Sequence record: NC_006268.1
Length of the DNA: 64,000 nt
Direction: 5' to 3' (one strand)
Shown: positions 1 to 64,000 of the stretch, one piece after another
Position numbering within the stretch: the first letter of the stretch is position 1
How the letters are laid out: each line of letters opens with the position of its first letter
The notes under the pieces: model-generated
The model's database searches: none
Told to the model about the DNA's origin: nothing
Seen by the model: only the letters and a program-made list of their open reading frames with translations
Program-made: the position numbers and the translations under genes

Positions 1-2
1 AT

Positions 3-383
3 GATGCCTTAAAGGAAATTGAAGATGATTTAGAGAATGATACAGAGTTAAGGCGTGGAACATATAGGGCCTTAATGAAAGTTTTGGATGCAATGCAGGA
101 GCATGGCAAAAAGGGAGTAGGATATGGGAACGGCGCAGATGAAATAATGTATGACGCATACGATGCAGACGAGGAAGAATATAAGCCTGACGAAATAGAC
201 ACGGAAACACTACTATTAAACTTAGCGGAAACTTACGCACACTTTACAGCGCTACAAGCACTTTACAAAAACATTATTAACGACTATATAACTAATGAAA
301 CATTGGAAGATGCTGTAGAAGTCGCACTAAACAGGGCAAAAGCTGCGATAGGAATAATTTTAAACGGCTATAATAACAACTAA
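3..383 (+). CDS. Hypothetical helical protein, paralog family A (5' truncated by the window edge)
   Basis: The frame is open from base 3 (DALKEIEDDLENDTELRRGTYRALM...), so the track's ATG at 75 is internal. Aligns by eye with the C-terminal half of 5431-6384 (RGTY; ETYAHFTALQALY vs [13 protein letters not shown]). Confidence 0.8.
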   Translation, partial: DALKEIEDDLENDTELRRGTYRALMKVLDAMQEHGKKGVGYGNGADEIMYDAYDADEEEYKPDEIDTETLLLNLAETYAHFTALQALYKNIINDYITNETLEDAVEVALNRAKAAIGIILNGYNNN

Positions 384-596
384 ACGTTTTTTTCTTTTTA
401 GTACCCTTTTTAAGGTTTTTAGTGTTAATATTATAACGACCTTCTACTCAATATATCATTATTGCTAATTTAGAATCATAATACCTGGCGATTTTTAGGG
501 AGAGGGTTCTGGCATTTTTTGACGTTATTTAAGGGCATTAATACCGTTAAGAAGGACCAAAAGCTTTAAATACTTAAAAAACAAATATAATAGTAG

Positions 597-1502
597 GTGA
601 AATCGGGTATGTCTCAACCCCTTAACCAAACCCCCACGCAGGGGGCAAATCAAGACAAATTAAAAGAAAAAATAGGAAAATATATAAAAGATTTGGAAGA
701 TCTGAAGCTGGGTTACGATATAAACGATATACAAGAAGAGATCGTAGAAAGTTACAGCATAACGAAGGGCGTTAAAGAGGCACTAAAAGTGACATATGCC
801 ATTTTAACAGACTACTACAATGATGCTAAAGAAAAAAGCAAGTTGCTAAGTGATGCGTATAATAAAAATGCAATTAAAAGCATGTTTGATAACGCTATAG
901 AGCTTTATGCAGATTTAGCAGCAATTAATGCATTATTAAGATTAATGCGCTCGTTTAAGATAGAGCCTGAACCGACGCTCACGACGCCCTTATTTATAGA
1001 TTTTGCTAGTAAGGCGAAAGACACAGTAATACTACTAATAGGCAGGTACGTAAAAGACGTTAAAAAAGATGATCGGAGAACAATAATTAATAAAATATCT
1101 AAAGAGTTAAGCTGGACCATTTCATATCAAAACAAACTTGAAAGTGACTTCAAAGCATATGAAGAAGAATTTGAAGAGAAAGATGATATATCAGCAGGAG
1201 AATACAAGGTTCTAAAAAGAGCACTAAAGTTAATAAAATATTATTACTGGTTTGGCATAAGGCTCGCAAAAGAAACTAAGGCGATGATAAAGCGAGATGG
1301 TAAAAATGTTAACATGAGAAAAATAGCTTGGAAATTGACAGAAACGTATGCTACGATGACTATATCATTTGCGTTACACGATATTTTATGTAGCGACAAA
1401 TACGACGTATGTTACAAATGGTTTAATTATATTTTACTATTCCCTACCGAGGATGTTAAAGATGCGATAGAGGTGATTAGAGAGCATGCCTTAAGAGACT
1501 AA
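597..1502 (+). CDS. Hypothetical helical protein, paralog family A
   Basis: 301-aa ORF; likely start is ATG 609 after GGTGA. Two YA motifs (ELYADLAAINAL, ETYATMTISFAL) and C-terminal LCSDKYDVC. Confidence 0.85.
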   Translation: MKSGMSQPLNQTPTQGANQDKLKEKIGKYIKDLEDLKLGYDINDIQEEIVESYSITKGVKEALKVTYAILTDYYNDAKEKSKLLSDAYNKNAIKSMFDNAIELYADLAAINALLRLMRSFKIEPEPTLTTPLFIDFASKAKDTVILLIGRYVKDVKKDDRRTIINKISKELSWTISYQNKLESDFKAYEEEFEEKDDISAGEYKVLKRALKLIKYYYWFGIRLAKETKAMIKRDGKNVNMRKIAWKLTETYATMTISFALHDILCSDKYDVCYKWFNYILLFPTEDVKDAIEVIREHALRD

Positions 1503-1516
1503 TTTTTTTAAATTTT

Positions 1517-3766
1517 TTGTTTTATAATTTTAGCGAAGAAACAGTGTACGCCCTCAGGCGTAATCGCATAGAAGGTCAAGATTATATTAGGCTGATCGAA
1601 ACGGATAAATTTCCTGCCGACCTGATTAACGAGGCCTCAGCAAGAGAAAAAAGTAGAGGCGGAATGCCGCCGATATGGGAAATGGTCTTTTGGTGGACTA
1701 GGAAACCCTTAATAGGGGCTAGAGCAATTATCGCAGCCTCACTGCTGCCAGAGTCTGTTGATAAAAGCAAGTTTTTGCGCTTGATTAGGCTCGATAGTAA
1801 CGAATCAGTCATTTACCATAAATATAATCCAGCTGATATACCCTCGTTAAAGAAGTACTTTAAAAATGCTAAGCTTCTAGACCCCTTTGCAGGTTTTTGT
1901 TCAATACCTCTAGAGGCTATGCGGCTAGGCGTAGGGGAAGTCGTAGCTTCTGACCTTTTGCCTACGGCCTACATTTTTCTTAAAGCCATTTTGGAAATAC
2001 CTAAATGGGCCAGAGATAATGACCTTCATGAGACACTTATTAAAGATGTTGAGAAATGGGGCAATTGGATATTAGATGAGTTAAGAAAGGATCAAGAACT
2101 TCAAGAATTATACGATGATGACGCCGAAGGTTACATTGGTACATGGGAAATAAGATGCCCACATTGTAGTAATTATACACCACTAATAGGGAGTTGGTGG
2201 TTAGCGAGAAAGCCAAACGGAAAAAGAAATAAGAAAGAAAATGGTGGATTTAAAAGACTTGCCTGGATGGTACCAAATATCGTTGATAATAAGGTTGATA
2301 TAGATGTAATTGACCTTAATAAAGAATTATCTAGAGATAAAATAAATGCTAAAGTTGACGCTGAACAAGGAATTGTAGAAGTTTATGAGGAAGTAAACGG
2401 CGTACCTCAGCTTGAAAAAACTTATCACGTACAACAACCTAACGTAGATATAAAAAGAAACACTTCAAAATGCTTAGTATGCAATACCACGATAAAAGGG
2501 GGAAGGCAATTTTACGTTAAGGATGCGGTGAGGGATTGGAATGAAAACTTAGAAAAATACTTAGCGGGGGAGATAAGTAAAGAGCAATTATTAAATAGTA
2601 AGGTAAGACCACGAATAATAGTCAAAATAAAAAATGGCATAATCTTTGAGAAGGTAGAAGATCAAGAGAAGTTATGGAAGGCTTTAGAGATGCTTAAACA
2701 AATGTGGGGAGATCCTGATATACCAACGGAGCTCGCACAGAATTACGAAAGCCGCCACATGCCTATTAGTTTTGGCGTTGATAAGTTCTTTAAATTCTTT
2801 AATCCACGCCAGCTTTTAACTGCTGTTAAGTTTGTTAAATTACTACGTGAGGTTGGGAAGAGAGTTGAGGAAGAGAAATTAAAAGTATGGAATAAGGATA
2901 AGGCGAGAAAATACGCTGAAGCAATAGTTACGTATTTAGCAATGTTATTAGCTAAATTTGTGAATTACAGTTCGATTGGTACCGCCTGGGATGCTACTAC
3001 TGTTAAAAGTTTCGAGAGTTTTTCAATGCGAGGGCTGAGGATAATGTGGAATTGGGTAGATATTACTCCTTACAGTAAGCTGAGTGGATCTTTTATAAAA
3101 TCACTGCGCAGTGTATTAAGAGGCCTTCAATATCTTATTGACGCAATTTCGGACAGCCCTACTAGAGTCAGGGTTTTGTTGGATGACGCTACTAAACTAA
3201 ATAAGATTACAGAGAACTTCGATTTAATAGTTACCGACCCGCCATATTGGGATGATGTTCCCTATACAGAGCTTAGTGATTTATATTATGTATGGTTAAA
3301 AAGGGCTTTAAGTGATGTTAAGGAAGTTAATGGGGTTTTAAAGAGGGTTCCTAAATTTTATCCAGAGGCATTCTTTGATAATGCTGGGAATGAAATAGAA
3401 ACTCAGTGGAAGAAATTTGCAATTAGAGAAATTAGTAGATATAGGGGAAGAGTTAAGTACTTTTATAAAAATGTTGATGCCTCTGAGCATTTTAAACGAT
3501 TGCTGGCAGAAGCTTTTAAGACAATTGCAGATAGACTAAAGGAAAATGGAATTTTAGTAACGTATTATGCTCATCCCACTCCAGAGGCTTGGAATGCACT
3601 TTTAGAAGCTGGTTGGAGTAAGGCAGGTTTAAGAATAACTAAAACGCATTTATTTGTGACAGAATCTAGAACGCGGCTTACGGCGCAAGACAAAATTACA
3701 GTAAATACGTCGCTGGTCATAGTGTGGCGTAAGAGAAAGACGATGAAGAAACGTTTAAAAATATAA
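1517..3766 (+). CDS. DUF1156/COG1743-type adenine-specific DNA methyltransferase with Zn ribbons
   Basis: N-terminal FWWTRKPL motif, motif I DPFAGFCSIP, CPHC and CLVC Zn knuckles, motif IV TDPPY. Confidence 0.85.
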   Translation: MFYNFSEETVYALRRNRIEGQDYIRLIETDKFPADLINEASAREKSRGGMPPIWEMVFWWTRKPLIGARAIIAASLLPESVDKSKFLRLIRLDSNESVIYHKYNPADIPSLKKYFKNAKLLDPFAGFCSIPLEAMRLGVGEVVASDLLPTAYIFLKAILEIPKWARDNDLHETLIKDVEKWGNWILDELRKDQELQELYDDDAEGYIGTWEIRCPHCSNYTPLIGSWWLARKPNGKRNKKENGGFKRLAWMVPNIVDNKVDIDVIDLNKELSRDKINAKVDAEQGIVEVYEEVNGVPQLEKTYHVQQPNVDIKRNTSKCLVCNTTIKGGRQFYVKDAVRDWNENLEKYLAGEISKEQLLNSKVRPRIIVKIKNGIIFEKVEDQEKLWKALEMLKQMWGDPDIPTELAQNYESRHMPISFGVDKFFKFFNPRQLLTAVKFVKLLREVGKRVEEEKLKVWNKDKARKYAEAIVTYLAMLLAKFVNYSSIGTAWDATTVKSFESFSMRGLRIMWNWVDITPYSKLSGSFIKSLRSVLRGLQYLIDAISDSPTRVRVLLDDATKLNKITENFDLIVTDPPYWDDVPYTELSDLYYVWLKRALSDVKEVNGVLKRVPKFYPEAFFDNAGNEIETQWKKFAIREISRYRGRVKYFYKNVDASEHFKRLLAEAFKTIADRLKENGILVTYYAHPTPEAWNALLEAGWSKAGLRITKTHLFVTESRTRLTAQDKITVNTSLVIVWRKRKTMKKRLKI

Positions 3767-3780
3767 ACGCTAAACAAAAA

Positions 3781-4159
3781 ATGGGGATAAATAATTTCTG
3801 CACAAAGCGTAATTTCAGAACAATTAAAAAATCAACTAATCGAATTATTTACATGGGCAAAAAATAAAGTATTTGACGCAGAAAAATACAAAACTTCAAA
3901 ATACGACGGCTTTTTGTATAGGCAAGCAAACTGGGCGCTCTATATTTGCGATCTTCAAGAAATGCCTGATGTTAACGTTTACGTTCACGTTTATCCTGGA
4001 AAAACACCGCCTAATGTTCTAGTTTTAGTATTCGTGTATAATCCTTTCAAAACAAAGACTGATCGCGAGATCATTTCGAGGGCCTCAGACCACCTTTCTA
4101 GGGTAATAGACGAGCTGCGAAAAGATAATATCATCTTCGATTCCAACCTTTTCTACTGA
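3781..4159 (+). pseudogene. Hypothetical protein, apparently frameshifted near its 5' end
   Basis: The frame of track ORF 3914-4159 is open from 3791 but has no ATG. An ATG at 3781 is one base out of frame; removing one A from ATAAATAATT gives a 125-aa ORF (MGIIISAQSVISEQ...). Confidence 0.5.
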
Positions 4160-4205
4160 CGGAGTATCGGATCTTTTTAAATTCTTTTTAATAAATAATA
4201 ATGAG

Positions 4206-5270
4206 ATGAGTGAGCCGATCTTTGAAATAGATGAAAATGTTGAAGCATTGAAAAAGCTAAAATATAGGGAAGAAGGTGAGCAAAAGGAGCAATCTTTAAC
4301 TAAATTGATCTTTAAGTATTTAAATAATCTAAATTCTGAGCAAAACGTAGCAATGCTTGCTTATGATATATATGAAATTATTCTCATCCACATTGTACCT
4401 GAACTTAATAAGCTTCTAAGCAAGGCATATAGAGAACGCAATGTTGTTGATATGTTAGCTATAGCGGCTGATGTTTATGCCTCTTTGGAAGCCCTGAAGT
4501 CTGTAGTAAAGCTGGCTGCAGATTCTTCTACCATTCGCCCTGAAGAAAAAGAAAGAATTTTACGACCAATAAAAGAATTTATTGATAAATCGCACCATTT
4601 AATTGAAACAGCAGCAAAATATTACTATCCGCAAGACATTTATATTTCATCTAGTGAATTTACTGGATTACAAGAAGATGTGCTTGCTCTCAAAGAAGCT
4701 ATTGACAAAGTAGAGCAGAGACTGAAGGATGTAGAAGGTGGTGCTATACCTGACTGGAAACTTATAGAAGAAGAGGGTAATAGAAATATGGTTTATTTTC
4801 CACCGCGCGTAATTGAGCATCTAGTGTCGACTAAAGATGTTTTAGAACTGGCTTTAATGGAGGGTAAAGCGTTTTTATCTAAATATTTTGCCGAGCCTTT
4901 ACTAAAGTTCTTTGGACCAATTTTAAAGAAAAATAATCAAGATTTTTCTGAGCACATGAGCTTGCTGTTTCCGCCTGCTGAACTAATTCAAGCATATAGG
5001 CAAGCTTTGAACGAAATTAAACAGCGTTACGACGAGATGGTAAGATATGCACTTAAACTTAACGAAGATAATAGGAATTTTGCAGGCTTAATAAATGATT
5101 TAGCAAACATTTACGCGGATGCGTTTGCGATAAACCAGCTTGGCCTGCTTTTCTGCTTACCTCAAAAATATTCAATTTGTACCGCTGATCTTGGAATAAT
5201 TAGTAGTAAAATTGCATCTACAGCGCAAGAAATGATTGAAAACGCCGCGAAACATTATTACAGAAGGTAA
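4206..5270 (+). CDS. Hypothetical helical protein, probable divergent member of paralog family A
   Basis: 354 aa; DVYASLEALKSV and NIYADAFAINQL motifs; C-terminal FCLPQKYSIC resembles [18 protein letters not shown]. Confidence 0.75.
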   Translation: MSEPIFEIDENVEALKKLKYREEGEQKEQSLTKLIFKYLNNLNSEQNVAMLAYDIYEIILIHIVPELNKLLSKAYRERNVVDMLAIAADVYASLEALKSVVKLAADSSTIRPEEKERILRPIKEFIDKSHHLIETAAKYYYPQDIYISSSEFTGLQEDVLALKEAIDKVEQRLKDVEGGAIPDWKLIEEEGNRNMVYFPPRVIEHLVSTKDVLELALMEGKAFLSKYFAEPLLKFFGPILKKNNQDFSEHMSLLFPPAELIQAYRQALNEIKQRYDEMVRYALKLNEDNRNFAGLINDLANIYADAFAINQLGLLFCLPQKYSICTADLGIISSKIASTAQEMIENAAKHYYRR

Positions 5271-5379
5271 CTTTTTTTAGAAAAATTCTATCTTTTACTT
5301 ATAATACTTTACGGCTTTTAGGAGAGGATTCTCGATTCAAACTGCGTAAATTTACAGCTATAATACCGTAGGAATTGAG

Positions 5380-5400
5380 GGAAAGTTTTATAAGTATAAA
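5380..5400 (+). promoter_or_regulatory. Strong BRE-TATA promoter variant
   Basis: ggaaagttttataagtataaa upstream of 5431. Confidence 0.75.
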
Positions 5401-5430
5401 AAACAAAGTATAAAATCGGTGAGTTGATAT

Positions 5431-6384
5431 ATGTCACAAGTAAAGATAAATAATAAGGTAGATCTTATATTAAAAATACAAGAGAATATTAAAGATCTAA
5501 CTCAGTTTAAGGATGATTTTGGAACACATTACACAGTTAACAGTCTAGCGTCGGACCTTAAAATTATATGGAAAGAGATTGAGAGGAAAAACTTTACTTC
5601 AAAAAGTGTGCAAAGGGCTATAGAGTTGACGCTTAGCATTCTAGAAGGCGTTTACTACGATGAGGTGAGAGAGCATGCAGCAGTACTAAGTGTGGCGTTT
5701 AAGAAAAATTTTGATGCTAGAAGCGCATTTATGCGGGTTTTGGACATTTACGCAAATTTGAGGGCCATGCAAGCATTGTATGAGTTTATAAATGAAAATA
5801 TAAAGATAAATGCAGACTTTGTAAATACAGACATAATTACATTTACGCAAAAGGCATTTGATACGCTTACTACAATTGCCGATTACTATATACAGTATGG
5901 CAACATAGACAAAAGACAAGTGTTGGCAGAAGAGTTAGATAAGTATCTCTCACCATATTACGACATGATAGAAAACAGTCATGAGTACCTCGAGGGTGAT
6001 ATAGATGAGATTACCGCGATGCTCGAAGCGAATGAAGATCTTGCTAGGGGAACTTACAATGTATTAGCTGCTGCGATTGATAAGATGTGGGAGCATTACA
6101 ATAAAGGAATTACGTTTGCTAATCGCGCTAGACTAGTACTGGAAAAAGAAGCCTGGAACGAGGAGGAACAACAAATAGATGTGGAAAAAGTTGATTTTAA
6201 CGCGATTGCACAAAACCTGATAGAGGCATATGCAGAATTTAAGGCATTGCAAGCATTTTACGACGTGTTATGTAACGACACATATGAGCTATGCTTCGAT
6301 GATTTTCAAACGCATTTAGATGAGGCCCTAAAGAACGCTAAAGAGGCCTTACGTTTAATTGCTGAATCTTATATGATATCCTGA
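5431..6384 (+). CDS. Hypothetical helical protein, paralog family A
   Basis: 317 aa; [35 protein letters not shown]. Its upstream region is homologous to that of 597-1502. Confidence 0.85.
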
Positions 6385-6394
6385 AGAGGTAAAA

Positions 6395-7171
6395 GTGATG
6401 ATAGTCAGACTAGTATCATATTCGCCTGATGGTGAAAAGGTAGTAGCTATTGCGGCTAAAATGAGTAGGAGTAGGAAAGGTTGGGATTATCATGAAAAAG
6501 AAATGACTGATGAAGAGATTGAGACATGGATTAGGGATGCGATTCTACATGGGTATTGGTCTGTGTTAGAGCATTCAGTTTATACTTTTTCTATTGAGGG
6601 AATTTCTAGGGTTGCGTCTCATCAGCTTGTTAGGCATAGAATAGCCTCTTATACGCAAATGTCTCACAGGTTTGCTAGGCCAATAGATGAATATTATAAG
6701 CCAATAATACCTATTAGCATTAAAAAGAGGGATGTTCATGAGCTAGTTAACAAAGCTTACAATAATGCTTATGAAATTTATTATGAATTATTGAAGAGCG
6801 GAATACCCGAAGAGGATGCACGTTATGTTTTACCAAACGCTGTTAATACAAACATCGTAGTAACTATGAATGCTAGGGAATTATATAATTTCTTTTCCCT
6901 AAGGCTCTGTTCAAGAGCTCAATGGGAAATTAGAGCAATTGCATGGAGAATGTTAGAGGAAGTAAAGAAAGTTCACCCAAGATTATTTAGATATGCTGGA
7001 CCAAACTGCATAATACATGAGAATTTCATAAGAAATGAGTATATAACTTTAGATGATGTGCTTAAAAATCACAATATAGAGTTTATATCCCAAAGATGTA
7101 TTGAAGGAGTTAATAGGGATGGAATTATAAAATGCATCATTAACTCACGTGGGGTTATTAACTCGATTTGA
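6395..7171 (+). CDS. thyX: Flavin-dependent thymidylate synthase
   Basis: ThyX signature [11 protein letters not shown], plus GHxSVLEH-like HGYWSVLEH and [12 protein letters not shown]. Confidence 0.96.
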
Positions 7172-7190
7172 AGTGATGAAAACTTATTTA

Positions 7191-7230
7191 CGAATTTCGG
7201 ACTTTTGCTATATACAGGAACTTCGAACTT
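7191..7230 (-). repeat. Inverted 40-bp core of the 139-bp repeat
   Basis: Reverse complement of cgaatttcggacttttgctatatacaggaacttcgaactt matches 50672-50711 with 1 mismatch. Confidence 0.9.
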
Positions 7231-7286
7231 TGATCACTAAATTTTTCCCTTTTTTAAGTTTCATTAGTACGAGAAAAATTCATGAC

Positions 7287-7334
7287 GGTAGTAAATTTAC
7301 AGAATTGTCATTACAATTCTACAAATTTATGGAA
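7287..7334. repeat. 48-bp palindromic element (box-TTGTCATTACAA-box)
   Basis: ggtagtaaatttacagaa ttgtcattacaa ttctacaaatttatggaa. Confidence 0.85.
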
Positions 7335-7467
7335 ACCCCTTTTTTCCCTTATGTTTTTATGACTATAATGTTATGTTAACATGTAATTTTACGTTTTTCA
7401 CTATGGAGCTTATGATAGAAAGTTTTATAAGCTTAAATGACCATACTAATAATCGGTGGGAAACATG
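7335..7467 (+). promoter_or_regulatory. Triplicated promoter cassette, copy 1 (BRE-TATA AGAAAGTTTTATAAGCTTAAA at 7417-7437, SD GGTGG)
   Basis: Collinear similarity with 9372-9503 and 14120-14251. Confidence 0.85.
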
Positions 7468-7917
7468 ATAGATATCGTTCCAGATGGTTTAAGTAAAGAA
7501 TCGTGGGAAAGTATAAGGGAAGAAGTCGCACAAGACCAAGAAGGCCTTCAATTTTTGCAAGGATTCGGTCTTGAAAATCCTGAAAATGCAACATTGGATG
7601 AGATAATTTATGTGCTATCAAAAATCTTAAGAACTTTAGAAGATAATACGAAAATCCAAGAATATCTTGTTCATCTTCAAGAAGTCTTGCAGATGTACGT
7701 GCATATCGAAAGCTGGAGAGACGTTCTTGCCTTAAATGTAGTTTACGTCGTTCCTGAATATGAGAATGAAAGAGCAAAAAAGGCCCACAGAATCCTGATG
7801 TTCTATTTCATGCAGCATCTTCAGCTCAAACTTAATCAAACTCCATTAACAATGAAGAGGGCGAGATTTGTAAGGAATACAATCAAAACCATACGCGAAA
7901 TGGTATTTAATATATAG
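7456..7917 (+). CDS. Hypothetical protein
   Basis: About 150 aa; likely start ATG 7465 downstream of the conserved promoter cassette and GGTGG SD. Confidence 0.75.
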   Translation: MGNMIDIVPDGLSKESWESIREEVAQDQEGLQFLQGFGLENPENATLDEIIYVLSKILRTLEDNTKIQEYLVHLQEVLQMYVHIESWRDVLALNVVYVVPEYENERAKKAHRILMFYFMQHLQLKLNQTPLTMKRARFVRNTIKTIREMVFNI

Positions 7918-7934
7918 GGAAAAATGATAAGGGT

Positions 7935-8798
7935 ATGAAGATCGTTTTAGGCCTGCCTGATGAAAGAGTGAAGTTATGGAAGTTAGGTGTACCGTTAATG
8001 ATTAATCAGTTGGTATGGGACAATGTAGAATGGGAAAATGAAACATGGGTAGATTCTGGTGGCTATCAAATAATGGTTAGAAAAATGCAGATTAGTGTAG
8101 ATGCCGTATTAGATAAATACAAGAGGCTTGATGCAGACTATTACATTAGTCTCGATATACCTGCAACACCTTGCGAAAAGCCTTCAGAGCTTAATTTCAA
8201 GCACTTTGAGTACTTATACACGAGACTAGATAAGAATATAATACCAGTCATTCACGCTTATGATGTTGAAAGTATTAAAAAGGCTATTGATTTCTACTCT
8301 CAATATACGGATTATATCGCCTTTGGTGGGATAGTTCCACCATCTCTTAATAAGGTAGCTAGCCAAAAGCTAGCAGTTGCAATGTACCGCCTTGTTAGGA
8401 AAGAATGGAAGGGTAAAATTCACGTTTTAGGTGCTGGTTCTCCTTTCATGAGAAAGGTTTTTTATGATGCTGATAGTGTTGACACATCAACTTATAGAGT
8501 AAAGGCAATACATGGTATGGTGTTATTGCCTGGAAAAGGAGAAAGATATGTTGGAGAGAGAAAAATAAGTTGGGGGGCTAGACGAATTAGTGAAGATGAA
8601 CTTGAATCGCTAAAGGCTTTTCTAGAGAAGACTCACTACCCATTTCCTATAAGGGTTGATAATTGGATAGATAGATCACTTGTTAACGCATGGGTTTTGT
8701 TACACAGTGAGTATGAGGAAGATAATCCTCTTATCAGATATGCACACAACATAACAGACCCAGAGGCTGAGATAAATGAGTTATGTAGAAAGCTGTGA
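7935..8798 (+). CDS. tRNA-guanine transglycosylase-fold protein, DpdA-like (probable DNA 7-deazaguanine inserting enzyme)
   Basis: TGT motifs DSGGYQ, SLDIP, PVIH, FGG, HVLGAG, DSVDTSTY. No CxCxxC Zn site and no PUA domain. Confidence 0.85.
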   Translation: MKIVLGLPDERVKLWKLGVPLMINQLVWDNVEWENETWVDSGGYQIMVRKMQISVDAVLDKYKRLDADYYISLDIPATPCEKPSELNFKHFEYLYTRLDKNIIPVIHAYDVESIKKAIDFYSQYTDYIAFGGIVPPSLNKVASQKLAVAMYRLVRKEWKGKIHVLGAGSPFMRKVFYDADSVDTSTYRVKAIHGMVLLPGKGERYVGERKISWGARRISEDELESLKAFLEKTHYPFPIRVDNWIDRSLVNAWVLLHSEYEEDNPLIRYAHNITDPEAEINELCRKL

Positions 8799-9339
8799 AC
8801 ACTTAGAGAAATATCTTGGCTCAAATAATGAACCAATAATAAAAAAGCCTGGCTTTGACCCATTCCAACACTCTGTCGTAAGGAAATGGCATGAGTACTT
8901 TCTCAATAACTGGTATTCCAAAAAAGAAAAAGAAATAGCGCTTTTACTGCCTTGCACATCAGTTAAGCCTTATAATAGGTCAGCTACTCATAAATTAGCA
9001 TACTCGTTATTGAGGAAATATAAACTTGAGGATAAGGTTCAGGTTTACTCTGTCTCTGAGCCGATGTTGTTAGTCCCTAGAGAATTAGAGAACTGTTACC
9101 CTTTCAATTCTTATGATTATCCCCCTTCTTTGATGACTGAAGAAGAAAAACAAGAGTTTATCAGACTACTTTCCATTGCCTTATCTCACATTCACAAGAT
9201 TCATAAAAGAATAGTGGCAGTTTTGCCTAAGCATCATTACAAGATAGTTTATGAGGCTTCTAAAAACATCCCAATCGAACTTTATCCTTATGGCAAATTA
9301 GCTTTTAAAACGATAGCAAATGTTATAATGAAGATATGA
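8776..9339 (+). CDS. Archaeosine synthase ArcS-like (DUF5591) protein
   Basis: Exact ArcS motif PC-x3-KPY-x2-S-x2-H (PCTSVKPYNRSATH) plus SEPMLLVPRELE; overlaps the TGT-fold gene by 23 nt. Confidence 0.85.
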   Translation: MSYVESCEHLEKYLGSNNEPIIKKPGFDPFQHSVVRKWHEYFLNNWYSKKEKEIALLLPCTSVKPYNRSATHKLAYSLLRKYKLEDKVQVYSVSEPMLLVPRELENCYPFNSYDYPPSLMTEEEKQEFIRLLSIALSHIHKIHKRIVAVLPKHHYKIVYEASKNIPIELYPYGKLAFKTIANVIMKI

Positions 9340-9348
9340 ACAACTATA

Positions 9349-9371
9349 GACAATTCACCAATTTTATAGAA
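9349..9371. repeat. Right half of the palindromic element
   Basis: gacaa ttcaccaattttatagaa, 10 nt after the ArcS-like stop. Confidence 0.7.
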
Positions 9372-9503
9372 GCCCCTTTTTCCCCTTGTGTCTTTTGTTA
9401 CTACCGTTTATATTTTCACGTAATTTTACGTATTTGACTATGAAGCTCATGGTAGAAAGTTTTATAAGCTTAAAGTGTCACAGTGATAATCGGTGGGAAA
9501 ATG
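9372..9503 (+). promoter_or_regulatory. Triplicated promoter cassette, copy 2 (BRE-TATA at 9454-9474)
   Basis: Drives the multi-RHH array; identical 21-bp core. Confidence 0.85.
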
Positions 9504-9821
9504 GCAGAAAACGAAACCATAAAACTTGTAACTTTCAGATGCGAAGATAGTCTGTTTTTAAAGCTTGAGGAAGAGGCTAAAAAAGCTAACACCACTAAAA
9601 CGGCAATTATAAAGGCTGCAGTGACACGGCTTTTACAGCACAGTATTGATGAGATAAGGGAGTTAAACAAAAGAACTCCGACCTATTCGGGCAAACGCGT
9701 AATCACAATAATGCTTCCTGAGAGTCTTAACACACAACTAAATGCTATTGCAGAAAAAATAAGTACCAACAAGAGTGACTTGATAAGGACTGCGATAGTA
9801 GCTTATTTCAAGATAGCATAA
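9483..9821 (+). CDS. Tandem ribbon-helix-helix protein (2 RHH modules)
   Basis: LVTFRCEDSLFLKLEEEAKKANTTKTAIIKAAV and VITIMLPESLNTQLNAIAEKISTNKSDLIRTAI; likely start ATG 9501. Confidence 0.85.
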   Translation: MIIGGKMAENETIKLVTFRCEDSLFLKLEEEAKKANTTKTAIIKAAVTRLLQHSIDEIRELNKRTPTYSGKRVITIMLPESLNTQLNAIAEKISTNKSDLIRTAIVAYFKIA

Positions 9822-9824
9822 GAG

Positions 9825-10919
9825 GTGGCAAAGATGGCATATTTACGCTTTCCAATGCGTATCTCTTTACTTAATAAAGTAAATGAAGAAGCTGCCCGCT
9901 TAAATGTAAAACGAACACTTTTGCTGAGAGCTGCAATTCACGCATTTATCGAAAACCCGCCAGAGACTATACAACCATTACCAACTCCAATCGGCGGATT
10001 TGGGCGAAAAGAATCAATAAAAGTTTTCTTAACATTGCCAAAAGACACTTTAGAAAAAATTCGTTCTTACGCTGCTGCAAGAGGACTATCAATAAGAAAT
10101 GTAGCAGAGAAGGCAGTAGCTGATTTTCTTAACTTGTCTGATGAACAGAAACTAATTTATATAAATAAGGAGATGGAAAGACTTGCAGAGAAGAGAAAGG
10201 GAAAAATAGACGAAGAGTCTACACTACAATTGCTAGAGCCCGAGGCTTCAAAAGATCCTTCTCTACTGGTTCCAACAAGTTTCAAATGTGTAGATGACTT
10301 ACATAAGCTACTTGCAAAAGAGGCATGTGAAAGGGGAACAACTGCAAGTGAGCTCGTGAGAAGAGCTGTTGAAGAATTTTTGAAAAAATATGGCGATAAC
10401 CTTGAGGAAATCAAAAAGCTATATGAGGTTGCTAAAGACCTGTATTATATGGAGGTTGAGGACAAAACTTGTACTTTAAAAATACCAGTGTATATGACAG
10501 TACAATTAGCAAAAATAGCTAATAAGATGAATGTACCTAAGTCTGCATTAATTCGTCTTGCGATCGTGAAATATCTGAACCTGAGTGACACAAAGCCACA
10601 AAAACACACAAAGCCACAAAAACACATAATCTTCAAATGTGCGGCTAGCCTTGTTTCAATGTTAGAAGAAAAGTCTAAAAAAGCTAACACCGCAAAAGCC
10701 GCAATTGTAAGGGAGGCAGTGAAACAACTTTTACAGCATAGTGCTGATGAGATAAGGGAGTTAAGCAGAAGAAATCCGGCTTGTTCAGCCGACTATCTAG
10801 TTTCCGTAATGCTTCCTGAGAGCCTTAATACTCAGCTAGATATTATTGCAGAAAAAGTAAGGACCACTAAGAACGATCTGATGAGGACTGCATTAGCAGT
10901 TTATTTTAGGCTAGTGTGA
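9825..10919 (+). CDS. Multi-RHH DNA-binding protein (6 RHH modules)
   Basis: Six strand-helix-helix repeats, e.g. PTSFKCVDDLHKLLAKEACERGTTASELVRRAVEEFL; likely start ATG 9834. Confidence 0.85.
   Translation: MAKMAYLRFPMRISLLNKVNEEAARLNVKRTLLLRAAIHAFIENPPETIQPLPTPIGGFGRKESIKVFLTLPKDTLEKIRSYAAARGLSIRNVAEKAVADFLNLSDEQKLIYINKEMERLAEKRKGKIDEESTLQLLEPEASKDPSLLVPTSFKCVDDLHKLLAKEACERGTTASELVRRAVEEFLKKYGDNLEEIKKLYEVAKDLYYMEVEDKTCTLKIPVYMTVQLAKIANKMNVPKSALIRLAIVKYLNLSDTKPQKHTKPQKHIIFKCAASLVSMLEEKSKKANTAKAAIVREAVKQLLQHSADEIRELSRRNPACSADYLVSVMLPESLNTQLDIIAEKVRTTKNDLMRTALAVYFRLV
10588..10623 (+). repeat. Perfect 18-bp tandem duplication in an RHH inter-module linker
   Basis: acacaaagccacaaaaac x2 (TKPQKH twice). 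Confidence 0.9.
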
Positions 10920-10931
10920 GAGGTAACGAAA

Positions 10932-11993
10932 ATGGCGTATTTACACTTATATCTACATAAATCTTTATTAAAGAAAGTAAAGAAAGAAGCATCACGTTTA
11001 AATGTAAAACGAAAACTTTTGATGAGTGCTGCAATTCAGGCATTTGTCGAAAATCCGCCAGAAACCATAAATCTACCGCCAGACTTGAATAACGGATTTG
11101 AACTAACAATTGGCGTTACCTTAGAACTGCCTACCGATGTTGTAGAAAAGATTTATTCTTACGCTATGTCAAAAGGTCTTTCGGCAAAAAAAGTAGCGGA
11201 GATAGCGATAACTACTTTTCTTAGCCTTTCTGATGAACAGAAAATGATCTATATAGATAAGGAGATAAAAAGACTTGAAGAGAAGAGAAAGAGAAAACTA
11301 AGCGAAGAGCGCAAGTTTCAATTTCTGGAAAGTATTGCTTCAAAAGATCCTTCTCGATCAGTTCGAATAAGTTTCAATTGTGTAGATGACTTACATAAAC
11401 TACTTGTAAAAGAGGCACATGTAAGAGGAACAACAGCGAGTGAACTTGTAAGAAGGGCTATTGAAGAATTTTTACAAAACTACTATAAGGGCAAGATAAA
11501 AATAAGAAAGCTGTATGAGGCTACTAAAGACTCGCATTATAGCAAAGCTGGGGGCAAAGTATATGACCTAAAAGTACCTACATATATGCTATTACATTTA
11601 ATGGTAATAGCTGATAATGTGAAGTTGTCTGTGGCTATGCTTATTCGTCTTGCCATTATGAGATATCTAAAGCTGGTTGACATAGAGCCACTAAAACAAG
11701 TAAGCTTCTCATGTGCGGCTAGTCTTATTTTAATGTTAGAGGAGGAGGTTAAAAAAACTAACACCGCAAGAGATGCAATTATAAAGGAGGCAGTGAAACA
11801 ACTTTTACAGCATAGTGTCGATGAGATAAGGGAGTTAAGTAGAGGAACTCCTCCCTATTCAAGCGGCTATGAAGTTTCCGTAAAGCTTCCTGAGAGCCTT
11901 ATCACACAACTAGATGCTATTGCAGAAAAAATAAGGACTAGTAGAAGCAACCTCATAAGAACTGCTTTAGCAGTTTATTTTAGGTTGGTATAA
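10932..11993 (+). CDS. Multi-RHH DNA-binding protein (6 RHH modules), paralog of 9825-10919
   Basis: Collinear similarity to the preceding ORF across all six modules. Confidence 0.85.
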   Translation: MAYLHLYLHKSLLKKVKKEASRLNVKRKLLMSAAIQAFVENPPETINLPPDLNNGFELTIGVTLELPTDVVEKIYSYAMSKGLSAKKVAEIAITTFLSLSDEQKMIYIDKEIKRLEEKRKRKLSEERKFQFLESIASKDPSRSVRISFNCVDDLHKLLVKEAHVRGTTASELVRRAIEEFLQNYYKGKIKIRKLYEATKDSHYSKAGGKVYDLKVPTYMLLHLMVIADNVKLSVAMLIRLAIMRYLKLVDIEPLKQVSFSCAASLILMLEEEVKKTNTARDAIIKEAVKQLLQHSVDEIRELSRGTPPYSSGYEVSVKLPESLITQLDAIAEKIRTSRSNLIRTALAVYFRLV

Positions 11994-11995
11994 GG

Positions 11996-12817
11996 GTGGT
12001 AAAGATGGCATATTTATGCTTTTCAATGCGCAACTCTCTACTTAACAAGGTAAATGAAGAAGCTACCCGCTTAAATGTAAAACGAACACTTTTAATGAAA
12101 GCTGCAATTCAAGCGTTTATTGAAAACCCGCCACAAACCATAAAACCGTTACCAAATGCAATTGGTGGCTTTGGGCGAAAAGAGACAGCAAAAGTTTGTT
12201 TAGCATTACCAAAAGATATCGTAGAAAAGATTTATTCTTATGCTATGTCAAAAGGCCTACCGGCGAGAAAAGTAGCGGAGAAGACAATAGCTGATTTTCT
12301 TAACTTGACTGATAAACAAAAACTAATTTATATAAATAATGAAATAAAAAGAGTTATAGAGAATAGGAAAAGAAAACTAGATAAAGAGCATTCGCTTCAA
12401 TTACTGGAAAATATTGCTTCAAAAGAACCTTATCGGCTAGTTCCAATAAGTTTTAAATGTGTAGATGATCTACATAAACTACTTGCAAAAGAGGCACGTG
12501 AAAGAGGAATAACGGTAAGTGAGCTTGTAAGAAGGGCTATTGATGATCTTTTGCAGAAATATGGTAATAACTTTGAGAAAATCAAAAAGCTGTATGAGGC
12601 TGCTAAACATCTGTATTATATCGAAGTTTCGGCTAAGGATTGTTCCTTAAAAGTGCCTGCATATATGCTATTACAGCTAACTAAAATAGCTGATAAGGTG
12701 AAGTTGCCTAGGACTATACTCATTCGCCTTGCAATTGTGAGATATCTGAACTTGGTTGACGTACATCAAGAGGTTATACAAAGTGTTAGCAGCGCAAACA
12801 TAACACTAGCAGCGTGA
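11996..12817 (+). CDS. Multi-RHH DNA-binding protein (4 RHH modules)
   Basis: Paralog of modules 1-4 of 9825-10919; likely start ATG 12005. Confidence 0.85.
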   Translation: MVKMAYLCFSMRNSLLNKVNEEATRLNVKRTLLMKAAIQAFIENPPQTIKPLPNAIGGFGRKETAKVCLALPKDIVEKIYSYAMSKGLPARKVAEKTIADFLNLTDKQKLIYINNEIKRVIENRKRKLDKEHSLQLLENIASKEPYRLVPISFKCVDDLHKLLAKEARERGITVSELVRRAIDDLLQKYGNNFEKIKKLYEAAKHLYYIEVSAKDCSLKVPAYMLLQLTKIADKVKLPRTILIRLAIVRYLNLVDVHQEVIQSVSSANITLAA

Positions 12818-12822
12818 TGTAA

Positions 12823-14067
12823 ATGAAGTCTCTTGAGTTCATTATTCCTAATGCCTTGTTCGATAAAATAAAAGAAGAAGCAGAACGACTTAATGTGACC
12901 GACAAGCTTTTGATTAAGGCAGCTATTATTACGTTTGCCGAAAACCCTTCAGACGCTATAAAACCACTATCATATAATTATAGCAAAAAAGACTTAACGA
13001 GAATTTACTTATCAGTACCAAAAGATATTATTGAAAAGATTCGTCTTTACTCCAGTTCAAAAGGATTTTCAATTAGGAGAATAGTTTGGAGTATGGTAGA
13101 TGATTTCCTTACTCTAGATGATGAGAAGAAAAAGTTCTATATAGACAAAGTAAAAAGAAGATTATCCAGGTTTAGAGATGATCAAAATCGTCTAACAAAA
13201 CTACAAGAGGCTATAGCTTACGAAAATTTTAATGCGCCAATTTCAGCGAGTTTTAAATGTAATCCTCAGTTATACAAACTAATTGAGGATGAGGTAATAA
13301 AAAAACGCACAACAATAAGTGATCTTGTAAGACAGGCTATTGAAGAGTTTCTGAAAAAGTATGGTAATAACTACGAGGAAATCAAAAAACTACATGAGAC
13401 GGCTAATCAATTATTTCCTGAAAAAGGTCCTTGGAAAGGGCGCGCTATAAAGTTGCCTGCGTATATGTTGCTTCAATTAACAAAGATTTCGGAGCAGACG
13501 TCAGTCCCCAGAAGCGCTATTATTCGCCTTGCAATTATGAAACACATGAATTTGTTAAATAAAAGCACCATAGAACAGCAGAAGGTTACAAGAAATGAAG
13601 TATTAAACGATCCGCCAAATGACCCACCATCCAATGATCCCCCACAACAAAATAATAAAGACGAACTTGAGCAAGTAATACGTTTTGTTAATGTATCACT
13701 GCCAGACCCACTTTATAATTTATTAAAGAAATATGTAATGCTTAAGTACAATATTGATGATGAAAGACAGATTAAGCTTGAAGTTAGTAAAATTGTTGCA
13801 AAAGTATTGATACAATGGGCAAGGAGACGCTTCTTTAAGAGGCCTGATATTGAAACTTATGTGATATGGCAAAAGATTTTAGAAGAGCTAAAGACGAGCC
13901 TTTATCCTAGCCTGAGCAGAGGAACAGTGGTGAAGAAGCAGGATATTCAAGATGCAATGAAGGAAATAAAAGATGTTAAAAATATAACAGAGTTATTTGA
14001 AAAATTTAAGAGGCGTGGCTATCTAAAGGAAATCGATAAAGACAACGTTAAAATTCTACTCTTGTAA
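12823..14067 (+). CDS. Multi-RHH protein (4 modules) with NDPP linker and an additional C-terminal domain (possible RHH plus winged helix)
   Basis: Modules 1-4 are paralogous to its neighbours, followed by an NDPPNDPPSNDPP linker. The C-terminus ELFEKFKRRGYLKEIDKDNVKILLL resembles a wHTH wing. Confidence 0.8.
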   Translation: MKSLEFIIPNALFDKIKEEAERLNVTDKLLIKAAIITFAENPSDAIKPLSYNYSKKDLTRIYLSVPKDIIEKIRLYSSSKGFSIRRIVWSMVDDFLTLDDEKKKFYIDKVKRRLSRFRDDQNRLTKLQEAIAYENFNAPISASFKCNPQLYKLIEDEVIKKRTTISDLVRQAIEEFLKKYGNNYEEIKKLHETANQLFPEKGPWKGRAIKLPAYMLLQLTKISEQTSVPRSAIIRLAIMKHMNLLNKSTIEQQKVTRNEVLNDPPNDPPSNDPPQQNNKDELEQVIRFVNVSLPDPLYNLLKKYVMLKYNIDDERQIKLEVSKIVAKVLIQWARRRFFKRPDIETYVIWQKILEELKTSLYPSLSRGTVVKKQDIQDAMKEIKDVKNITELFEKFKRRGYLKEIDKDNVKILLL

Positions 14068-14071
14068 GTTT

Positions 14072-14119
14072 TTCAGTAAAATTACAGAATTGTCATGTTA
14101 GTTCTACAAATTTGTGGAA
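14072..14119. repeat. 48-bp palindromic element
   Basis: ttcagtaaaattacagaa ttgtcatgttag ttctacaaatttgtggaa. Confidence 0.85.
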
Positions 14120-14251
14120 ATCCCTTTTTCCCCTTGTGTTTTTGTGACTATCGTGTTAAATTAACATGTGACTTTACGTATTTGACTATGGAGTTTATGA
14201 GAGAAAGTTTTATAAGCTTAAATGAACACAATAATAATCGGTGAAAAAATG
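14120..14251 (+). promoter_or_regulatory. Triplicated promoter cassette, copy 3 (BRE-TATA at 14202-14222)
   Basis: Identical 21-bp core. Confidence 0.85.
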
Positions 14252-15049
14252 TTTGAGATCCAATCCGAAAAAACACAACTCCACTTAAAGGCAAAAGAAA
14301 AGACTTTAGAAGACTTAGTATATTACACGTTAAGAAACAGCGTTACGTTATATAAGAAAGGCATATTGCCTTTCGCATTGTACAACTACAAAATAGATAG
14401 AATAAAGAAAGATATATCAAAGATTAATCAAACAACATATGCGATAACCTTAAGCGTAAGATTATATAACACTGCCAGCAAAGAAAAACTAAAAATAATG
14501 TTCACTTTCATTTTTGAAATAAATGCCGATCATAGCAGCGAGTACTTGTTTGACCCAGATGAGGCTGAAGATAGATTGTTGATAATAACAATGCCAGGCT
14601 TATCTCCACTAGTTTATGACTTCGCTGACTTTATCGAAAGGGCTGACTTTACCTACGATCCTCTAGCTTATGTTGAATCAAATAAAGAAGTTAAGGAGAA
14701 TATGATAAATGTAGCAATGAAGAAAGTAAAAAGATACACTATACCTATAGGCAATGAGGCCTTTATCGAGGCTGACGTGTTTTATGCAGAGAGGAAAATA
14801 GACTTAGCTGCTGCCAGTATGTTAGGAAGTAATAATTGGACACTTATAGAGAAAAAAGTTAATTTGGCTGATTATAATGATGATATACAGGCTGTGTTAA
14901 AGGCTTATGCTGAAGAGTTGAATGAAACGCTTCACGACCTGATACGAAACGGAGAAACTAAAATATTTGCGATAAAATATAAAGATAAATTGACTATGCG
15001 CCTTATAGCACCAGTTTCAAAAAAGGAAAACTACCTGTTTGCCACATAG
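14222..15049 (+). CDS. Hypothetical protein
   Basis: Long ORF; likely start ATG 14249 behind the conserved promoter cassette and GGTGA SD. Confidence 0.8.
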   Translation: MNTIIIGEKMFEIQSEKTQLHLKAKEKTLEDLVYYTLRNSVTLYKKGILPFALYNYKIDRIKKDISKINQTTYAITLSVRLYNTASKEKLKIMFTFIFEINADHSSEYLFDPDEAEDRLLIITMPGLSPLVYDFADFIERADFTYDPLAYVESNKEVKENMINVAMKKVKRYTIPIGNEAFIEADVFYAERKIDLAAASMLGSNNWTLIEKKVNLADYNDDIQAVLKAYAEELNETLHDLIRNGETKIFAIKYKDKLTMRLIAPVSKKENYLFAT

Positions 15050-16040
15050 GTGGCCCATCATGCCTTACTTAACGTTTAGAATCCCACGCGGTCTAGTTGA
15101 AACAATGAAAACACTTCAAGAGAAGCGACAAGAAACTCAAGACCTAATAGTCACTAGGGCCTTGGAGAAATTTTTTGAAAAATACAAAAATGAAAGCTTC
15201 AGAATTGCGCATCGAGAAGTAAAGAAATTAGAGCCAAAGCTTACTGCTGATTCGCCACCACTTGAGGATCTAGTTACTGTTTCATTGTCAGATGATATGG
15301 TAAAGAGGCTAAATGAATACATAGAAAAGAATAAAGTGAGCTCTAGGGATTTGGTTGTTTCTGCCGCGCTCACTGATTACCTTTATGATCTTACTATAAG
15401 AAGAAAGGAGAAAGCAGAAATTTCTTTTCCCGTCAGTAGCGAGATTTACAGAAAGCTCAAAAATATATTACAATTTACCTCAAAGGGTATGAAGGATATT
15501 GTGTCAGATGCCATAAAATGGTTTTTAGATAATTATGGGGACTATGACTTTGCTCATATAATTAAGAATAGGATAGAAAATGAGGATGAAGTGTACAAGG
15601 GAGATTCGGTCATTACGACAATGATACCGAGTCGCCTTAAGAGACGTCTTTATAATTATGCACATAAGAACGGAGTTCCAATGGTTATCGCATTTCGTGT
15701 TGCGATAATTCTGTACTTAAAAAAGGTTGAGGAAGGTAAGATAAAGCTTAGTGAGGCTAAGAATGAGGAGGTAAAGCAAGATACGCAAAAGGAAAAACAC
15801 ATAAACGAAATTGTTGAATCACTAGATAAATTGCAAAAAGAGCTTAAGGAACTAAAGGATAAAAAAGAAAGAAATGATTCACACGTTCGCCTAGTCAATA
15901 CTAAACTAGAGGTCATAAAATTAGGAATTAAGAGTGGCGCCGAGCCCGATGAGATTATGAATGTAGTAAAGACGCTTGACAAGATGGTGGATGAGGCAAA
16001 GGAAAAGAAGGAAACGTTAATAAAAGATAATAATTCGTGA
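15039..16040 (+). CDS. Multi-RHH protein (4 modules) with C-terminal coiled coil
   Basis: e.g. YLTFRIPRGLVETMKTLQEKRQETQDLIVTRALEKFF and VITTMIPSRLKRRLYNYAHKNGVPMVIAFRVAI; likely start ATG 15060. Confidence 0.8.
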   Translation: MPHRWPIMPYLTFRIPRGLVETMKTLQEKRQETQDLIVTRALEKFFEKYKNESFRIAHREVKKLEPKLTADSPPLEDLVTVSLSDDMVKRLNEYIEKNKVSSRDLVVSAALTDYLYDLTIRRKEKAEISFPVSSEIYRKLKNILQFTSKGMKDIVSDAIKWFLDNYGDYDFAHIIKNRIENEDEVYKGDSVITTMIPSRLKRRLYNYAHKNGVPMVIAFRVAIILYLKKVEEGKIKLSEAKNEEVKQDTQKEKHINEIVESLDKLQKELKELKDKKERNDSHVRLVNTKLEVIKLGIKSGAEPDEIMNVVKTLDKMVDEAKEKKETLIKDNNS

Positions 16041-16055
16041 TAAAAACCTTTCATA

Positions 16056-17462
16056 ATGAATCCGATTTTAAATTTCTTGAAAAACGCCAACATTCCTATT
16101 GTTTCCATCATATCATCATTCATCTTCTTTGTTGTCGCTGCAAAGCTTTCAACCCCGGCATTTTTTGGGAAAGTAGCAATCATTCAGCTGTTTTCCACTG
16201 CGGTCTCATTGTTTGAACTAGTCAATACTTCTATTGTATCTCGAGAAATCGCATATCAACTTGCCAAAAACGAGATAGACAAGAAGTTCATAAGCACTGC
16301 AATTATTACATCATTTTTAATCTCGCCGCTCTTTCTCGCCTTATTGGCCTTTTCTAATTATCTCAGATTTTTAATTCCTTATTTAATTCTATTTTTACTG
16401 TACCACTACTTAACTGCAATCTTAATAGGCTTGAATAGGTTTACTGAAAACACGATTTCGTGGAGTGTATTTTTCATAATACGCTGGGGCGTATCAGTAA
16501 TTGCAGTAATTTTTAACAGTATTTTACTCTTTATTGCAATCTGGACTCTCGCGGCATTAGTATGTGACATTTATTCATTTCTAATAGTGATAAAAAGCGT
16601 TTCCGGTTTGCCTTTCGCCTTTGATAAGGCCCTTTTCAAGAGATTAGTTAAAGAGAGTTATGCGCTTAACCTAAAGAGCATTGCTAGCTTTTTTAGTACC
16701 CAGGGTGATAGGCTAATAGTTGTCTCACTCCTAGGTACTTATTTTTTGGCTATTTACCAGTTCGCCGCATTATTGGCTGATGTGCCTGGAATGATCCTAA
16801 GAGCTGTTAACGATTCGGTTCTCGTTTCCTCTTCTTATTTCAAGGCTAAAGGCGCTGATGAGTTACGAATGAGTAGGTTAACGTTTAAGGCAGTGACAAT
16901 TCTAACATTCGTAACCGCAATAGTATTTTTAGTATTAGTGCGCTTTTTAGTACCAGCATTTTTCCCTGCATACAAGGCCAGCTTAGATGCGCTTTCTATC
17001 CTTTCGCTTTCTTTTATTTTTTCTATACCATTTCTTGTTCTCACACAATTCATCATTTCGTACAAGAGAGATCTTAGGCTATTTACATTAATTTCTCTGA
17101 TTGATGCTGTATTAGTTGTGTTAACATCTATTGCATTAGTTCCAAGGTTAGGAATCTTAGGCGCTGCCATTTCGCAATTGATTGTCGCAGTGGTTAATAA
17201 CGTTTTGAATCTTCTTTATTCTCTGCATGTAAAGGTGTTTAAAGTTGGAAAGAAAGAGTTATTGCTGATGGCCATGATGCCAGTTATCTTTGCTTATGAA
17301 CTATTTTTTGACAAAGCGTATTTCAGCGTGTTGCTATTATTTGCGCTGTTTGTCTTTCTTAAGCTAAGTAAAATTTTCAATAAGCACGAGAAGGATGTAA
17401 TTATCCATTTTGCTGGAAAAAAACTTAGTTTTACGAAAAGGATTTTTGAAGCGATTTTTTGA
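16056..17462 (+). CDS. Polysaccharide biosynthesis protein / Wzx-like (MOP superfamily) flippase
   Basis: 468 aa, about 12-14 hydrophobic segments; FGKVAIIQLF, QGDRLIVVSLLG, LVPRLGILGAAISQL patterns typical of Wzx/RfbX. Confidence 0.85.
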   Translation: MNPILNFLKNANIPIVSIISSFIFFVVAAKLSTPAFFGKVAIIQLFSTAVSLFELVNTSIVSREIAYQLAKNEIDKKFISTAIITSFLISPLFLALLAFSNYLRFLIPYLILFLLYHYLTAILIGLNRFTENTISWSVFFIIRWGVSVIAVIFNSILLFIAIWTLAALVCDIYSFLIVIKSVSGLPFAFDKALFKRLVKESYALNLKSIASFFSTQGDRLIVVSLLGTYFLAIYQFAALLADVPGMILRAVNDSVLVSSSYFKAKGADELRMSRLTFKAVTILTFVTAIVFLVLVRFLVPAFFPAYKASLDALSILSLSFIFSIPFLVLTQFIISYKRDLRLFTLISLIDAVLVVLTSIALVPRLGILGAAISQLIVAVVNNVLNLLYSLHVKVFKVGKKELLLMAMMPVIFAYELFFDKAYFSVLLLFALFVFLKLSKIFNKHEKDVIIHFAGKKLSFTKRIFEAIF

Positions 17463-17642
17463 TCAAAGTTTATTTCTCTCAAAGGAAGGAAATTTTGTTA
17501 TCATACGGCCCCAAGATAACAGAAGATCCGGTTACGAGGTTACCTTTTGACCGTGTCTAGGGAAGAAAGATAACAAAGAACGAATAAGCAAAAATCCCCT
17601 TAGTTTAGAATATTTTAAGCACAATAATTTTTTAATCGTGTT

Positions 17643-17975
17643 TTGCAATTTTACCATATGAGTGGGCACACATTAGAACTCATCCTAAAGCCCATTGATT
17701 TTCGAAAAGCTACAACAAAAGAAGAAAAAGAAGCTATAAAAAAATATGTTAACAGAAATTATAGTATAATAGAAGTTAATAAAAATGGGCAAGAAATAGA
17801 AATAAAAATCGCATATGAGAAACTACCAGATGCTGTTTTAATCAAAGACAGCTTAATAAATGATTGCGTATTAAATTACAAGATTGGTAGACTCGTAATT
17901 AAGAGTACTGGAATGGCTATTAAACTTGTCCCTGGGAAGCTTGTTGAACGTAAACCAGTCTCTACTTCATTATAG
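17643..17975 (+). CDS. Hypothetical protein
   Basis: ORF only; likely start ATG 17658. Confidence 0.65.
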   Translation: MQFYHMSGHTLELILKPIDFRKATTKEEKEAIKKYVNRNYSIIEVNKNGQEIEIKIAYEKLPDAVLIKDSLINDCVLNYKIGRLVIKSTGMAIKLVPGKLVERKPVSTSL

Positions 17976-17994
17976 AAAGTTTTATAAGTTTGAA
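17974..17994 (+). promoter_or_regulatory. Strong BRE-TATA promoter variant
   Basis: agaaagttttataagtttgaa upstream of 18020. Confidence 0.75.
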
Positions 17995-18019
17995 TGTTCA
18001 CTAGATTTATGAGGGAAAA

Positions 18020-18322
18020 ATGTTGAAGACAATACCCTTCAAAATAGACTACAAAATGCTCTTCTTAGATCTAGATGAAGAAACGAATGACGTGTATGCT
18101 TACTTGACAGACCCAAACCTAAAGCTGGAAAGGCGTGAAAAATTTAGAGAATTCACGGAATTCAAAAACTTCATTGATGAATTAAGTAGAGACTACATCA
18201 TAAAGCCTGTAGCTGGCTATGTCAATCAAAATGGTAATGAGCCTAAACTATCATTTTTGATAGTTGTACTATTTAAAAAGCCTGTAGCTGCTGATGTTCA
18301 ATATACAACAACAGTGAATTAA
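18020..18322 (+). CDS. Hypothetical protein
   Basis: 100 aa; preceded by the AGAAAGTTTTATAAG promoter. Confidence 0.75.
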   Translation: MLKTIPFKIDYKMLFLDLDEETNDVYAYLTDPNLKLERREKFREFTEFKNFIDELSRDYIIKPVAGYVNQNGNEPKLSFLIVVLFKKPVAADVQYTTTVN

Positions 18323-18337
18323 CTGGGGGGTTAAAAG

Positions 18338-19093
18338 ATGGCAGAAGAGGCTGAGAAATTAAAACTTCTAGTTGGCCATTTTAAGGATTTGGCATTAGCA
18401 AAAGAGTTCTTAATGCAAGTTACGCCCCAAAAGCTTGGCACGATTAAGTATTCATACACAGTGGCCGTTTCACAAAACACTGGACTAGAGTTCATTCCAA
18501 CTGAAGTCAAAATAAATCCAATCATCATAGGAGATGCGCAACGTAGATATGTGAAAAAACTCGTAAAAGAAAAAACAACAGCCCTTTCACAAATCATGCT
18601 AACAATACCAAAAAAATTGAACAATCGTACAATTTCCAGCCTTTACACGCGTGCTGAAACTTATGGCGACCTCTTGTTTGGAATGCGTAAATTACTCTGG
18701 AAGATGCAAGATGATATAAGAGAAGCTGGAAAAGAGGCAAACCTCTTACCTAGCTTAAAAGTAATGCAGATACACACGTTAAGACTGCTTTTCAACGTGT
18801 GTATGGAATTTATGCTAAGGAGAGGGAATATAGTTACATTTGAGTATGATAAAGGATCAGTTCTTCTTTATAGATTAGCAGATCAAAATGCTGTTTTGAC
18901 GTTCGCCAACTACAGTGAAATAGTATATGCGAATGATCTCGCATTTGACTTCCCATCACAGAAGCTAGTAGAAATAGAGGCACATTTGAGGGCAAGGGAA
19001 ATGGTTCCACTCGTTAACACAGTAATGAAATTGCTACATTGGGTATTTGATTTTACTTATGACTATTTGAATGGAAAGAAACATATTTTATAA
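18338..19093 (+). CDS. Hypothetical protein
   Basis: 251-aa ORF with SD-like GGGGG. Confidence 0.8.
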   Translation: MAEEAEKLKLLVGHFKDLALAKEFLMQVTPQKLGTIKYSYTVAVSQNTGLEFIPTEVKINPIIIGDAQRRYVKKLVKEKTTALSQIMLTIPKKLNNRTISSLYTRAETYGDLLFGMRKLLWKMQDDIREAGKEANLLPSLKVMQIHTLRLLFNVCMEFMLRRGNIVTFEYDKGSVLLYRLADQNAVLTFANYSEIVYANDLAFDFPSQKLVEIEAHLRAREMVPLVNTVMKLLHWVFDFTYDYLNGKKHIL

Positions 19094-19120
19094 GGTTCTT
19101 CATTAGAGAGGGTATCAAAA

Positions 19121-19639
19121 ATGATTTTCAGTGATAGAGATTTAAAATATTACTTGGAAAAGGGATGGATAAAGATTGAGCCGTTAAGAGAAGACACTAT
19201 TAGGGAAAATGGGGTAGATTTAAGGATTGGTAACGAGATTGTTAGATTCAAGAAAAATAGGATTTTTGATCCTGACAAAGATTCCATAGATGATTTTATA
19301 GAGAAAGAGGTGGGGAATGAGTTTATAATAAATCCCCATGAGCATGTATTATTAGTTACAGAAGAATATGTAAAATTGCCTAATGATGTAATGGCATTCG
19401 TAAATCTTAGATCAACATTTGCTAGATTAGGTCTTTTCATTCCTCCAACTATCGTAGATGCAGGATTTGAAGGACAATTAACTATAGAGTTAGTAGGATC
19501 AGAATTCCCAATAAAACTAAAATATGGAATGAGATTTATCCACCTAATCTTCGCAAAAACACTAACACCAGTTGAAAAGCCATATAATGGAAAATATCAG
19601 AAACAAAGAGGAGTGACGCCGGCTAAGCTTTTAAGTTGA
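19121..19639 (+). CDS. dcd: dCTP deaminase (dUTPase superfamily)
   Basis: MIFSDRDL start, [40 protein letters not shown]. Confidence 0.9.
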
Positions 19640-19644
19640 CGTTT

Positions 19645-19692
19645 TTCTACCAATTTACAGAATTGTCATGACAATTCTGTAATTTTGGTGAA
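19645..19692. repeat. 48-bp palindromic element
   Basis: ttctaccaatttacagaa ttgtcatgacaa ttctgtaattttggtgaa, 5 nt after the dcd stop. Confidence 0.9.
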
Positions 19693-19770
19693 TTCTAACC
19701 TTTTGTCCATATTTAGATAAATCAAGGTTATGGAGTCTTTTTAACTTATACCTTATGAATAATATTTAGT

Positions 19771-22700
19771 ATGAGTGTTACTCAGCCAACTACACAACAG
19801 TTAAATGCTTATGCTCAATACACATCTCTCCAGCAACAATTATCTAACTTATTAAATCAACTTCAGCAAATCCCTAACCCTCCAACCCCTCCACAAGTAC
19901 CAACTGTAAACACCCCAGTTGCACTAGCTAACTATTACGCTGGCTTAGCAGAATATTATCAAAACTTACAATCCTATTCTCAAGAGTATGGAAAGACAAT
20001 AACACAAAACCTACAAACCTTACAACAAGCAATGCAAATAGTCAACCAAATGGAAGGATTATTGAACACGTTAGGGATGACAGATTCTAACTTACAACAA
20101 GTTGCAAACCAAATAAGCCAAAACATAAACTACTACCAGCAATTACAGAATATTACTCAAACAAACTATTCGACATATATTACCTTTTTCAATAACCTAG
20201 CAAATGCATATAGCCAAATAAGCCAGTATCAGCAATTACCACCTCTTCCACAGGCGCCTAGAGGCTCCGTTTCGCTAACTGAGGCATCCCAATACTATTC
20301 AAACTTAGCAAATTGGTTAACACAAAACTCATCTATTGTTCAACAAAACATAAGCGCTTTACAAGGGGCAATACAGGCATTACAAGCAGCTTTAAACAAT
20401 GTACCCCCAGGCTATAATGCTTCTCAGTTACAACAACAATTACAACAATGGCAACAAGCTTTAGCACAATTACAAAATTTAGAAAATCTAAACCCACAAC
20501 AATTACAAAATACAGCAACTGCTTATTCATTATGGGCCCAAGGGATTTCAGCACTTAACCAAGGCGATTATCAAGATGCTGTAAATGATTTTAACCAAGC
20601 ATTACAAGCTGTTGGTTTAAGTCCACCATCATCACCTACACAAAAAGCTCCTTCTTCACAATGGGCTGCACTATTCTACCTTGATGGATTAGCAAATGCA
20701 TTATTGAACGCACAAAACATACAAAATCAATACCAGCCACAGTTAAATCAGTTAGCTCAACAAATTTCATCACAACAAGGCGGAAATATTTCACCACAGC
20801 TTCTACAAACTATTTCACAATTCTACTCAACTTTGTCTCAAGAATTAGCACAAGTAAGACCATATTTCGAACAGGCCTCACAATATGGGGCAAACGTAGG
20901 TGTTCAGATTAATGTGGAGGGATATAATAGAGCATCAAAACTTGCGGCAGATTTAGCAAAACTAGCAAGCGACATGGCAAATGCGTTACAGCAACTAAAC
21001 AATGCTAGCACGCAGAACTCTAGTCCAGCTAATCAAGCCGTACAAATACTTATGAGCGATCGAGGCCTAGTTAATGAAATAAATTCCCTTGCTTCATCAT
21101 TACCTTCATCCTTTAGTAGTTTAGCGATTGATGCACAATCCCTAGTTAATGGTTACAATGAACTTACTAAGTCTTCTGTAAACGCTTATACGTTTTATAG
21201 TGGTGTTAAACAAATACAACAATATTTGAATCAACAAGATTACAAAGATGCTTATAACGCTGCAGAAAATCTAGCGAAATCGCTTGGTATATCAGTCTCA
21301 GTTGGCAGTCTGACACAACAGTCTTACCAGCCACCCTCTAATGATCCAGAAGTTGAAACTGTGTATTACTTACTTTTACTATCGAAGTGGGGTTTAACAT
21401 ATCAAAGCATTACAAATCAATATCAACGACAGATTAACTCCCTCGCATCTAGCATTAGCTCCTCAAGCTCTATGGAACAGACTTTCAGCACTTACGCGAA
21501 AATCTTCAACCTAATGTCTCAGATGTATAGCAATCTCCAGCAAATCACCCCTGCTGCTAACGCTGCATTTTCATATTTTGGCGAACCAACCTTCCCGCCA
21601 AACTACTTTGCTACAGCTGCAGAATTGATGAAGAAGGCCTCAAACATTGCCTCACGTATTGCAAACGATCTAGCAAATGGTAATTATGATGATATAGAGA
21701 AGATTCAACTTAACTTTAGTGAATTATCACAACTACAAAGCATGAACAATAGCTTAACACAAGACATGACTTCTAGCATAAAGCAAAACATAGCTAATTT
21801 TGCTATCGCTGTTGCAAACTTACAATATAATATCGCATTTACAAATGCAATAAACAAAGCAGTACAACAGACAAATAACCAGCAAAATCAGACTGCTGTT
21901 AATCAAAACAATATAGCTGCTAATCGTTTCTTTAGAGGTAGATTCGGTAATGTATATGAAACTTCTAGCAATTCATCGGCACAATCATATGAACAGTTAT
22001 CGCAAGCATATGCGCAAGCAGCGCAACAAATTGAAACAATTGCGCAAAAACAAGCCTCTGGAAACGTAGAGATACCTGGAGTAGGTACAGTAAATGTTCG
22101 TGTCTCAAATGATCTAATCAATTCTGCAGACAAAACCGCACAGAAGATGAAACTATTAAGCCAGGCTTATAATGCATTAGCACAAGCTTCACAGAACTCT
22201 AGCGATCCGCAAACTGCGTTAAGATATTATCAAACAGCTTATAATGATTTTACACAGGCTGGAGTTAGTCAAGATAAATTAAGCAATTTGCAAAGTATAA
22301 TTACATTTTATCAATACTTGGCAAGTAACCAGGGAACATTACAAAGCATACAAAGCCAGTTACAAGCAATAGGCAATCTAACACCCCAAGTTAATGGTAA
22401 TTCTATACAATTAGGCTCAGCCACACTTGTTGCATCAGCCGCTTCAATGCCCTTGTCGCAAATGAGAAGTACAGTAGAGCAAGCAACTGGTTTAGATCAG
22501 TTGAAACAACAAATTAATAGTTATTATGATAATTTCCCACCTCTACCACAAGATCTACAACAACAAGTTGACAAGATGCACAAAATCGCAAACACGACAG
22601 TTGATTTATATACAAATATTTTAGTAGCTAGGGCCTATTCGAGCATAACACAATTACCTAACGTTTCAACAGACCAACAGATACAAGCATTACAAAATGC

Positions 22701-25700
22701 AAAACAAGCACTAGAAAATGCAAAACAAGATGCGCAAACATTACAAAGCTTAGGAATAAATGTTAATCCATCACAAATCCAGAAGTCTGTAGATAATATC
22801 AACCAAAGCATAAATGAAATACAAACAGTTCATGATTACTCTCAGCAATTACAAAACATATTGAAACAAATACAAGATCAATTGCAAACGCCTCAAACTG
22901 CGGAATCGCTAACATCAAACCTAATGAATCTATCGAGTCAAGGCTTACAAATAATTAATAATATAATAGCTACATATCAAAGATATGGGCAAAGTCCAGA
23001 TCAAAGCATTTTAGCATTAAGAGATAGACTACAGAAGATTTATAATAATGCGTACAATGAATACAAAACATTAACTGGACCGCTAAGTATTCAATCAATT
23101 GTTGAAAACATAGTCGCCAATCTTTCGAGCCTTGTTGGTACAGCAATAAATGATGGTTTGAATGACATAAGCAACTTTATAACTCATGCAATTCCAGGTT
23201 TGGCTGGCCAAATAATTGCTGGAATTGTAATAGGCGCCCTATTCTCACTGTTACAACTAATTCCTGGCGTTAACGTAGCAGTTGATACAGCGATTGGAAT
23301 TACCATAATGGCTGCTACAATGGGTGCGGCAGTACAACAATACTATCTATCTGGAATCTCGAATTGGAAAACAATAGCGTTTGATATAGCGAAATCATTC
23401 GCAACACCAGAAGGAATAGCTGCGTTGCTTTCCGGTGTAGGTTTTTCAATTGGATTACCACGAGTTGTTGACAACATAGGTGGTTTATTCAAATCAACCG
23501 ATAATGTAAAAGTGTCTGGAGTAGTAAAAAGCTTGGATAATGCGAAAATTGACTTAGACAATATACGAGCAAAGATAGGAGACCTATTAAACAGACTAAA
23601 TCTCGATAAGAACAAAATTAATGTCTCAGATGTTGCAAAAAGTCTAGGAGATTTAAATGAACTACTTAGGATAAAGGGAGTATTAGAAGGTATTAAAGAT
23701 GACCTTGACAAACTAAAAGAGCAACTGAATGGAATTGTAAAAATAAATGCAAAAGTAAAAGTTGGACCAGAAGGTCCAGAAGTTTATACAACAAAACTCG
23801 AACTAGTTGGTGAAAAAATTGCTAGCTTAACTGCAGAAATAGAAAGAATACAACAAGCTATTGATGCTGCAATTGAAAAGCTAAAACCAGCAATCAGAAT
23901 AACTAAAGGAGGAACAGTAGAAGTAGAAGGTGGTAGCAATTTTGCAGCAACTATAGCTAAGATAAGTAATGAAGGAAAAGTAGAAGTATATAGAGAATTA
24001 CCAAATAATATCTTCCAAAAACTTGAAGTTCCTCCTGAAAACAAAATAGGTTTGCCAACATCTAAAACAGTAGAGATAAGTAATGGAGAGTTACATGGTA
24101 CTACACTTTCACCAGACCTATTAAATCTAGAACGAGCTAATCTAATTAATGAAAAAGTAGTTTACGAATTTTCGCAAATCCCAGAAGAGATTAGTAGATT
24201 AGAGGCGCAATTCAAAGATAATGAAACAACCATAATACCTATAAGTAAAGAGTTCGCAGATTATTTACAGGCAAAATTTGATGCTTTGAGATCACAAATT
24301 GAGCAAATCACATCAACAATGTATGAAATCTATCAAAACGCACCAGATTTCAGGACAGCACAGAAAGAAATAGATCGGCTGGGTTTAACAGACCAATTAA
24401 AGTCCGCTGAAGATCAGCTAAGAGAATTGAATAAGAAATTAATTTCACTAAGACAGATAGGTGATTTATTAAATGCCATCAAGGAGAAAACAACGATAGA
24501 TATCGAACCACTGTTGAAAGACTATATTGATGGTAAGATAAGTAATACATCTACCCTTGTAAAAGCGTTAGGTGAAAAACTTTATGATTATTATAAATCA
24601 CAAATTGATTCTGTAGAAAATAATATTTTAAGCACTTTACAGAAGAAGGGTGCAACACCAGAGCAAATTGCAGAGATTAAGAATATAATTGATGAGCGGG
24701 CATCAGGCCGACTTGCGGGCTTTAGGAACTTCAGTAATCCACTAGATGTAGCAGACGTGATTGAACTAACTAATGATTATATTGATGATTTACACGAAAT
24801 TGAAGGACTTGTAAATAATGCATCTAATGCGAATGATATAATTGACATAATAAAGAACCGCCTTAGTGGAGGTTCTAACAAACAAATTGGAGTACAACTT
24901 AAACAAATAAATACTAAAACAGAGAATCAACCAATAGGCGCGCCAAATCAGAATATTGGCCAGCCAAATACTCCTAGTGCTTCTGCCTCTGGTGGCGCTA
25001 AGATTACGACTAGTGGCAACCAGCAGTTAATTCAGCTACAGAAAGCTGATGTAGGAACCATAACACTGAGGTATAGCCTTTCTGACATTATCAATACCGC
25101 TAGACAAATACTTGGAAAAGATTTTGATAGGGAATTGTACGTATTTTCGCAGTTGTTTGGAAAAGATTCTATAGAACAGGCAATTTTAGATGCTGCGAAG
25201 AAGTCTCCAACACCAGAGCTAGACTCAATAGCGAGAACATTGGGCGACGTTATAAAGAGTAAAGTTGATGAAGCCTTGAAGAATTCCCCAGATAAAGTAG
25301 TTTCGACTATTGAAAGTATGCTAAAAATCAATAATGATTTAGTAAGAAGTAAGCTCACAACGGACTTACTTGACTTTATAAAGAACAATCCAAAAGCAAC
25401 ATTTAGGGACTTATTGACATTTACAGAAAAAGATCTACCAAAAATTGTTAATGATGTTAAGGACACATTGATAACTACAGTTTTAGATCAATTGAGTAAA
25501 GGACTTGGTGATTTAACTAACTTAATTGGGAAAGATTCACTGAAGACATTCCTTGAAAACGAGATAAAGAATGGTGTATTCGATGTAAACAAGTTGTTAA
25601 ATGATGCTAAAGCATTTGTAGATTCCAGACTTGCAGAATTATTGAAGGCCAATCCGGAGAAAATACTTTCAACGATATTAGATTCTGCAAAGATTGGGAA

Positions 25701-26697
25701 TAAGCTGGTTAGAGACAAACTGCTAGCAGATGCACTAGAGTTCGTAAAACATTTTGGCGGTAACGTGACATTGCAAGATATTGCAGAATTTATAGCAAAG
25801 GATGCTGCTGATCTAAAAATACAACTTGCAAGAGCGTTAAATAGCGGTAACTTAGAAGAACTAGCAAAGATATTCCCTGCTTTGAAAAACGTCATTGAGG
25901 AATTAAAGAAGAATCCACTAAAAGGTTTGAGAGAGTACTTCAGTTTGATAGATCCAACACTTGCTAATGCCTTGAACAAGATAACACCAGATAATGCATT
26001 AGATATTCTTAATGCATTAAAGAACAATGATTTAGCTAAAATATCACAAATAACTGGCTTATCGGTAGATCAACTGAAAAGCCCACAAGTTAAACTATCA
26101 ATAATCAGTGAGGTATTCGACGATTTAATGGAAAAGCTAAAGGCGAAACAAATAACTGACAAGGAATTTGAAAGTGCGGTAGAAAGTTTGAAAGTGATGT
26201 TAGATGAATCACTAAAAGATTACAAAAATTTGCTAGGTGATTACGGTGATAATCTACGAGAACAATTACAAGAAGTTGAGAATAATGTAAAAAGAAAAAG
26301 AATACCTAAAGTAGTTGAACTTTATAAAACAGTGATTCCATCTGTTGCTGCATTACCAGTAGTTCTTTCAATTGAAAGTGCCAGTGATGTCAGTTATCTA
26401 TTAAATTACGCAGAACAACTACCCTCTGAAGAACAAGCACCACTGGTTAGTGAACAAATGCCACAACAACAAGTACAAGTACAAGAAGGTGCAACAGTTT
26501 TACCAACGCCAGTTGAGCCAGAAACACCTACCCTCGCAGAACCTTTAGCTCCACCACCAACTGCACCTAATGGGGAAGAGCAACCTACCTATCAACCACA
26601 AATGGGACCAAACGCACCAGCATTAATATCAGGCAGAAATACTAGATCTATTAGTGGTGAGACACAAGAACAAGTACTATACTTCCCCATTTCATGA
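19771..26697 (+). CDS. Giant 2308-aa coiled-coil protein, probable virion/tail structural or ejection protein
   Basis: Q/N/S/A-rich helical N-terminal half, central hydrophobic segment (GQIIAGIVIGALFSLLQLIPGVNVAVDTAIGITIMAATMG), charged helical C-terminal half, Pro-rich tail. Confidence 0.8.
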   Translation: MSVTQPTTQQLNAYAQYTSLQQQLSNLLNQLQQIPNPPTPPQVPTVNTPVALANYYAGLAEYYQNLQSYSQEYGKTITQNLQTLQQAMQIVNQMEGLLNTLGMTDSNLQQVANQISQNINYYQQLQNITQTNYSTYITFFNNLANAYSQISQYQQLPPLPQAPRGSVSLTEASQYYSNLANWLTQNSSIVQQNISALQGAIQALQAALNNVPPGYNASQLQQQLQQWQQALAQLQNLENLNPQQLQNTATAYSLWAQGISALNQGDYQDAVNDFNQALQAVGLSPPSSPTQKAPSSQWAALFYLDGLANALLNAQNIQNQYQPQLNQLAQQISSQQGGNISPQLLQTISQFYSTLSQELAQVRPYFEQASQYGANVGVQINVEGYNRASKLAADLAKLASDMANALQQLNNASTQNSSPANQAVQILMSDRGLVNEINSLASSLPSSFSSLAIDAQSLVNGYNELTKSSVNAYTFYSGVKQIQQYLNQQDYKDAYNAAENLAKSLGISVSVGSLTQQSYQPPSNDPEVETVYYLLLLSKWGLTYQSITNQYQRQINSLASSISSSSSMEQTFSTYAKIFNLMSQMYSNLQQITPAANAAFSYFGEPTFPPNYFATAAELMKKASNIASRIANDLANGNYDDIEKIQLNFSELSQLQSMNNSLTQDMTSSIKQNIANFAIAVANLQYNIAFTNAINKAVQQTNNQQNQTAVNQNNIAANRFFRGRFGNVYETSSNSSAQSYEQLSQAYAQAAQQIETIAQKQASGNVEIPGVGTVNVRVSNDLINSADKTAQKMKLLSQAYNALAQASQNSSDPQTALRYYQTAYNDFTQAGVSQDKLSNLQSIITFYQYLASNQGTLQSIQSQLQAIGNLTPQVNGNSIQLGSATLVASAASMPLSQMRSTVEQATGLDQLKQQINSYYDNFPPLPQDLQQQVDKMHKIANTTVDLYTNILVARAYSSITQLPNVSTDQQIQALQNAKQALENAKQDAQTLQSLGINVNPSQIQKSVDNINQSINEIQTVHDYSQQLQNILKQIQDQLQTPQTAESLTSNLMNLSSQGLQIINNIIATYQRYGQSPDQSILALRDRLQKIYNNAYNEYKTLTGPLSIQSIVENIVANLSSLVGTAINDGLNDISNFITHAIPGLAGQIIAGIVIGALFSLLQLIPGVNVAVDTAIGITIMAATMGAAVQQYYLSGISNWKTIAFDIAKSFATPEGIAALLSGVGFSIGLPRVVDNIGGLFKSTDNVKVSGVVKSLDNAKIDLDNIRAKIGDLLNRLNLDKNKINVSDVAKSLGDLNELLRIKGVLEGIKDDLDKLKEQLNGIVKINAKVKVGPEGPEVYTTKLELVGEKIASLTAEIERIQQAIDAAIEKLKPAIRITKGGTVEVEGGSNFAATIAKISNEGKVEVYRELPNNIFQKLEVPPENKIGLPTSKTVEISNGELHGTTLSPDLLNLERANLINEKVVYEFSQIPEEISRLEAQFKDNETTIIPISKEFADYLQAKFDALRSQIEQITSTMYEIYQNAPDFRTAQKEIDRLGLTDQLKSAEDQLRELNKKLISLRQIGDLLNAIKEKTTIDIEPLLKDYIDGKISNTSTLVKALGEKLYDYYKSQIDSVENNILSTLQKKGATPEQIAEIKNIIDERASGRLAGFRNFSNPLDVADVIELTNDYIDDLHEIEGLVNNASNANDIIDIIKNRLSGGSNKQIGVQLKQINTKTENQPIGAPNQNIGQPNTPSASASGGAKITTSGNQQLIQLQKADVGTITLRYSLSDIINTARQILGKDFDRELYVFSQLFGKDSIEQAILDAAKKSPTPELDSIARTLGDVIKSKVDEALKNSPDKVVSTIESMLKINNDLVRSKLTTDLLDFIKNNPKATFRDLLTFTEKDLPKIVNDVKDTLITTVLDQLSKGLGDLTNLIGKDSLKTFLENEIKNGVFDVNKLLNDAKAFVDSRLAELLKANPEKILSTILDSAKIGNKLVRDKLLADALEFVKHFGGNVTLQDIAEFIAKDAADLKIQLARALNSGNLEELAKIFPALKNVIEELKKNPLKGLREYFSLIDPTLANALNKITPDNALDILNALKNNDLAKISQITGLSVDQLKSPQVKLSIISEVFDDLMEKLKAKQITDKEFESAVESLKVMLDESLKDYKNLLGDYGDNLREQLQEVENNVKRKRIPKVVELYKTVIPSVAALPVVLSIESASDVSYLLNYAEQLPSEEQAPLVSEQMPQQQVQVQEGATVLPTPVEPETPTLAEPLAPPPTAPNGEEQPTYQPQMGPNAPALISGRNTRSISGETQEQVLYFPIS

Positions 26698-27681
26698 AGA
26701 TACAAAAATTTTTTCTAATTCATTTATTAATTCTTTTTGAACTTCTTCCCTAACTCTCTTTCTTCTTTCCAACTCAGCCCTTATTTCATCTTCTACTTTC
26801 TTTAGCAAACCAGTCTTCACGTAGTAGTCATACACTATCATCCATTTTTCCCTCGCCTTATTACGTAGTTCGAATAAATACGCAATAATATCCCTCATGC
26901 TAATCTGAGGGGGTTGCCTATCTATCTCATCCTTATAGGCTTCTATAGTCTTCTCAAGTCTATCAGAAAAGATCCACATCATATAATAATAGTACTTACG
27001 AATAGAAGATTCATCTTTAAACGCTTTTTCATCAATCTTATCACCAATAATTGGCACATGGTCTCCTGCTAAGAGTTCTTCAAGCTCGGGCTGATCCAGA
27101 AAATGAAGACTTAACTCGTTAAGTAGCTTACTCATTCCAGCGCGACCACATAAGCCGTTTTCAGTAACTTCATTCAAATAATTATTAATTTTCTCCCTAA
27201 GATTGTCAATTGCTGGCATTATTTCATCTACTGCTTTCTCTAAACGCTCTGCCTTTTCTTTCTCACCTTCCTCTTTAAGAGCTCCAAGATGTATATAAAA
27301 GACAAAATCCTTCACAGACAGATTATAAGGAAGGTTTATAAGATCAATTTGATTAGGTAGATCTTCATAAAAATATGACCAGAGTTTAAAACAATAGTTT
27401 GACGCCCCCTCAAGTGCTTTCTTTATTTCTTCAAGTACCACATGAGGATCGTCATTTTTGTGAGCTTCAAGGTACTCCTTTACGCTTTTATATCCTTGTG
27501 GAATGTATAAATGCTTGCTAAACTCTTTTTCATCCTTTATTTGAATGTTTAGTCTTTCTTCAACCTTTTCTATTTCTCTTGTTATCCACTCATCGTTCAA
27601 GCTTTTATAATACTCGATTATCTTTTTCGCTTCTGTTATGATCTCATTTATCCTTTCAAAATACTCTGAATAACTTTTCAT
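26692..27681 (-). CDS. Hypothetical charged helical protein
   Basis: 329-aa ORF converging on the giant ORF with a 6-nt overlap. Confidence 0.8.
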   Translation of the reverse strand: MKSYSEYFERINEIITEAKKIIEYYKSLNDEWITREIEKVEERLNIQIKDEKEFSKHLYIPQGYKSVKEYLEAHKNDDPHVVLEEIKKALEGASNYCFKLWSYFYEDLPNQIDLINLPYNLSVKDFVFYIHLGALKEEGEKEKAERLEKAVDEIMPAIDNLREKINNYLNEVTENGLCGRAGMSKLLNELSLHFLDQPELEELLAGDHVPIIGDKIDEKAFKDESSIRKYYYYMMWIFSDRLEKTIEAYKDEIDRQPPQISMRDIIAYLFELRNKAREKWMIVYDYYVKTGLLKKVEDEIRAELERRKRVREEVQKELINELEKIFVSS

Positions 27682-27725
27682 CTAAAAATATAGAGAGAGA
27701 AAGGTAAAAAATATATTTTTATCTT

Positions 27726-28226
27726 TTATACGCCTTGCGGGAGATAACCTAATGCCATTAACATGTATAGAATTTCTGCTACTGAAAATACGCCTATTAA
27801 GAAGTAATCAAATGCCATAATAACTGGTGCTACGATTAAACCTTGAACAACTAATGGAACCCAATCTGCAAAGAGGAAAAGCGCGTTAGTATAGACATAC
27901 GTAATATATGCTACTATAAACACAGTTTGTGCGTAGGTTTGTGTTGAGGAGGATAGGTTTGAAAGTAATGATATTCCAGACATTGTACCTAGAAGTGCTG
28001 CACCATTTACTACAGCGCCAAAAAATGGATTATGTACTAACCCAGTTAGGAATGTGATAAGACTTAGTCCAGAAATGTAAGATAGTAACTGAGATGCTTG
28101 TCCGGAAAAGTAGTTTGGAATCGCTGCCGTAATTGCATCAACTAGGAGGTTTGCAACAAAAGCCCCCATTAATATTCCATATGCTGCGTTAAATGTTGTT
28201 TGTAAGAAATTTGTTAGGAATCCCAT
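27726..28226 (-). CDS. Membrane protein (about 4 TM helices)
   Basis: 166 aa, almost entirely hydrophobic. Confidence 0.8.
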   Translation of the reverse strand: MGFLTNFLQTTFNAAYGILMGAFVANLLVDAITAAIPNYFSGQASQLLSYISGLSLITFLTGLVHNPFFGAVVNGAALLGTMSGISLLSNLSSSTQTYAQTVFIVAYITYVYTNALFLFADWVPLVVQGLIVAPVIMAFDYFLIGVFSVAEILYMLMALGYLPQGV

Positions 28227-28237
28227 CTTCTATCACC

Positions 28238-30511
28238 TTATAAGAGTTGTGTCTGTGCTCTTTGCGTTGTTGTGCTAGAAGAAAGTACTGATGGTGCTGC
28301 TGCTATTGCTGCATCACCTACTACATTTATTACTGCGTTTAAAGCATTAACTGCAGCATCATACGTTGCGTTTTGTGTGAAGTTTTGACCTGTAATCGTG
28401 CTTAATGCATTGATGAGATTTAGATAATATTTTGCTTGTTCTTTATACTGTATTGCAGCATTCTTATCTCCATTTTTTAAAGCCTCATATGCTTTTGCAG
28501 CATAATCATATAAAGAGATTAGCAAACCATTCATCTTCATTGTAAATGTGCTTCCTGGCTCTTGTGCCAAAGCCATTATGTAAGGGGCATATTGTGGTGC
28601 TGCAGCTATTGCATCTGCATAATCATTATTCATCAGATAGTTTGCGACTGTTTGATTATATTGCACCTGTACTTCTTGTGATGAATTATTTGGTGAGAAT
28701 CCTGATACGATGTTATTAATGTAAGTGCTTAATCCATTAAGGTATGGATTATTAGTATTTGCTAATGCTGAAAGTTGATCAACAATGTTTTGTGGATTTT
28801 GGCTCTGGATAAATGCTGTGTTAAGCTCTTGTATCAAGTTCTGAACTTGATTAATCGTACTTATTGCTTGATCAATATCTGCTGTATCGTTAGTGTATGA
28901 TTTTAATTGATTCAATATCTGAAGGGCCTCATTCAGATTACCGCTTTGTAGTGCATTTTGAAGATTTGCAGTTAGACTCTGCGTGCTTGTACCTACTTGC
29001 TGCTGTGCGCTTTGTAATAATTGTGCTACAGTATTTGCCTCATTGCTTAGATAATTGGTTAAATACGAAGTGATTGGATTGCTGCCTACTTGGTTTGCAA
29101 TTTGTTGCAATTGGTTTGCAATTTGTTGCAGTGTATTAACATCTGATAAAGTGTATTGCTTCTTATTTTGTTCTTGCTGAATTGTGTTAGTAATATTATT
29201 TAATTGCTGCTGTACGCTACTCAATATCTGAATTGCCTGAGAGATGGTATTTGCATCTTGAGAATCACCTATTTGATTGGCAGTTTGTTCACCACTCTGT
29301 AAGGCGGTGATTGCTGCATTTATATTACCATTCTGCAAATCGTTTTGTACTTGGCTAATTAGACTTTGGAATTGTTGCTGTAATTGTTGTAATTGTTTCT
29401 GTTGTTGCTGCTGTAAGTAGTTTTGTATGTTAGTTTGTACTTGTTGCGCAGTACTCGCTAAATTATTTATATAGGTAGATAAGTAAGAGGTAATTGTGTT
29501 ATTACCAATACTATTGTTTATGTTGTTTAATGTACTAATAGCATTTTGAATAGTCTGTAGATCACTTTGTGTGTAGCTACTTTTGTTAGCTTCTTGTTGT
29601 ATTGTACTGGCAACACTACTTAATTGTTGCTGTATGTTATTCAAGATCTGTACTGCCTGTGAAATAGTACTTGCAGCTTGCGTATAACTAATTTGATTTG
29701 CGAGTTGACCGCCACTCTGTAAGGCAGAAAGGGCTCCACTTATGTTACCACTCTGTAAATCATTCTCAGCTTGAGAAATGTAGTTCTGTACTTGCTGCGT
29801 ATTTGGTCCAGTACTGCCTCCGCCACCGCCAGAACCGCCGCCGGAGTTTGGATTGTTATTTCCTCCACCACCGCCAGAGTTTGGCGGACTGGAACTACCC
29901 CCACCACCGCCAGAACCACCACCAGAATTTGGATTAGAACTACCCCCACCACCGCCAGAACCAGGGCTCGAGCTGTTTGGTGAGTTGTTAGAACTGCCTG
30001 ATTGGTTATTAAGGTAGTTTTGTATTTTTTGTTGAACTGATTGTGCTTGTTGATATAGACTGTTTAAATAATTTGCAAGAGGACCAGCGTATGGATTTCC
30101 ACCATTTGCTTCTGCGTCTAAGCCATTAACAACATTCTCCAAATTATTTACAATAGTACTAATTGTGTCCAAATCATTTTTTGTATACGAACTTTGTTGT
30201 TGTAATTGAAGTATTGTGTTTCTATATTGATCATAATTATATGCAGTAAGAACTTTTAGGACTTGCTCCGCATCATAAGCATCACCTTGATTACCAATTT
30301 GCTTATCATATTGTATTATTCCGTTTAGAATATCTTGTACATCAGCAGGAGAAACACCAACACTAACGATTTGCCCATTTTGAACTGTTTGTGTACATTG
30401 AGCAGGGCCTTGTCCAGTACTGTATAGTGGAGGAGGGTTGTACGCTTCAAATGGAATTTGGTAAGCCATTAACCAACCTTGATTTGTGCATGGTTGCGAA
30501 GATTCTGACAT
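28238..30511 (-). CDS. Q/N-rich helical repeat protein with Gly/Ser linker, probable structural/filament protein
   Basis: A GGGGSS/NPNSGGG low-complexity tract and about 3 internal helical repeats (QNDLQSGNI...ISQA.QIL). Confidence 0.8.
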   Translation of the reverse strand: MSESSQPCTNQGWLMAYQIPFEAYNPPPLYSTGQGPAQCTQTVQNGQIVSVGVSPADVQDILNGIIQYDKQIGNQGDAYDAEQVLKVLTAYNYDQYRNTILQLQQQSSYTKNDLDTISTIVNNLENVVNGLDAEANGGNPYAGPLANYLNSLYQQAQSVQQKIQNYLNNQSGSSNNSPNSSSPGSGGGGGSSNPNSGGGSGGGGGSSSPPNSGGGGGNNNPNSGGGSGGGGGSTGPNTQQVQNYISQAENDLQSGNISGALSALQSGGQLANQISYTQAASTISQAVQILNNIQQQLSSVASTIQQEANKSSYTQSDLQTIQNAISTLNNINNSIGNNTITSYLSTYINNLASTAQQVQTNIQNYLQQQQQKQLQQLQQQFQSLISQVQNDLQNGNINAAITALQSGEQTANQIGDSQDANTISQAIQILSSVQQQLNNITNTIQQEQNKKQYTLSDVNTLQQIANQLQQIANQVGSNPITSYLTNYLSNEANTVAQLLQSAQQQVGTSTQSLTANLQNALQSGNLNEALQILNQLKSYTNDTADIDQAISTINQVQNLIQELNTAFIQSQNPQNIVDQLSALANTNNPYLNGLSTYINNIVSGFSPNNSSQEVQVQYNQTVANYLMNNDYADAIAAAPQYAPYIMALAQEPGSTFTMKMNGLLISLYDYAAKAYEALKNGDKNAAIQYKEQAKYYLNLINALSTITGQNFTQNATYDAAVNALNAVINVVGDAAIAAAPSVLSSSTTTQRAQTQLL

Positions 30512-30571
30512 CTCACTCTCCTCTCTCTAAAAATATTAAAGCAAAATTAAAAAGAGTCACTCAGAAGGCTT

Positions 30572-30657
30572 TTCGGTAAATTTACCAAATTCTTACTTGT
30601 TGAACATATTTTGGTAAATTTGCTGAATTATCATGACAATTCGGTAGATTTGAAGAA
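30572..30657. repeat. Single box (30572-30589) plus full 48-bp element (30610-30657)
   Basis: ttcggtaaatttaccaaa; tttggtaaatttgctgaa ttatcatgacaa ttcggtagatttgaagaa. Confidence 0.85.
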
Positions 30658-30697
30658 AAAGCTAATCTTTTTTAATTTATAACGCTTACTTAAGATT

Positions 30698-31198
30698 ATG
30701 AGTGAGATATCTCCATCAAATCCGCTACAACGAATCTCATCTAATTTCATAACAATCTTGCATAGTTTACCGCCTACATATCAGGCTGAGACAATACAAT
30801 ACATCAAAACGACGCTACTCAACAATGGCCTACAGCAAATTGTACCACAGTACCTTAGCCAATTAGTCCCCTCTACTACTCCAGCAGCTATTCTTTCATC
30901 TATCCAAAAAGAAATAACTACTGGACAAGGTGAGAAAATAAAAATACAACAGTTGCCAGAACTAGTAGAGCAAACGCAAAACTTGATTGAGCAACTGCCT
31001 TCAGTAATTGCAAGAACTCAACTGAGTGTTAAAGAAGCGCCTGCGGTTCTTGCAGCGATTATTGCTGTACCATACATTAAACAAAATATTTTACCAAAAG
31101 TGATCCAAACATCATCTAGTTCAGTAAAACAACTGCCTAGTGTGCTTGGTAATGTTGAGACTGAAGTGTTAACATCGCCATTAGTAATAAAGGGATGA
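30698..31198 (+). CDS. Hypothetical protein
   Basis: 166-aa ORF with a TATA-like sequence upstream. Confidence 0.75.
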   Translation: MSEISPSNPLQRISSNFITILHSLPPTYQAETIQYIKTTLLNNGLQQIVPQYLSQLVPSTTPAAILSSIQKEITTGQGEKIKIQQLPELVEQTQNLIEQLPSVIARTQLSVKEAPAVLAAIIAVPYIKQNILPKVIQTSSSSVKQLPSVLGNVETEVLTSPLVIKG

Positions 31199-31248
31199 AA
31201 GAAGAAGAAAAGAATTTTAAAAAAATCGAAAAATAGCTTTTTTTCTTA

Positions 31249-31623
31249 TTATTTCTTACCGAAGAAGCCTATTATATACTTCATTGCTACACCGATTGCT
31301 GCTAGTATTACTACTATTATTATAATTTCGAAGAGTGTTTGTGAGAAGGTTAACGTGAAGTTAACACCACTTGAGATTTTCGAAGTTATGTTACTATTTT
31401 GTGGTAATGTTGGGATTAATGTTCCTCCCAGTATACCTATTACGAAATATCCTACTATAATTAATACAATGACAAATACTGCAACCTTGGCAAGATTCAT
31501 GAAAGTATCGCTATCAAAATCTCCTCCTCCGCCGCCACCGTTTGATGATTTATAGAACCTTCCTAGCTTCTTTGCTACCTTTGCTGCTGCTCTATTATTG
31601 GCATTTATGAGCCATCCCACCAT
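31249..31623 (-). CDS. Hydrophobic helical-hairpin protein, candidate spindle-virus major capsid protein
   Basis: Basic N-terminal leader, Gly run, two long hydrophobic helices joined by a loop with NIT/NFT sequons, basic C-terminus; architecture of fusellovirus VP1-type capsid proteins. Confidence 0.6.
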   Translation of the reverse strand: MVGWLINANNRAAAKVAKKLGRFYKSSNGGGGGGDFDSDTFMNLAKVAVFVIVLIIVGYFVIGILGGTLIPTLPQNSNITSKISSGVNFTLTFSQTLFEIIIIVVILAAIGVAMKYIIGFFGKK

Positions 31624-31736
31624 CTTTTCTCGGTACTTTTTACATTATTCGAGTATAAAAAGACTCCTTAAACACATTAGCAACAGCTTAACGAGTCTTT
31701 TTATATCTCATTTTGAAAAAAGGTTATTGACCAAAG

Positions 31737-32171
31737 ATGGCAAGAGAGGAACCATACAAGGGCGACTACGTAGGAGGAGTAGCAAAGATATTACAAGGCT
31801 ATTTTGCAAACTATTATGGATTCCCCAACGTTTCATTAAGGTTAGCTGGTGAAGAGGCGAATCTTAGTAAAACTGGGCATGCTAATGCAAAAGCAATAGT
31901 ACATGAAATGATAAAAGTAATCAAAGAAGCTTCAAAACCATTAAGAAGGGGAAAAGGCTTCAAAGAGGCATGGGTATATTTCAGTCAAGTGCCAGAAAAT
32001 GCTCCACCTAACAGTACAGCATTACCACCAAACATTGCTCAGCAAGTAAAAGCGAAACTAGAAGCATTATATCAACAGTTACTAGCTACAAGAGCGGCTG
32101 CTAGTGAGGCAGCAAAAGCCCCAGCTTACACTAATCCAACTCCAGGCTTAACTATGCAGGCTAGTATGTAA
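31737..32171 (+). CDS. Abundant virion protein of the ATV p131 family (historically annotated as the major coat protein)
   Basis: N-terminus [15 protein letters not shown]...[15 protein letters not shown] matches my recollection of ATV p131 (EPKKGDYAGGAVKIL...GYPEVTLKLAGEEAN); 144 aa. Confidence 0.88.
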
Positions 32172-32249
32172 AAGTAAAGCTAAAGTAATTTTTTTATATT
32201 CTCTTCTTCTCAAGGAGACTTTTTTACCTTTGCGATATTAAATTAACGT

Positions 32250-34472
32250 ATGAGATTCAGAATAAGATACTTATTCATGTTGGCCTTTCTAATCTTTATC
32301 ATTACAACGATTGCCTCTGCAGCTATCCAGCAGATAAACATCCTAGTCAACATTCCGCCATCTTTAACTGGAAACAACTTGTTTTTCGTCATTCCATTGA
32401 AGGTTAATAATAGCGTAATAACCAATAATAATTTTTATGTTATCAATAACTATGGCTATTATGAATACTCTTATCTTTTCTCATCCACTCCACCACTATT
32501 AACACTATACCAAGCACAAGCTACAAACACAACGTATTACGTTACGTTTGGAAACGGAATAACACCACAGTACGTTTCAACCAACATATACTCGAACCTT
32601 TTCACATTCTATCTAATAAACACTACAATTTTTAATGTAAGTGGTGTTACAGCAAGCGCTGGAATTGCGACTTTTGCGAATAACAGTCACCTATGGTTCC
32701 AACCATCTACATCCCGTTACATTCCGTCTTCAGTCCTATTCCTTTACAACATTTTACCGTCAGCAACCTTATCTGTTAGCCCATTAATATACTCTGGCCA
32801 ACCATTACAGGCTGGCGCTGCAGTATTCTTTAACCTATTTCAATCATCAACTACATACACGTTCTCAGCACAATACTTGAACGTACCTTACCTTTTCCTA
32901 AATTACATACAATATCCTACACTACAAATAACTAACAATCAGGTAGCAATCAACAATTTCCCACCAGTGCCAGTAAAGCCGGTCTCCGAAGTGATAGTAA
33001 CTCAAAATCAAACCATCGTGTCAAACGTTACCTTCCACACTACTCCAATTATCACACCTTCATCATCATTCTCAACAACTTATATAGCAGCTTTTGCAGC
33101 AATCTATTCTCAAACTGGTTCATCCGTTTATGGTTTAGCCCCACTCATCTTCACTCAATCAATGATAAATGGTTCTAACCTATACGCAGTAGAAAATGGA
33201 AAATTTGTAACTGTGGGTACTGCGCCCTCATCCTTATCCTTAGTCAACAATCCGCAAATGTTTGTAATAAACTTAGGTAATAATGCAAAGAACATAACAT
33301 TGTATGGAGTTCCAATAGGCTCTACAATTGCCGTAACGTATTCAAATAGTACAACTAAAACGTTTATTGCACAAGGGCAAGTAGTTAATAACGTTGGTCC
33401 ATTGAAGTTAACTAACTATGGTATTCCAGCTGGTAGTGGAATTACTACGATGGTAATCACTTTGCCAGGCTCTCAAGACATTTACACTGCGCAAATAGGC
33501 TTTACCGATTTTGTTCATGCTTTTTATGTGAATTTAACAAATGGTTTTGCAACCGTAGATGTTAATGGCACACAATTAGTTACACTTGGGCAAGTAGTTT
33601 TACCAGCAAATATTGTTATTGGAACACAGCAAGTTGGTTCAAACACTTACCTTCTTGGCCTTGTACAATCATACACTGGACAAGTTTATAATTTCTTAGT
33701 ACCACTAAACTATCCAGTCTATAACGTTGTACCTTACGTAAAATATGTGACATACACTGGCCAACCATTGTTATTAACTGAAATAGGCGTTTATCCAGCG
33801 AATGGTTTGTTCTACACTTTAAATGGACAAATTAAGCTTAGTGTTTCCACGCCTTATCCAATTACTGCTACAGTGGAAACAATAGTTACATCGCCTGGCT
33901 TAACGCTTTCGATTAATAATGGTAAAGTAAACGTTTATACTAATTCTTCTACATCTTCTTCAAACTTGGTAATAGAAGGGGCAAATGGTTACCAGCTACA
34001 GTTGATTTATCAAAACGTACAAACTACTACCCCAATAACATCAAACTACTACTCAGTTCAGATACCTTCAAATATGCCGGCCTTAGTTTCAGTTGATCCA
34101 TCATCAAGAGTTATTATTGTTAATGCTAATGCTATCCAGCAGCAACAGGCACAATACATTAACCAAAAAGTAACTCTAAACCAACCATTAAACGTGACAA
34201 TAGCCCAATTGCAAATTACACCAATAAAAGTACAATTGCCAACAGTTAGTACTAACCAAATAGTTCAAATTGTTACGAACTATGCCTATGCGGCATTTGG
34301 AATTTACTTGATAAATAGAAACCTTGAAATTACAAACACATTATGGTATGGTTCAATGCTCTTGAGTTTACTGGGATTCATTGTAGCTATAGTAATTTCA
34401 GACAAAGCATTAACAGCTATGTCATTGTTACTACTTGTAGTTAGCTTTGGTTTAAGATATATTGGAAAATAG
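32250..34472 (+). CDS. Secreted/membrane-anchored beta-rich glycoprotein, probable virion surface protein
   Basis: N-terminal signal-like segment, many N-x-S/T sequons, two C-terminal TM helices. Confidence 0.8.
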   Translation: MRFRIRYLFMLAFLIFIITTIASAAIQQINILVNIPPSLTGNNLFFVIPLKVNNSVITNNNFYVINNYGYYEYSYLFSSTPPLLTLYQAQATNTTYYVTFGNGITPQYVSTNIYSNLFTFYLINTTIFNVSGVTASAGIATFANNSHLWFQPSTSRYIPSSVLFLYNILPSATLSVSPLIYSGQPLQAGAAVFFNLFQSSTTYTFSAQYLNVPYLFLNYIQYPTLQITNNQVAINNFPPVPVKPVSEVIVTQNQTIVSNVTFHTTPIITPSSSFSTTYIAAFAAIYSQTGSSVYGLAPLIFTQSMINGSNLYAVENGKFVTVGTAPSSLSLVNNPQMFVINLGNNAKNITLYGVPIGSTIAVTYSNSTTKTFIAQGQVVNNVGPLKLTNYGIPAGSGITTMVITLPGSQDIYTAQIGFTDFVHAFYVNLTNGFATVDVNGTQLVTLGQVVLPANIVIGTQQVGSNTYLLGLVQSYTGQVYNFLVPLNYPVYNVVPYVKYVTYTGQPLLLTEIGVYPANGLFYTLNGQIKLSVSTPYPITATVETIVTSPGLTLSINNGKVNVYTNSSTSSSNLVIEGANGYQLQLIYQNVQTTTPITSNYYSVQIPSNMPALVSVDPSSRVIIVNANAIQQQQAQYINQKVTLNQPLNVTIAQLQITPIKVQLPTVSTNQIVQIVTNYAYAAFGIYLINRNLEITNTLWYGSMLLSLLGFIVAIVISDKALTAMSLLLLVVSFGLRYIGK

Positions 34473-34473
34473 A

Positions 34474-35124
34474 TCAAAAGAGAACTGGCCTTGCGCCAAG
34501 CAATGGCGCCCTATATAAGAAGAATGCTTTTGGTGCCAACAATATTAATTCAGCATCTCTTGTTGTTGGATCCATATACGCATAACCAAAAACTTCATAT
34601 TTTAACCTCCATTTTTCTTTATCTGGTGTGAAATAGGTTTCCATTGAAAATTGTGATGCTGGTGATGCTGTTTCTGTTAGCACACAATGCTGGCCTTGTA
34701 CTTCGTCACAAAGCGTGAAGAGTTTGCGTAGTATTCTTGGACTCTTATCTTTTTGCCTAAGTTTTTCTAACTTTTCTAGCGCAATATCTGAGAGATTTGC
34801 ACGTATATAAACTAAAACCTTTGCTGGCTCGTAATTTGCCAGAGTGTTAATAAATAGTGAAAGATTGATTGGTGTTTGCATACGCATTTTATACACACGT
34901 TTTAACTCCCCAGTTAAAATAAAACCGAAAGGTCTGGCCTCTTTTACCAGTGGTTTTAACAAATACAGTTTAGGTTTCGTGTAGGATTTCAAAATGTCAA
35001 CTGTATAGGGCAAGTATGATAATTTCGGCGTTAAGGTTGTTTTTGGTTTTGATTTTTTTGAAAAAATCATATTACTCATGCTCCAAAATTGTATATTTTG
35101 GATACTCTTTAGGTATTTTTTCAC
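34474..35124 (-). CDS. Hypothetical protein
   Basis: ORF; true start is probably downstream of the track start (MSNMIF, near the stop of 35072-35560). Confidence 0.7.
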   Translation of the reverse strand: MKKYLKSIQNIQFWSMSNMIFSKKSKPKTTLTPKLSYLPYTVDILKSYTKPKLYLLKPLVKEARPFGFILTGELKRVYKMRMQTPINLSLFINTLANYEPAKVLVYIRANLSDIALEKLEKLRQKDKSPRILRKLFTLCDEVQGQHCVLTETASPASQFSMETYFTPDKEKWRLKYEVFGYAYMDPTTRDAELILLAPKAFFLYRAPLLGARPVLF

Positions 35125-35560
35125 ATGGCACTACGTAAATACGTAAGAGATCTTCTAGTCTTGAATCATTCGTGGTTATTTTCGCAATTTGCTCAATCTC
35201 AATGCATGTTTCCCCTCCTTTATGGTCATTAGCAGTAGTATATGTAATTTTGATTATAACGTGATTTATATCCTTAAGAGGATATGATTTTACAGAAGTA
35301 ACTATAGCATCTTTTGGAATAGGATAAAGCGAACCAAGTCTACTAACAAGACCGCTAACTATCGTGAACTTGATAAGTTCACGTTCCCTTGGATCATCAA
35401 AAGCCTGTAAAAACAAGTGTAAATCGTATGTAAATACTCTTCCAGGGTTCTTGTCTAGTAGTAACACGTTTTTAAAAATTTGAACAATAAAAGTAATATC
35501 AAACGGAGACTTTTGACCTTGCATACTAGCCTTTCGTTCAGCTGTTGTAGCTTCTGCCAT
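35072..35560 (-). CDS. Hypothetical protein
   Basis: 162-aa ORF. Confidence 0.75.
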   Translation of the reverse strand: MAEATTAERKASMQGQKSPFDITFIVQIFKNVLLLDKNPGRVFTYDLHLFLQAFDDPRERELIKFTIVSGLVSRLGSLYPIPKDAIVTSVKSYPLKDINHVIIKITYTTANDHKGGETCIEIEQIAKITTNDSRLEDLLRIYVVPCEKIPKEYPKYTILEHE

Positions 35561-35589
35561 ACCTATTTATTATATCATTGAGTTTATAT

Positions 35590-35919
35590 TTATTGTGATT
35601 CTTGTCTTCTTATTGCAGTAGCTAAACCTAGCATAAAGAAGGCAGCTAAGAAAATGACAATAGTAATTACAATTATATTTAACCCTATACTCCCTTGTGT
35701 TGCAAATGCCTGTTGCTGATGTATTGCCTTATTATAATATTGCTCTCCTTCTGCTGAGATGTTGCCAGTAATTTGATAGCCAATTTTATCAAGAGTTGTT
35801 ACTTGTGAAAGCAGGAGATCAGCAACAAAGTATAATGTAGGGATAAAGATGGCTAGAACTATCAGTATCTTTATATAAACTGATGAGATCTTTGATGCAC
35901 TGTCGTCGCTGCCACTCAT
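35590..35919 (-). CDS. Two-TM hairpin membrane protein
   Basis: Start reassigned to ATG 35919 to remove the overlap with the divergent gene; two hydrophobic helices, NIS sequon in the loop. Confidence 0.75.
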   Translation of the reverse strand: MSGSDDSASKISSVYIKILIVLAIFIPTLYFVADLLLSQVTTLDKIGYQITGNISAEGEQYYNKAIHQQQAFATQGSIGLNIIVITIVIFLAAFFMLGLATAIRRQESQ

Positions 35920-35950
35920 ATTTAAAAGTTTGAAAAACAAAGTATTAAAT

Positions 35951-36349
35951 ATGATAGCTAAATCCAGTGGCTCATCACCACCATTTTCAACATTCAACGA
36001 CTCAGCACCACCATACTCAACGACAACGTATATACTTCTCCTTATCCTGGCTCCAATAGTAACATTATTGCTTTACTATTTATTTTCTACTATGATTCCG
36101 CAATTCCTCAAAGTAAATAATGAGTTGGCGACAGTATTATCAAATGTGACAAATAATACGGTAAACGAATATACTGTTGGTAATGTAACTGTTGAATATT
36201 TGAATGGAAGTTATAATAATGCAGTAAGCCCATTAGCAGTAACAGTGGCATTCTTTTCATATTTGCTGACTAGCCCATATACAATAGCAATACTGTTTGG
36301 TATTGCATTAATTTTCTACGCATTATTTTCAATTAAAAGAAGAGGCTAA
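35951..36349 (+). CDS. Two-TM hairpin membrane protein
   Basis: Start reassigned to ATG 35951; two hydrophobic helices flanking a loop with four sequons (NVT, NNT, NVT, NGS). Confidence 0.75.
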   Translation: MIAKSSGSSPPFSTFNDSAPPYSTTTYILLLILAPIVTLLLYYLFSTMIPQFLKVNNELATVLSNVTNNTVNEYTVGNVTVEYLNGSYNNAVSPLAVTVAFFSYLLTSPYTIAILFGIALIFYALFSIKRRG

Positions 36350-36382
36350 AGGCTTATTATTTTTTCTTTCCTATTTTTACTT

Positions 36383-36517
36383 ATGACGAAAAAAGATAAG
36401 GAAGAAGAACAACAAGCTACAAAAGCAACTGAGAGAGTGGTTATCGCAAGAGTAGATCCTCTACTGATTGTTAAAAGTTTAGAGGTTACTAAAAGTTTAG
36501 AACAGACAAAGGACTAA
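36383..36517 (+). CDS. 44-aa truncated duplicate of the N-terminus of 36549-37097 (not in ORF track)
   Basis: MTKKDKEEEQQATKATERVVIARVDPLLIVKSLEVTKSLEQTKD vs MAKKENEQQQAAKASEKSIVARLDPLLVARSLEQ. Confidence 0.6.
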   Translation: MTKKDKEEEQQATKATERVVIARVDPLLIVKSLEVTKSLEQTKD

Positions 36518-36548
36518 GATTTATTATTTTTATTTCCTAATTACAAAT

Positions 36549-37097
36549 ATGGCAAAAAAGGAGAATGAACAACAACAGGCTGCGAAAGCATCTGAGAAAT
36601 CTATCGTAGCAAGGCTTGATCCTCTCCTAGTCGCTAGAAGCCTAGAACAAGCAGTAATGTCTGCACGAGTTCCTACAGACAACCTGGTGGAAAAGGATTT
36701 ACAAGCCGCTAACCAACTTGTAGCAGCAGTTGCAAAGGATATCGAAGAATTGGTAAAGCCAGTTTACCTTGAAGGATGGCAGAGATTCTCAATATCTGCA
36801 TCAACGCTAGAGGCAGACTTCAGTAGAATACTTACATCGATTCTTGAGGTGTTAGAATCATATCTCATTGAAATAAGGAAGTACATTCAAACAAGACTAA
36901 GAGAGGCCCTAGAGGCAAGAGATGTTGAAAAACTAAGACAATATGGCTATATGCTAACCATTTTACAAAGGGCTATCGTCATCGCAGTTTATAACATATT
37001 ACAATCTATTGTAGGTAAAATAAAGGTCAACTTGCCTCTAACATATGGTTCACAAGAATACAATCACGCTGTAATTGGAGTTGCGCACTTAGACTAA
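36549..37097 (+). CDS. Hypothetical helical protein
   Basis: 182-aa ORF followed by a T-run. Confidence 0.8.
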   Translation: MAKKENEQQQAAKASEKSIVARLDPLLVARSLEQAVMSARVPTDNLVEKDLQAANQLVAAVAKDIEELVKPVYLEGWQRFSISASTLEADFSRILTSILEVLESYLIEIRKYIQTRLREALEARDVEKLRQYGYMLTILQRAIVIAVYNILQSIVGKIKVNLPLTYGSQEYNHAVIGVAHLD

Positions 37098-37233
37098 TTT
37101 TTTCGAACTTTTGAAACCATTTAATGCTTTATTTTTCACGTAATAAGTTCGAAGTTCCTGTATATAGCAAAAGTTAGAATTTCGAAAGTGAAAGTAGATG
37201 AGTGAAAACCTTTGGTAAATTTACTGAAGTCAT
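37095..37233 (+). repeat. 139-bp intergenic direct repeat, copy 1
   Basis: 6 mismatches versus 50622-50760; starts exactly at a TAA stop codon. Confidence 0.95.
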
Positions 37234-37256
37234 GATAATTCTGTAGATTTATAGAA
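37211..37256. repeat. Palindromic element with 10-bp spacer
   Basis: tttggtaaatttactgaa gtcatgataa ttctgtagatttatagaa. Confidence 0.8.
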
Positions 37257-37298
37257 CGACCTAGTTTATGCGGTAAAAAAGTAAAGTTTATTAAGAGA

Positions 37299-37535
37299 CT
37301 AACGATTTTTCTCATACAATACCAGCACTATGAAAATGCCAAAGAATCCTAAAATGGTAAATACAACGGTCCAAAAAGCATAAGGGCTTATTGAAGAGTA
37401 ATATGCCGAAGTAGAACCACCAGTCGCTTTCAAAACTGTTGAGTACATATCTTGTACTGCAATTGCAACATTTAAGATGATAATTGCAATTACTCCGAGT
37501 AAAACCATAGTCATGATAACATAAATGATATTCAT
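37299..37535 (-). CDS. Small two-TM membrane protein
   Basis: 78 aa, two hydrophobic helices; ATGA overlap with the upstream gene. Confidence 0.75.
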   Translation of the reverse strand: MNIIYVIMTMVLLGVIAIIILNVAIAVQDMYSTVLKATGGSTSAYYSSISPYAFWTVVFTILGFFGIFIVLVLYEKNR

Positions 37536-38158
37536 ATTTTTTTATCTGTCATCTGCAATTTTATTGCTTTCGCTCCAAATCTATACTTTGCAAGTATGAT
37601 GGATATCATTAAAATGTTCTCTGGAATCCCATCAGGGTACATAAATGGGAAGAACGGTATGTGTTGAATATCATATTTTGGTTTATGTATAGGTTCTTCA
37701 TCTACTGGGCAAATAGTACGATATTGTTTGTGTTTAATGAGAAAGTGAGTGATGAGATCGCTTAATTTTCTGACTGAATAGTCACAAACTGGGCAGAAGT
37801 AAGCTTCTGGGTTTGTGTTAAGCAACTCATCAAGGTTCAGGCTTGCCACTGTTCCAGCATGGTTCCTTCTCACCCAAATTACCAAACTTTTGTATGAAAA
37901 TGCTGGGATGTAGGCCTCATCAAACAAATATGTTAGAATGGCTTCCATTATAAAACGCTTATATTTTTTGTATTCACCAAAATCTGTTGTAAGCTCCTTT
38001 TCTATCCTTGTGAAATCTGGCGCTGAGTTATTTGAAATGTAGTATTTCAGTTTGTCTTCAAGGTACTTATCTGTCTTGTGATGTGTCTCAATTAGTATGT
38101 AATTATACTTTTTGTTGTACCTAACAATTGCTGGGATGTGAAGCTTCTTCAAAAACAT
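37532..38158 (-). CDS. C2H2 zinc-finger protein
   Basis: CPVCDYSVRKLSDLITHFLIKH, followed by a second partial knuckle CPVD. Confidence 0.8.
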   Translation of the reverse strand: MFLKKLHIPAIVRYNKKYNYILIETHHKTDKYLEDKLKYYISNNSAPDFTRIEKELTTDFGEYKKYKRFIMEAILTYLFDEAYIPAFSYKSLVIWVRRNHAGTVASLNLDELLNTNPEAYFCPVCDYSVRKLSDLITHFLIKHKQYRTICPVDEEPIHKPKYDIQHIPFFPFMYPDGIPENILMISIILAKYRFGAKAIKLQMTDKKI

Positions 38159-38199
38159 GTATGCTAGTAGCTCGCTTTCCTCTTTGTCAGTTTTAATTG

Positions 38200-38823
38200 T
38201 TATTTGAAATGTGCCTTGATGAATTCCAACACACCTCCTACAACTTTAAGCATCTTGAGCGAATAATCAAAAAAATAGTCTGCGCGTAAAGCCTCCTCAA
38301 GGTTTTTCTCATTCACATCAAATATTGACATTATCTCTTGATAAAGCATCGTGCCCCTAATACGCAGTAATAAAGCCTTAGTCTTCTCGATTATTACTTG
38401 GTATGCTCTCAGTTTTGCCAGGTATTCAGACTTCTCCTTGTAGACTGTTTCCAAGTGTGACAGGATGTTCGAGGCTTCATTAACAACTGCCTCAATGTTA
38501 TAATCACTCGTATCTACAGTATCAATAACTAAATTTGTAATTGCTGGATTATTAGAAAATAAGGCAACACATAATTTTATAACATGAGCACGCTGTACAG
38601 CTTTATCATTGGTGCTCTCAAGAACTTTCTTAGTTTTTTCAAATAATGGCCTTAAATGTGGGTATGTTGACAAGAATAGTAATAGGCTGTTGTAAACTGA
38701 TATTGGGTGAGAAGATATTGTTAAGTTATTACACATGTTTAGTGCGAGAGAGATAGCATCTTTTCGTTTATCAAGATCTTGCGGTGCTGCTTCAGGCAAA
38801 AGATAATCTAGTTCGTCACTCAT
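38200..38823 (-). CDS. Hypothetical protein
   Basis: 207 aa; ATGA overlap with the ParB-like gene. Confidence 0.8.
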   Translation of the reverse strand: MSDELDYLLPEAAPQDLDKRKDAISLALNMCNNLTISSHPISVYNSLLLFLSTYPHLRPLFEKTKKVLESTNDKAVQRAHVIKLCVALFSNNPAITNLVIDTVDTSDYNIEAVVNEASNILSHLETVYKEKSEYLAKLRAYQVIIEKTKALLLRIRGTMLYQEIMSIFDVNEKNLEEALRADYFFDYSLKMLKVVGGVLEFIKAHFK

Positions 38824-39806
38824 CTTTGCCCATCATCGCCATGACTTCTAATATTCTTCAAAACTTTTTTAGGCAATTCAGCTTCAAATACAGGCAGAAG
38901 GGCATCATAAAGTTGTTTTGGCAATACTACAATAGCGCCGTTTTTTGCCCTTTCTTCAATGCTAGTAATGTAATCATCAAGCTTTGCGATATTAATCAAT
39001 CTTGTCCTTTTCTTAAACTTCTTTACCTTTTCGCGCAACTTATTTTCCATTAATTCCTTCACAGTTTTCATATATTCGTCTTTGTCCTTGATTTGTGATA
39101 GAAGTAGCTTATACTTAGAAAAGAAAGATGGGCCATTCTGCAAAAGCAAATCTACGTCTTCTTTTGTCAACTTCTCGCGTACTGGTATAGGTATTGCTTT
39201 GGCCATCGCTGAAACGTTAGTGGGATAAAGGTTGTGGTATTTCAGATACTCGCTTAGTTTTCTGAAGAGGACTGGATATTTTTTGAAGTGTTTTATTATT
39301 AAATCAAAAGTTCTTACGCTTAAGTCAACATTAGTCTCTTCAAGTAGCTCTATAGTATCATGATATGGGAGATTTACCCTTTCTCTCAATTCTTGTAATT
39401 TAGAATAATATTCAAGCAATTGGCCCCTATCTATTGCCTTCCTAACGAAATTGACTGCGTAAGCTATTAGTTCTAGCTGATCTTCTGAACCATACACTAT
39501 TCTGACTGGGACCATTACTTTATCCCATTTCCCATCGTAAAGCTCACGTAATGCATAATATCTAACGTAACCATCAATTAATAGGAAACGATCTTTGCTT
39601 GTCTTATCTTCTGTTACGATGAGGGGTTGAAGAAGTGATTCTTTTTGTATGCTTTCTTTCATCTTTTGGATTTCATCTTCTCTTCTCGGGAAAAGCGTTG
39701 CAAACTTAGGATGCTCGAAAATGTACGATAAGGGAACGTTTGTTGAAACTGTGTTAGAAAGTATGTTAAGCTCCTTGAGTTTATCTAGCAATTCTACTGT
39801 AGCCAC
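38820..39806 (-). CDS. ParB/Srx-domain protein
   Basis: LFPRREDEIQKMKESIQKESLLQPLIV...FLLIDGYVRYYAL (GxxR motif), followed by a helical region. Confidence 0.85.
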   Translation of the reverse strand: MATVELLDKLKELNILSNTVSTNVPLSYIFEHPKFATLFPRREDEIQKMKESIQKESLLQPLIVTEDKTSKDRFLLIDGYVRYYALRELYDGKWDKVMVPVRIVYGSEDQLELIAYAVNFVRKAIDRGQLLEYYSKLQELRERVNLPYHDTIELLEETNVDLSVRTFDLIIKHFKKYPVLFRKLSEYLKYHNLYPTNVSAMAKAIPIPVREKLTKEDVDLLLQNGPSFFSKYKLLLSQIKDKDEYMKTVKELMENKLREKVKKFKKRTRLINIAKLDDYITSIEERAKNGAIVVLPKQLYDALLPVFEAELPKKVLKNIRSHGDDGQR

Positions 39807-39894
39807 GTGATGTTATTATGCTTTAAATGCTTAAATATTTGCCTCTGAAAAAAATGCAAAATATAAAGAAAAATTGTGAATTGAATTCACAAAA

Positions 39895-41475
39895 TTATGC
39901 AATCAGCTTTGAATTAATTGTATCTATAAAATCTCTAAAACCTTGCTCGTCACTAATTATTGTTGGTGGGGGTTTTAAATCTTTCGCCAACTTCGTGTAT
40001 TGTATCATATCTTGTTTACAGTTTGTTTCAGCTGGGAAGCATATCTTTCCAGCATCAAAGGGTAAATCGAGCGTATTTGCCAAAATCGCTAAGAATGTCC
40101 TATAAACACTGTAAGGATCATAAGGATTTTCTGCAATAAGGCTTGCAATTGTTGATTGCAGTTTTGCTCTTAGCAAATCGTCGTAAAACGTGGTTGTTGA
40201 GATTTGCGCTATTTTTATCAATTCAACAGCCATATCACCAATTATCAACACAAACTTACTACTCTCTGTTTGCAACAAATGGTCTAGTACTTCAAGGTAG
40301 TAATGAGTGAATTTGGGCAGTGTGATTACACTAAGTGCATCTCTAAATAGCTCTACCGTGTTAAAATAATCCAGCGGAGTAGCGCCAATTGTTGGAGTGA
40401 AAAGCGGCTTGTTACAAACTTCACTGAAATATGCTACTACAAGTGTTTTATATAATGGAACATGCTTTGTTATAAAGGAAATACGTAATGGTGAAGAATC
40501 ACACCTTATTCCTAAATTTTCTTGGAAGAAGCGAGTTAATAGCCTTTTTCCTTCATCTGGTATAGGCTTTTGTGTAATTAGCCTTGATACTCCCCTCGTG
40601 TTTTCCATACTTCCAGTGTATGTTCCAAGTGTAAGGATTTGATCAATCATCCTAAAGGAAAGGCCTCGATTTACTGCTAATCTAGCAAACTCATCAATTC
40701 CTAATTCCATGCCTTTGAATTTCACAGCGCCAGAATGTTTTATAACGAGGTAGGAGAATATCGCTTCGTAGTCTGGGAGTGGGAATGGTACCTGAATATT
40801 GAAACGTGAAATAATTGCTTGATCGAGAGTGTCAAGCTTCACGTTTGTTGTTGCAATTACTGCAATATGCTGTTTAGTCTTTTTCCACAAATTAAGCCTC
40901 TCTAAAACTTGGTTTGTCAAATTTAAAGAAAGTGCTCCATATCCTTCTTCAGCATTAGTTGGTCTAGTACGTAAAAGCCATTCACCATCATCAAAAACTA
41001 CAATTGAAGGTTGTTCACTTTCAGCCTTAATAAAAAGTTCTTCCAATTTCCTTTCCGATTCGCCTACAAATTTGCTCAAAGAGGAATAAGGCCTTATCCA
41101 TACTGTTGTGAAACCATAGTACTTTGAAAGAATTTCGGCAATGCTTGTTTTTCCAGTTCCTGGCGCTCCATAAAGTAGAACTGATTGAAAAGGATTCTTA
41201 AGAAGAATATCGATTACATCTCCTATTTCCTTTGGAAAAATATAATAATTGACACTGTCTGGGCTGGCTACTCTATAAATACGATTAAAACGCAAGTCTC
41301 TCTTTTCAATCTTAACTTCGGGAATTAACTTTATGTTGCCTGGATGAGCAGCAAACCACGTTTGGTTAAAAACACAAGGATCTGGCTCAACAAAACGTAC
41401 GCCTTCGGTTTCAGAAGAAATTACTTGGCCGTCTTTAATACTTCTAGTGGTGATAAGCTTTTCGCAAATCTCCAC
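39895..41475 (-). CDS. AAA+ ATPase (classical Cdc48/Vps4-like clade)
   Basis: Walker A GAPGTGKT, SKFVGESERKLEELF pore-loop region, Walker B VVFDDGE, ATTN...LDQAIISRF second region of homology. Confidence 0.92.
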   Translation of the reverse strand: MEICEKLITTRSIKDGQVISSETEGVRFVEPDPCVFNQTWFAAHPGNIKLIPEVKIEKRDLRFNRIYRVASPDSVNYYIFPKEIGDVIDILLKNPFQSVLLYGAPGTGKTSIAEILSKYYGFTTVWIRPYSSLSKFVGESERKLEELFIKAESEQPSIVVFDDGEWLLRTRPTNAEEGYGALSLNLTNQVLERLNLWKKTKQHIAVIATTNVKLDTLDQAIISRFNIQVPFPLPDYEAIFSYLVIKHSGAVKFKGMELGIDEFARLAVNRGLSFRMIDQILTLGTYTGSMENTRGVSRLITQKPIPDEGKRLLTRFFQENLGIRCDSSPLRISFITKHVPLYKTLVVAYFSEVCNKPLFTPTIGATPLDYFNTVELFRDALSVITLPKFTHYYLEVLDHLLQTESSKFVLIIGDMAVELIKIAQISTTTFYDDLLRAKLQSTIASLIAENPYDPYSVYRTFLAILANTLDLPFDAGKICFPAETNCKQDMIQYTKLAKDLKPPPTIISDEQGFRDFIDTINSKLIA

Positions 41476-41485
41476 ATTACCACCT

Positions 41486-42328
41486 CTACAAGTGGAGTGA
41501 TATGACGTGATTATTAGCTAACACTAAAATCATTATGAATGCAATTATACCTAACACTAAAAGCATTAGCAGGAAGTTCCATTTTTGTGAAGATTGCATC
41601 AATCTTAGTTTTTCAATCCTTTGTGCCATTTTCGACCATTCTCTAATATCATTTCCAATAGCGACCAATGCCCTAGTCATCGCTGTTGTTGCATCTACAG
41701 GGAAGGATAACATTTCATCTGTTAGAACAGTTTTAGGATCAACAGTGAATGCGAAAGCATAATTATTTGCAATTGGAATGTAACCAGTTATTTCCTTATT
41801 TGTTGTAATTATATCAACTATAACATCAAGGATAGTCTTTTTCCCAGTGGCAGCCCTAAGAACATCTAACTTTGCAATAGTGCCAAAATCAAATGCGGAA
41901 AACATAGGTATATCACCAACAGCGAAATAAACTGGCTTATTGTAGTCCTTCACACCAAACCTATAAGGCCTAGCATATGGATTAACGAGAATTAAGTATA
42001 ACGCACCATTTTCTGTGGCATGAAGAATACCTTGTCTAACATATCTCGCCGGCAAAACCTTTAATTCGTCAAGCTTAGAATTGATTAAAACAACAATAGC
42101 ATCAGCGTTTTTATGGCTAACTGAAAGGTAAGGTATTTTGTTTCTAGAACGAGAGATAATAGCAACAATAAAAGCAATTGCGAGAATTGCAACAAGAGCT
42201 ATTAGTAACACATCCACCAGGCTAGCAAAAAACGACGGTGCTTGAATAGAAATCTGAGGACTTGTTGATACTGATGATGGAGCTACAGTGTGGGATGTAG
42301 AAGGTGGTGGAGTAGGAGAGGCTGTCAT
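41486..42328 (-). CDS. Membrane protein with N- and C-terminal TM helices
   Basis: 280 aa; co-oriented directly upstream of the AAA ATPase. Confidence 0.8.
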   Translation of the reverse strand: MTASPTPPPSTSHTVAPSSVSTSPQISIQAPSFFASLVDVLLIALVAILAIAFIVAIISRSRNKIPYLSVSHKNADAIVVLINSKLDELKVLPARYVRQGILHATENGALYLILVNPYARPYRFGVKDYNKPVYFAVGDIPMFSAFDFGTIAKLDVLRAATGKKTILDVIVDIITTNKEITGYIPIANNYAFAFTVDPKTVLTDEMLSFPVDATTAMTRALVAIGNDIREWSKMAQRIEKLRLMQSSQKWNFLLMLLVLGIIAFIMILVLANNHVISLHL

Positions 42329-42360
42329 CTCGTATATATTTTTAAACTACTTATATTTAA

Positions 42361-42482
42361 CCTTGTCACCCCACAGTTAGGAGGGGATGTTGAGCCTCAA
42401 CCTTACGGTTCACTGTGACAACTTGCCACTCTACGTAAGGGTCATGGGCCCCCTTCGAGCCCCAAGGCATGAGGCTCACATC
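42361..42482. ncRNA. Candidate structured non-coding RNA (three-way junction)
   Basis: 57% GC (68/120 counted over 42361-42480) in AT-rich intergenic DNA; nested stems 42386-42399/42470-42482 and 42400-42407/42434-42442 plus a hairpin at 42446-42463. Confidence 0.5.
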
Positions 42483-42564
42483 TAAGTGTTATCAATATAG
42501 ACATAGTTGTAAAAATTAATAAACTTTACTTTTTCACATCGTAAGCTAGGTATGAGTGAAACCC

Positions 42565-42612
42565 TTCTCCAAAACTGGAGAATTGTAATTACAGTTCTGC
42601 AAATTTGGTAAA
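42565..42612. repeat. 48-bp palindromic element
   Basis: ttctccaaaactggagaa ttgtaattacag ttctgcaaatttggtaaa. Confidence 0.8.
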
Positions 42613-42633
42613 AAAACAGTTAAAATAAATCTT

Positions 42634-42882
42634 CTAGAATTCTGCATAATTCTTTTCCCTAATCTGTCTCATGACCTCATTATACACTATACGGAATAAT
42701 CGTTTCATCTCCTCAGCTGACATCTTTAATATCTCCGCTGCACTCAGCTGATCTGCGATATATGTCTTTATGATATTATGTAACATAGGTTCAATGTCCT
42801 TTCTTTCAATGACTAAGAGCGTATTACAACACACTATCTCACAAAGCACATCGTCACATTCGACCTTAAACATTGTTCTCAT
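42634..42882 (-). CDS. Hypothetical protein
   Basis: 82-aa ORF. Confidence 0.6.
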   Translation of the reverse strand: MRTMFKVECDDVLCEIVCCNTLLVIERKDIEPMLHNIIKTYIADQLSAAEILKMSAEEMKRLFRIVYNEVMRQIREKNYAEF

Positions 42883-42961
42883 GTGGTAAGAAAAGAAAAG
42901 AAAATATAAAAAGACTCGCTAAGTATAAGTCTTTAAAACTCCAACATCCTATTTATAAAAT

Positions 42962-45900
42962 ATGAAGAGTGGTAAGTTAATAATCCGTCTTCTCCTCCTT
43001 AATTTACTCCTAACTAGCATCATATTAGTTGCGACAGGAATAAAAGCAGATTCAGGCGTCTCAGCACAGCCAATTGGGCAAGCAACAGTGTATACAGCAC
43101 CTTACACATCAACAAGCTTTGTACTTAACACCACAGTAAATCCAATAAACCCAATAGCAAGTAACATAAGACTATTCAAATACCCAAACCTAACTGGGCC
43201 AATACAAGCTTTCGTATCACAAGGCTGGTCACCTATATCATCTGGATCATACCCATCGTCAAGAGTGATAAAAGTAGTACCGGGAAGCGGAGTTAGTGGT
43301 GTGTACCCAGATTACTTGTTTAATGGATCGATGTTCAGAGTAGGAAGTGTAGTAGAATCAACTGATTGGGGTACATCACCTAAACCTTATTATCAAGGGA
43401 ATTTATTAGTGATAAATACAACTGCCGTTTCAGCATGGGGACAGTATATAGCGTGGTATTTTGTACCACCTACAACAACACTAAACGTTACGATACATGT
43501 AGTATCATATCCAAGCCGTAATGGTAATCCAGGAATTGTAATTTATAGTCCAAATGTAGGGAATCAAACATATGATGGTGCTAGTGGATTTTATGTGCTT
43601 CTTGTTGACTTTTATAATTCTGGAATATTCTATCATGGACCATCTACTGGTTACACTGAATTATATGGTTCATTACCGCAGCCAAACCCAAATTATCCTT
43701 TTACCTTCACCGTAATCTTCACGGAGAATAGTGCTGGAAACGTGACAGTTGCTGAAGTGGGAATAAACGGAACATACACGACTATAAACGTTAATACACC
43801 ATTCCCTTGGTCTCAAATAGGATATATAGGAATACGAGGAGATATTAATGATTTATTATACACCTCTTACTTCGCAGCATCAAGTGGTTCAGTATTTGCG
43901 CAATTCGTCCCAACACCTTCCATAGGTGAAGCAGTTAAATCATTGTCTTTAGTAGAATCAGTTACTTGGTTTACATCGCCTAAACCATATTATCAAGGGA
44001 ATTTGCTAGTGATAAATTCGACTACTGCAGGATCTGGACAATATATAGCGTGGTCTTTTATACCTTCAACTACAACGCTAAACGTTACGATACATGTGAC
44101 TTCATTCCCAGATCATAATAATAACCCAGGCATTGTAATCTATAGCCCAAATATAGGAAATACATCAGATGTTTATACTGGTTTTTATGCACTTGATGTT
44201 GATTTTTATGGAAATACAATATGGTATCATGGACCATCTACTACATTTACGACATTATACACTTCACTGCCACAGCCCAATCCAAATTATCCATTTACGT
44301 TCACGGTAATCTTTACGGAGAATAGTGCGGGAAATGTTACAGTATCGGAAATAGGCATAAACGGAACGTACACAACGATAAACGTAAATACACCATTTCC
44401 ATGGACAGAAATTGGTTATGTAGGAATAAGAGGAGATACTGGTAATTTATTCTACGTTTCCTATTTCGCAGCATCTAGCAGCCCAGAATTTGCGCAATTT
44501 GTTCCACCGCGAGAACTACAATATCCGCCTTTCGTAGAGTCAGGATATTGGGGTTTATCCTCTAAAGTATATTACCAAGGAAATTTGTTAGTATTGAATT
44601 CAACTAATTATAACCAGTATATAGCATGGGCTTTTACACCTCCTACTACAACGCTAAACGTTACGATACATGTAGTATCATATCCAGTCCGTGGTGTTCA
44701 GATCACAGGTATTGCGCTTTTTAGCCCAAATCTAGGATATAGACTACAAGATGATATCCTGGGACCTAGTGGATTTTACATGCTTCTTGTTAGTTTTTAT
44801 AGTGGTCTCATAGTTGGTCATGGACTATCTCCTAGCTCAGTCTGGCAAACTTTCTCTACTTCAATACCGCAACCTAATCTAAACTATCCGTTTACTTTCT
44901 CTGTGATCTTTACGGAGAATAGTGCGGGTAATGTTACAGTATCAGAAATAGGGATAAATGGCACGTACACGACAGTCAATGTTGCTACAACATTTCCTTG
45001 GTCACAGATTGGTTATGTAGCAATAAGAGGAAATTATATGGATTTATTCTATGTTTCCTACTTCGCAGCATCAAGCGATCAACCAGGCACTTATCCAGTT
45101 GTCTTTGTCCCATCATATACGGTTAACGCTAATCCTTTCCCAATCTTCCGTTTCCCATCTACTATCACTCAAGCTTACCTAGTGTATAATAATAACAGCG
45201 TGTTCTTGTCAGCAGTAGATGCTGGTGGCCAATTCTTCTTGAATATCCCATTAAAAATGCAATGGGAGCCATTCACCTACTTTGGCCTAAGCGCATATCA
45301 GCTTCTAACTGTTGTTAATGCGCCAACTACTGGTTACCTTGCCGCTTTCCCATATCCTTTGACATATAATTACTTCACTTCGCCTGGGCCTTTCACTTCT
45401 GTCCCATCAACTGTAATAACTCCAACGTTTAGTAAAACAGTGTACCCATTAACTAACGTTTCAATACAACAGCTGACATTATTCACCTCTGCTGGTAGTG
45501 TTACGACTTCAACGCAAGCTTACGTTTTGCCCAACATAGGAGCGTGGACTTATGCTTCAGTACCATACCCAACTTCAGTGAGTGTAATAGTGAATAATAC
45601 TGTGCAAAAGCTTAGTGTGAGTGGGGCGTCTGTAACTGTCACAGCATCATATTCAACAACAGTGATAGCCCCAGACAATCTAATACCCCCACCAAATGCA
45701 CAAGTAAGTGTATACAATGGTACTTTTAACAAAATAGTTATATCTTCAACGTCAACCTTCACATTCAGTACGCAGATAGTACAATCTGGATTGCCAACGT
45801 TTGGGCTGGTCTTGCCAGTGTGGTATTATGTTTCACTAGGAACTGGAACGATAGGTGTGTCATTAGTACAAGTGCCTATGATATTGGGTAATAAACTATT

Positions 45901-47611
45901 TGCATTCTTGCCAGAAGTTGTGTCAACTTATTGGGGTTCATCACCTAAGCCGTATTATGAGGGGAATTTGCTAGTGATGAATGGATCTAATGCGGCAGCA
46001 CCTGGGCAATATATAGCGTGGTCTTTTATGCCATCTACTACGACGCTAAACGTTACGATACACGTAGTATCATTCCCTGAACGAGCTAGCCAGCCAGGCA
46101 TTACAATTTATAGCCCAAATGTAGGAAACCAAAGCTCTGATAATGACATTGTTGGTTTTTATGAGATTCTTGTTGATTTTTATGATAATACGTTATGGTA
46201 TCATGGACCATCTACTAACTGGCAATCGTTATACACTTCATTACCACAGCCTAACCCAAACTATCCGTTCACTTTCAGTGTGATCTTCACGGAAAACGGC
46301 GCTGGTAACATAACGCTTTCAGAAGTGGGAATAAACGGAACGTACACAACGATTAACGTTAATACACCATTCCCATGGACAGAGATTGGGTATGTAGGAA
46401 TAAGAGTAGATTGGGATAATATATTCTACGTTTCCTATTTCGCAGCATCTAGTGGCCCAACTTCCATCACTTTCGTTTCTCCATCCTACATCTTCTTAAA
46501 CAGTTGGGCATCTTCTTACGTTGTTCCTAGCTATCTTAACACGCCCTACGCTTTGTCTTACTCTGTATCACAAACTAGCGCTCAAGTTGGTCAATACACT
46601 CTCACTCAAGGTTTGAACTACGTTTCCTATTCGTTTACGCCGGGTTATGTTGCTACTGCTATATTATACTATAACTCTACTCCAGTCCTAGCAAATCTAC
46701 TATCACCCTACATTTCTTACAAGTTCTCTTCACTAACTCTATCGTTCTCTACTGCAACAGCTGCAATGTTTTCCAACTTCCCTATCCCAGCTCCTCAGCT
46801 ACTAAGTAGTTATATTCCAACTGGTTCTGTCCTTTATCAAGACCCTATTACATACTACATTTCTCCAACTACAGTTACAATGTATAATACTACAGTAGCA
46901 ACTAGTTTGCAAAGTTCTAACGCTAGTTCTAGCAGCGCGGCAACAACTACTACTCCACCGCCTTCATCATCTACAACTTCTACAGCGCAATCTATTTCCC
47001 CTGGCCAAATGCAGATAGTCTATAATGGTACAACTACGATAAGGATAAACTTTGTTACTTTCCCATCAGTGTCAGTGCCTAAGATTGGCCAAATTGTGGC
47101 TATGCCTATTGTTAATTCATCTGGCGCTTTTCTATACCTCTACAACTACAATCAATCTGCTAACTTCAATGTGACTGTCTCCTATGTGTTCAGTAATGGT
47201 ACTGTGGTGACGAGAACTGACCCTGTAAATTCAATAGTTCCTTTACCAACTATTACTTCGCCAGTTGAGGTTAGAATAACTGTAGAAAACGAGTCTACTA
47301 CTTTTAATATAACACCAGTCCAATTGGGCAGTGCGCAGTTAGCAGTACAGATGTACAATACGATTTCAAATAGCTTGCCTGGGCCTTTTGCCTTCTTCGG
47401 TCCTATCCTGGCTAACGTGATTTTCTTAATATTTGCCCTATCAGCGATGCTGAGGAATGATTTGAAATTAGTTGGAATGGGTGGGATTGTGTATGGCGTG
47501 TTTATAGCCCCAGGCTTGCTAGACTTAGGCTTCCCAGCGTTTATTGTATTCCCAAGTGCAATAGTAGCAGTTGCTGTAGGGCTTTTTGCATTATGGATGT
47601 CAAAAAGTTAA
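42962..47611 (+). CDS. 1549-aa surface glycoprotein with four internal beta-sandwich (lectin-like) repeats and a C-terminal membrane anchor; candidate receptor-binding protein
   Basis: Signal peptide; four copies of W..SPKPYY.GNLLV.N...PQPNPNYPFTF.VIFTEN.AGN.T..E.GINGTYTT.NV.T.FPW..IGY.GIR; S/T-rich stalk; about 3 C-terminal TM helices. Confidence 0.8.
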   Translation: MKSGKLIIRLLLLNLLLTSIILVATGIKADSGVSAQPIGQATVYTAPYTSTSFVLNTTVNPINPIASNIRLFKYPNLTGPIQAFVSQGWSPISSGSYPSSRVIKVVPGSGVSGVYPDYLFNGSMFRVGSVVESTDWGTSPKPYYQGNLLVINTTAVSAWGQYIAWYFVPPTTTLNVTIHVVSYPSRNGNPGIVIYSPNVGNQTYDGASGFYVLLVDFYNSGIFYHGPSTGYTELYGSLPQPNPNYPFTFTVIFTENSAGNVTVAEVGINGTYTTINVNTPFPWSQIGYIGIRGDINDLLYTSYFAASSGSVFAQFVPTPSIGEAVKSLSLVESVTWFTSPKPYYQGNLLVINSTTAGSGQYIAWSFIPSTTTLNVTIHVTSFPDHNNNPGIVIYSPNIGNTSDVYTGFYALDVDFYGNTIWYHGPSTTFTTLYTSLPQPNPNYPFTFTVIFTENSAGNVTVSEIGINGTYTTINVNTPFPWTEIGYVGIRGDTGNLFYVSYFAASSSPEFAQFVPPRELQYPPFVESGYWGLSSKVYYQGNLLVLNSTNYNQYIAWAFTPPTTTLNVTIHVVSYPVRGVQITGIALFSPNLGYRLQDDILGPSGFYMLLVSFYSGLIVGHGLSPSSVWQTFSTSIPQPNLNYPFTFSVIFTENSAGNVTVSEIGINGTYTTVNVATTFPWSQIGYVAIRGNYMDLFYVSYFAASSDQPGTYPVVFVPSYTVNANPFPIFRFPSTITQAYLVYNNNSVFLSAVDAGGQFFLNIPLKMQWEPFTYFGLSAYQLLTVVNAPTTGYLAAFPYPLTYNYFTSPGPFTSVPSTVITPTFSKTVYPLTNVSIQQLTLFTSAGSVTTSTQAYVLPNIGAWTYASVPYPTSVSVIVNNTVQKLSVSGASVTVTASYSTTVIAPDNLIPPPNAQVSVYNGTFNKIVISSTSTFTFSTQIVQSGLPTFGLVLPVWYYVSLGTGTIGVSLVQVPMILGNKLFAFLPEVVSTYWGSSPKPYYEGNLLVMNGSNAAAPGQYIAWSFMPSTTTLNVTIHVVSFPERASQPGITIYSPNVGNQSSDNDIVGFYEILVDFYDNTLWYHGPSTNWQSLYTSLPQPNPNYPFTFSVIFTENGAGNITLSEVGINGTYTTINVNTPFPWTEIGYVGIRVDWDNIFYVSYFAASSGPTSITFVSPSYIFLNSWASSYVVPSYLNTPYALSYSVSQTSAQVGQYTLTQGLNYVSYSFTPGYVATAILYYNSTPVLANLLSPYISYKFSSLTLSFSTATAAMFSNFPIPAPQLLSSYIPTGSVLYQDPITYYISPTTVTMYNTTVATSLQSSNASSSSAATTTTPPPSSSTTSTAQSISPGQMQIVYNGTTTIRINFVTFPSVSVPKIGQIVAMPIVNSSGAFLYLYNYNQSANFNVTVSYVFSNGTVVTRTDPVNSIVPLPTITSPVEVRITVENESTTFNITPVQLGSAQLAVQMYNTISNSLPGPFAFFGPILANVIFLIFALSAMLRNDLKLVGMGGIVYGVFIAPGLLDLGFPAFIVFPSAIVAVAVGLFALWMSKS

Positions 47612-47620
47612 TTTTTTTAT

Positions 47621-47971
47621 TTATTGTGAAGAAGTTTGAGAAGATTTTTCAATTACTTCTTTGTAAAAAATTTCTAGCCACTTGTCTATATAAAGTGCTA
47701 TAGCTGTTCTTATGATCACAGCAGGCGTAACGTTTCTCCTCTTTGCTAGTTCTTCTATTGCTTCGACCAGATTACGATCTAATTTCATTACCTTTATATG
47801 CCTTTTTCCTGGCTTAATGTAATACTTATCAATTGGGTTTTGTAAATATTCGACTAATGCCTCATTTATTAGCTGTGCTTGATCTTTTTTGAGAAAGTTT
47901 GACACTTTTTGAAGACTGTCAAATAGGTAGTTGTCCAGAGGGAATCTAACTTTAATCTTCTGCCCTGCCAT
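47621..47971 (-). CDS. Tandem RHH protein (2 modules)
   Basis: IKVRFPLDNYLFDSLQKVSNFLKKDQAQLINEAL and IKVMKLDRNLVEAIEELAKRRNVTPAVIIRTAI. Confidence 0.85.
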   Translation of the reverse strand: MAGQKIKVRFPLDNYLFDSLQKVSNFLKKDQAQLINEALVEYLQNPIDKYYIKPGKRHIKVMKLDRNLVEAIEELAKRRNVTPAVIIRTAIALYIDKWLEIFYKEVIEKSSQTSSQ

Positions 47972-48023
47972 ACGTTTTTGCTCTTCATAATACTATTTAA
48001 AGCTTTCTTACCTAAAGAAGATA

Positions 48024-48575
48024 CTACGAATTTGCGATACGGGCTAAGTAATCTTCCGCCTCCTTCGTTTGAACATAAGTCAGAATGTGGCGCAAGCTCT
48101 TATGGCCAGTTATTTTTGCAACTACTTCAGCTGGTAATCCATCTTTTATTGCTTTTGTTATAAAAGCATAACGGAAAGAGTGCGTATTTACGCCATAGCG
48201 CCTTTTGCAAAACATCTTCACTGCTGCGATCATTTTCCTTTCACTTTTTGTAAGTATGATGGAATAGTACTTTTTGTAAGTGATTATTTTGGGGATGATG
48301 ATTTTTCTTTCATTCCCGCCTTTTTCAGCCTTTAAAATGATTGTTCTTTCTTTGCCACCAACTTCTACAAATTGGTAGAAAGCCTTAACTGCTTCGCCTA
48401 TTCGTGTACCATTTAAAAGCTGTGTAAGTAAAATTGCAACGTAAATCTCTTTATCAAAATCCTCAGTGGAGTTTTGTGAGAATTGCTTATAGTCTTTTTC
48501 TAAGGTTTTTCTCATCTTGTCAAAGTCAACTCCCTTGTCCCACTTGAATATTGTCTTCCCTTCTTCTATTGCCAC
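48024..48575 (-). CDS. Tyrosine recombinase/integrase (catalytic domain only, 183 aa)
   Basis: Catalytic set R (GTRIGE), K (AEKGG), HxxR (HSFR), H (TGH), Y (LTYV). Confidence 0.92.
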   Translation of the reverse strand: MAIEEGKTIFKWDKGVDFDKMRKTLEKDYKQFSQNSTEDFDKEIYVAILLTQLLNGTRIGEAVKAFYQFVEVGGKERTIILKAEKGGNERKIIIPKIITYKKYYSIILTKSERKMIAAVKMFCKRRYGVNTHSFRYAFITKAIKDGLPAEVVAKITGHKSLRHILTYVQTKEAEDYLARIANS

Positions 48576-48610
48576 ACTATCATTTTAGATTAAGCAGTTA
48601 AAAATGTTCT

Positions 48611-48628
48611 TTCTGTAAAATTGTAGAA
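48611..48628. repeat. Single 18-bp box upstream of the recombinase
   Basis: ttctgtaaaattgtagaa. Confidence 0.75.
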
Positions 48629-48682
48629 GCAAAGGGCAGTGAAAGACGTAAAAAGTGAGGGGTTCACAACGTTACTGATTAT

Positions 48683-48699
48683 AGAAAGTTTTAAATACC
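48683..48699 (+). promoter_or_regulatory. Strong BRE-TATA promoter variant
   Basis: agaaagttttaaatacc upstream of 48720. Confidence 0.7.
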
Positions 48700-48719
48700 A
48701 GAAAAACAGACCCTAACAT

Positions 48720-49076
48720 ATGAGAGTCATTTGTAGAGCTTGTGGTGAACCGGGAACCCTATACATCAAGAAGGTAGGAGAAAGGAAATATAAATATGTA
48801 AAGCACTATAAGAAAAAATCATGTTACTTAGGACCAGTAGAGGGATATGAGTATGTTAATGGAAATTATGAAAAAATTGGTTTAAACCTAGACTTAAGAG
48901 GTGTGGACGAATTTGATCCAATTTCATCAATGTTGAGATTACTTGATTCACTTGAAGAAAAGTACAAAACGACAAAAGACTTGAAACTGAAGGCAGATCT
49001 AAGGATGATAAGGGACAGGATAGACAAGATACTAGAGGAAAGCGATACTCAGGATGGCCAAGATGGAAAGCAGTAA
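48720..49076 (+). CDS. Zn-ribbon protein with C-terminal coiled coil
   Basis: CRACGEPG...HY...CYLGP; divergent from the recombinase, behind the AGAAAGTTTTAAA promoter. Confidence 0.75.
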   Translation: MRVICRACGEPGTLYIKKVGERKYKYVKHYKKKSCYLGPVEGYEYVNGNYEKIGLNLDLRGVDEFDPISSMLRLLDSLEEKYKTTKDLKLKADLRMIRDRIDKILEESDTQDGQDGKQ

Positions 49077-49140
49077 CAAAAACCAGTAGAAATAACTGTG
49101 CAACATCTTTAAATTATCTTTCTTTTTCTTTTATCTATAT

Positions 49141-49569
49141 ATGTATAATGAAGTTTTGCTTAGGTTTGTTGAAGATCTCGGCGATGCGCTTGACATGTAC
49201 GATATAAGCGCGCGCAAAATAGCTCCTCACATTGGGCCTTTTGTCTTGAATGAACTGAAAAGAACGATAAGAGAGTATCTGAACACAACTGATATCATAA
49301 ATTATGTTGATTTAAGACAACTCAACGAGGCGAAAAATGCTAAAGCGCTGCTGATGGCCTTTATACAAGTTTTGGATGTTGGTTTGGCGAGAAGCTACCA
49401 ATTTGCTGGTTTTGGTTATCAAACTACACTTGCTAGAATGCAAGCAATTATGACAATAATAAAAAATGTTGTGCTTGAAGTTGCGAGAGATTTGGGGCTT
49501 CCAGAGATTGAAGAAAAATTAACTGCCCTAGAAAAGATGCAGTCACAGGGTGGCAGTACAACTGCCTAG
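49141..49569 (+). CDS. Hypothetical helical protein
   Basis: 142-aa ORF. Confidence 0.75.
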   Translation: MYNEVLLRFVEDLGDALDMYDISARKIAPHIGPFVLNELKRTIREYLNTTDIINYVDLRQLNEAKNAKALLMAFIQVLDVGLARSYQFAGFGYQTTLARMQAIMTIIKNVVLEVARDLGLPEIEEKLTALEKMQSQGGSTTA

Positions 49570-49904
49570 CCTATTCTCTTTATAAATCTAGCGAGCAGTA
49601 TGATAGCACTTATCCCCATGAAGACAATATATATTGCGTTAAGCGTATCTGCATATCCTACTGTTACGTAAACTGTTGAATTCGTTGCGGAAGTTGTCAC
49701 ATTAACGCCAGGCGTTGAAAGGATATATTGAGTTGAAGAAAGGTACAAAATTGTGGCGTAGATCATGGCCAATATTACTAAAACATCGTTACGATAACTA
49801 CCGCTAAAGCGATAAAGCATGAAGCCAATAATTGCTATCATGACGCTAACTATAACAATAAATATTACGTATTGTGTAAGTGTTGGGAGGACTACATAAC
49901 CCAT
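49566..49904 (-). CDS. Small membrane protein (3 TM)
   Basis: Hydrophobic; NVT and NST sequons in a loop. Confidence 0.75.
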   Translation of the reverse strand: MGYVVLPTLTQYVIFIVIVSVMIAIIGFMLYRFSGSYRNDVLVILAMIYATILYLSSTQYILSTPGVNVTTSATNSTVYVTVGYADTLNAIYIVFMGISAIILLARFIKRIG

Positions 49905-49975
49905 TTTTGCTCCCTATATAGTCGTTTTTATTTTGGCAGGAAAAAAGCTTAAATGAAATGAAAAAACAAATAAGC

Positions 49976-50116
49976 TTAAACGCCACCTACTAACTTTTGT
50001 AGTAGTTTATCTTCTTCCTCTTCTTCCTCTTTTTCTTTCTCTGTCTCTTCTTGATTATCAAGTACTCTCTTATGCTCCTTCTTCATTTTTTCGAGGACTT
50101 CCTTATAACTGCTCAT
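49976..50116 (-). CDS. 46-aa acidic small protein (not in ORF track)
   Basis: MSSYKEVLEKMKKEHKRVLDNQEETEKEKEEEEEEDKLLQKLVGGV; AAAAG-TTTAAAAA promoter-like motif about 30 nt upstream. Confidence 0.55.
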   Translation of the reverse strand: MSSYKEVLEKMKKEHKRVLDNQEETEKEKEEEEEEDKLLQKLVGGV

Positions 50117-50156
50117 CTCATTACTAATCTCTTTATACTTATTTTTAAACTTTTAT

Positions 50157-50624
50157 GTGATGCGAAACGTTTTTAAACAAAAGATAGAAAAAATAAAAAT
50201 GATGACAACGATCAATGCATTTCAACTGGATGAGCTGAAGACAAAGCTATACTATGAGGCCTTTGCTGCTGGAATGCAATCAATAATAAATGAATTTTAT
50301 AAAAAAGGTATCTCACCTATTCAAATTAGCGATGAATATGTTCTTGATGATGACTACTTTAATCAACAAGTCACATTTGACGATAATGGTACATTCAAGA
50401 TAATAAGTACAATAAGGCATTACAGCCTAAATGGCGAAAAAGAAATCTTAATTGATTTTATCTACACACAAGGTGAACAAAAGGCAACAATGCAAATAAT
50501 TGCGAGAACTAATGATAACATATTTGTTGGACCAGAGATTGATTATCAAAAATACTTAGAGATCTATTACGATGTGGTAGATAAGCTGGCCTCTGAACTT
50601 GATTCTGAGCTTGATAAGGAATAA
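50157..50624 (+). CDS. Hypothetical acidic protein
   Basis: ORF; true start likely one of the downstream ATGs near 50199. Confidence 0.75.
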   Translation: MMRNVFKQKIEKIKMMTTINAFQLDELKTKLYYEAFAAGMQSIINEFYKKGISPIQISDEYVLDDDYFNQQVTFDDNGTFKIISTIRHYSLNGEKEILIDFIYTQGEQKATMQIIARTNDNIFVGPEIDYQKYLEIYYDVVDKLASELDSELDKE

Positions 50625-50760
50625 TTTTTTCGAACTTTTGAAATCACTTAACGCTTTATTTTTCACGTAATAAGTTCGAAGTTCCTGTATATAGCAAAAG
50701 TTCGAAATTCGAAAGTGAAAGCAGATGAGTGAAAACCTTTGGTAAATTTACTGAAGTCAT
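50622..50760 (+). repeat. 139-bp intergenic direct repeat, copy 2
   Basis: 6 mismatches versus 37095-37233; contains a 12-bp inverted repeat 50629-50640/50695-50706. Confidence 0.95.
50738..50760. repeat. Left half of the palindromic element
   Basis: tttggtaaatttactgaa gtcat, abutting the 3' end of the alpha-class methylase. Confidence 0.75.
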
Positions 50761-50767
50761 AGCAAAT

Positions 50768-52006
50768 CTATCTAACCTTTTTCAACACCACTAGGTGCTC
50801 AGTTTTGATCCTACTGTCTTCCAGCCCAGTGGCCGGATTTACATCTGCTTCGAACATTACGCGAGAAACTATTTTATCAACATAGGTAACTTCATGCCGC
50901 CAGCCGAACTCTCTCAAGTGTTCAGTTACTATATCATCTATTGGAATAGGTAAATTCCGTATCTTAGCTGGGCCAACAAAGATGAACATGTAATCTACCA
51001 CTCTTTCACCTAACGTAGCGAATGCCTGCAAAATTGCATTAAAGTAATTGTCATAAAGTGCCCTAAGATGGCTTTCTGTTATTTTTTCTCTGAGGGTGTA
51101 GTACGTTTCTGAAAAAATGTTTGTACTTTTTACTTGTCTATAAGGAATCTCTTTTTTACTTAGCGATTGTATGTACTTCTCGTCGTAACCTAGCCAAAAC
51201 AGCTCAAGCTTCGTAGACCTAATATACTCTTGTGCTTGCAAGTAAGGTGGAGATGTGATAAGTGCATTAACTTCTTTATCTAGTCTGGTTTCCAACGTGT
51301 CAATACCGGCTTTTAACTCATAATCTACCGCTTTAGGCTTAAGATGATTGTACTCTTCTATTTTCCTAATAAGCGTAAGTATTTCATTCTTTAACATGTT
51401 ATAAAATTTGGCTTTCCAATTTGTTTTAAGAAGTGTTTCTACTTTCTGTTTAGAGTATTTTGACTTAAATAGCTTATGAACCTTTTCGTCACTATACGAA
51501 AAGTATCGCGTAACCTTGAGTAGCGGTATTAATAGCAAATATTTTTTCTTGTCTGTAATTGAGTGGGCGAACCCCCATGCTTTCGAAAGAAGAGGGAGAA
51601 ACTCCTCCGGGAACCAATAATTTAGGTTAGACCATTTGGGGAGGAATTCCTCTCGAGAGTTCATCAAATCTTTCATTATCTTTTCAACATCCGCTTCTGC
51701 CCTTGTCATGATAGCTGTATTATGTGTGACATTTATTATCGGGTTTAACTCCCATAACACATAACTATGCCCATACACTCTTGATACGACACCAACTGTA
51801 CCATAACCAGCAAAAGGGTCAAACACCTTCATGCCTGGCTTGCAGTAAGTCTTCAGTATATAAGCAACAACCTGCGGAATGAATTTAGCGGGATATCGAT
51901 AAATAGCAAATGTTCCGTATGTAGTTGTTGGAATTTCCGGGATCATGTTCCTAAAAACTACGGGAACCCTTTGAGAACCTTCAGACGATACCGTCATAAT
52001 TATCAT
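50768..52006 (-). CDS. Amino-methyltransferase, alpha class, probable N4-cytosine DNA methylase
   Basis: YRYPAKFIPQ, motif I FDPFAGYGT near the N-terminus, motif IV ITSPPY in the C-terminal half. Confidence 0.88.
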   Translation of the reverse strand: MIIMTVSSEGSQRVPVVFRNMIPEIPTTTYGTFAIYRYPAKFIPQVVAYILKTYCKPGMKVFDPFAGYGTVGVVSRVYGHSYVLWELNPIINVTHNTAIMTRAEADVEKIMKDLMNSREEFLPKWSNLNYWFPEEFLPLLSKAWGFAHSITDKKKYLLLIPLLKVTRYFSYSDEKVHKLFKSKYSKQKVETLLKTNWKAKFYNMLKNEILTLIRKIEEYNHLKPKAVDYELKAGIDTLETRLDKEVNALITSPPYLQAQEYIRSTKLELFWLGYDEKYIQSLSKKEIPYRQVKSTNIFSETYYTLREKITESHLRALYDNYFNAILQAFATLGERVVDYMFIFVGPAKIRNLPIPIDDIVTEHLREFGWRHEVTYVDKIVSRVMFEADVNPATGLEDSRIKTEHLVVLKKVR

Positions 52007-52018
52007 TTAATGAAATCT

Positions 52019-52390
52019 TTATTGGGATCTTATTACCTTTATTACTTTTTCATTCTCATCATAGATAAACTTCACAATATCTCCAGGACTTACTGGAAAG
52101 TGCCTTAACAACTTTGCAGGGATTTTCATTCTGTAATTTCTGGAAACTGTTGCAAAATCTTCAAATTCAAACTGCAATGGTCTTTCTGCATTCTGCGGGT
52201 CAACAGACAATACCCTAGTAGGTGAAACTCTAGCATATGCTTTAACTAACTTTAGTGCGGGTTCATTACCATTTTTTGCAATACTCACTCTCATAATATC
52301 TCCCATAGTCATTGGGTAGGCCTTCCTTATTGCCGTTGGGATTGTTACTACATAATTCGTCGTTACTTTCGAAAACGCCTCTACTACCAT
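52019..52390 (-). CDS. Tandem AbrB/SpoVT-type DNA-binding protein
   Basis: Two repeats: KVTTNYVVTIPTAIRKAYPMTMGD and TVSRNYRMKIPAKLLRHFPVSPGD. Confidence 0.85.
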   Translation of the reverse strand: MVVEAFSKVTTNYVVTIPTAIRKAYPMTMGDIMRVSIAKNGNEPALKLVKAYARVSPTRVLSVDPQNAERPLQFEFEDFATVSRNYRMKIPAKLLRHFPVSPGDIVKFIYDENEKVIKVIRSQ

Positions 52391-52436
52391 TTTCTTTCAC
52401 CCCACCTTCACATTACATTTTGTTGTAATTTACTAG

Positions 52437-52451
52437 TATATAAATCTTTCT
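52437..52451 (-). promoter_or_regulatory. Strong BRE-TATA promoter variant
   Basis: agaaagatttatata on the minus strand upstream of the AbrB gene and alpha-class methylase. Confidence 0.7.
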
Positions 52452-52490
52452 ATAATAGTGATGAAAACAAACTTCGGAAAAATGAACTAC

Positions 52491-53480
52491 TTAACCAAAA
52501 ACCTTCCTAAAAACTTCTTCATGCTCTTTTATCACTCTTTCCACCTTGAAGTAGTCCGGCAATGTAACTCTAATCTCTTGTGCCTCTTTTATTTTCTCTA
52601 TTGCTTCTTCATCGCTGCTGTAGAAGAACAGCTTTAGATGTTTGCCAAGTTCTTTATGCACTGGAATATCTGTCACAACCGCTGGAAGGCCATGCGCTGC
52701 AGCTTCAACTAATGGTAATTCAAACCCCTCATCTTGTGAGGCACTAAGATAAACGTCACTTCCCGCGTAAAGGAGTGAAAGCTCAGTGTCTGAAATAGTT
52801 CCTATGCTTTTATCACCGTAAATGTTTCCTTTTCCTACTGTAATGAGGTAGTAATCATCCCCTAGTTTTTCCCTTATTCGCCTCAATCGTGGTAAGTCTT
52901 TCCGCGGATGATAGTTTGTAACGTTGAGTATTATCTTTTTATTGGGCGGGATTCCATACATTTCTCTTACTTTTTGTACTGCTTCTTCACGTGTATAAGC
53001 AACATTGAGGTAGTTCCCGTGGTAAATAACCCTAATAGGAGGTAAATCGAGGCCTTTCTTATCTGCATATTGTTCTAACTCTGATAGCGTATGATAAGTT
53101 GGAACAATAACGTATGCAGCCTCTGGTAGGTGCCTAAGCATGAAGTACATGTATGGTGTATAGGTGTAGTGTTTCCATTTAAAGTAAACTAAATCTTGTA
53201 GGCCTGTAACTATTGTCTTATGTTTTGCGTGATTCAAGAAATCGATGTTTGGAAAAAACACGTTTTGTTCGGGAACAAATTTACAGAAGATATCGTAGAA
53301 AAATGCATCGATTATAATATTTAGCCTATTTCTGAAAACGTTTATTACCTTATCATAGCCAGAGGGAGCCTCAGTATTAACCCTTACAAAGTAAAACTTT
53401 GATTTAAGACCAAAGGCAATAACTGCAGCGTATCGACCGAGCCCAGTGTATGGCGGGGACCGTGTAACGGTAACAAACAT
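52491..53480 (-). CDS. GT-B glycosyltransferase family 4
   Basis: VIYHG, HPRKDL, SDVYLSASQDEGFELPLVEAAAHGLPAVVTDIP (E-x7-E motif). Confidence 0.92.
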   Translation of the reverse strand: MFVTVTRSPPYTGLGRYAAVIAFGLKSKFYFVRVNTEAPSGYDKVINVFRNRLNIIIDAFFYDIFCKFVPEQNVFFPNIDFLNHAKHKTIVTGLQDLVYFKWKHYTYTPYMYFMLRHLPEAAYVIVPTYHTLSELEQYADKKGLDLPPIRVIYHGNYLNVAYTREEAVQKVREMYGIPPNKKIILNVTNYHPRKDLPRLRRIREKLGDDYYLITVGKGNIYGDKSIGTISDTELSLLYAGSDVYLSASQDEGFELPLVEAAAHGLPAVVTDIPVHKELGKHLKLFFYSSDEEAIEKIKEAQEIRVTLPDYFKVERVIKEHEEVFRKVFG

Positions 53481-53514
53481 ACAAAAAACTTTTACCTTTA
53501 TAGCATTATAAACA

Positions 53515-55257
53515 TTATTGTTGCATTACACTCTTTAGAGTGAGAACGCCATTATTCCCTACAACGTTGTAATAGCCGAACGTTTCAACAGTGTTATTAG
53601 TAATGCCAAGAATCTTAGCGTTTATTGCTGTATAGATACCAGGTATTAAGAAGAGTTTAGTTGTACCATTTACGCTAAATGATGGTGGCTTGAAGAGAAC
53701 TGGAGGACCAGAGTAATTGTACTTCATCACAACAAACCAGTAGCAAACTGCATAAATTCCATACCCATTTTTGTAAAATAGGTTAAGTACTGCAATTGAT
53801 TGATTATTGAAGTTATTCGTTATGTCAATGATAATGTAATCAACACTGACGTTAACTATAGTGTTATTGGCAGGATCGTACACTAGATACTGATTTTTAG
53901 CAAAGTTGAATGATGTAAAGTTTGTGTATTGTAAAACAAGTGGATATAGGTACTCTGGAATCCTTGGGTAGAGTTCGGGCATGTATGGTGTAGTTAAGAC
54001 AGAAGCGTTTTGAGGTATTAGGCTTGCAACCTGATAGAAGTATTGAACACGATCTGGATACTCTGCCAATGTGTAATATGGCCCACCCATTGCTATGCGT
54101 GAGGTGATTGAGAGTGGAGAAATGAGTGATAGTACAGCAAATGTAAGTAGTACAAATAAGAGCGCATATGACATTATCCTCTTTAGGTTGAAATTATCAA
54201 TTTTTGCAAGTGTCCTAGCTACAGTGATGAAAAGCTGAGCTAAGTAAAGTGAAGCATATTGGAATAAGTAAATGTATGGGAACGTCATTGGTTGATACGT
54301 TGTTATTGCAAAAAAGACAAAAACTGGTAGTATAGTTAGGATGAACCAATCCCAAACAAAAAAGACTGAGGCAAGAATTGTCAAAGGTGTTAGAAGGTTT
54401 AAAGGATTAAACCCAATGTTACTATACCCATTTGGATTAGCTAGATGAGATTGCAGATCTATATTAAACGCGTTGTGCCCGAAAGCTGCAATTCCAAATG
54501 GAATAAACATTAACGCTCCATAAGCAGCTACCATAATGTATTCAGATGCCTCATTAAATTCATATCTTCTTGCAAAAATTTGAAAAAGTGTAGTAAAAAA
54601 GTATCTAGGATCATGTTCTTTTATTGCAAATTTAAGACTGTATCTTCTTTCAAGAAACCCTTTGAAAAGATCTACAAACAATTCTAAATTAATGTACAAT
54701 AGTACTAGGAATACATAAGGAAAACGAACAGTAGAAGCAAGAATTGCAAAGATTGCTGCTGGTATTGGCTTATTCTTTATCTTAAAATAATACATTAATA
54801 AAAAGTATAATACAAATAGATTTTGCATGTGGAAAGGCATAAAAAGTTCGCCATAAACGCCAGGATTTAGAAGATAAAGCCACACTACAAGGTAAGACTT
54901 CTCATAACTTTTTGTTAATTCTTTAGCAATGTAGAAGAGTGGAATAATTGGTGCTGCTGTTACCGCAGCTTGCCAAATCACCGCCTCGTAAGCGTTGTTT
55001 ATAAAGAAGAAGTAGAGGAGCGGAGACTTATAGGCAAATGTAGCTAGGATATAGAGCCATGTAAGAGGGTTGTTTAAATGGGCAAGCTTCTGGGCAGTTA
55101 AATAAAGAAACATTAGGTTTACTCCAACGTCGTAGATTGGAAAGGCCTCCATTGTTACATATTGTTGATAAACGAGAGTGTAGAATGCGGCAAAAGCTCC
55201 AGCAAAAATAAGCCAGACACCGTATTCTTTGAGAAGATTGTTATATTTCTTGCTCAT
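53515..55257 (-). CDS. Polytopic membrane protein, GT-C fold / DUF2079-like glycosyltransferase
   Basis: About 10 TM helices, YDVG in the first external loop, PFH motif, soluble C-terminal domain. Confidence 0.65.
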   Translation of the reverse strand: MSKKYNNLLKEYGVWLIFAGAFAAFYTLVYQQYVTMEAFPIYDVGVNLMFLYLTAQKLAHLNNPLTWLYILATFAYKSPLLYFFFINNAYEAVIWQAAVTAAPIIPLFYIAKELTKSYEKSYLVVWLYLLNPGVYGELFMPFHMQNLFVLYFLLMYYFKIKNKPIPAAIFAILASTVRFPYVFLVLLYINLELFVDLFKGFLERRYSLKFAIKEHDPRYFFTTLFQIFARRYEFNEASEYIMVAAYGALMFIPFGIAAFGHNAFNIDLQSHLANPNGYSNIGFNPLNLLTPLTILASVFFVWDWFILTILPVFVFFAITTYQPMTFPYIYLFQYASLYLAQLFITVARTLAKIDNFNLKRIMSYALLFVLLTFAVLSLISPLSITSRIAMGGPYYTLAEYPDRVQYFYQVASLIPQNASVLTTPYMPELYPRIPEYLYPLVLQYTNFTSFNFAKNQYLVYDPANNTIVNVSVDYIIIDITNNFNNQSIAVLNLFYKNGYGIYAVCYWFVVMKYNYSGPPVLFKPPSFSVNGTTKLFLIPGIYTAINAKILGITNNTVETFGYYNVVGNNGVLTLKSVMQQ

Positions 55258-55299
55258 TAAGTGATATCATATGTCGTAATATTTTAAATTTTTAGGCTT

Positions 55300-55347
55300 T
55301 TCTCCAAAATTACCAAATTGTCATGACAATTCGGCAAATTGGTAGAA
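55300..55347. repeat. 48-bp palindromic element
   Basis: ttctccaaaattaccaaa ttgtcatgacaa ttcggcaaattggtagaa. Confidence 0.9.
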
Positions 55348-55359
55348 AAGTCAGAAGGG

Positions 55360-56322
55360 TTATTTGATGGCTTTTTCAAAAGCTTGGATTTCCTTTTTAG
55401 TTAGCTTTTCAAACTCTTCCTTTAAGTACTTTATAGCCTTGTGAATTGCCATTATTGGGTTTTCTACACTAAACCCAGTTTTGTATATCTTTGTTGAATC
55501 AAGCAGTAAGTAGTTTGGCTCAACTGGCCTTGGATTTTCCATCCAACTTATCTTTCCTTCCCAGCCCAATTCCTTAGCAACAATAGAAACAGTTTCTGAC
55601 AGCGTCAGAACGTGATTATATACACTATAATGTACTGATACGTTATACACTCCTTCCATCTTATCTAAGTTTTTAATAGCGTGTAAGTAAGCGTTCACGT
55701 GGTCCTCCCAGTACATCCATTGCCTGCTTGAGAGAGGATGGCCATCGTAATGTATTTCTTTCGCACCGCTCAACATTGCTAAAACGGTTTTTTCAAAGAA
55801 GTATCCTCTTGCCTCTTCCGGCAAACGTGAAATTGGCCTACCGATCGTGTTAATAGGCCTTAAGATGATTGTTTTTTCCTTTCTACCAGCAAGTAGCATC
55901 TCTGACGCTATTTTTGAAACTGCATAAGGACTGGTTGGTGTCCTATAAACCTCCTCTTCCTTATAATAGTGAGGGTAAGGCGTATAAGGGTAGACTTCGG
56001 CGGTTGAAGCGTGAATTAATGGGGCCTCTGCCATCGCTATGTTATATGCTATAATTGCGTTATTCATGAAAGAAGTGTCCTCGTAGCTAAGCCTAACAGG
56101 CGTTTTTGAGGCTAAATTAATAACCAAATCAGGCTTTACCTTTCTTAACAAATCCCTTACTTTTTCTCTATCTGTGAGATCAACAAAAACGTACTCAGCA
56201 GCTGAATCAACTATGTTGTTGGAAAAATGGTCCTTATTTGCAACACATACTACTTTATCATTGTTTAGTCTCTTAAGGAGTTGAGAACCGATAAAGCCCG
56301 TACAGCCAGTGATTAAGATCAT
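55360..56322 (-). CDS. NAD-dependent nucleotide-sugar epimerase/dehydratase (extended SDR)
   Basis: ITGCTGFIG, HASTAEVY, YAVSK, RPINTIG. Confidence 0.92.
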   Translation of the reverse strand: MILITGCTGFIGSQLLKRLNNDKVVCVANKDHFSNNIVDSAAEYVFVDLTDREKVRDLLRKVKPDLVINLASKTPVRLSYEDTSFMNNAIIAYNIAMAEAPLIHASTAEVYPYTPYPHYYKEEEVYRTPTSPYAVSKIASEMLLAGRKEKTIILRPINTIGRPISRLPEEARGYFFEKTVLAMLSGAKEIHYDGHPLSSRQWMYWEDHVNAYLHAIKNLDKMEGVYNVSVHYSVYNHVLTLSETVSIVAKELGWEGKISWMENPRPVEPNYLLLDSTKIYKTGFSVENPIMAIHKAIKYLKEEFEKLTKKEIQAFEKAIK

Positions 56323-56389
56323 GTGATAGTTAATGTAATCATTATTTTTAAATATTTCTTCTTGCTGAAATATGAATTGCTAAACAGAA

Positions 56390-56407
56390 TTCTCCAAATT
56401 GGTAGAA
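56390..56407. repeat. Single 18-bp box
   Basis: ttctccaaattggtagaa, 5 nt from the beta-class methylase stop. Confidence 0.75.
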
Positions 56408-56412
56408 ACAGA

Positions 56413-57306
56413 TCATTTTTGCGTGACTGTCCTTTGCCTTTTAACTTTTTCTTGAAGCCAGCTTCTTAGCCGTTTAGCATCATCCCTTATAATTATCTCG
56501 AAATTCGATGAATCAGAATTAAACAGTTTAGCGTGATCTATTCCTAACTTCTTTTTCACCACGTCAAGAAGTTCCAGGTCAATTTCATAGCCAACTGCTT
56601 TTCTTCTTAATTCAACAGCTACCTTTAATGTTGTTGCAGAACCCATGAATGGGTCCAAAACAGTTTCACCAACATAAGAAAATAATTTTATCAATCTGTA
56701 AGGAATCTCTTCTGGGAAGGCCGCTATTCCTTCTTCAATTCTACCTTTAACTGGTAGAACGTTTGTAATCTCCCATACAGAAAGATACCACTTTTCTCTA
56801 TTAAATTCCTGTATGTCAATTCTTGACGATTCTAATTCTGCCTTGTTTTTAGGGTACTTATATTCGCCTTTTTGCATAATCAAAATCTCCTCGTATATAT
56901 TGTCTGGATAGAAGTACATTGGGTATGGATGCTGTAACTGCACTCCACTTCGTCTACTTATCCTAACATAACCCTCTGGCTTTTTCCAGATAATCCTATC
57001 GCGATAAGTGAAACCTTCCTCCATCATTATCCTAAGAATGTCCGCAGTTACTGGGTACAATTTCCCATTAATTCTAACATCTTGCGTCACGAAACAGGCT
57101 ATCCTACCTTCTGCCAAAACCCTATATAGTTCCCTAGCCACATCTCTTATCAATCCAAGAAATTCATCGTAATCCTTAAATAAATCTGGATAATCAAAGG
57201 GGGCGTTAAAGTATGGAGGTGAAGTAACCACTAAGTGAACTGAACCATCCGAAATTTCTTTCATGTTTCTACTGTCACCAAAAACTATCAGATTTCCTTG
57301 AGGCAT
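56413..57306 (-). CDS. Amino-methyltransferase, beta class (N4-C/N6-A DNA methylase)
   Basis: Motif IV VTSPPY at the N-terminus; AAFPEEIPYRLIK and motif I LDPFMGSATT at the C-terminus. Confidence 0.92.
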   Translation of the reverse strand: MPQGNLIVFGDSRNMKEISDGSVHLVVTSPPYFNAPFDYPDLFKDYDEFLGLIRDVARELYRVLAEGRIACFVTQDVRINGKLYPVTADILRIMMEEGFTYRDRIIWKKPEGYVRISRRSGVQLQHPYPMYFYPDNIYEEILIMQKGEYKYPKNKAELESSRIDIQEFNREKWYLSVWEITNVLPVKGRIEEGIAAFPEEIPYRLIKLFSYVGETVLDPFMGSATTLKVAVELRRKAVGYEIDLELLDVVKKKLGIDHAKLFNSDSSNFEIIIRDDAKRLRSWLQEKVKRQRTVTQK

Positions 57307-57370
57307 TTTGTAACTGTTATTAATCCCACGCTCTTATTTTTTTCCGCGGTACAGTAGTGGGTCACATTCG

Positions 57371-57418
57371 TTCTGTAAATTGGTAGAATTGTCATGACAA
57401 TTCTACCAATTTACAGAA
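57371..57418. repeat. Perfect 48-bp palindrome (type copy of the element)
   Basis: ttctgtaaattggtagaattgtcatgacaattctaccaatttacagaa equals its own reverse complement. Confidence 0.97.
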
Positions 57419-57482
57419 GCTAGAAATTATACGGTAAAACAAAAAAGTTTTTAAACCATGATTATAACAATTATCATTAGAA

Positions 57483-57959
57483 ATGAATAGTAACGATAGA
57501 ATAATAAAAACTAAGCAAGGTAACAAATTCCTACTTACAATGTTAAATAAAATACTCAAGACCATCAAGGAGAATGGGGAGTATTACAAGGTGAGAGATG
57601 CAGGCAATAACTACGTTTGCTATATGTGGGAAACCGCCAGAATATGTGTAGGCCTTGCAAGGAAGTTTGGAAAAGATGAATACATCGTTTATCTAGACTT
57701 TGATTCTAATGACATTGGAACTGATATAATGTTCGTTGTTGACACAGAAGAAAGGACAGTGAAGAGTCACTCGATGATTCTAAGCTTTCTACTTAAGAAC
57801 ATTACTAATGCACCACTTGTGTTGAAGAGTCTAGATGGACTAAGGGTGTTTATTGAAGAATTGATAAGGGCATTGCCAGCAGAAGATGAAGAAAATGAGA
57901 AAATGGACAACAATGAAACAAAGTCAGATGCAGCAGTAGCAGTTGTCAATTTTTCTTGA
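57483..57959 (+). CDS. Hypothetical protein
   Basis: 158 aa; AAAAG-TTTTTAAA promoter upstream; flanked by palindromic boxes. Confidence 0.75.
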   Translation: MNSNDRIIKTKQGNKFLLTMLNKILKTIKENGEYYKVRDAGNNYVCYMWETARICVGLARKFGKDEYIVYLDFDSNDIGTDIMFVVDTEERTVKSHSMILSFLLKNITNAPLVLKSLDGLRVFIEELIRALPAEDEENEKMDNNETKSDAAVAVVNFS

Positions 57960-58044
57960 CTTCTGTAAATTTGTAGAAGTCAAGTCTTTGTTTATATCTC
58001 TGTTGAAATAATAAAAGTGAGTTGCGTTCTGTAAATTTGTAGAA
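57955..58044. repeat. Two single 18-bp boxes (57961-57978, 58027-58044)
   Basis: ttctgtaaatttgtagaa twice; the first is extended by cttgac/gtcaag into a 30-bp inverted repeat. Confidence 0.85.
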
Positions 58045-58814
58045 AAAGCTTGTTAGTTAGGCGGTTTACTGTAAGAGGTGTGATAGTTTAGTATCTGAAA
58101 GTAAGCTGTTTAACTTTCGCCCCCCACACCCCCCCAAAAAAAGAGGGGTGGTGTAAGTAAGAGGGGCCTCATTAGCGGCAGCAATTAGTGCTTAGCAGCA
58201 GCTTAGCGGCCTAGCAGCAGCTGCTTATATTAAATAATTAGCTTAATATAAGACTCTTATTACATTAGCTAAGAACGCCCTTAACTCCCTCAGATTATTT
58301 CATATGACTTTTTGACGCATATAATTAAACGCCTGATCTTTTCATATCTCTTTCTATTTTTATCTTCTTAGTATTAACACTTCAAAGGTCGTTTTCTTTC
58401 ACTCTTAATTCAACACTTCTTACTACACACTTTTATACACTACAGAATTATCAATTAGATGTACCTTCTTTTCTTTTGTTTAATTCAGTATCTTTCACTT
58501 TCACAATATTTAGATGACATACAGAGAAGGTGGTGAGAAGTCTCATTCAGCATGAGAAAAATTGCGATTTCATATACCCCCCATACCCCCTTAACTTATT
58601 TCATACCCCTTTTATGCAAAGTTGTAATATTAATACAAGCTACTCTCTTTTTACTTGTGTATAGTGAAGAGTAACATATTATCACTAAACAAAAATTTTC
58701 TTTACTCCTCTTATCTTTTACATTTTTCCCTTAAACTTTTAGGTTGGTAGAATATTTATTACAGTCGTGAGAAAAATTATTTATAAAATTAGATGTTTAT
58801 TTATCTCACGTTAA
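57960..58814. other. Largest non-coding region (about 855 bp) with boxes, C/G-run hairpins and TTAGCRGC repeats
   Basis: No ORF of 60 aa or more in the track; see finding. Confidence 0.7.
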
Positions 58815-59582
58815 CTATCTAACTATTTCTCCTATAGCTCTTTCTATATTGACTACACCAAGAAAGTCTTCAATTAGCGCCCTTAGTTTATCTTCTAGCC
58901 CATACTTTTCCGCAAGCGTTTTATAAATGGAATACATTCTAGCTATCAACACTTGAGTTCTTGATGCGACTTTTTCAAAAGTTTTCACATTCTGATCTTT
59001 TAGTCTGTATATTAGGTTTTCAGTTCTTTTTCCAATGAACTTATTGATTGTTTTAGCAACTCTTTGCAATAACTTTCCTAATCTATCTTTTAACTCCTCA
59101 ACATTCTGAATTGGCTTCTCATTTCTCCTTAATCTTAATACTAGAATCTGATCCGTAAATAATTTCTTTAAGAGTTTTTCAGCGTTTGAAGTAATCCTAT
59201 CACCAATGTAAGCATATGTTATACTCGTATTCTCCATAGTTGGCACCTTCATCACTTTATTTAACCACTTAGAAGCAGTTCTAATCTCTCTCATAATGTC
59301 AGAGGGCGTTATTGGTTTTGATGTTTGGCCAGAATATATGATTACCACAAAGTGATTTTCTTTCTCATTCAATTTAATTTGAATATAAGCAACTCCTAAT
59401 TTTACATTTTGGCCAAATTCCACAATCCTTTCATCTTCAGTAAGAGGAAGAAAATCGTCTTCAATACCTAAAGCTTTTTTAAAAATTTTCATAAAGTCCA
59501 CAATAGAGCGTATAGTAACTTCATTAACCTTTTTTGTTGCCTCACGCCTCGCTAACTTCTTCTGCAATGCCAGCATCATCAT
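58815..59582 (-). CDS. Hypothetical basic protein
   Basis: 255 aa; overlaps the upstream NTPase gene. Confidence 0.75.
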   Translation of the reverse strand: MMMLALQKKLARREATKKVNEVTIRSIVDFMKIFKKALGIEDDFLPLTEDERIVEFGQNVKLGVAYIQIKLNEKENHFVVIIYSGQTSKPITPSDIMREIRTASKWLNKVMKVPTMENTSITYAYIGDRITSNAEKLLKKLFTDQILVLRLRRNEKPIQNVEELKDRLGKLLQRVAKTINKFIGKRTENLIYRLKDQNVKTFEKVASRTQVLIARMYSIYKTLAEKYGLEDKLRALIEDFLGVVNIERAIGEIVR

Positions 59583-60576
59583 TTTCTTCTAATATATTGT
59601 CTTCTTCTCCTTTAAATTTCTTTTTCTCTTCTTCAAGCAATAACTCAATATAACTATTTCTTATTAATGTATATTGGTCATACGCTGCTTTAGGCAGTTT
59701 TACGTTAACTAAGCCAGTGTGGGCCCTCACTCTTCCTGCATCTATTATTTTATCACCTTCAACCTTTATCTCATTGTAAATTATGTACTCTTTTTTCAAC
59801 CAGTTCTTTATTGTCGTTCTCGTGTACAGTTTCCATTGCGCGTAATTGTCAGGATCTAGGTTATTCTGAACTAAAAGCCTCACTAAATTATAATCCTTTC
59901 TTCTATTATCACGCGTTAAATACACATAATAGATCCCTTTAATTGTCCTCAGCATTTTGTGCAAGTTTTGCTCTGTCGTTGGCATGGTTATTATTATACT
60001 ACTCACTCTAGGCCTTAGAAGTGTTAACAAATCATTCGCAACCTGATATCTGTTTCGCCTTGACCAGTACGTATGAGAGCCGAAGAACACTTGCGCATCG
60101 TCTAGCAAAATTGCCGGAACTCTCAGTTCATTTCTTTCCAAAAACAAAATGAAATCACGTAATTGTAAGGGGTCAATAATGTTAAAATAAAGCGCAAATT
60201 GGAAATTAAGCAATGGATCATCGGGCCAATATCCATAAATCCCTGCCAAGATTTGCAATGCCATGCTACTTTTTCCAGCTCCTTGCTCACCTTCTATGAC
60301 AAAGATCGAAAAGCTCGTCAATTCTTTAACAAAATCTCTCGTTATTTTCATAATGAAGGGGTTAATGGTGGGAATCAAAACTTCTTGTCCACTTTCATCC
60401 CTAAGCCAAAGCGGCATATCGAGATAGGGATTTTTGTCTCTCTTTAGCTTCTCCTCTATCACTTCTTTTAGTATTACCTTGAATTGTTTTCTAAACGCAT
60501 TTTCATAATCAACGGTTAATAATGGCTTTCTAGGATCTTCGTTTTGAATAACAAAATCCCCAATTCTTTTTATCAT
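59542..60576 (-). CDS. P-loop NTPase (Zot/B251-like; possible packaging or assembly ATPase)
   Basis: Walker A GEQGAGKS, Walker B ILLDDAQ; family assignment is inference. Confidence 0.75.
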   Translation of the reverse strand: MIKRIGDFVIQNEDPRKPLLTVDYENAFRKQFKVILKEVIEEKLKRDKNPYLDMPLWLRDESGQEVLIPTINPFIMKITRDFVKELTSFSIFVIEGEQGAGKSSMALQILAGIYGYWPDDPLLNFQFALYFNIIDPLQLRDFILFLERNELRVPAILLDDAQVFFGSHTYWSRRNRYQVANDLLTLLRPRVSSIIITMPTTEQNLHKMLRTIKGIYYVYLTRDNRRKDYNLVRLLVQNNLDPDNYAQWKLYTRTTIKNWLKKEYIIYNEIKVEGDKIIDAGRVRAHTGLVNVKLPKAAYDQYTLIRNSYIELLLEEEKKKFKGEEDNILEENDDAGIAEEVSEA

Positions 60577-60630
60577 GCTATTCTTTATTTTGGCTACAGA
60601 ATTTATAAAAGTAATATCGAATAGTAATAT

Positions 60631-60948
60631 ATGTCTTTACCATATATCCCTAGAGCACGTATTGCCACAGAAAAGTCGAAAAATGAAGAGGATGAAGAGC
60701 AAAAAGCTGCAGAAAGCAAAAAAGATGAGCAAAAAGTAGATTGCACGCAAGTAGTTGCACAGTATGTTACACTTTTAAATGATTTGCTAAGTGACTTGCA
60801 AGAGCTTCTAAATCTTTTAGCAGATCGCTCTCTTAAAGCAAAGCCAAACTTCAAATGCCTCGATTACGATTTTTACCCTATTAACCCCGTGTTAACTCGT
60901 TACATTGTTAAGGGAATAAAAGAAGAATGTAGAAAAAGTTTAAAATGA
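60631..60948 (+). CDS. Hypothetical protein
   Basis: 105-aa ORF with TATA-like sequence upstream. Confidence 0.65.
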   Translation: MSLPYIPRARIATEKSKNEEDEEQKAAESKKDEQKVDCTQVVAQYVTLLNDLLSDLQELLNLLADRSLKAKPNFKCLDYDFYPINPVLTRYIVKGIKEECRKSLK

Positions 60949-61149
60949 AGTTTGGAAAAGTTCAGAAATCCTCTTTTTCCTACCGTCATAATAGTAAATA
61001 ATGCCATCATCGCCGAGATTTTCAATTTTCTTAACCTCAAAACTGTAAAGCGTGACAGTGTTCAAATCAAGTTCATTCTCACTTTCTGAGTTAGTTATCT
61101 TTAGGAACTCACCTTCCTTCTCTATCAAATATTTACCTATCTTTATCAT
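60940..61149 (-). CDS. Hypothetical protein
   Basis: 69 aa; ATGA coupling to 61146-61772, GAGGTGA SD. Confidence 0.7.
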   Translation of the reverse strand: MIKIGKYLIEKEGEFLKITNSESENELDLNTVTLYSFEVKKIENLGDDGIIYYYDGRKKRISELFQTSF

Positions 61150-61772
61150 CTTCTCACCTCTTCAATCTGAAGAAGTTTATCTACCTCATCAGAGATCTCA
61201 TCTCTTTTACGAAATACTTCTATTGCCTGTTCTAGCAATTCTAATCTTTGTGAAACATTCTGCCTTGCCCCTTCCATTATATTAATTAATTCTTTTGTAG
61301 TATCGTTAATCCTTATAAGCAATTCGTACATCTTTTCCATTGTATTTTTCTGATCTTCTATCTTATTCATTGCTTCTTTAATTTTATTTTCGTTAATGTG
61401 TGTAGAACTAGCAGCATTTTTTACCATTCTCATTTCCGCATCTAAAATTACTTGTACTATTTTTGTTGTTGTTTCTATAAATTCCAGTTCCATCCTATCC
61501 ACCTGTTTTAGCATTTCTATTATCTCATTTATTTTGTTGATTATCTCAGCTTCTGGTACCTTTTCTTCATTCAACCTTTTACGGAGGTCTGTTATACTAT
61601 CAAAAATTTTTACGCATGTGTCATCTGCTTCAGTGCTAAGTCTATCGGCTTTTTTTGATAACCTATTAAGCTCTTTAAATTCGTTATCACTCAAAACATC
61701 CTTTAAATTTGCGAAATCCGTGTTATCTTCTTCATTATATACTTTATTTTCTTCAAGATCTTTTTCTTTCAT
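61146..61772 (-). CDS. Coiled-coil protein
   Basis: 208 aa, heptad-rich E/K/I/L composition. Confidence 0.8.
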   Translation of the reverse strand: MKEKDLEENKVYNEEDNTDFANLKDVLSDNEFKELNRLSKKADRLSTEADDTCVKIFDSITDLRKRLNEEKVPEAEIINKINEIIEMLKQVDRMELEFIETTTKIVQVILDAEMRMVKNAASSTHINENKIKEAMNKIEDQKNTMEKMYELLIRINDTTKELINIMEGARQNVSQRLELLEQAIEVFRKRDEISDEVDKLLQIEEVRR

Positions 61773-61864
61773 ATTAATCTATTTCTTTATGTGTCATTTT
61801 ATAAATTTTTATCAAAGACCTCTCTTTGCTTCTTTGCCAACTCATCGTTTTTAGATTTCCTCTT

Positions 61865-61903
61865 TTTACAGAATTGTCATGACAATTCAGCAAATTTGGA
61901 GAA
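61865..61903. repeat. Palindromic element with degenerate left box
   Basis: tttacagaa ttgtcatgacaa ttcagcaaatttggagaa. Confidence 0.85.
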
Positions 61904-61937
61904 AAGCCTACAAAACTTCACTACTTAAGGGGGCACA

Positions 61938-62384
61938 GTGTTTCTATCTACACGTTTTCTTCCGTCATCTTTTACGTTACTCATGGAAGAAAACTTTAAA
62001 TATAAAAAAGTTAACATAATATATGGTGAGAAAATGTTAGTCCAAACAGATAAGATTTCTCATGAAAGGATTACAAATCTGTTGGAAAACTCAATTCAAC
62101 TACTTACTGCTTCAACAGAAACTAAAAAATTGCGCACTATAAGAACAAACCTTAGTAATGTTATAAACAACATCTCGAGGGTAATGCTTTTACTAGAAAA
62201 AAGAGAAACCACAGAGGCTGAAAAAGCATACGTTCTTCTTCAATTCGCCAGGAAATTAGCAGTTTCAGAAAAGGCAAAAATAGATGAGGTAATAAAAGGG
62301 AAGAGAAAAGAAGAATTAATAAAGGACAATCTTAATAGCATTAAGATATTGTTGTGTGAAGTTGAAAAGCTGATGAAGAGGTGA
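61938..62384 (+). CDS. Hypothetical helical protein
   Basis: Likely start ATG 62034 after TTTAAATA and GGTGAG SD. Confidence 0.7.
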   Translation: MFLSTRFLPSSFTLLMEENFKYKKVNIIYGEKMLVQTDKISHERITNLLENSIQLLTASTETKKLRTIRTNLSNVINNISRVMLLLEKRETTEAEKAYVLLQFARKLAVSEKAKIDEVIKGKRKEELIKDNLNSIKILLCEVEKLMKR

Positions 62385-63256
62385 GACTCATGTCTCCCGT
62401 GATTTACGGAGTTCACATGAAAGAGACAGAATACGCTGTTCCAGATGATGTTGCAGAACTACTCGTTCAGAAAGATAAGTACGCATTAGAAAAACTTCCA
62501 GTCTCCTATCTTCAAAAGGCAATCCGTGATCCCAATGTAATGCAAAACTTAATCAACTTTGCATCAAACATTCACACGTTTAGAAAGGGAATGACAAGAT
62601 GTAAAGTTCTGCTTCCACTTTCATTGTACGAAAAAGTAATTCATGAAGCTTCAGAGAAAAAGCTAACATTAAGCAAAGTAATGCTAGCTGCACTCTTTTT
62701 GGCTGCGAGAGAGGCAGGATTTTTGTCTGACAAAGAAATCTTACCATATGTTCAAGATTCAGCAATGTATAATACAAAACGCTCAATTAGAGTTCCACCT
62801 GGCTTCAAAAAAGAGTTGTTTGAAAAAATTTACGATTCTGGTAATACGCCATCTGAATACACGAGAAGAGCACTTTATCGATTTATTTCGGATCCTTCAT
62901 TTAGGCAAAACGTAGCTAGCGTGTTGAACTCCCTCGGAGTAGGAAAAATGCCAACAGAGCACAGCGAAATTTTTCCATTATACATAACTCCACAAGAATA
63001 CAAAAAATATAAACAAACACTTGAGCAAGAAAGACTTTTCGAAAAGTACGGTGTTTCAAGCCCAACGCTAGTCTTACTGCTTTTACATATGCATGACGAT
63101 GGCCTCCTAAATGATCAAGAGTATTTCAACTATCTATCAAGATTTACTGCGTTTGTTTCTTCAGGCTATCAACCTCAACCGGAAAACGCACAAGTGTTAT
63201 CAAGTTCGTCAGCTCATCAACAGTCGCAATCCAATAGCCATCATACTTCACCTTAA
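62381..63256 (+). CDS. RHH-like repeat protein
   Basis: CKVLLPLSLYEKVIHEASEKKLTLSKVMLAAL and SIRVPPGFKKELFEKIYDSGNTPSEYTRRAL; likely start ATG 62390. Confidence 0.65.
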   Translation: MRLMSPVIYGVHMKETEYAVPDDVAELLVQKDKYALEKLPVSYLQKAIRDPNVMQNLINFASNIHTFRKGMTRCKVLLPLSLYEKVIHEASEKKLTLSKVMLAALFLAAREAGFLSDKEILPYVQDSAMYNTKRSIRVPPGFKKELFEKIYDSGNTPSEYTRRALYRFISDPSFRQNVASVLNSLGVGKMPTEHSEIFPLYITPQEYKKYKQTLEQERLFEKYGVSSPTLVLLLLHMHDDGLLNDQEYFNYLSRFTAFVSSGYQPQPENAQVLSSSSAHQQSQSNSHHTSP

Positions 63257-63956
63257 GTACGTATTTTTTACACTCCTCCCTAGGATCGTAAAGCAGGTTT
63301 ATTTCATCTCCATAATCCGCTACAGAAACAATTTTGCCTAGCTTTACTCCGTAAAAGCGTTCAAGCTTTTTTAAGTTGAGCTCTAGAATGCCATCTTTTG
63401 AAAATTCATGCGCAACTCTCTTTAGTATTGTTTTGTTCTTGTCAAGTATCTTTATGTAGTAGTATATCCTGTCACCCATGTTGTACTCAAGCACTTCCAT
63501 TGTTTTGTTTATAAGCCTCTTTTTTTCTTTACTTTTCTTCTTGTCTGCAATTATAAGCAGATCGTAGCCCGGTATAGCAGGCTTTAGTTCTTCGACGAAA
63601 TGCTCAATTACTAAAGACGATTTCCTTATGTATTTTCGTTTAGTTATCATCGTCTTTTTCGATAGGATTATTGAGTCAGGCGTGTAAGTCTTGTAGTACG
63701 TTCCGTCATATTCTCTGGGAAAACGTATTATTAAGGTTTGCTTTTTAGTATCTTTGCGATACATCAGGTGGTACCCGAGCTTCGGATAGTTCAGCTCTTG
63801 ATCCGTAAACTTTACCTCAATTAAACCATTGCCTTGGTCAATTAGGTACGCGTATTTAGGATTTTCTATATCCTTTAGGTAACGTAAAAGGCCAGGCGGG
63901 GGTACGGTACGTGTATAGCCGTCAATTATCTTAAGCGTTTTGCCTATCCTAAGCAT
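63144..63956 (-). CDS. Hypothetical basic protein
   Basis: 270 aa; overlaps the convergent gene by 113 nt. Confidence 0.7.
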   Translation of the reverse strand: MLRIGKTLKIIDGYTRTVPPPGLLRYLKDIENPKYAYLIDQGNGLIEVKFTDQELNYPKLGYHLMYRKDTKKQTLIIRFPREYDGTYYKTYTPDSIILSKKTMITKRKYIRKSSLVIEHFVEELKPAIPGYDLLIIADKKKSKEKKRLINKTMEVLEYNMGDRIYYYIKILDKNKTILKRVAHEFSKDGILELNLKKLERFYGVKLGKIVSVADYGDEINLLYDPREECKKYVLKVKYDGYWIATVDELTNLITLVRFPVEVDSLKKQTQ

Positions 63957-64000
63957 GCTAATTATTTATGCTTTGCAAAGCTTATAGCATTTCCTCCCCC

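Follow-up and report, generated by a model that had tools for sequence, protein, structure and literature searches.

Gene content and organisation of the locus

The window, a stretch of 64,000 nucleotides from record NC_006268, derives from the published archaeal virus Sulfolobus virus STSV1, with window coordinates equal to record coordinates minus 11294. It carries an array of ribbon-helix-helix (RHH) genes comprising STSV1 ORF20–24 and ORF26, the products of which are all designated hypothetical proteins in GenBank (Table 1). The intergene gaps in ORF20–24 were 5–12 nt, RBSs were annotated and the only TATA box lay upstream of the series, so that these genes fit a single operon. The long ORFs starting with GTG or TTG exceeded the likely proteins by 3–7 codons; the likely protein starts were MAYL... 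or MPYL..., which place the strand at the N-terminus. An 18-nt tandem repeat (10588–10626) that encodes TKPQKH twice was present in the M4–M5 linker of ORF21.

Table 1. Features of the RHH gene array and its surroundings (window coordinates; M, RHH module)
Feature	Position	Strand	Description
Promoter cassette upstream of RHH operon	9327..9500	+	BRE/TATA 'AGAAAGTTTTATAAGCTTAAA' and RBS; TATA box and RBS annotated in GenBank
ORF20	9501..9821	+	106 aa; two RHH modules, residues 14–57 and 73–111 of the 112-aa ORF from 9483
ORF21	9834..10919	+	361 aa; six RHH modules, residues 4–47, 64–107, 148–191, 214–255, 266–309 and 324–364 of the 364-aa ORF from 9825
ORF22	10932..11993	+	353 aa; six RHH modules, residues 1–44, 59–102, 143–185, 212–252, 254–298 and 313–353
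ORF23	12005..12817	+	270 aa; four RHH modules, residues 4–46, 64–106, 148–191 and 215–255 of the ORF from 11996
ORF24	12823..14067	+	414 aa; four RHH modules, residues 2–43, 58–101, 140–182 and 208–247; beyond M4, proline-rich disordered linker (247–291), fifth RHH-like module (~286–336) and winged-helix tail (343–411)
Palindromic intergenic element copy	14075..14119	.	Core GAATTGTCATGACAATTC with extended arms; after the ORF24 stop, upstream of the ORF25 promoter
ORF25	14249..15049	+	266 aa, acidic, pI 5.8; non-RHH
ORF26	15060..16040	+	326 aa; four divergent RHH modules, residues ~10–52, 79–115, 125–168 and 190–232 of the ORF from 15039; charged helical C-terminal tail
Two-module RHH gene outside the array	47621..47971	-	116 aa; counted in the RHH repertoire of the virus

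The promoter cassette of the operon has paralogues upstream of ORF17 and ORF25, giving three copies of about 170 bp with a mean column identity of 82 %. A palindromic element of about 48 bp occurred in eight copies in the window, compared with 0.03 expected by chance; all eight were intergenic, and the element is also found in STSV2. The copy that follows ORF24 is a candidate binding site. The operon cassette itself keeps only the right half of the palindrome.

No repeated DNA motif was identified with a spacing that would suit two or three RHH units tethered in one chain (see below), and no iteron array was reported by Tandem Repeats Finder within the window. The palindrome was the only conspicuous repeated element, and it is a poor fit to an asymmetric monomer.

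ORF25, which lies inside the array span, had no Pfam family, gave an hhalign probability of only 2.7 % against the RHH module profile described below, and belongs to PHROG 28589, the function of which is unannotated. The slot between the array and ORF26 is also filled in STSV2, STSV4 and L010, making ORF25 a conserved syntenic partner.

RHH homology, module counts and family history

ORF20–24 matched Pfam RHH_1 with scores of 31.8–66.8 bits (33.8 for ORF20 and 66.8 for ORF21), above the gathering cut-off of 20.5 bits, and ORF26 scored slightly under it (18.5 bits). A module profile derived from the six modules of ORF21 identified 2, 6, 6, 4 and 4 modules in ORF20–24, respectively, with scores of 45.2 and 44.9 bits in ORF20 and of 58–64 bits for the six matches in ORF21. 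For the ORF26 family, hhalign returned exactly four matches (E 2e-6 to 9e-6), the next having an E-value of 0.28. The fifth module of ORF24 was weaker than the other four (hhalign E 2.4e-5, probability 76 %), and the array thus totals 26 solid modules and one weaker one. In PHROG, ORF20 was placed in family 876 ('transcriptional repressor'), and ORF21, ORF24 and ORF26 were all placed in family 9615. Judged from these profiles, ORF20–24 and ORF26 are members of the RHH (MetJ/Arc/CopG) superfamily, built from strand-helix-helix modules of about 40–45 aa. An earlier note on this DNA had described six genes with 2, 6, 6, 4, 4 and 4 modules, ORF24 possibly having one more together with a wHTH-like tail, and the profile, hhalign and Foldseek results all agreed with that description. 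Its statement that modules come mostly in even numbers can be made more precise: counts were 2, 4 or 6 in every member other than the ORF24 type, both here and in five further arrays, and the ORF24 type has the odd fifth module.

Two narrower RHH classes were considered and rejected. Matches to antitoxin families, as expected of type II toxin-antitoxin RHH antitoxins, were all below cut-off, and the neighbours of the array genes were other RHH genes, ORF25 and a membrane protein of polysaccharide-synthesis type. For the RHH centromere-binding proteins (ParG, omega and ParR), the locus had neither a ParA- or ParM-type NTPase gene nor an iteron array.

Comparison of the paralogues revealed a modular history. 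ORF22 was 59 % identical to ORF21. ORF20 shared 56–58 % identity with the C-termini of ORF21 and ORF22, and ORF23 shared 69 % identity with residues 1–255 of ORF21, as anticipated by the earlier note, in which the 112-aa gene was equated with modules 5–6 and the 273-aa gene with modules 1–4 of the six-module genes. The same note had suggested diversification by duplication and shuffling, and had proposed a per-module phylogeny and dN/dS analysis. The module tree contained one clade per position class, and the comparisons supported gene duplication together with fusion or fission of two- and four-module blocks. Orthologue dN/dS values were 0.24–0.43 (0.43 for ORF22 against its STSV2 orthologue STSV2_18), which indicates purifying selection on the array genes.

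Alternate, presumed DNA-facing strand positions had a mean entropy of 1.37 bits, compared with 0.82 bits elsewhere (Mann–Whitney p = 0.001), and 54 % of them differed among the STSV1 paralogues, compared with 40 % of positions elsewhere (Fisher p = 0.01). Hypervariability of the groove-facing strand was therefore significant yet modest. The proposal that the paralogues differ most in their strands was only partly sustained: change was enriched at alternate strand positions, but certain exposed helix positions were as variable.

The family is tiny and restricted to STSV-like viruses, and gene content differs among relatives: close relatives have two to six genes in the array proper, or four to eight when the ORF26-type gene is included. 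The array proteins were basic, with pI values of 9.0–9.7 and net charges of +4 to +19.

Predicted folds and comparison with known RHH proteins

Structures were predicted with AF2 from shallow alignments (18 and 6 sequences) for ORF21 and ORF24 as single chains, in which strands could pair only within the chain, so that the runs leave room for pairing between chains. The ORF21 model (mean pLDDT 81.4) comprised six strand-helix-helix units, with all six single strands assigned as beta, which requires pairing between modules. In the ORF24 model (pLDDT 76.8) four strands were paired, the fifth module had helices and no strand, as expected of a half-site that lacks a partner, and the tail had the order H-E-H-H-E-E. 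The pTM of the two models was low (0.41 and 0.36), leaving the mutual placement of the RHH units undefined. In the module alignment, the turns at the start of helix B, which in RHH proteins follow G/N-x-S/T, read NVKR, GLSI, GTTA, NVPK, NTAK and RTTK.

Foldseek searches with both models gave TraY as the best PDB match (TM on target 0.56–0.74, rmsd 2.7–4.3 Å, 94–114 contiguous columns) and also listed AvtR for both, with single-chain Arc (1u9p), DndE and VirC2 among the matches. The ORF24 model, which is without M5–M6, matched TraY with TM 0.60–0.74 over 94–101 contiguous columns, which points to adjacent modules as the unit. The tail of ORF24 matched the CUL1 WHB and MCM8 WH domains (probability 0.97–0.98). 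Independent BFVD models gave similar results: that of a 106-aa two-module STSV2 protein superposed on ORF21 with a TM of 0.95 and an rmsd of 1.2 Å, that of ORF26 (Q684E8) matched the ORF21 model with an E-value of 3.9e-9, and many two-module viral proteins of 95–120 aa also matched. The linkers within the predicted pairs were 20–24 aa long; in engineered single-chain Arc, a linker of about 15 aa sufficed. In the models, the antiparallel ribbon that defines the RHH superfamily is present, and neighbouring modules are predicted to pair as pseudo-dimers within one chain, as in tandem RHH proteins of the AvtR, TraY, DndE and VirC2 type. Structure prediction, put forward in the earlier note as a check on intramolecular pairing, thus returned RHH folds with adjacent modules paired and TraY as the closest match. 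The odd, orphan fifth module of the ORF24 type implies dimerisation.

The closest viral counterparts are AvtR (Acidianus filamentous virus 6 gp29; PDB 4hv0) and SIFV gp29, which like the STSV1 proteins come from viruses of Sulfolobales and which have two RHH modules per chain in a monomeric pseudo-dimer. The regulator AvtR, a monomer of two RHH modules, forms oligomers that extend over about 100 bp of DNA (PMC5569661). These proteins contain one unit, whereas the STSV1 chains fuse two or three, or two with an orphan module and a winged helix. No RHH protein was retrieved when ORF20 and ORF26 were queried by phmmer against all PDB sequences, which limits the likeness to AvtR to fold and architecture.

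F-plasmid TraY (9f0x, 9f0y and 9f11) similarly provides a whole RHH dimer in one polypeptide, three of which bind side by side as a train on DNA (PMC12117103). ORF21 resembles such a train made covalent, the TraY units being separate chains. TraY is, however, an accessory factor of bacterial conjugation with 8–17 % sequence identity, and the STSV1 array has no relaxase or oriT context. In DndE and VirC2, a linker of 10–20 aa connects two divergent RHH units, which permits asymmetric targets, but these proteins act with the DndD ABC ATPase or in T-DNA processing and never exceed two modules. The classical repressors Arc, MetJ, CopG and omega, as well as single-chain Arc (1u9p), share the fold, the major-groove ribbon and the placement of dimers on neighbouring subsites. 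The classical repressors occupy several sites because identical chains dimerise non-covalently and the dimers cooperate, whereas in the STSV1 proteins such occupancy would be hard-wired into one chain with non-identical strands, making asymmetric sites possible.

Small RHH cell-cycle regulators of the aCcr1/SIRV2 gp21 clade, of which placement in the aCcr1/SiL_0190 branch and binding to the 9-bp aCcr1-box are diagnostic, are likewise common to Sulfolobales and their viruses, and viral homologues of aCcr1 block cell division, as does STSV2. The STSV2 RHH proteins nevertheless fall outside the aCcr1 clade according to Li et al. (PMC9976892), and an aCcr1 homologue is absent from STSV2 according to Yang et al. 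(PMC9976878). Tandem two-module RHH proteins were already established, and RHH domains in excess of two per protein were mentioned in passing as common among Bicaudaviridae homologues (Li et al., 2023, Methods; PMC9976892), so that the architecture is not fully new. Chains of 2, 4, 5 or 6 RHH modules that are predicted to pair within the chain are still an unusual build for this fold.

Possible functions of the multi-module chains

ORF20–24 and ORF26 are probably DNA-binding proteins composed of covalently linked single-chain RHH dimers, with a proposed role as regulators. Most likely, they would regulate by binding DNA sequence-specifically at long composite sites. Their basic charge and the variability of the alternate strand positions lend indirect support to sequence-specific binding of double-stranded DNA through the ribbon. 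M1–M2, M3–M4 and M5–M6 would each fold into one pseudo-dimeric unit, the two non-identical strands of which would form an antiparallel ribbon entering the major groove. One, two or three such units would be tethered through a conserved helical M2–M3 linker of about 45 aa and a short, length-variable M4–M5 linker, so that a single chain could lie across a number of adjacent subsites and thereby recognise a composite site that is long and asymmetric. Concentration-dependent dimerisation and dimer-dimer cooperativity, on which Arc, CopG, MetJ and omega depend, would not be needed. The ORF24 type, with its orphan fifth module and winged helix, and ORF26, the C-terminal tail of which is probably a coiled coil, are predicted to dimerise and may form two-fold symmetric assemblies. 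The ORF20–24 operon would then most likely encode a set of transcription regulators that are diverging in which promoters, viral and/or host, they recognise, and would probably be autoregulated through the shared promoter cassette; no expression data on the array genes were found in the accessible literature.

The arrangement invites an analogy, and only that, with the one-unit-per-subsite logic of zinc fingers or TALE proteins, in which every unit independently reads a set number of base pairs and module order dictates specificity. The further proposals of the earlier note, namely binding to the palindromic element of about 48 bp, repression of host defence promoters and a part in viral chromatin, are likewise conjectural for these proteins. 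A bolder version of the regulator reading, which we consider unlikely, is that each RHH unit reads its own subsite, a six-module chain covering about 25–35 bp, that specificities arise by block duplication, fusion and splitting, and that at least one of the proteins is the STSV factor that represses cdv/ESCRT. If this were true, poly-RHH proteins of the STSV type would turn host cells into giant virus factories by repressing the cdv/ESCRT division genes.

Rather unlikely, though the strongest of the competing explanations, is that these are architectural or genome-organising proteins, and not gene-specific regulators, with chains that coat, bend or bridge the viral DNA, for example in replication-origin or packaging complexes, in centromere binding of the ParG/omega/ParR type or in a relaxosome-like 'train' as formed by TraY. 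The top structural match, TraY, is indeed a DNA-bending accessory protein that acts as a train of three units, AvtR likewise spreads along its DNA, the proteins are strongly basic, modules are numerous in the genome (26–27 in the array) and the palindromic element is repeated and always intergenic. The divergence of groove-facing strand positions among the paralogues, however, is what proteins of distinct specificity, rather than generic coating proteins, would be expected to show, and the variable number of array genes among close relatives would be odd for an essential structural role. A ParA- or ParM-type partner gene is also absent beside the array, and the proteins are not described as virion components in the accessible literature, a set that excludes the original virion analyses.

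Very unlikely is that modules pair between chains to give domain-swapped dimers or open-ended polymers on DNA, the even counts being a by-product of duplication from a two-module ancestor. The monomer runs are blind to such pairing, the module tree indicates that units were duplicated as blocks, and contacts between chains are already implied by the fifth module of ORF24 and by the tail of ORF26. Pairing within the chain is favoured by the two-module relatives, which are monomeric in solved structures of AvtR (4hv0) and TraY (9f0x etc.) and in an AF2 model of SIFV gp29 (PMC9976892), by linkers long enough within the predicted pairs and by the strictly even counts in all members not of the ORF24 type.

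It is highly improbable that the proteins are antitoxin-like or serve in anti-defence, with the RHH fold as a mere scaffold and host toxins or defence effectors neutralised through contact between proteins. In favour of this reading, viral RHH and HTH proteins are among predicted archaeal anti-defence genes (PMC11065993), and there were weak matches to CopG_antitoxin, Antitox_RHH, VapB and HicB-like families. Against it, these matches, besides scoring below cut-off, fell on the generic RHH core, toxin-like neighbours and toxin-binding tails were both absent, and the STSV1 candidate anti-defence set of the regulatory-motif study consists of ORF1, 2, 4, 6, 9, 11 and 72 and does not include ORF20–26.

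The RHH gene outside the array gave module-profile matches at residues 5–46 and 61–98 (hhalign probabilities of 95.5 and 90.3 %, respectively) and a Pfam RHH_1 score of 31.4 bits.

Ribbon-helix-helix content of the array genes

The array of ribbon-helix-helix (RHH) modules encoded by six genes of Sulfolobus virus STSV1 (ORF20–24 and ORF26) is real and lies well above chance. The Pfam RHH_1 gathering cut-off was exceeded by ORF20–24, with ORF26 falling slightly under it (18.5 bits vs 20.5). A profile representing the six modules of ORF21 was searched against all 238 window ORFs of at least 40 aa and matched 2, 6, 6, 4 and 4 modules in ORF20–24, respectively, with weaker matches at four places in ORF26. 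When the ORF26 family was compared with the module alignment profile to profile, exactly four matches were obtained (E 2e-6 to 9e-6, probability 83–90 %; next E 0.28), and the same comparison of the ORF24 tails revealed one more RHH-like module (E 2.4e-5, probability 76 %). The combined results of Pfam, module profile and profile–profile comparison confirmed the approximately 26 modules counted in the earlier note as 26 solid modules and one weaker one. Its ORF positions were likewise found in the window. ORF25, inside the span given in that note, was rejected as a hidden RHH protein, no RHH being detected by Pfam or profile–profile comparison.

The STSV1 genome is circular (75,294 bp, NC_006268), and record coordinates equal window coordinates plus 11,294. 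In tblastn searches of phage and archaeal-virus records the 364-aa ORF21 matched STSV1 with 99.7 % identity and its STSV2 counterpart with 86.8 %, STSV4 and STSV3 appearing only as lower-identity fragments; the STSV1 copy in IMG/VR was 100 % identical. All six array genes are deposited as 'hypothetical protein', their STSV2 counterparts (STSV2_17 to STSV2_23) are labelled 'PHA02938 superfamily' and some metagenomic copies carry the NCBI name 'ribbon-helix-helix protein, CopG family'. PHROGs assigned ORF21, ORF24 and ORF26 to phrog_9615 (unknown function) and ORF20 to phrog_876 ('transcriptional repressor'). Homologues and the GenBank annotation indicated likely protein starts at MAENET (9501), MAYLRF (9834), MAYLCF (12005) and MPYLTF (15060), and the first strand of each protein therefore forms its extreme N-terminus.

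RHH-like sequences were also present outside the array. The module profile identified a two-module gene of 116 aa (hhalign probabilities 95 % and 90 %; Pfam RHH_1 31.4 bits), and a 291-aa protein had a probable RHH-like module (E 5e-5) and a doubtful second one (E 6e-3); its BFVD model (Q684A1) likewise matched that of ORF21.

Positions of array genes, repeated elements and other features in the window
Feature	Position	Strand	Remark
ORF20	9501-9821	+	array gene
ORF21	9834-10919	+	array gene
Tandem repeat	10588-10626		within ORF21
ORF22	10932-11993	+	array gene
ORF23	12005-12817	+	array gene
ORF24	12823-14067	+	array gene
ORF25	14249-15049	+	between ORF24 and ORF26
ORF26	15060-16040	+	array gene
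Promoter cassette	7290-7463		upstream of ORF17
Promoter cassette	9327-9500		upstream of ORF20
Promoter cassette	14075-14248		upstream of ORF25
Cassette core	550-604, 5372-5426, 17966-18020		further copies
Palindrome	7278-7334, 14063-14119, 19636-19692, 30601-30657, 42556-42612, 55291-55347, 57362-57418, 61847-61903		all intergenic
thyX	6395-7171
tgt-like gene	7935-8798
DUF5591 gene	8776-9339
757-aa ORF	28238-30511	-
151-nt stretches	37092-37242, 50619-50769		family D16
1549-aa ORF	42962-47611	+
Two-module RHH gene	47621-47971	-	116 aa
291-aa protein	62381-63256	+

Predicted fold and pairing of modules

No DNA-binding fold is commoner in crenarchaeal viruses than RHH; RHH proteins are usually non-covalent dimers and recognize multiple sites via dimer–dimer cooperativity. 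The AlphaFold2 model of ORF21 (single chain, alignment of 18 sequences; mean pLDDT 81.4, pTM 0.41) comprised six strand-helix-helix units with low-confidence or helical linkers between them. Each module contributed one strand, and all six strands were assigned as beta in this monomer model, so that they would pair with one another. Foldseek comparison of the model with the PDB ranked chains of the F-plasmid relaxosome protein TraY first (TM on target 0.56–0.70, 95–114 columns), permuted single-chain Arc, DndE and AvtR being found further down the list; the E-values were weak (best 7e-3) because each match spans one small unit. TraY is a monomer that holds a whole RHH dimer in one polypeptide, three copies of which form a train on DNA (PMC12117103).

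The ORF24 model (AlphaFold2, pLDDT 76.8) had four paired strands and then a disordered proline-rich linker, a fifth module in which both helices were present and the strand was absent, and a C-terminal H-E-H-H-E-E domain. Foldseek again returned TraY (TM 0.60–0.74, rmsd 2.7–3.5 Å, 94–101 columns), followed by AvtR and VirC2, whilst the tail matched the winged-helix domains CUL1 WHB and MCM8 WH (probability 0.97–0.98). Since ORF24 lacks the fifth and sixth module positions (M5 and M6) of the longer proteins, only adjacent modules (M1–M2 or M3–M4) can account for a TraY-like match that runs unbroken over about 100 residues, and the remaining two modules would therefore pair together. In BFVD, an independent model of a two-module STSV2 protein (106 aa) superposed on ORF21 (TM 0.95, rmsd 1.2 Å), ORF26 matched the ORF21 model (E 3.9e-9), and so did many two-module proteins (95–120 aa) of rudiviruses and lipothrixviruses. 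No solved relatives of ORF20 or ORF26 were found among PDB sequences, and an ankyrin match to the ORF26 tail was dismissed as low-complexity noise.

The RHH reading of the earlier note was borne out by predicted folds consisting of RHH-like units with TraY-type matches (AlphaFold2, Foldseek), and the models support an RHH fold and adjacent-module pairing in the array proteins. The pairing is deduced from DSSP strand assignments and the contiguous TraY-like matches, and the single-chain prediction is also compatible with pairing between chains.

Evolution of the array and variation between paralogues

ORF20 resembled the C-terminal 100 residues of ORF21 and ORF22 (56–58 % identity) and ORF23 resembled residues 1–255 of ORF21 (69 % identity); the first 250 residues of ORF24 aligned at 43 %. 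When 64 modules of STSV1, STSV2, STSV4 and a divergent metagenomic array (L007) were placed in a tree, each position class from M1 to M6 had a separate clade and the modules of two-module genes grouped with M5 and M6. Six modules thus equal four plus two, entire blocks having been fused or split, and these sequence relationships support block-wise evolution of the array. The correspondences proposed earlier, of the two-module gene with modules 5–6 and of the four-module gene with modules 1–4, were upheld by the alignments and the module tree. M4 and M5 are joined by a short linker of low complexity, for which an 18-nt tandem repeat codes (in ORF21, 2.2 copies matching at 100 % and encoding TKPQKH-TKPQKH). 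The linker length differs among orthologues, which have differing numbers of similar units, and the linker at the 4+2 junction is therefore polymorphic in length.

Array composition in STSV1 and relatives, as module counts in gene order (t, winged-helix tail)
Array	Modules per gene
STSV1	2, 6, 6, 4, 4+1+t, then ORF25, then 4
STSV2	2, 6, 6, 4+1+t, 4+1, 2, 4+1+t
STSV4	2, 4, 4+1+t
Contig L010	2, 4+1+t, 4+1
L008 (second lineage, 22–32 % identity)	4, one non-RHH gene, 4, 2, 4

The even numbers proposed in the earlier note were found in every member (2, 4 or 6 modules) except the ORF24 type, which has four modules and the weaker orphan fifth. The two-module gene, the ORF24 type, ORF25 and ORF26 formed a constant core across relatives, and the plain four- and six-module genes varied in presence. 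An exhaustive phmmer search with ORF21 gave only 10 matches in 1.84 billion representatives, one of which (P0028, 6411 aa with threonine-rich repeats) was a compositional artefact. Word-seeded searches found 21 proteins with ORF21, four with ORF26 and 32 with a four-module profile, all STSV-like or from one second related lineage. Family members were all on short hot-spring contigs, evidently viral, and a contig scan of species-representative cellular genomes gave no match to ORF23.

The dN/dS values (0.24–0.43 for orthologues, 0.57 for the ORF21/ORF22 paralogue pair) ruled out pseudogenes or decaying duplicates. The array proteins are basic (pI 9.0–9.7), whereas ORF25 is acidic. Within module classes, mean entropy was 1.37 bits at alternate strand positions, taken as groove-facing because they alternate with conserved hydrophobic positions, 0.72 at inward strand positions and approximately 0.8 in helices. 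The alternate positions exceeded all other columns (0.82 bits; Mann–Whitney p = 0.001), and among STSV1 paralogues 54 % of them differed, compared with 40 % elsewhere (Fisher p = 0.01). The suggestion that paralogues differ most in their strands therefore stands for the alternate strand positions as an enrichment of moderate size, a few exposed helix columns being equally variable. This pattern fits a possible divergence of DNA specificities.

Promoters, palindromic element and possible roles

ORF20–24 are separated by gaps of 5–12 nt, each has an annotated RBS and they share one upstream TATA box, which fits a single operon. Three copies of a promoter cassette (about 170 bp) were found (mean column identity 82 % in a three-way alignment), and its 55-nt core with BRE/TATA recurred at three further places, giving six promoters in all; this sharing suggests that the genes concerned, the RHH operon among them, are co-regulated. 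A bacterial-type promoter/terminator scan, the model of which is not applicable to archaea, gave counts not above those of shuffles, and neither an Rfam family nor a tRNA was found within the window.

A palindrome of about 44–48 bp, with the core GAATTGTCATGACAATTC and arms extending to ...AAATTTACAG/CTGTAAATTT..., was present in eight copies in the window (0.03 expected) and was also found in STSV2. One copy directly follows the stop codon of ORF24 and a degenerate one lies upstream of ORF20; in several copies a C/T-rich run (CCCCTTTTTCCCC) lies 3' of the palindrome. Some copies lie between divergent genes, in divergent promoter regions, and the element is thus not simply a terminator. The palindrome suits a two-fold symmetric binder, and the predicted ORF24 dimer would therefore be a more plausible candidate for it than the monomers, which are asymmetric. 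No DNA motif with spacing matching the tethered units was found.

The array is best read as a battery of DNA-binding regulators in which single-chain RHH units, one to three per protein, are tethered; the ORF24 and ORF26 types would probably be dimers, and ORF20, ORF21 and ORF23 are predicted to be monomers. We infer DNA binding and composite-site reading by the array proteins, and likewise their targets. Both the virus and its genes have been published, and the RHH nature of the genes is recognized by Pfam, NCBI and PHROGs. Single-chain RHH proteins with two modules are firmly established, and longer ones in bicaudaviruses have been mentioned in print. SIFV gp29, a member of the aCcr1 clade, has two RHH motifs in a single chain (PMC9976892), and STSV2 carries several divergent gp21-family members outside that clade (PMC9976892, Discussion). 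In the literature found there was no detailed account of the anatomy of the longer RHH proteins, their five-module type with a winged helix, their even-number rule or their function; the gain lies in anatomy and hypotheses and not in a new kind of system.

STSV2 infection arrests the host cell cycle. In it cdvA, ESCRT-III and vps4 are repressed and cells are enlarged (PMC9976878). RHH proteins were the sole recognized regulators of STSV2 in the 2023 literature, and the array therefore provides a short, testable list of candidates for the ESCRT-gene repressor. A regulatory-motif study of anti-defence genes included STSV1 ORF1, 2, 4, 6, 9, 11 and 72 in its set of predicted early or anti-defence genes, from which ORF20–26 were absent. 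Natural single chains of one, two and three units, together with the odd five-module form that carries a winged helix, would offer a system for the effect of tethering on specificity, affinity and site length at 75–80 °C, and the sister virus STSV2 infects a genetically tractable host. Compact and thermostable, the proteins might also provide a scaffold on which DNA binders are designed.

The region immediately upstream of the array contains thyX, a tgt-like gene (annotation queuine tRNA-ribosyltransferase, no Pfam match) and, overlapping the latter, a DUF5591 gene (E 1.6e-20). This synteny is retained in STSV2, STSV4 and contig L010, and that of a polysaccharide-synthesis-type membrane protein downstream is also kept. 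The sequences of the tgt-like and DUF5591 genes suggest a split ArcS/TGT-type pair, possibly for 7-deazaguanine-type DNA modification.

The 757-aa ORF had a sub-threshold Snf7 (ESCRT-III) match (E 9e-4, 19.4 bits vs cut-off 27.3), which may be coiled-coil noise but is noteworthy given the interference of STSV-type viruses with ESCRT division genes of the host. Repeats on the plus strand of this region are rich in CCGCCA/CCACCA, and a glycine-rich stretch is therefore probable in the product of the minus-strand gene. The 1549-aa ORF has four internal repeats, each about 600 nt long (families D1, D4, D6, D12 and D15; 61–87 % identity), and its only match was a sub-threshold one to beta/gamma-crystallin; it may encode a protein of repetitive build that is structural or adhesin-like. 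Two stretches of 151 nt, separated by 13.5 kb and 93 % identical, each lie at the end of a gene block.
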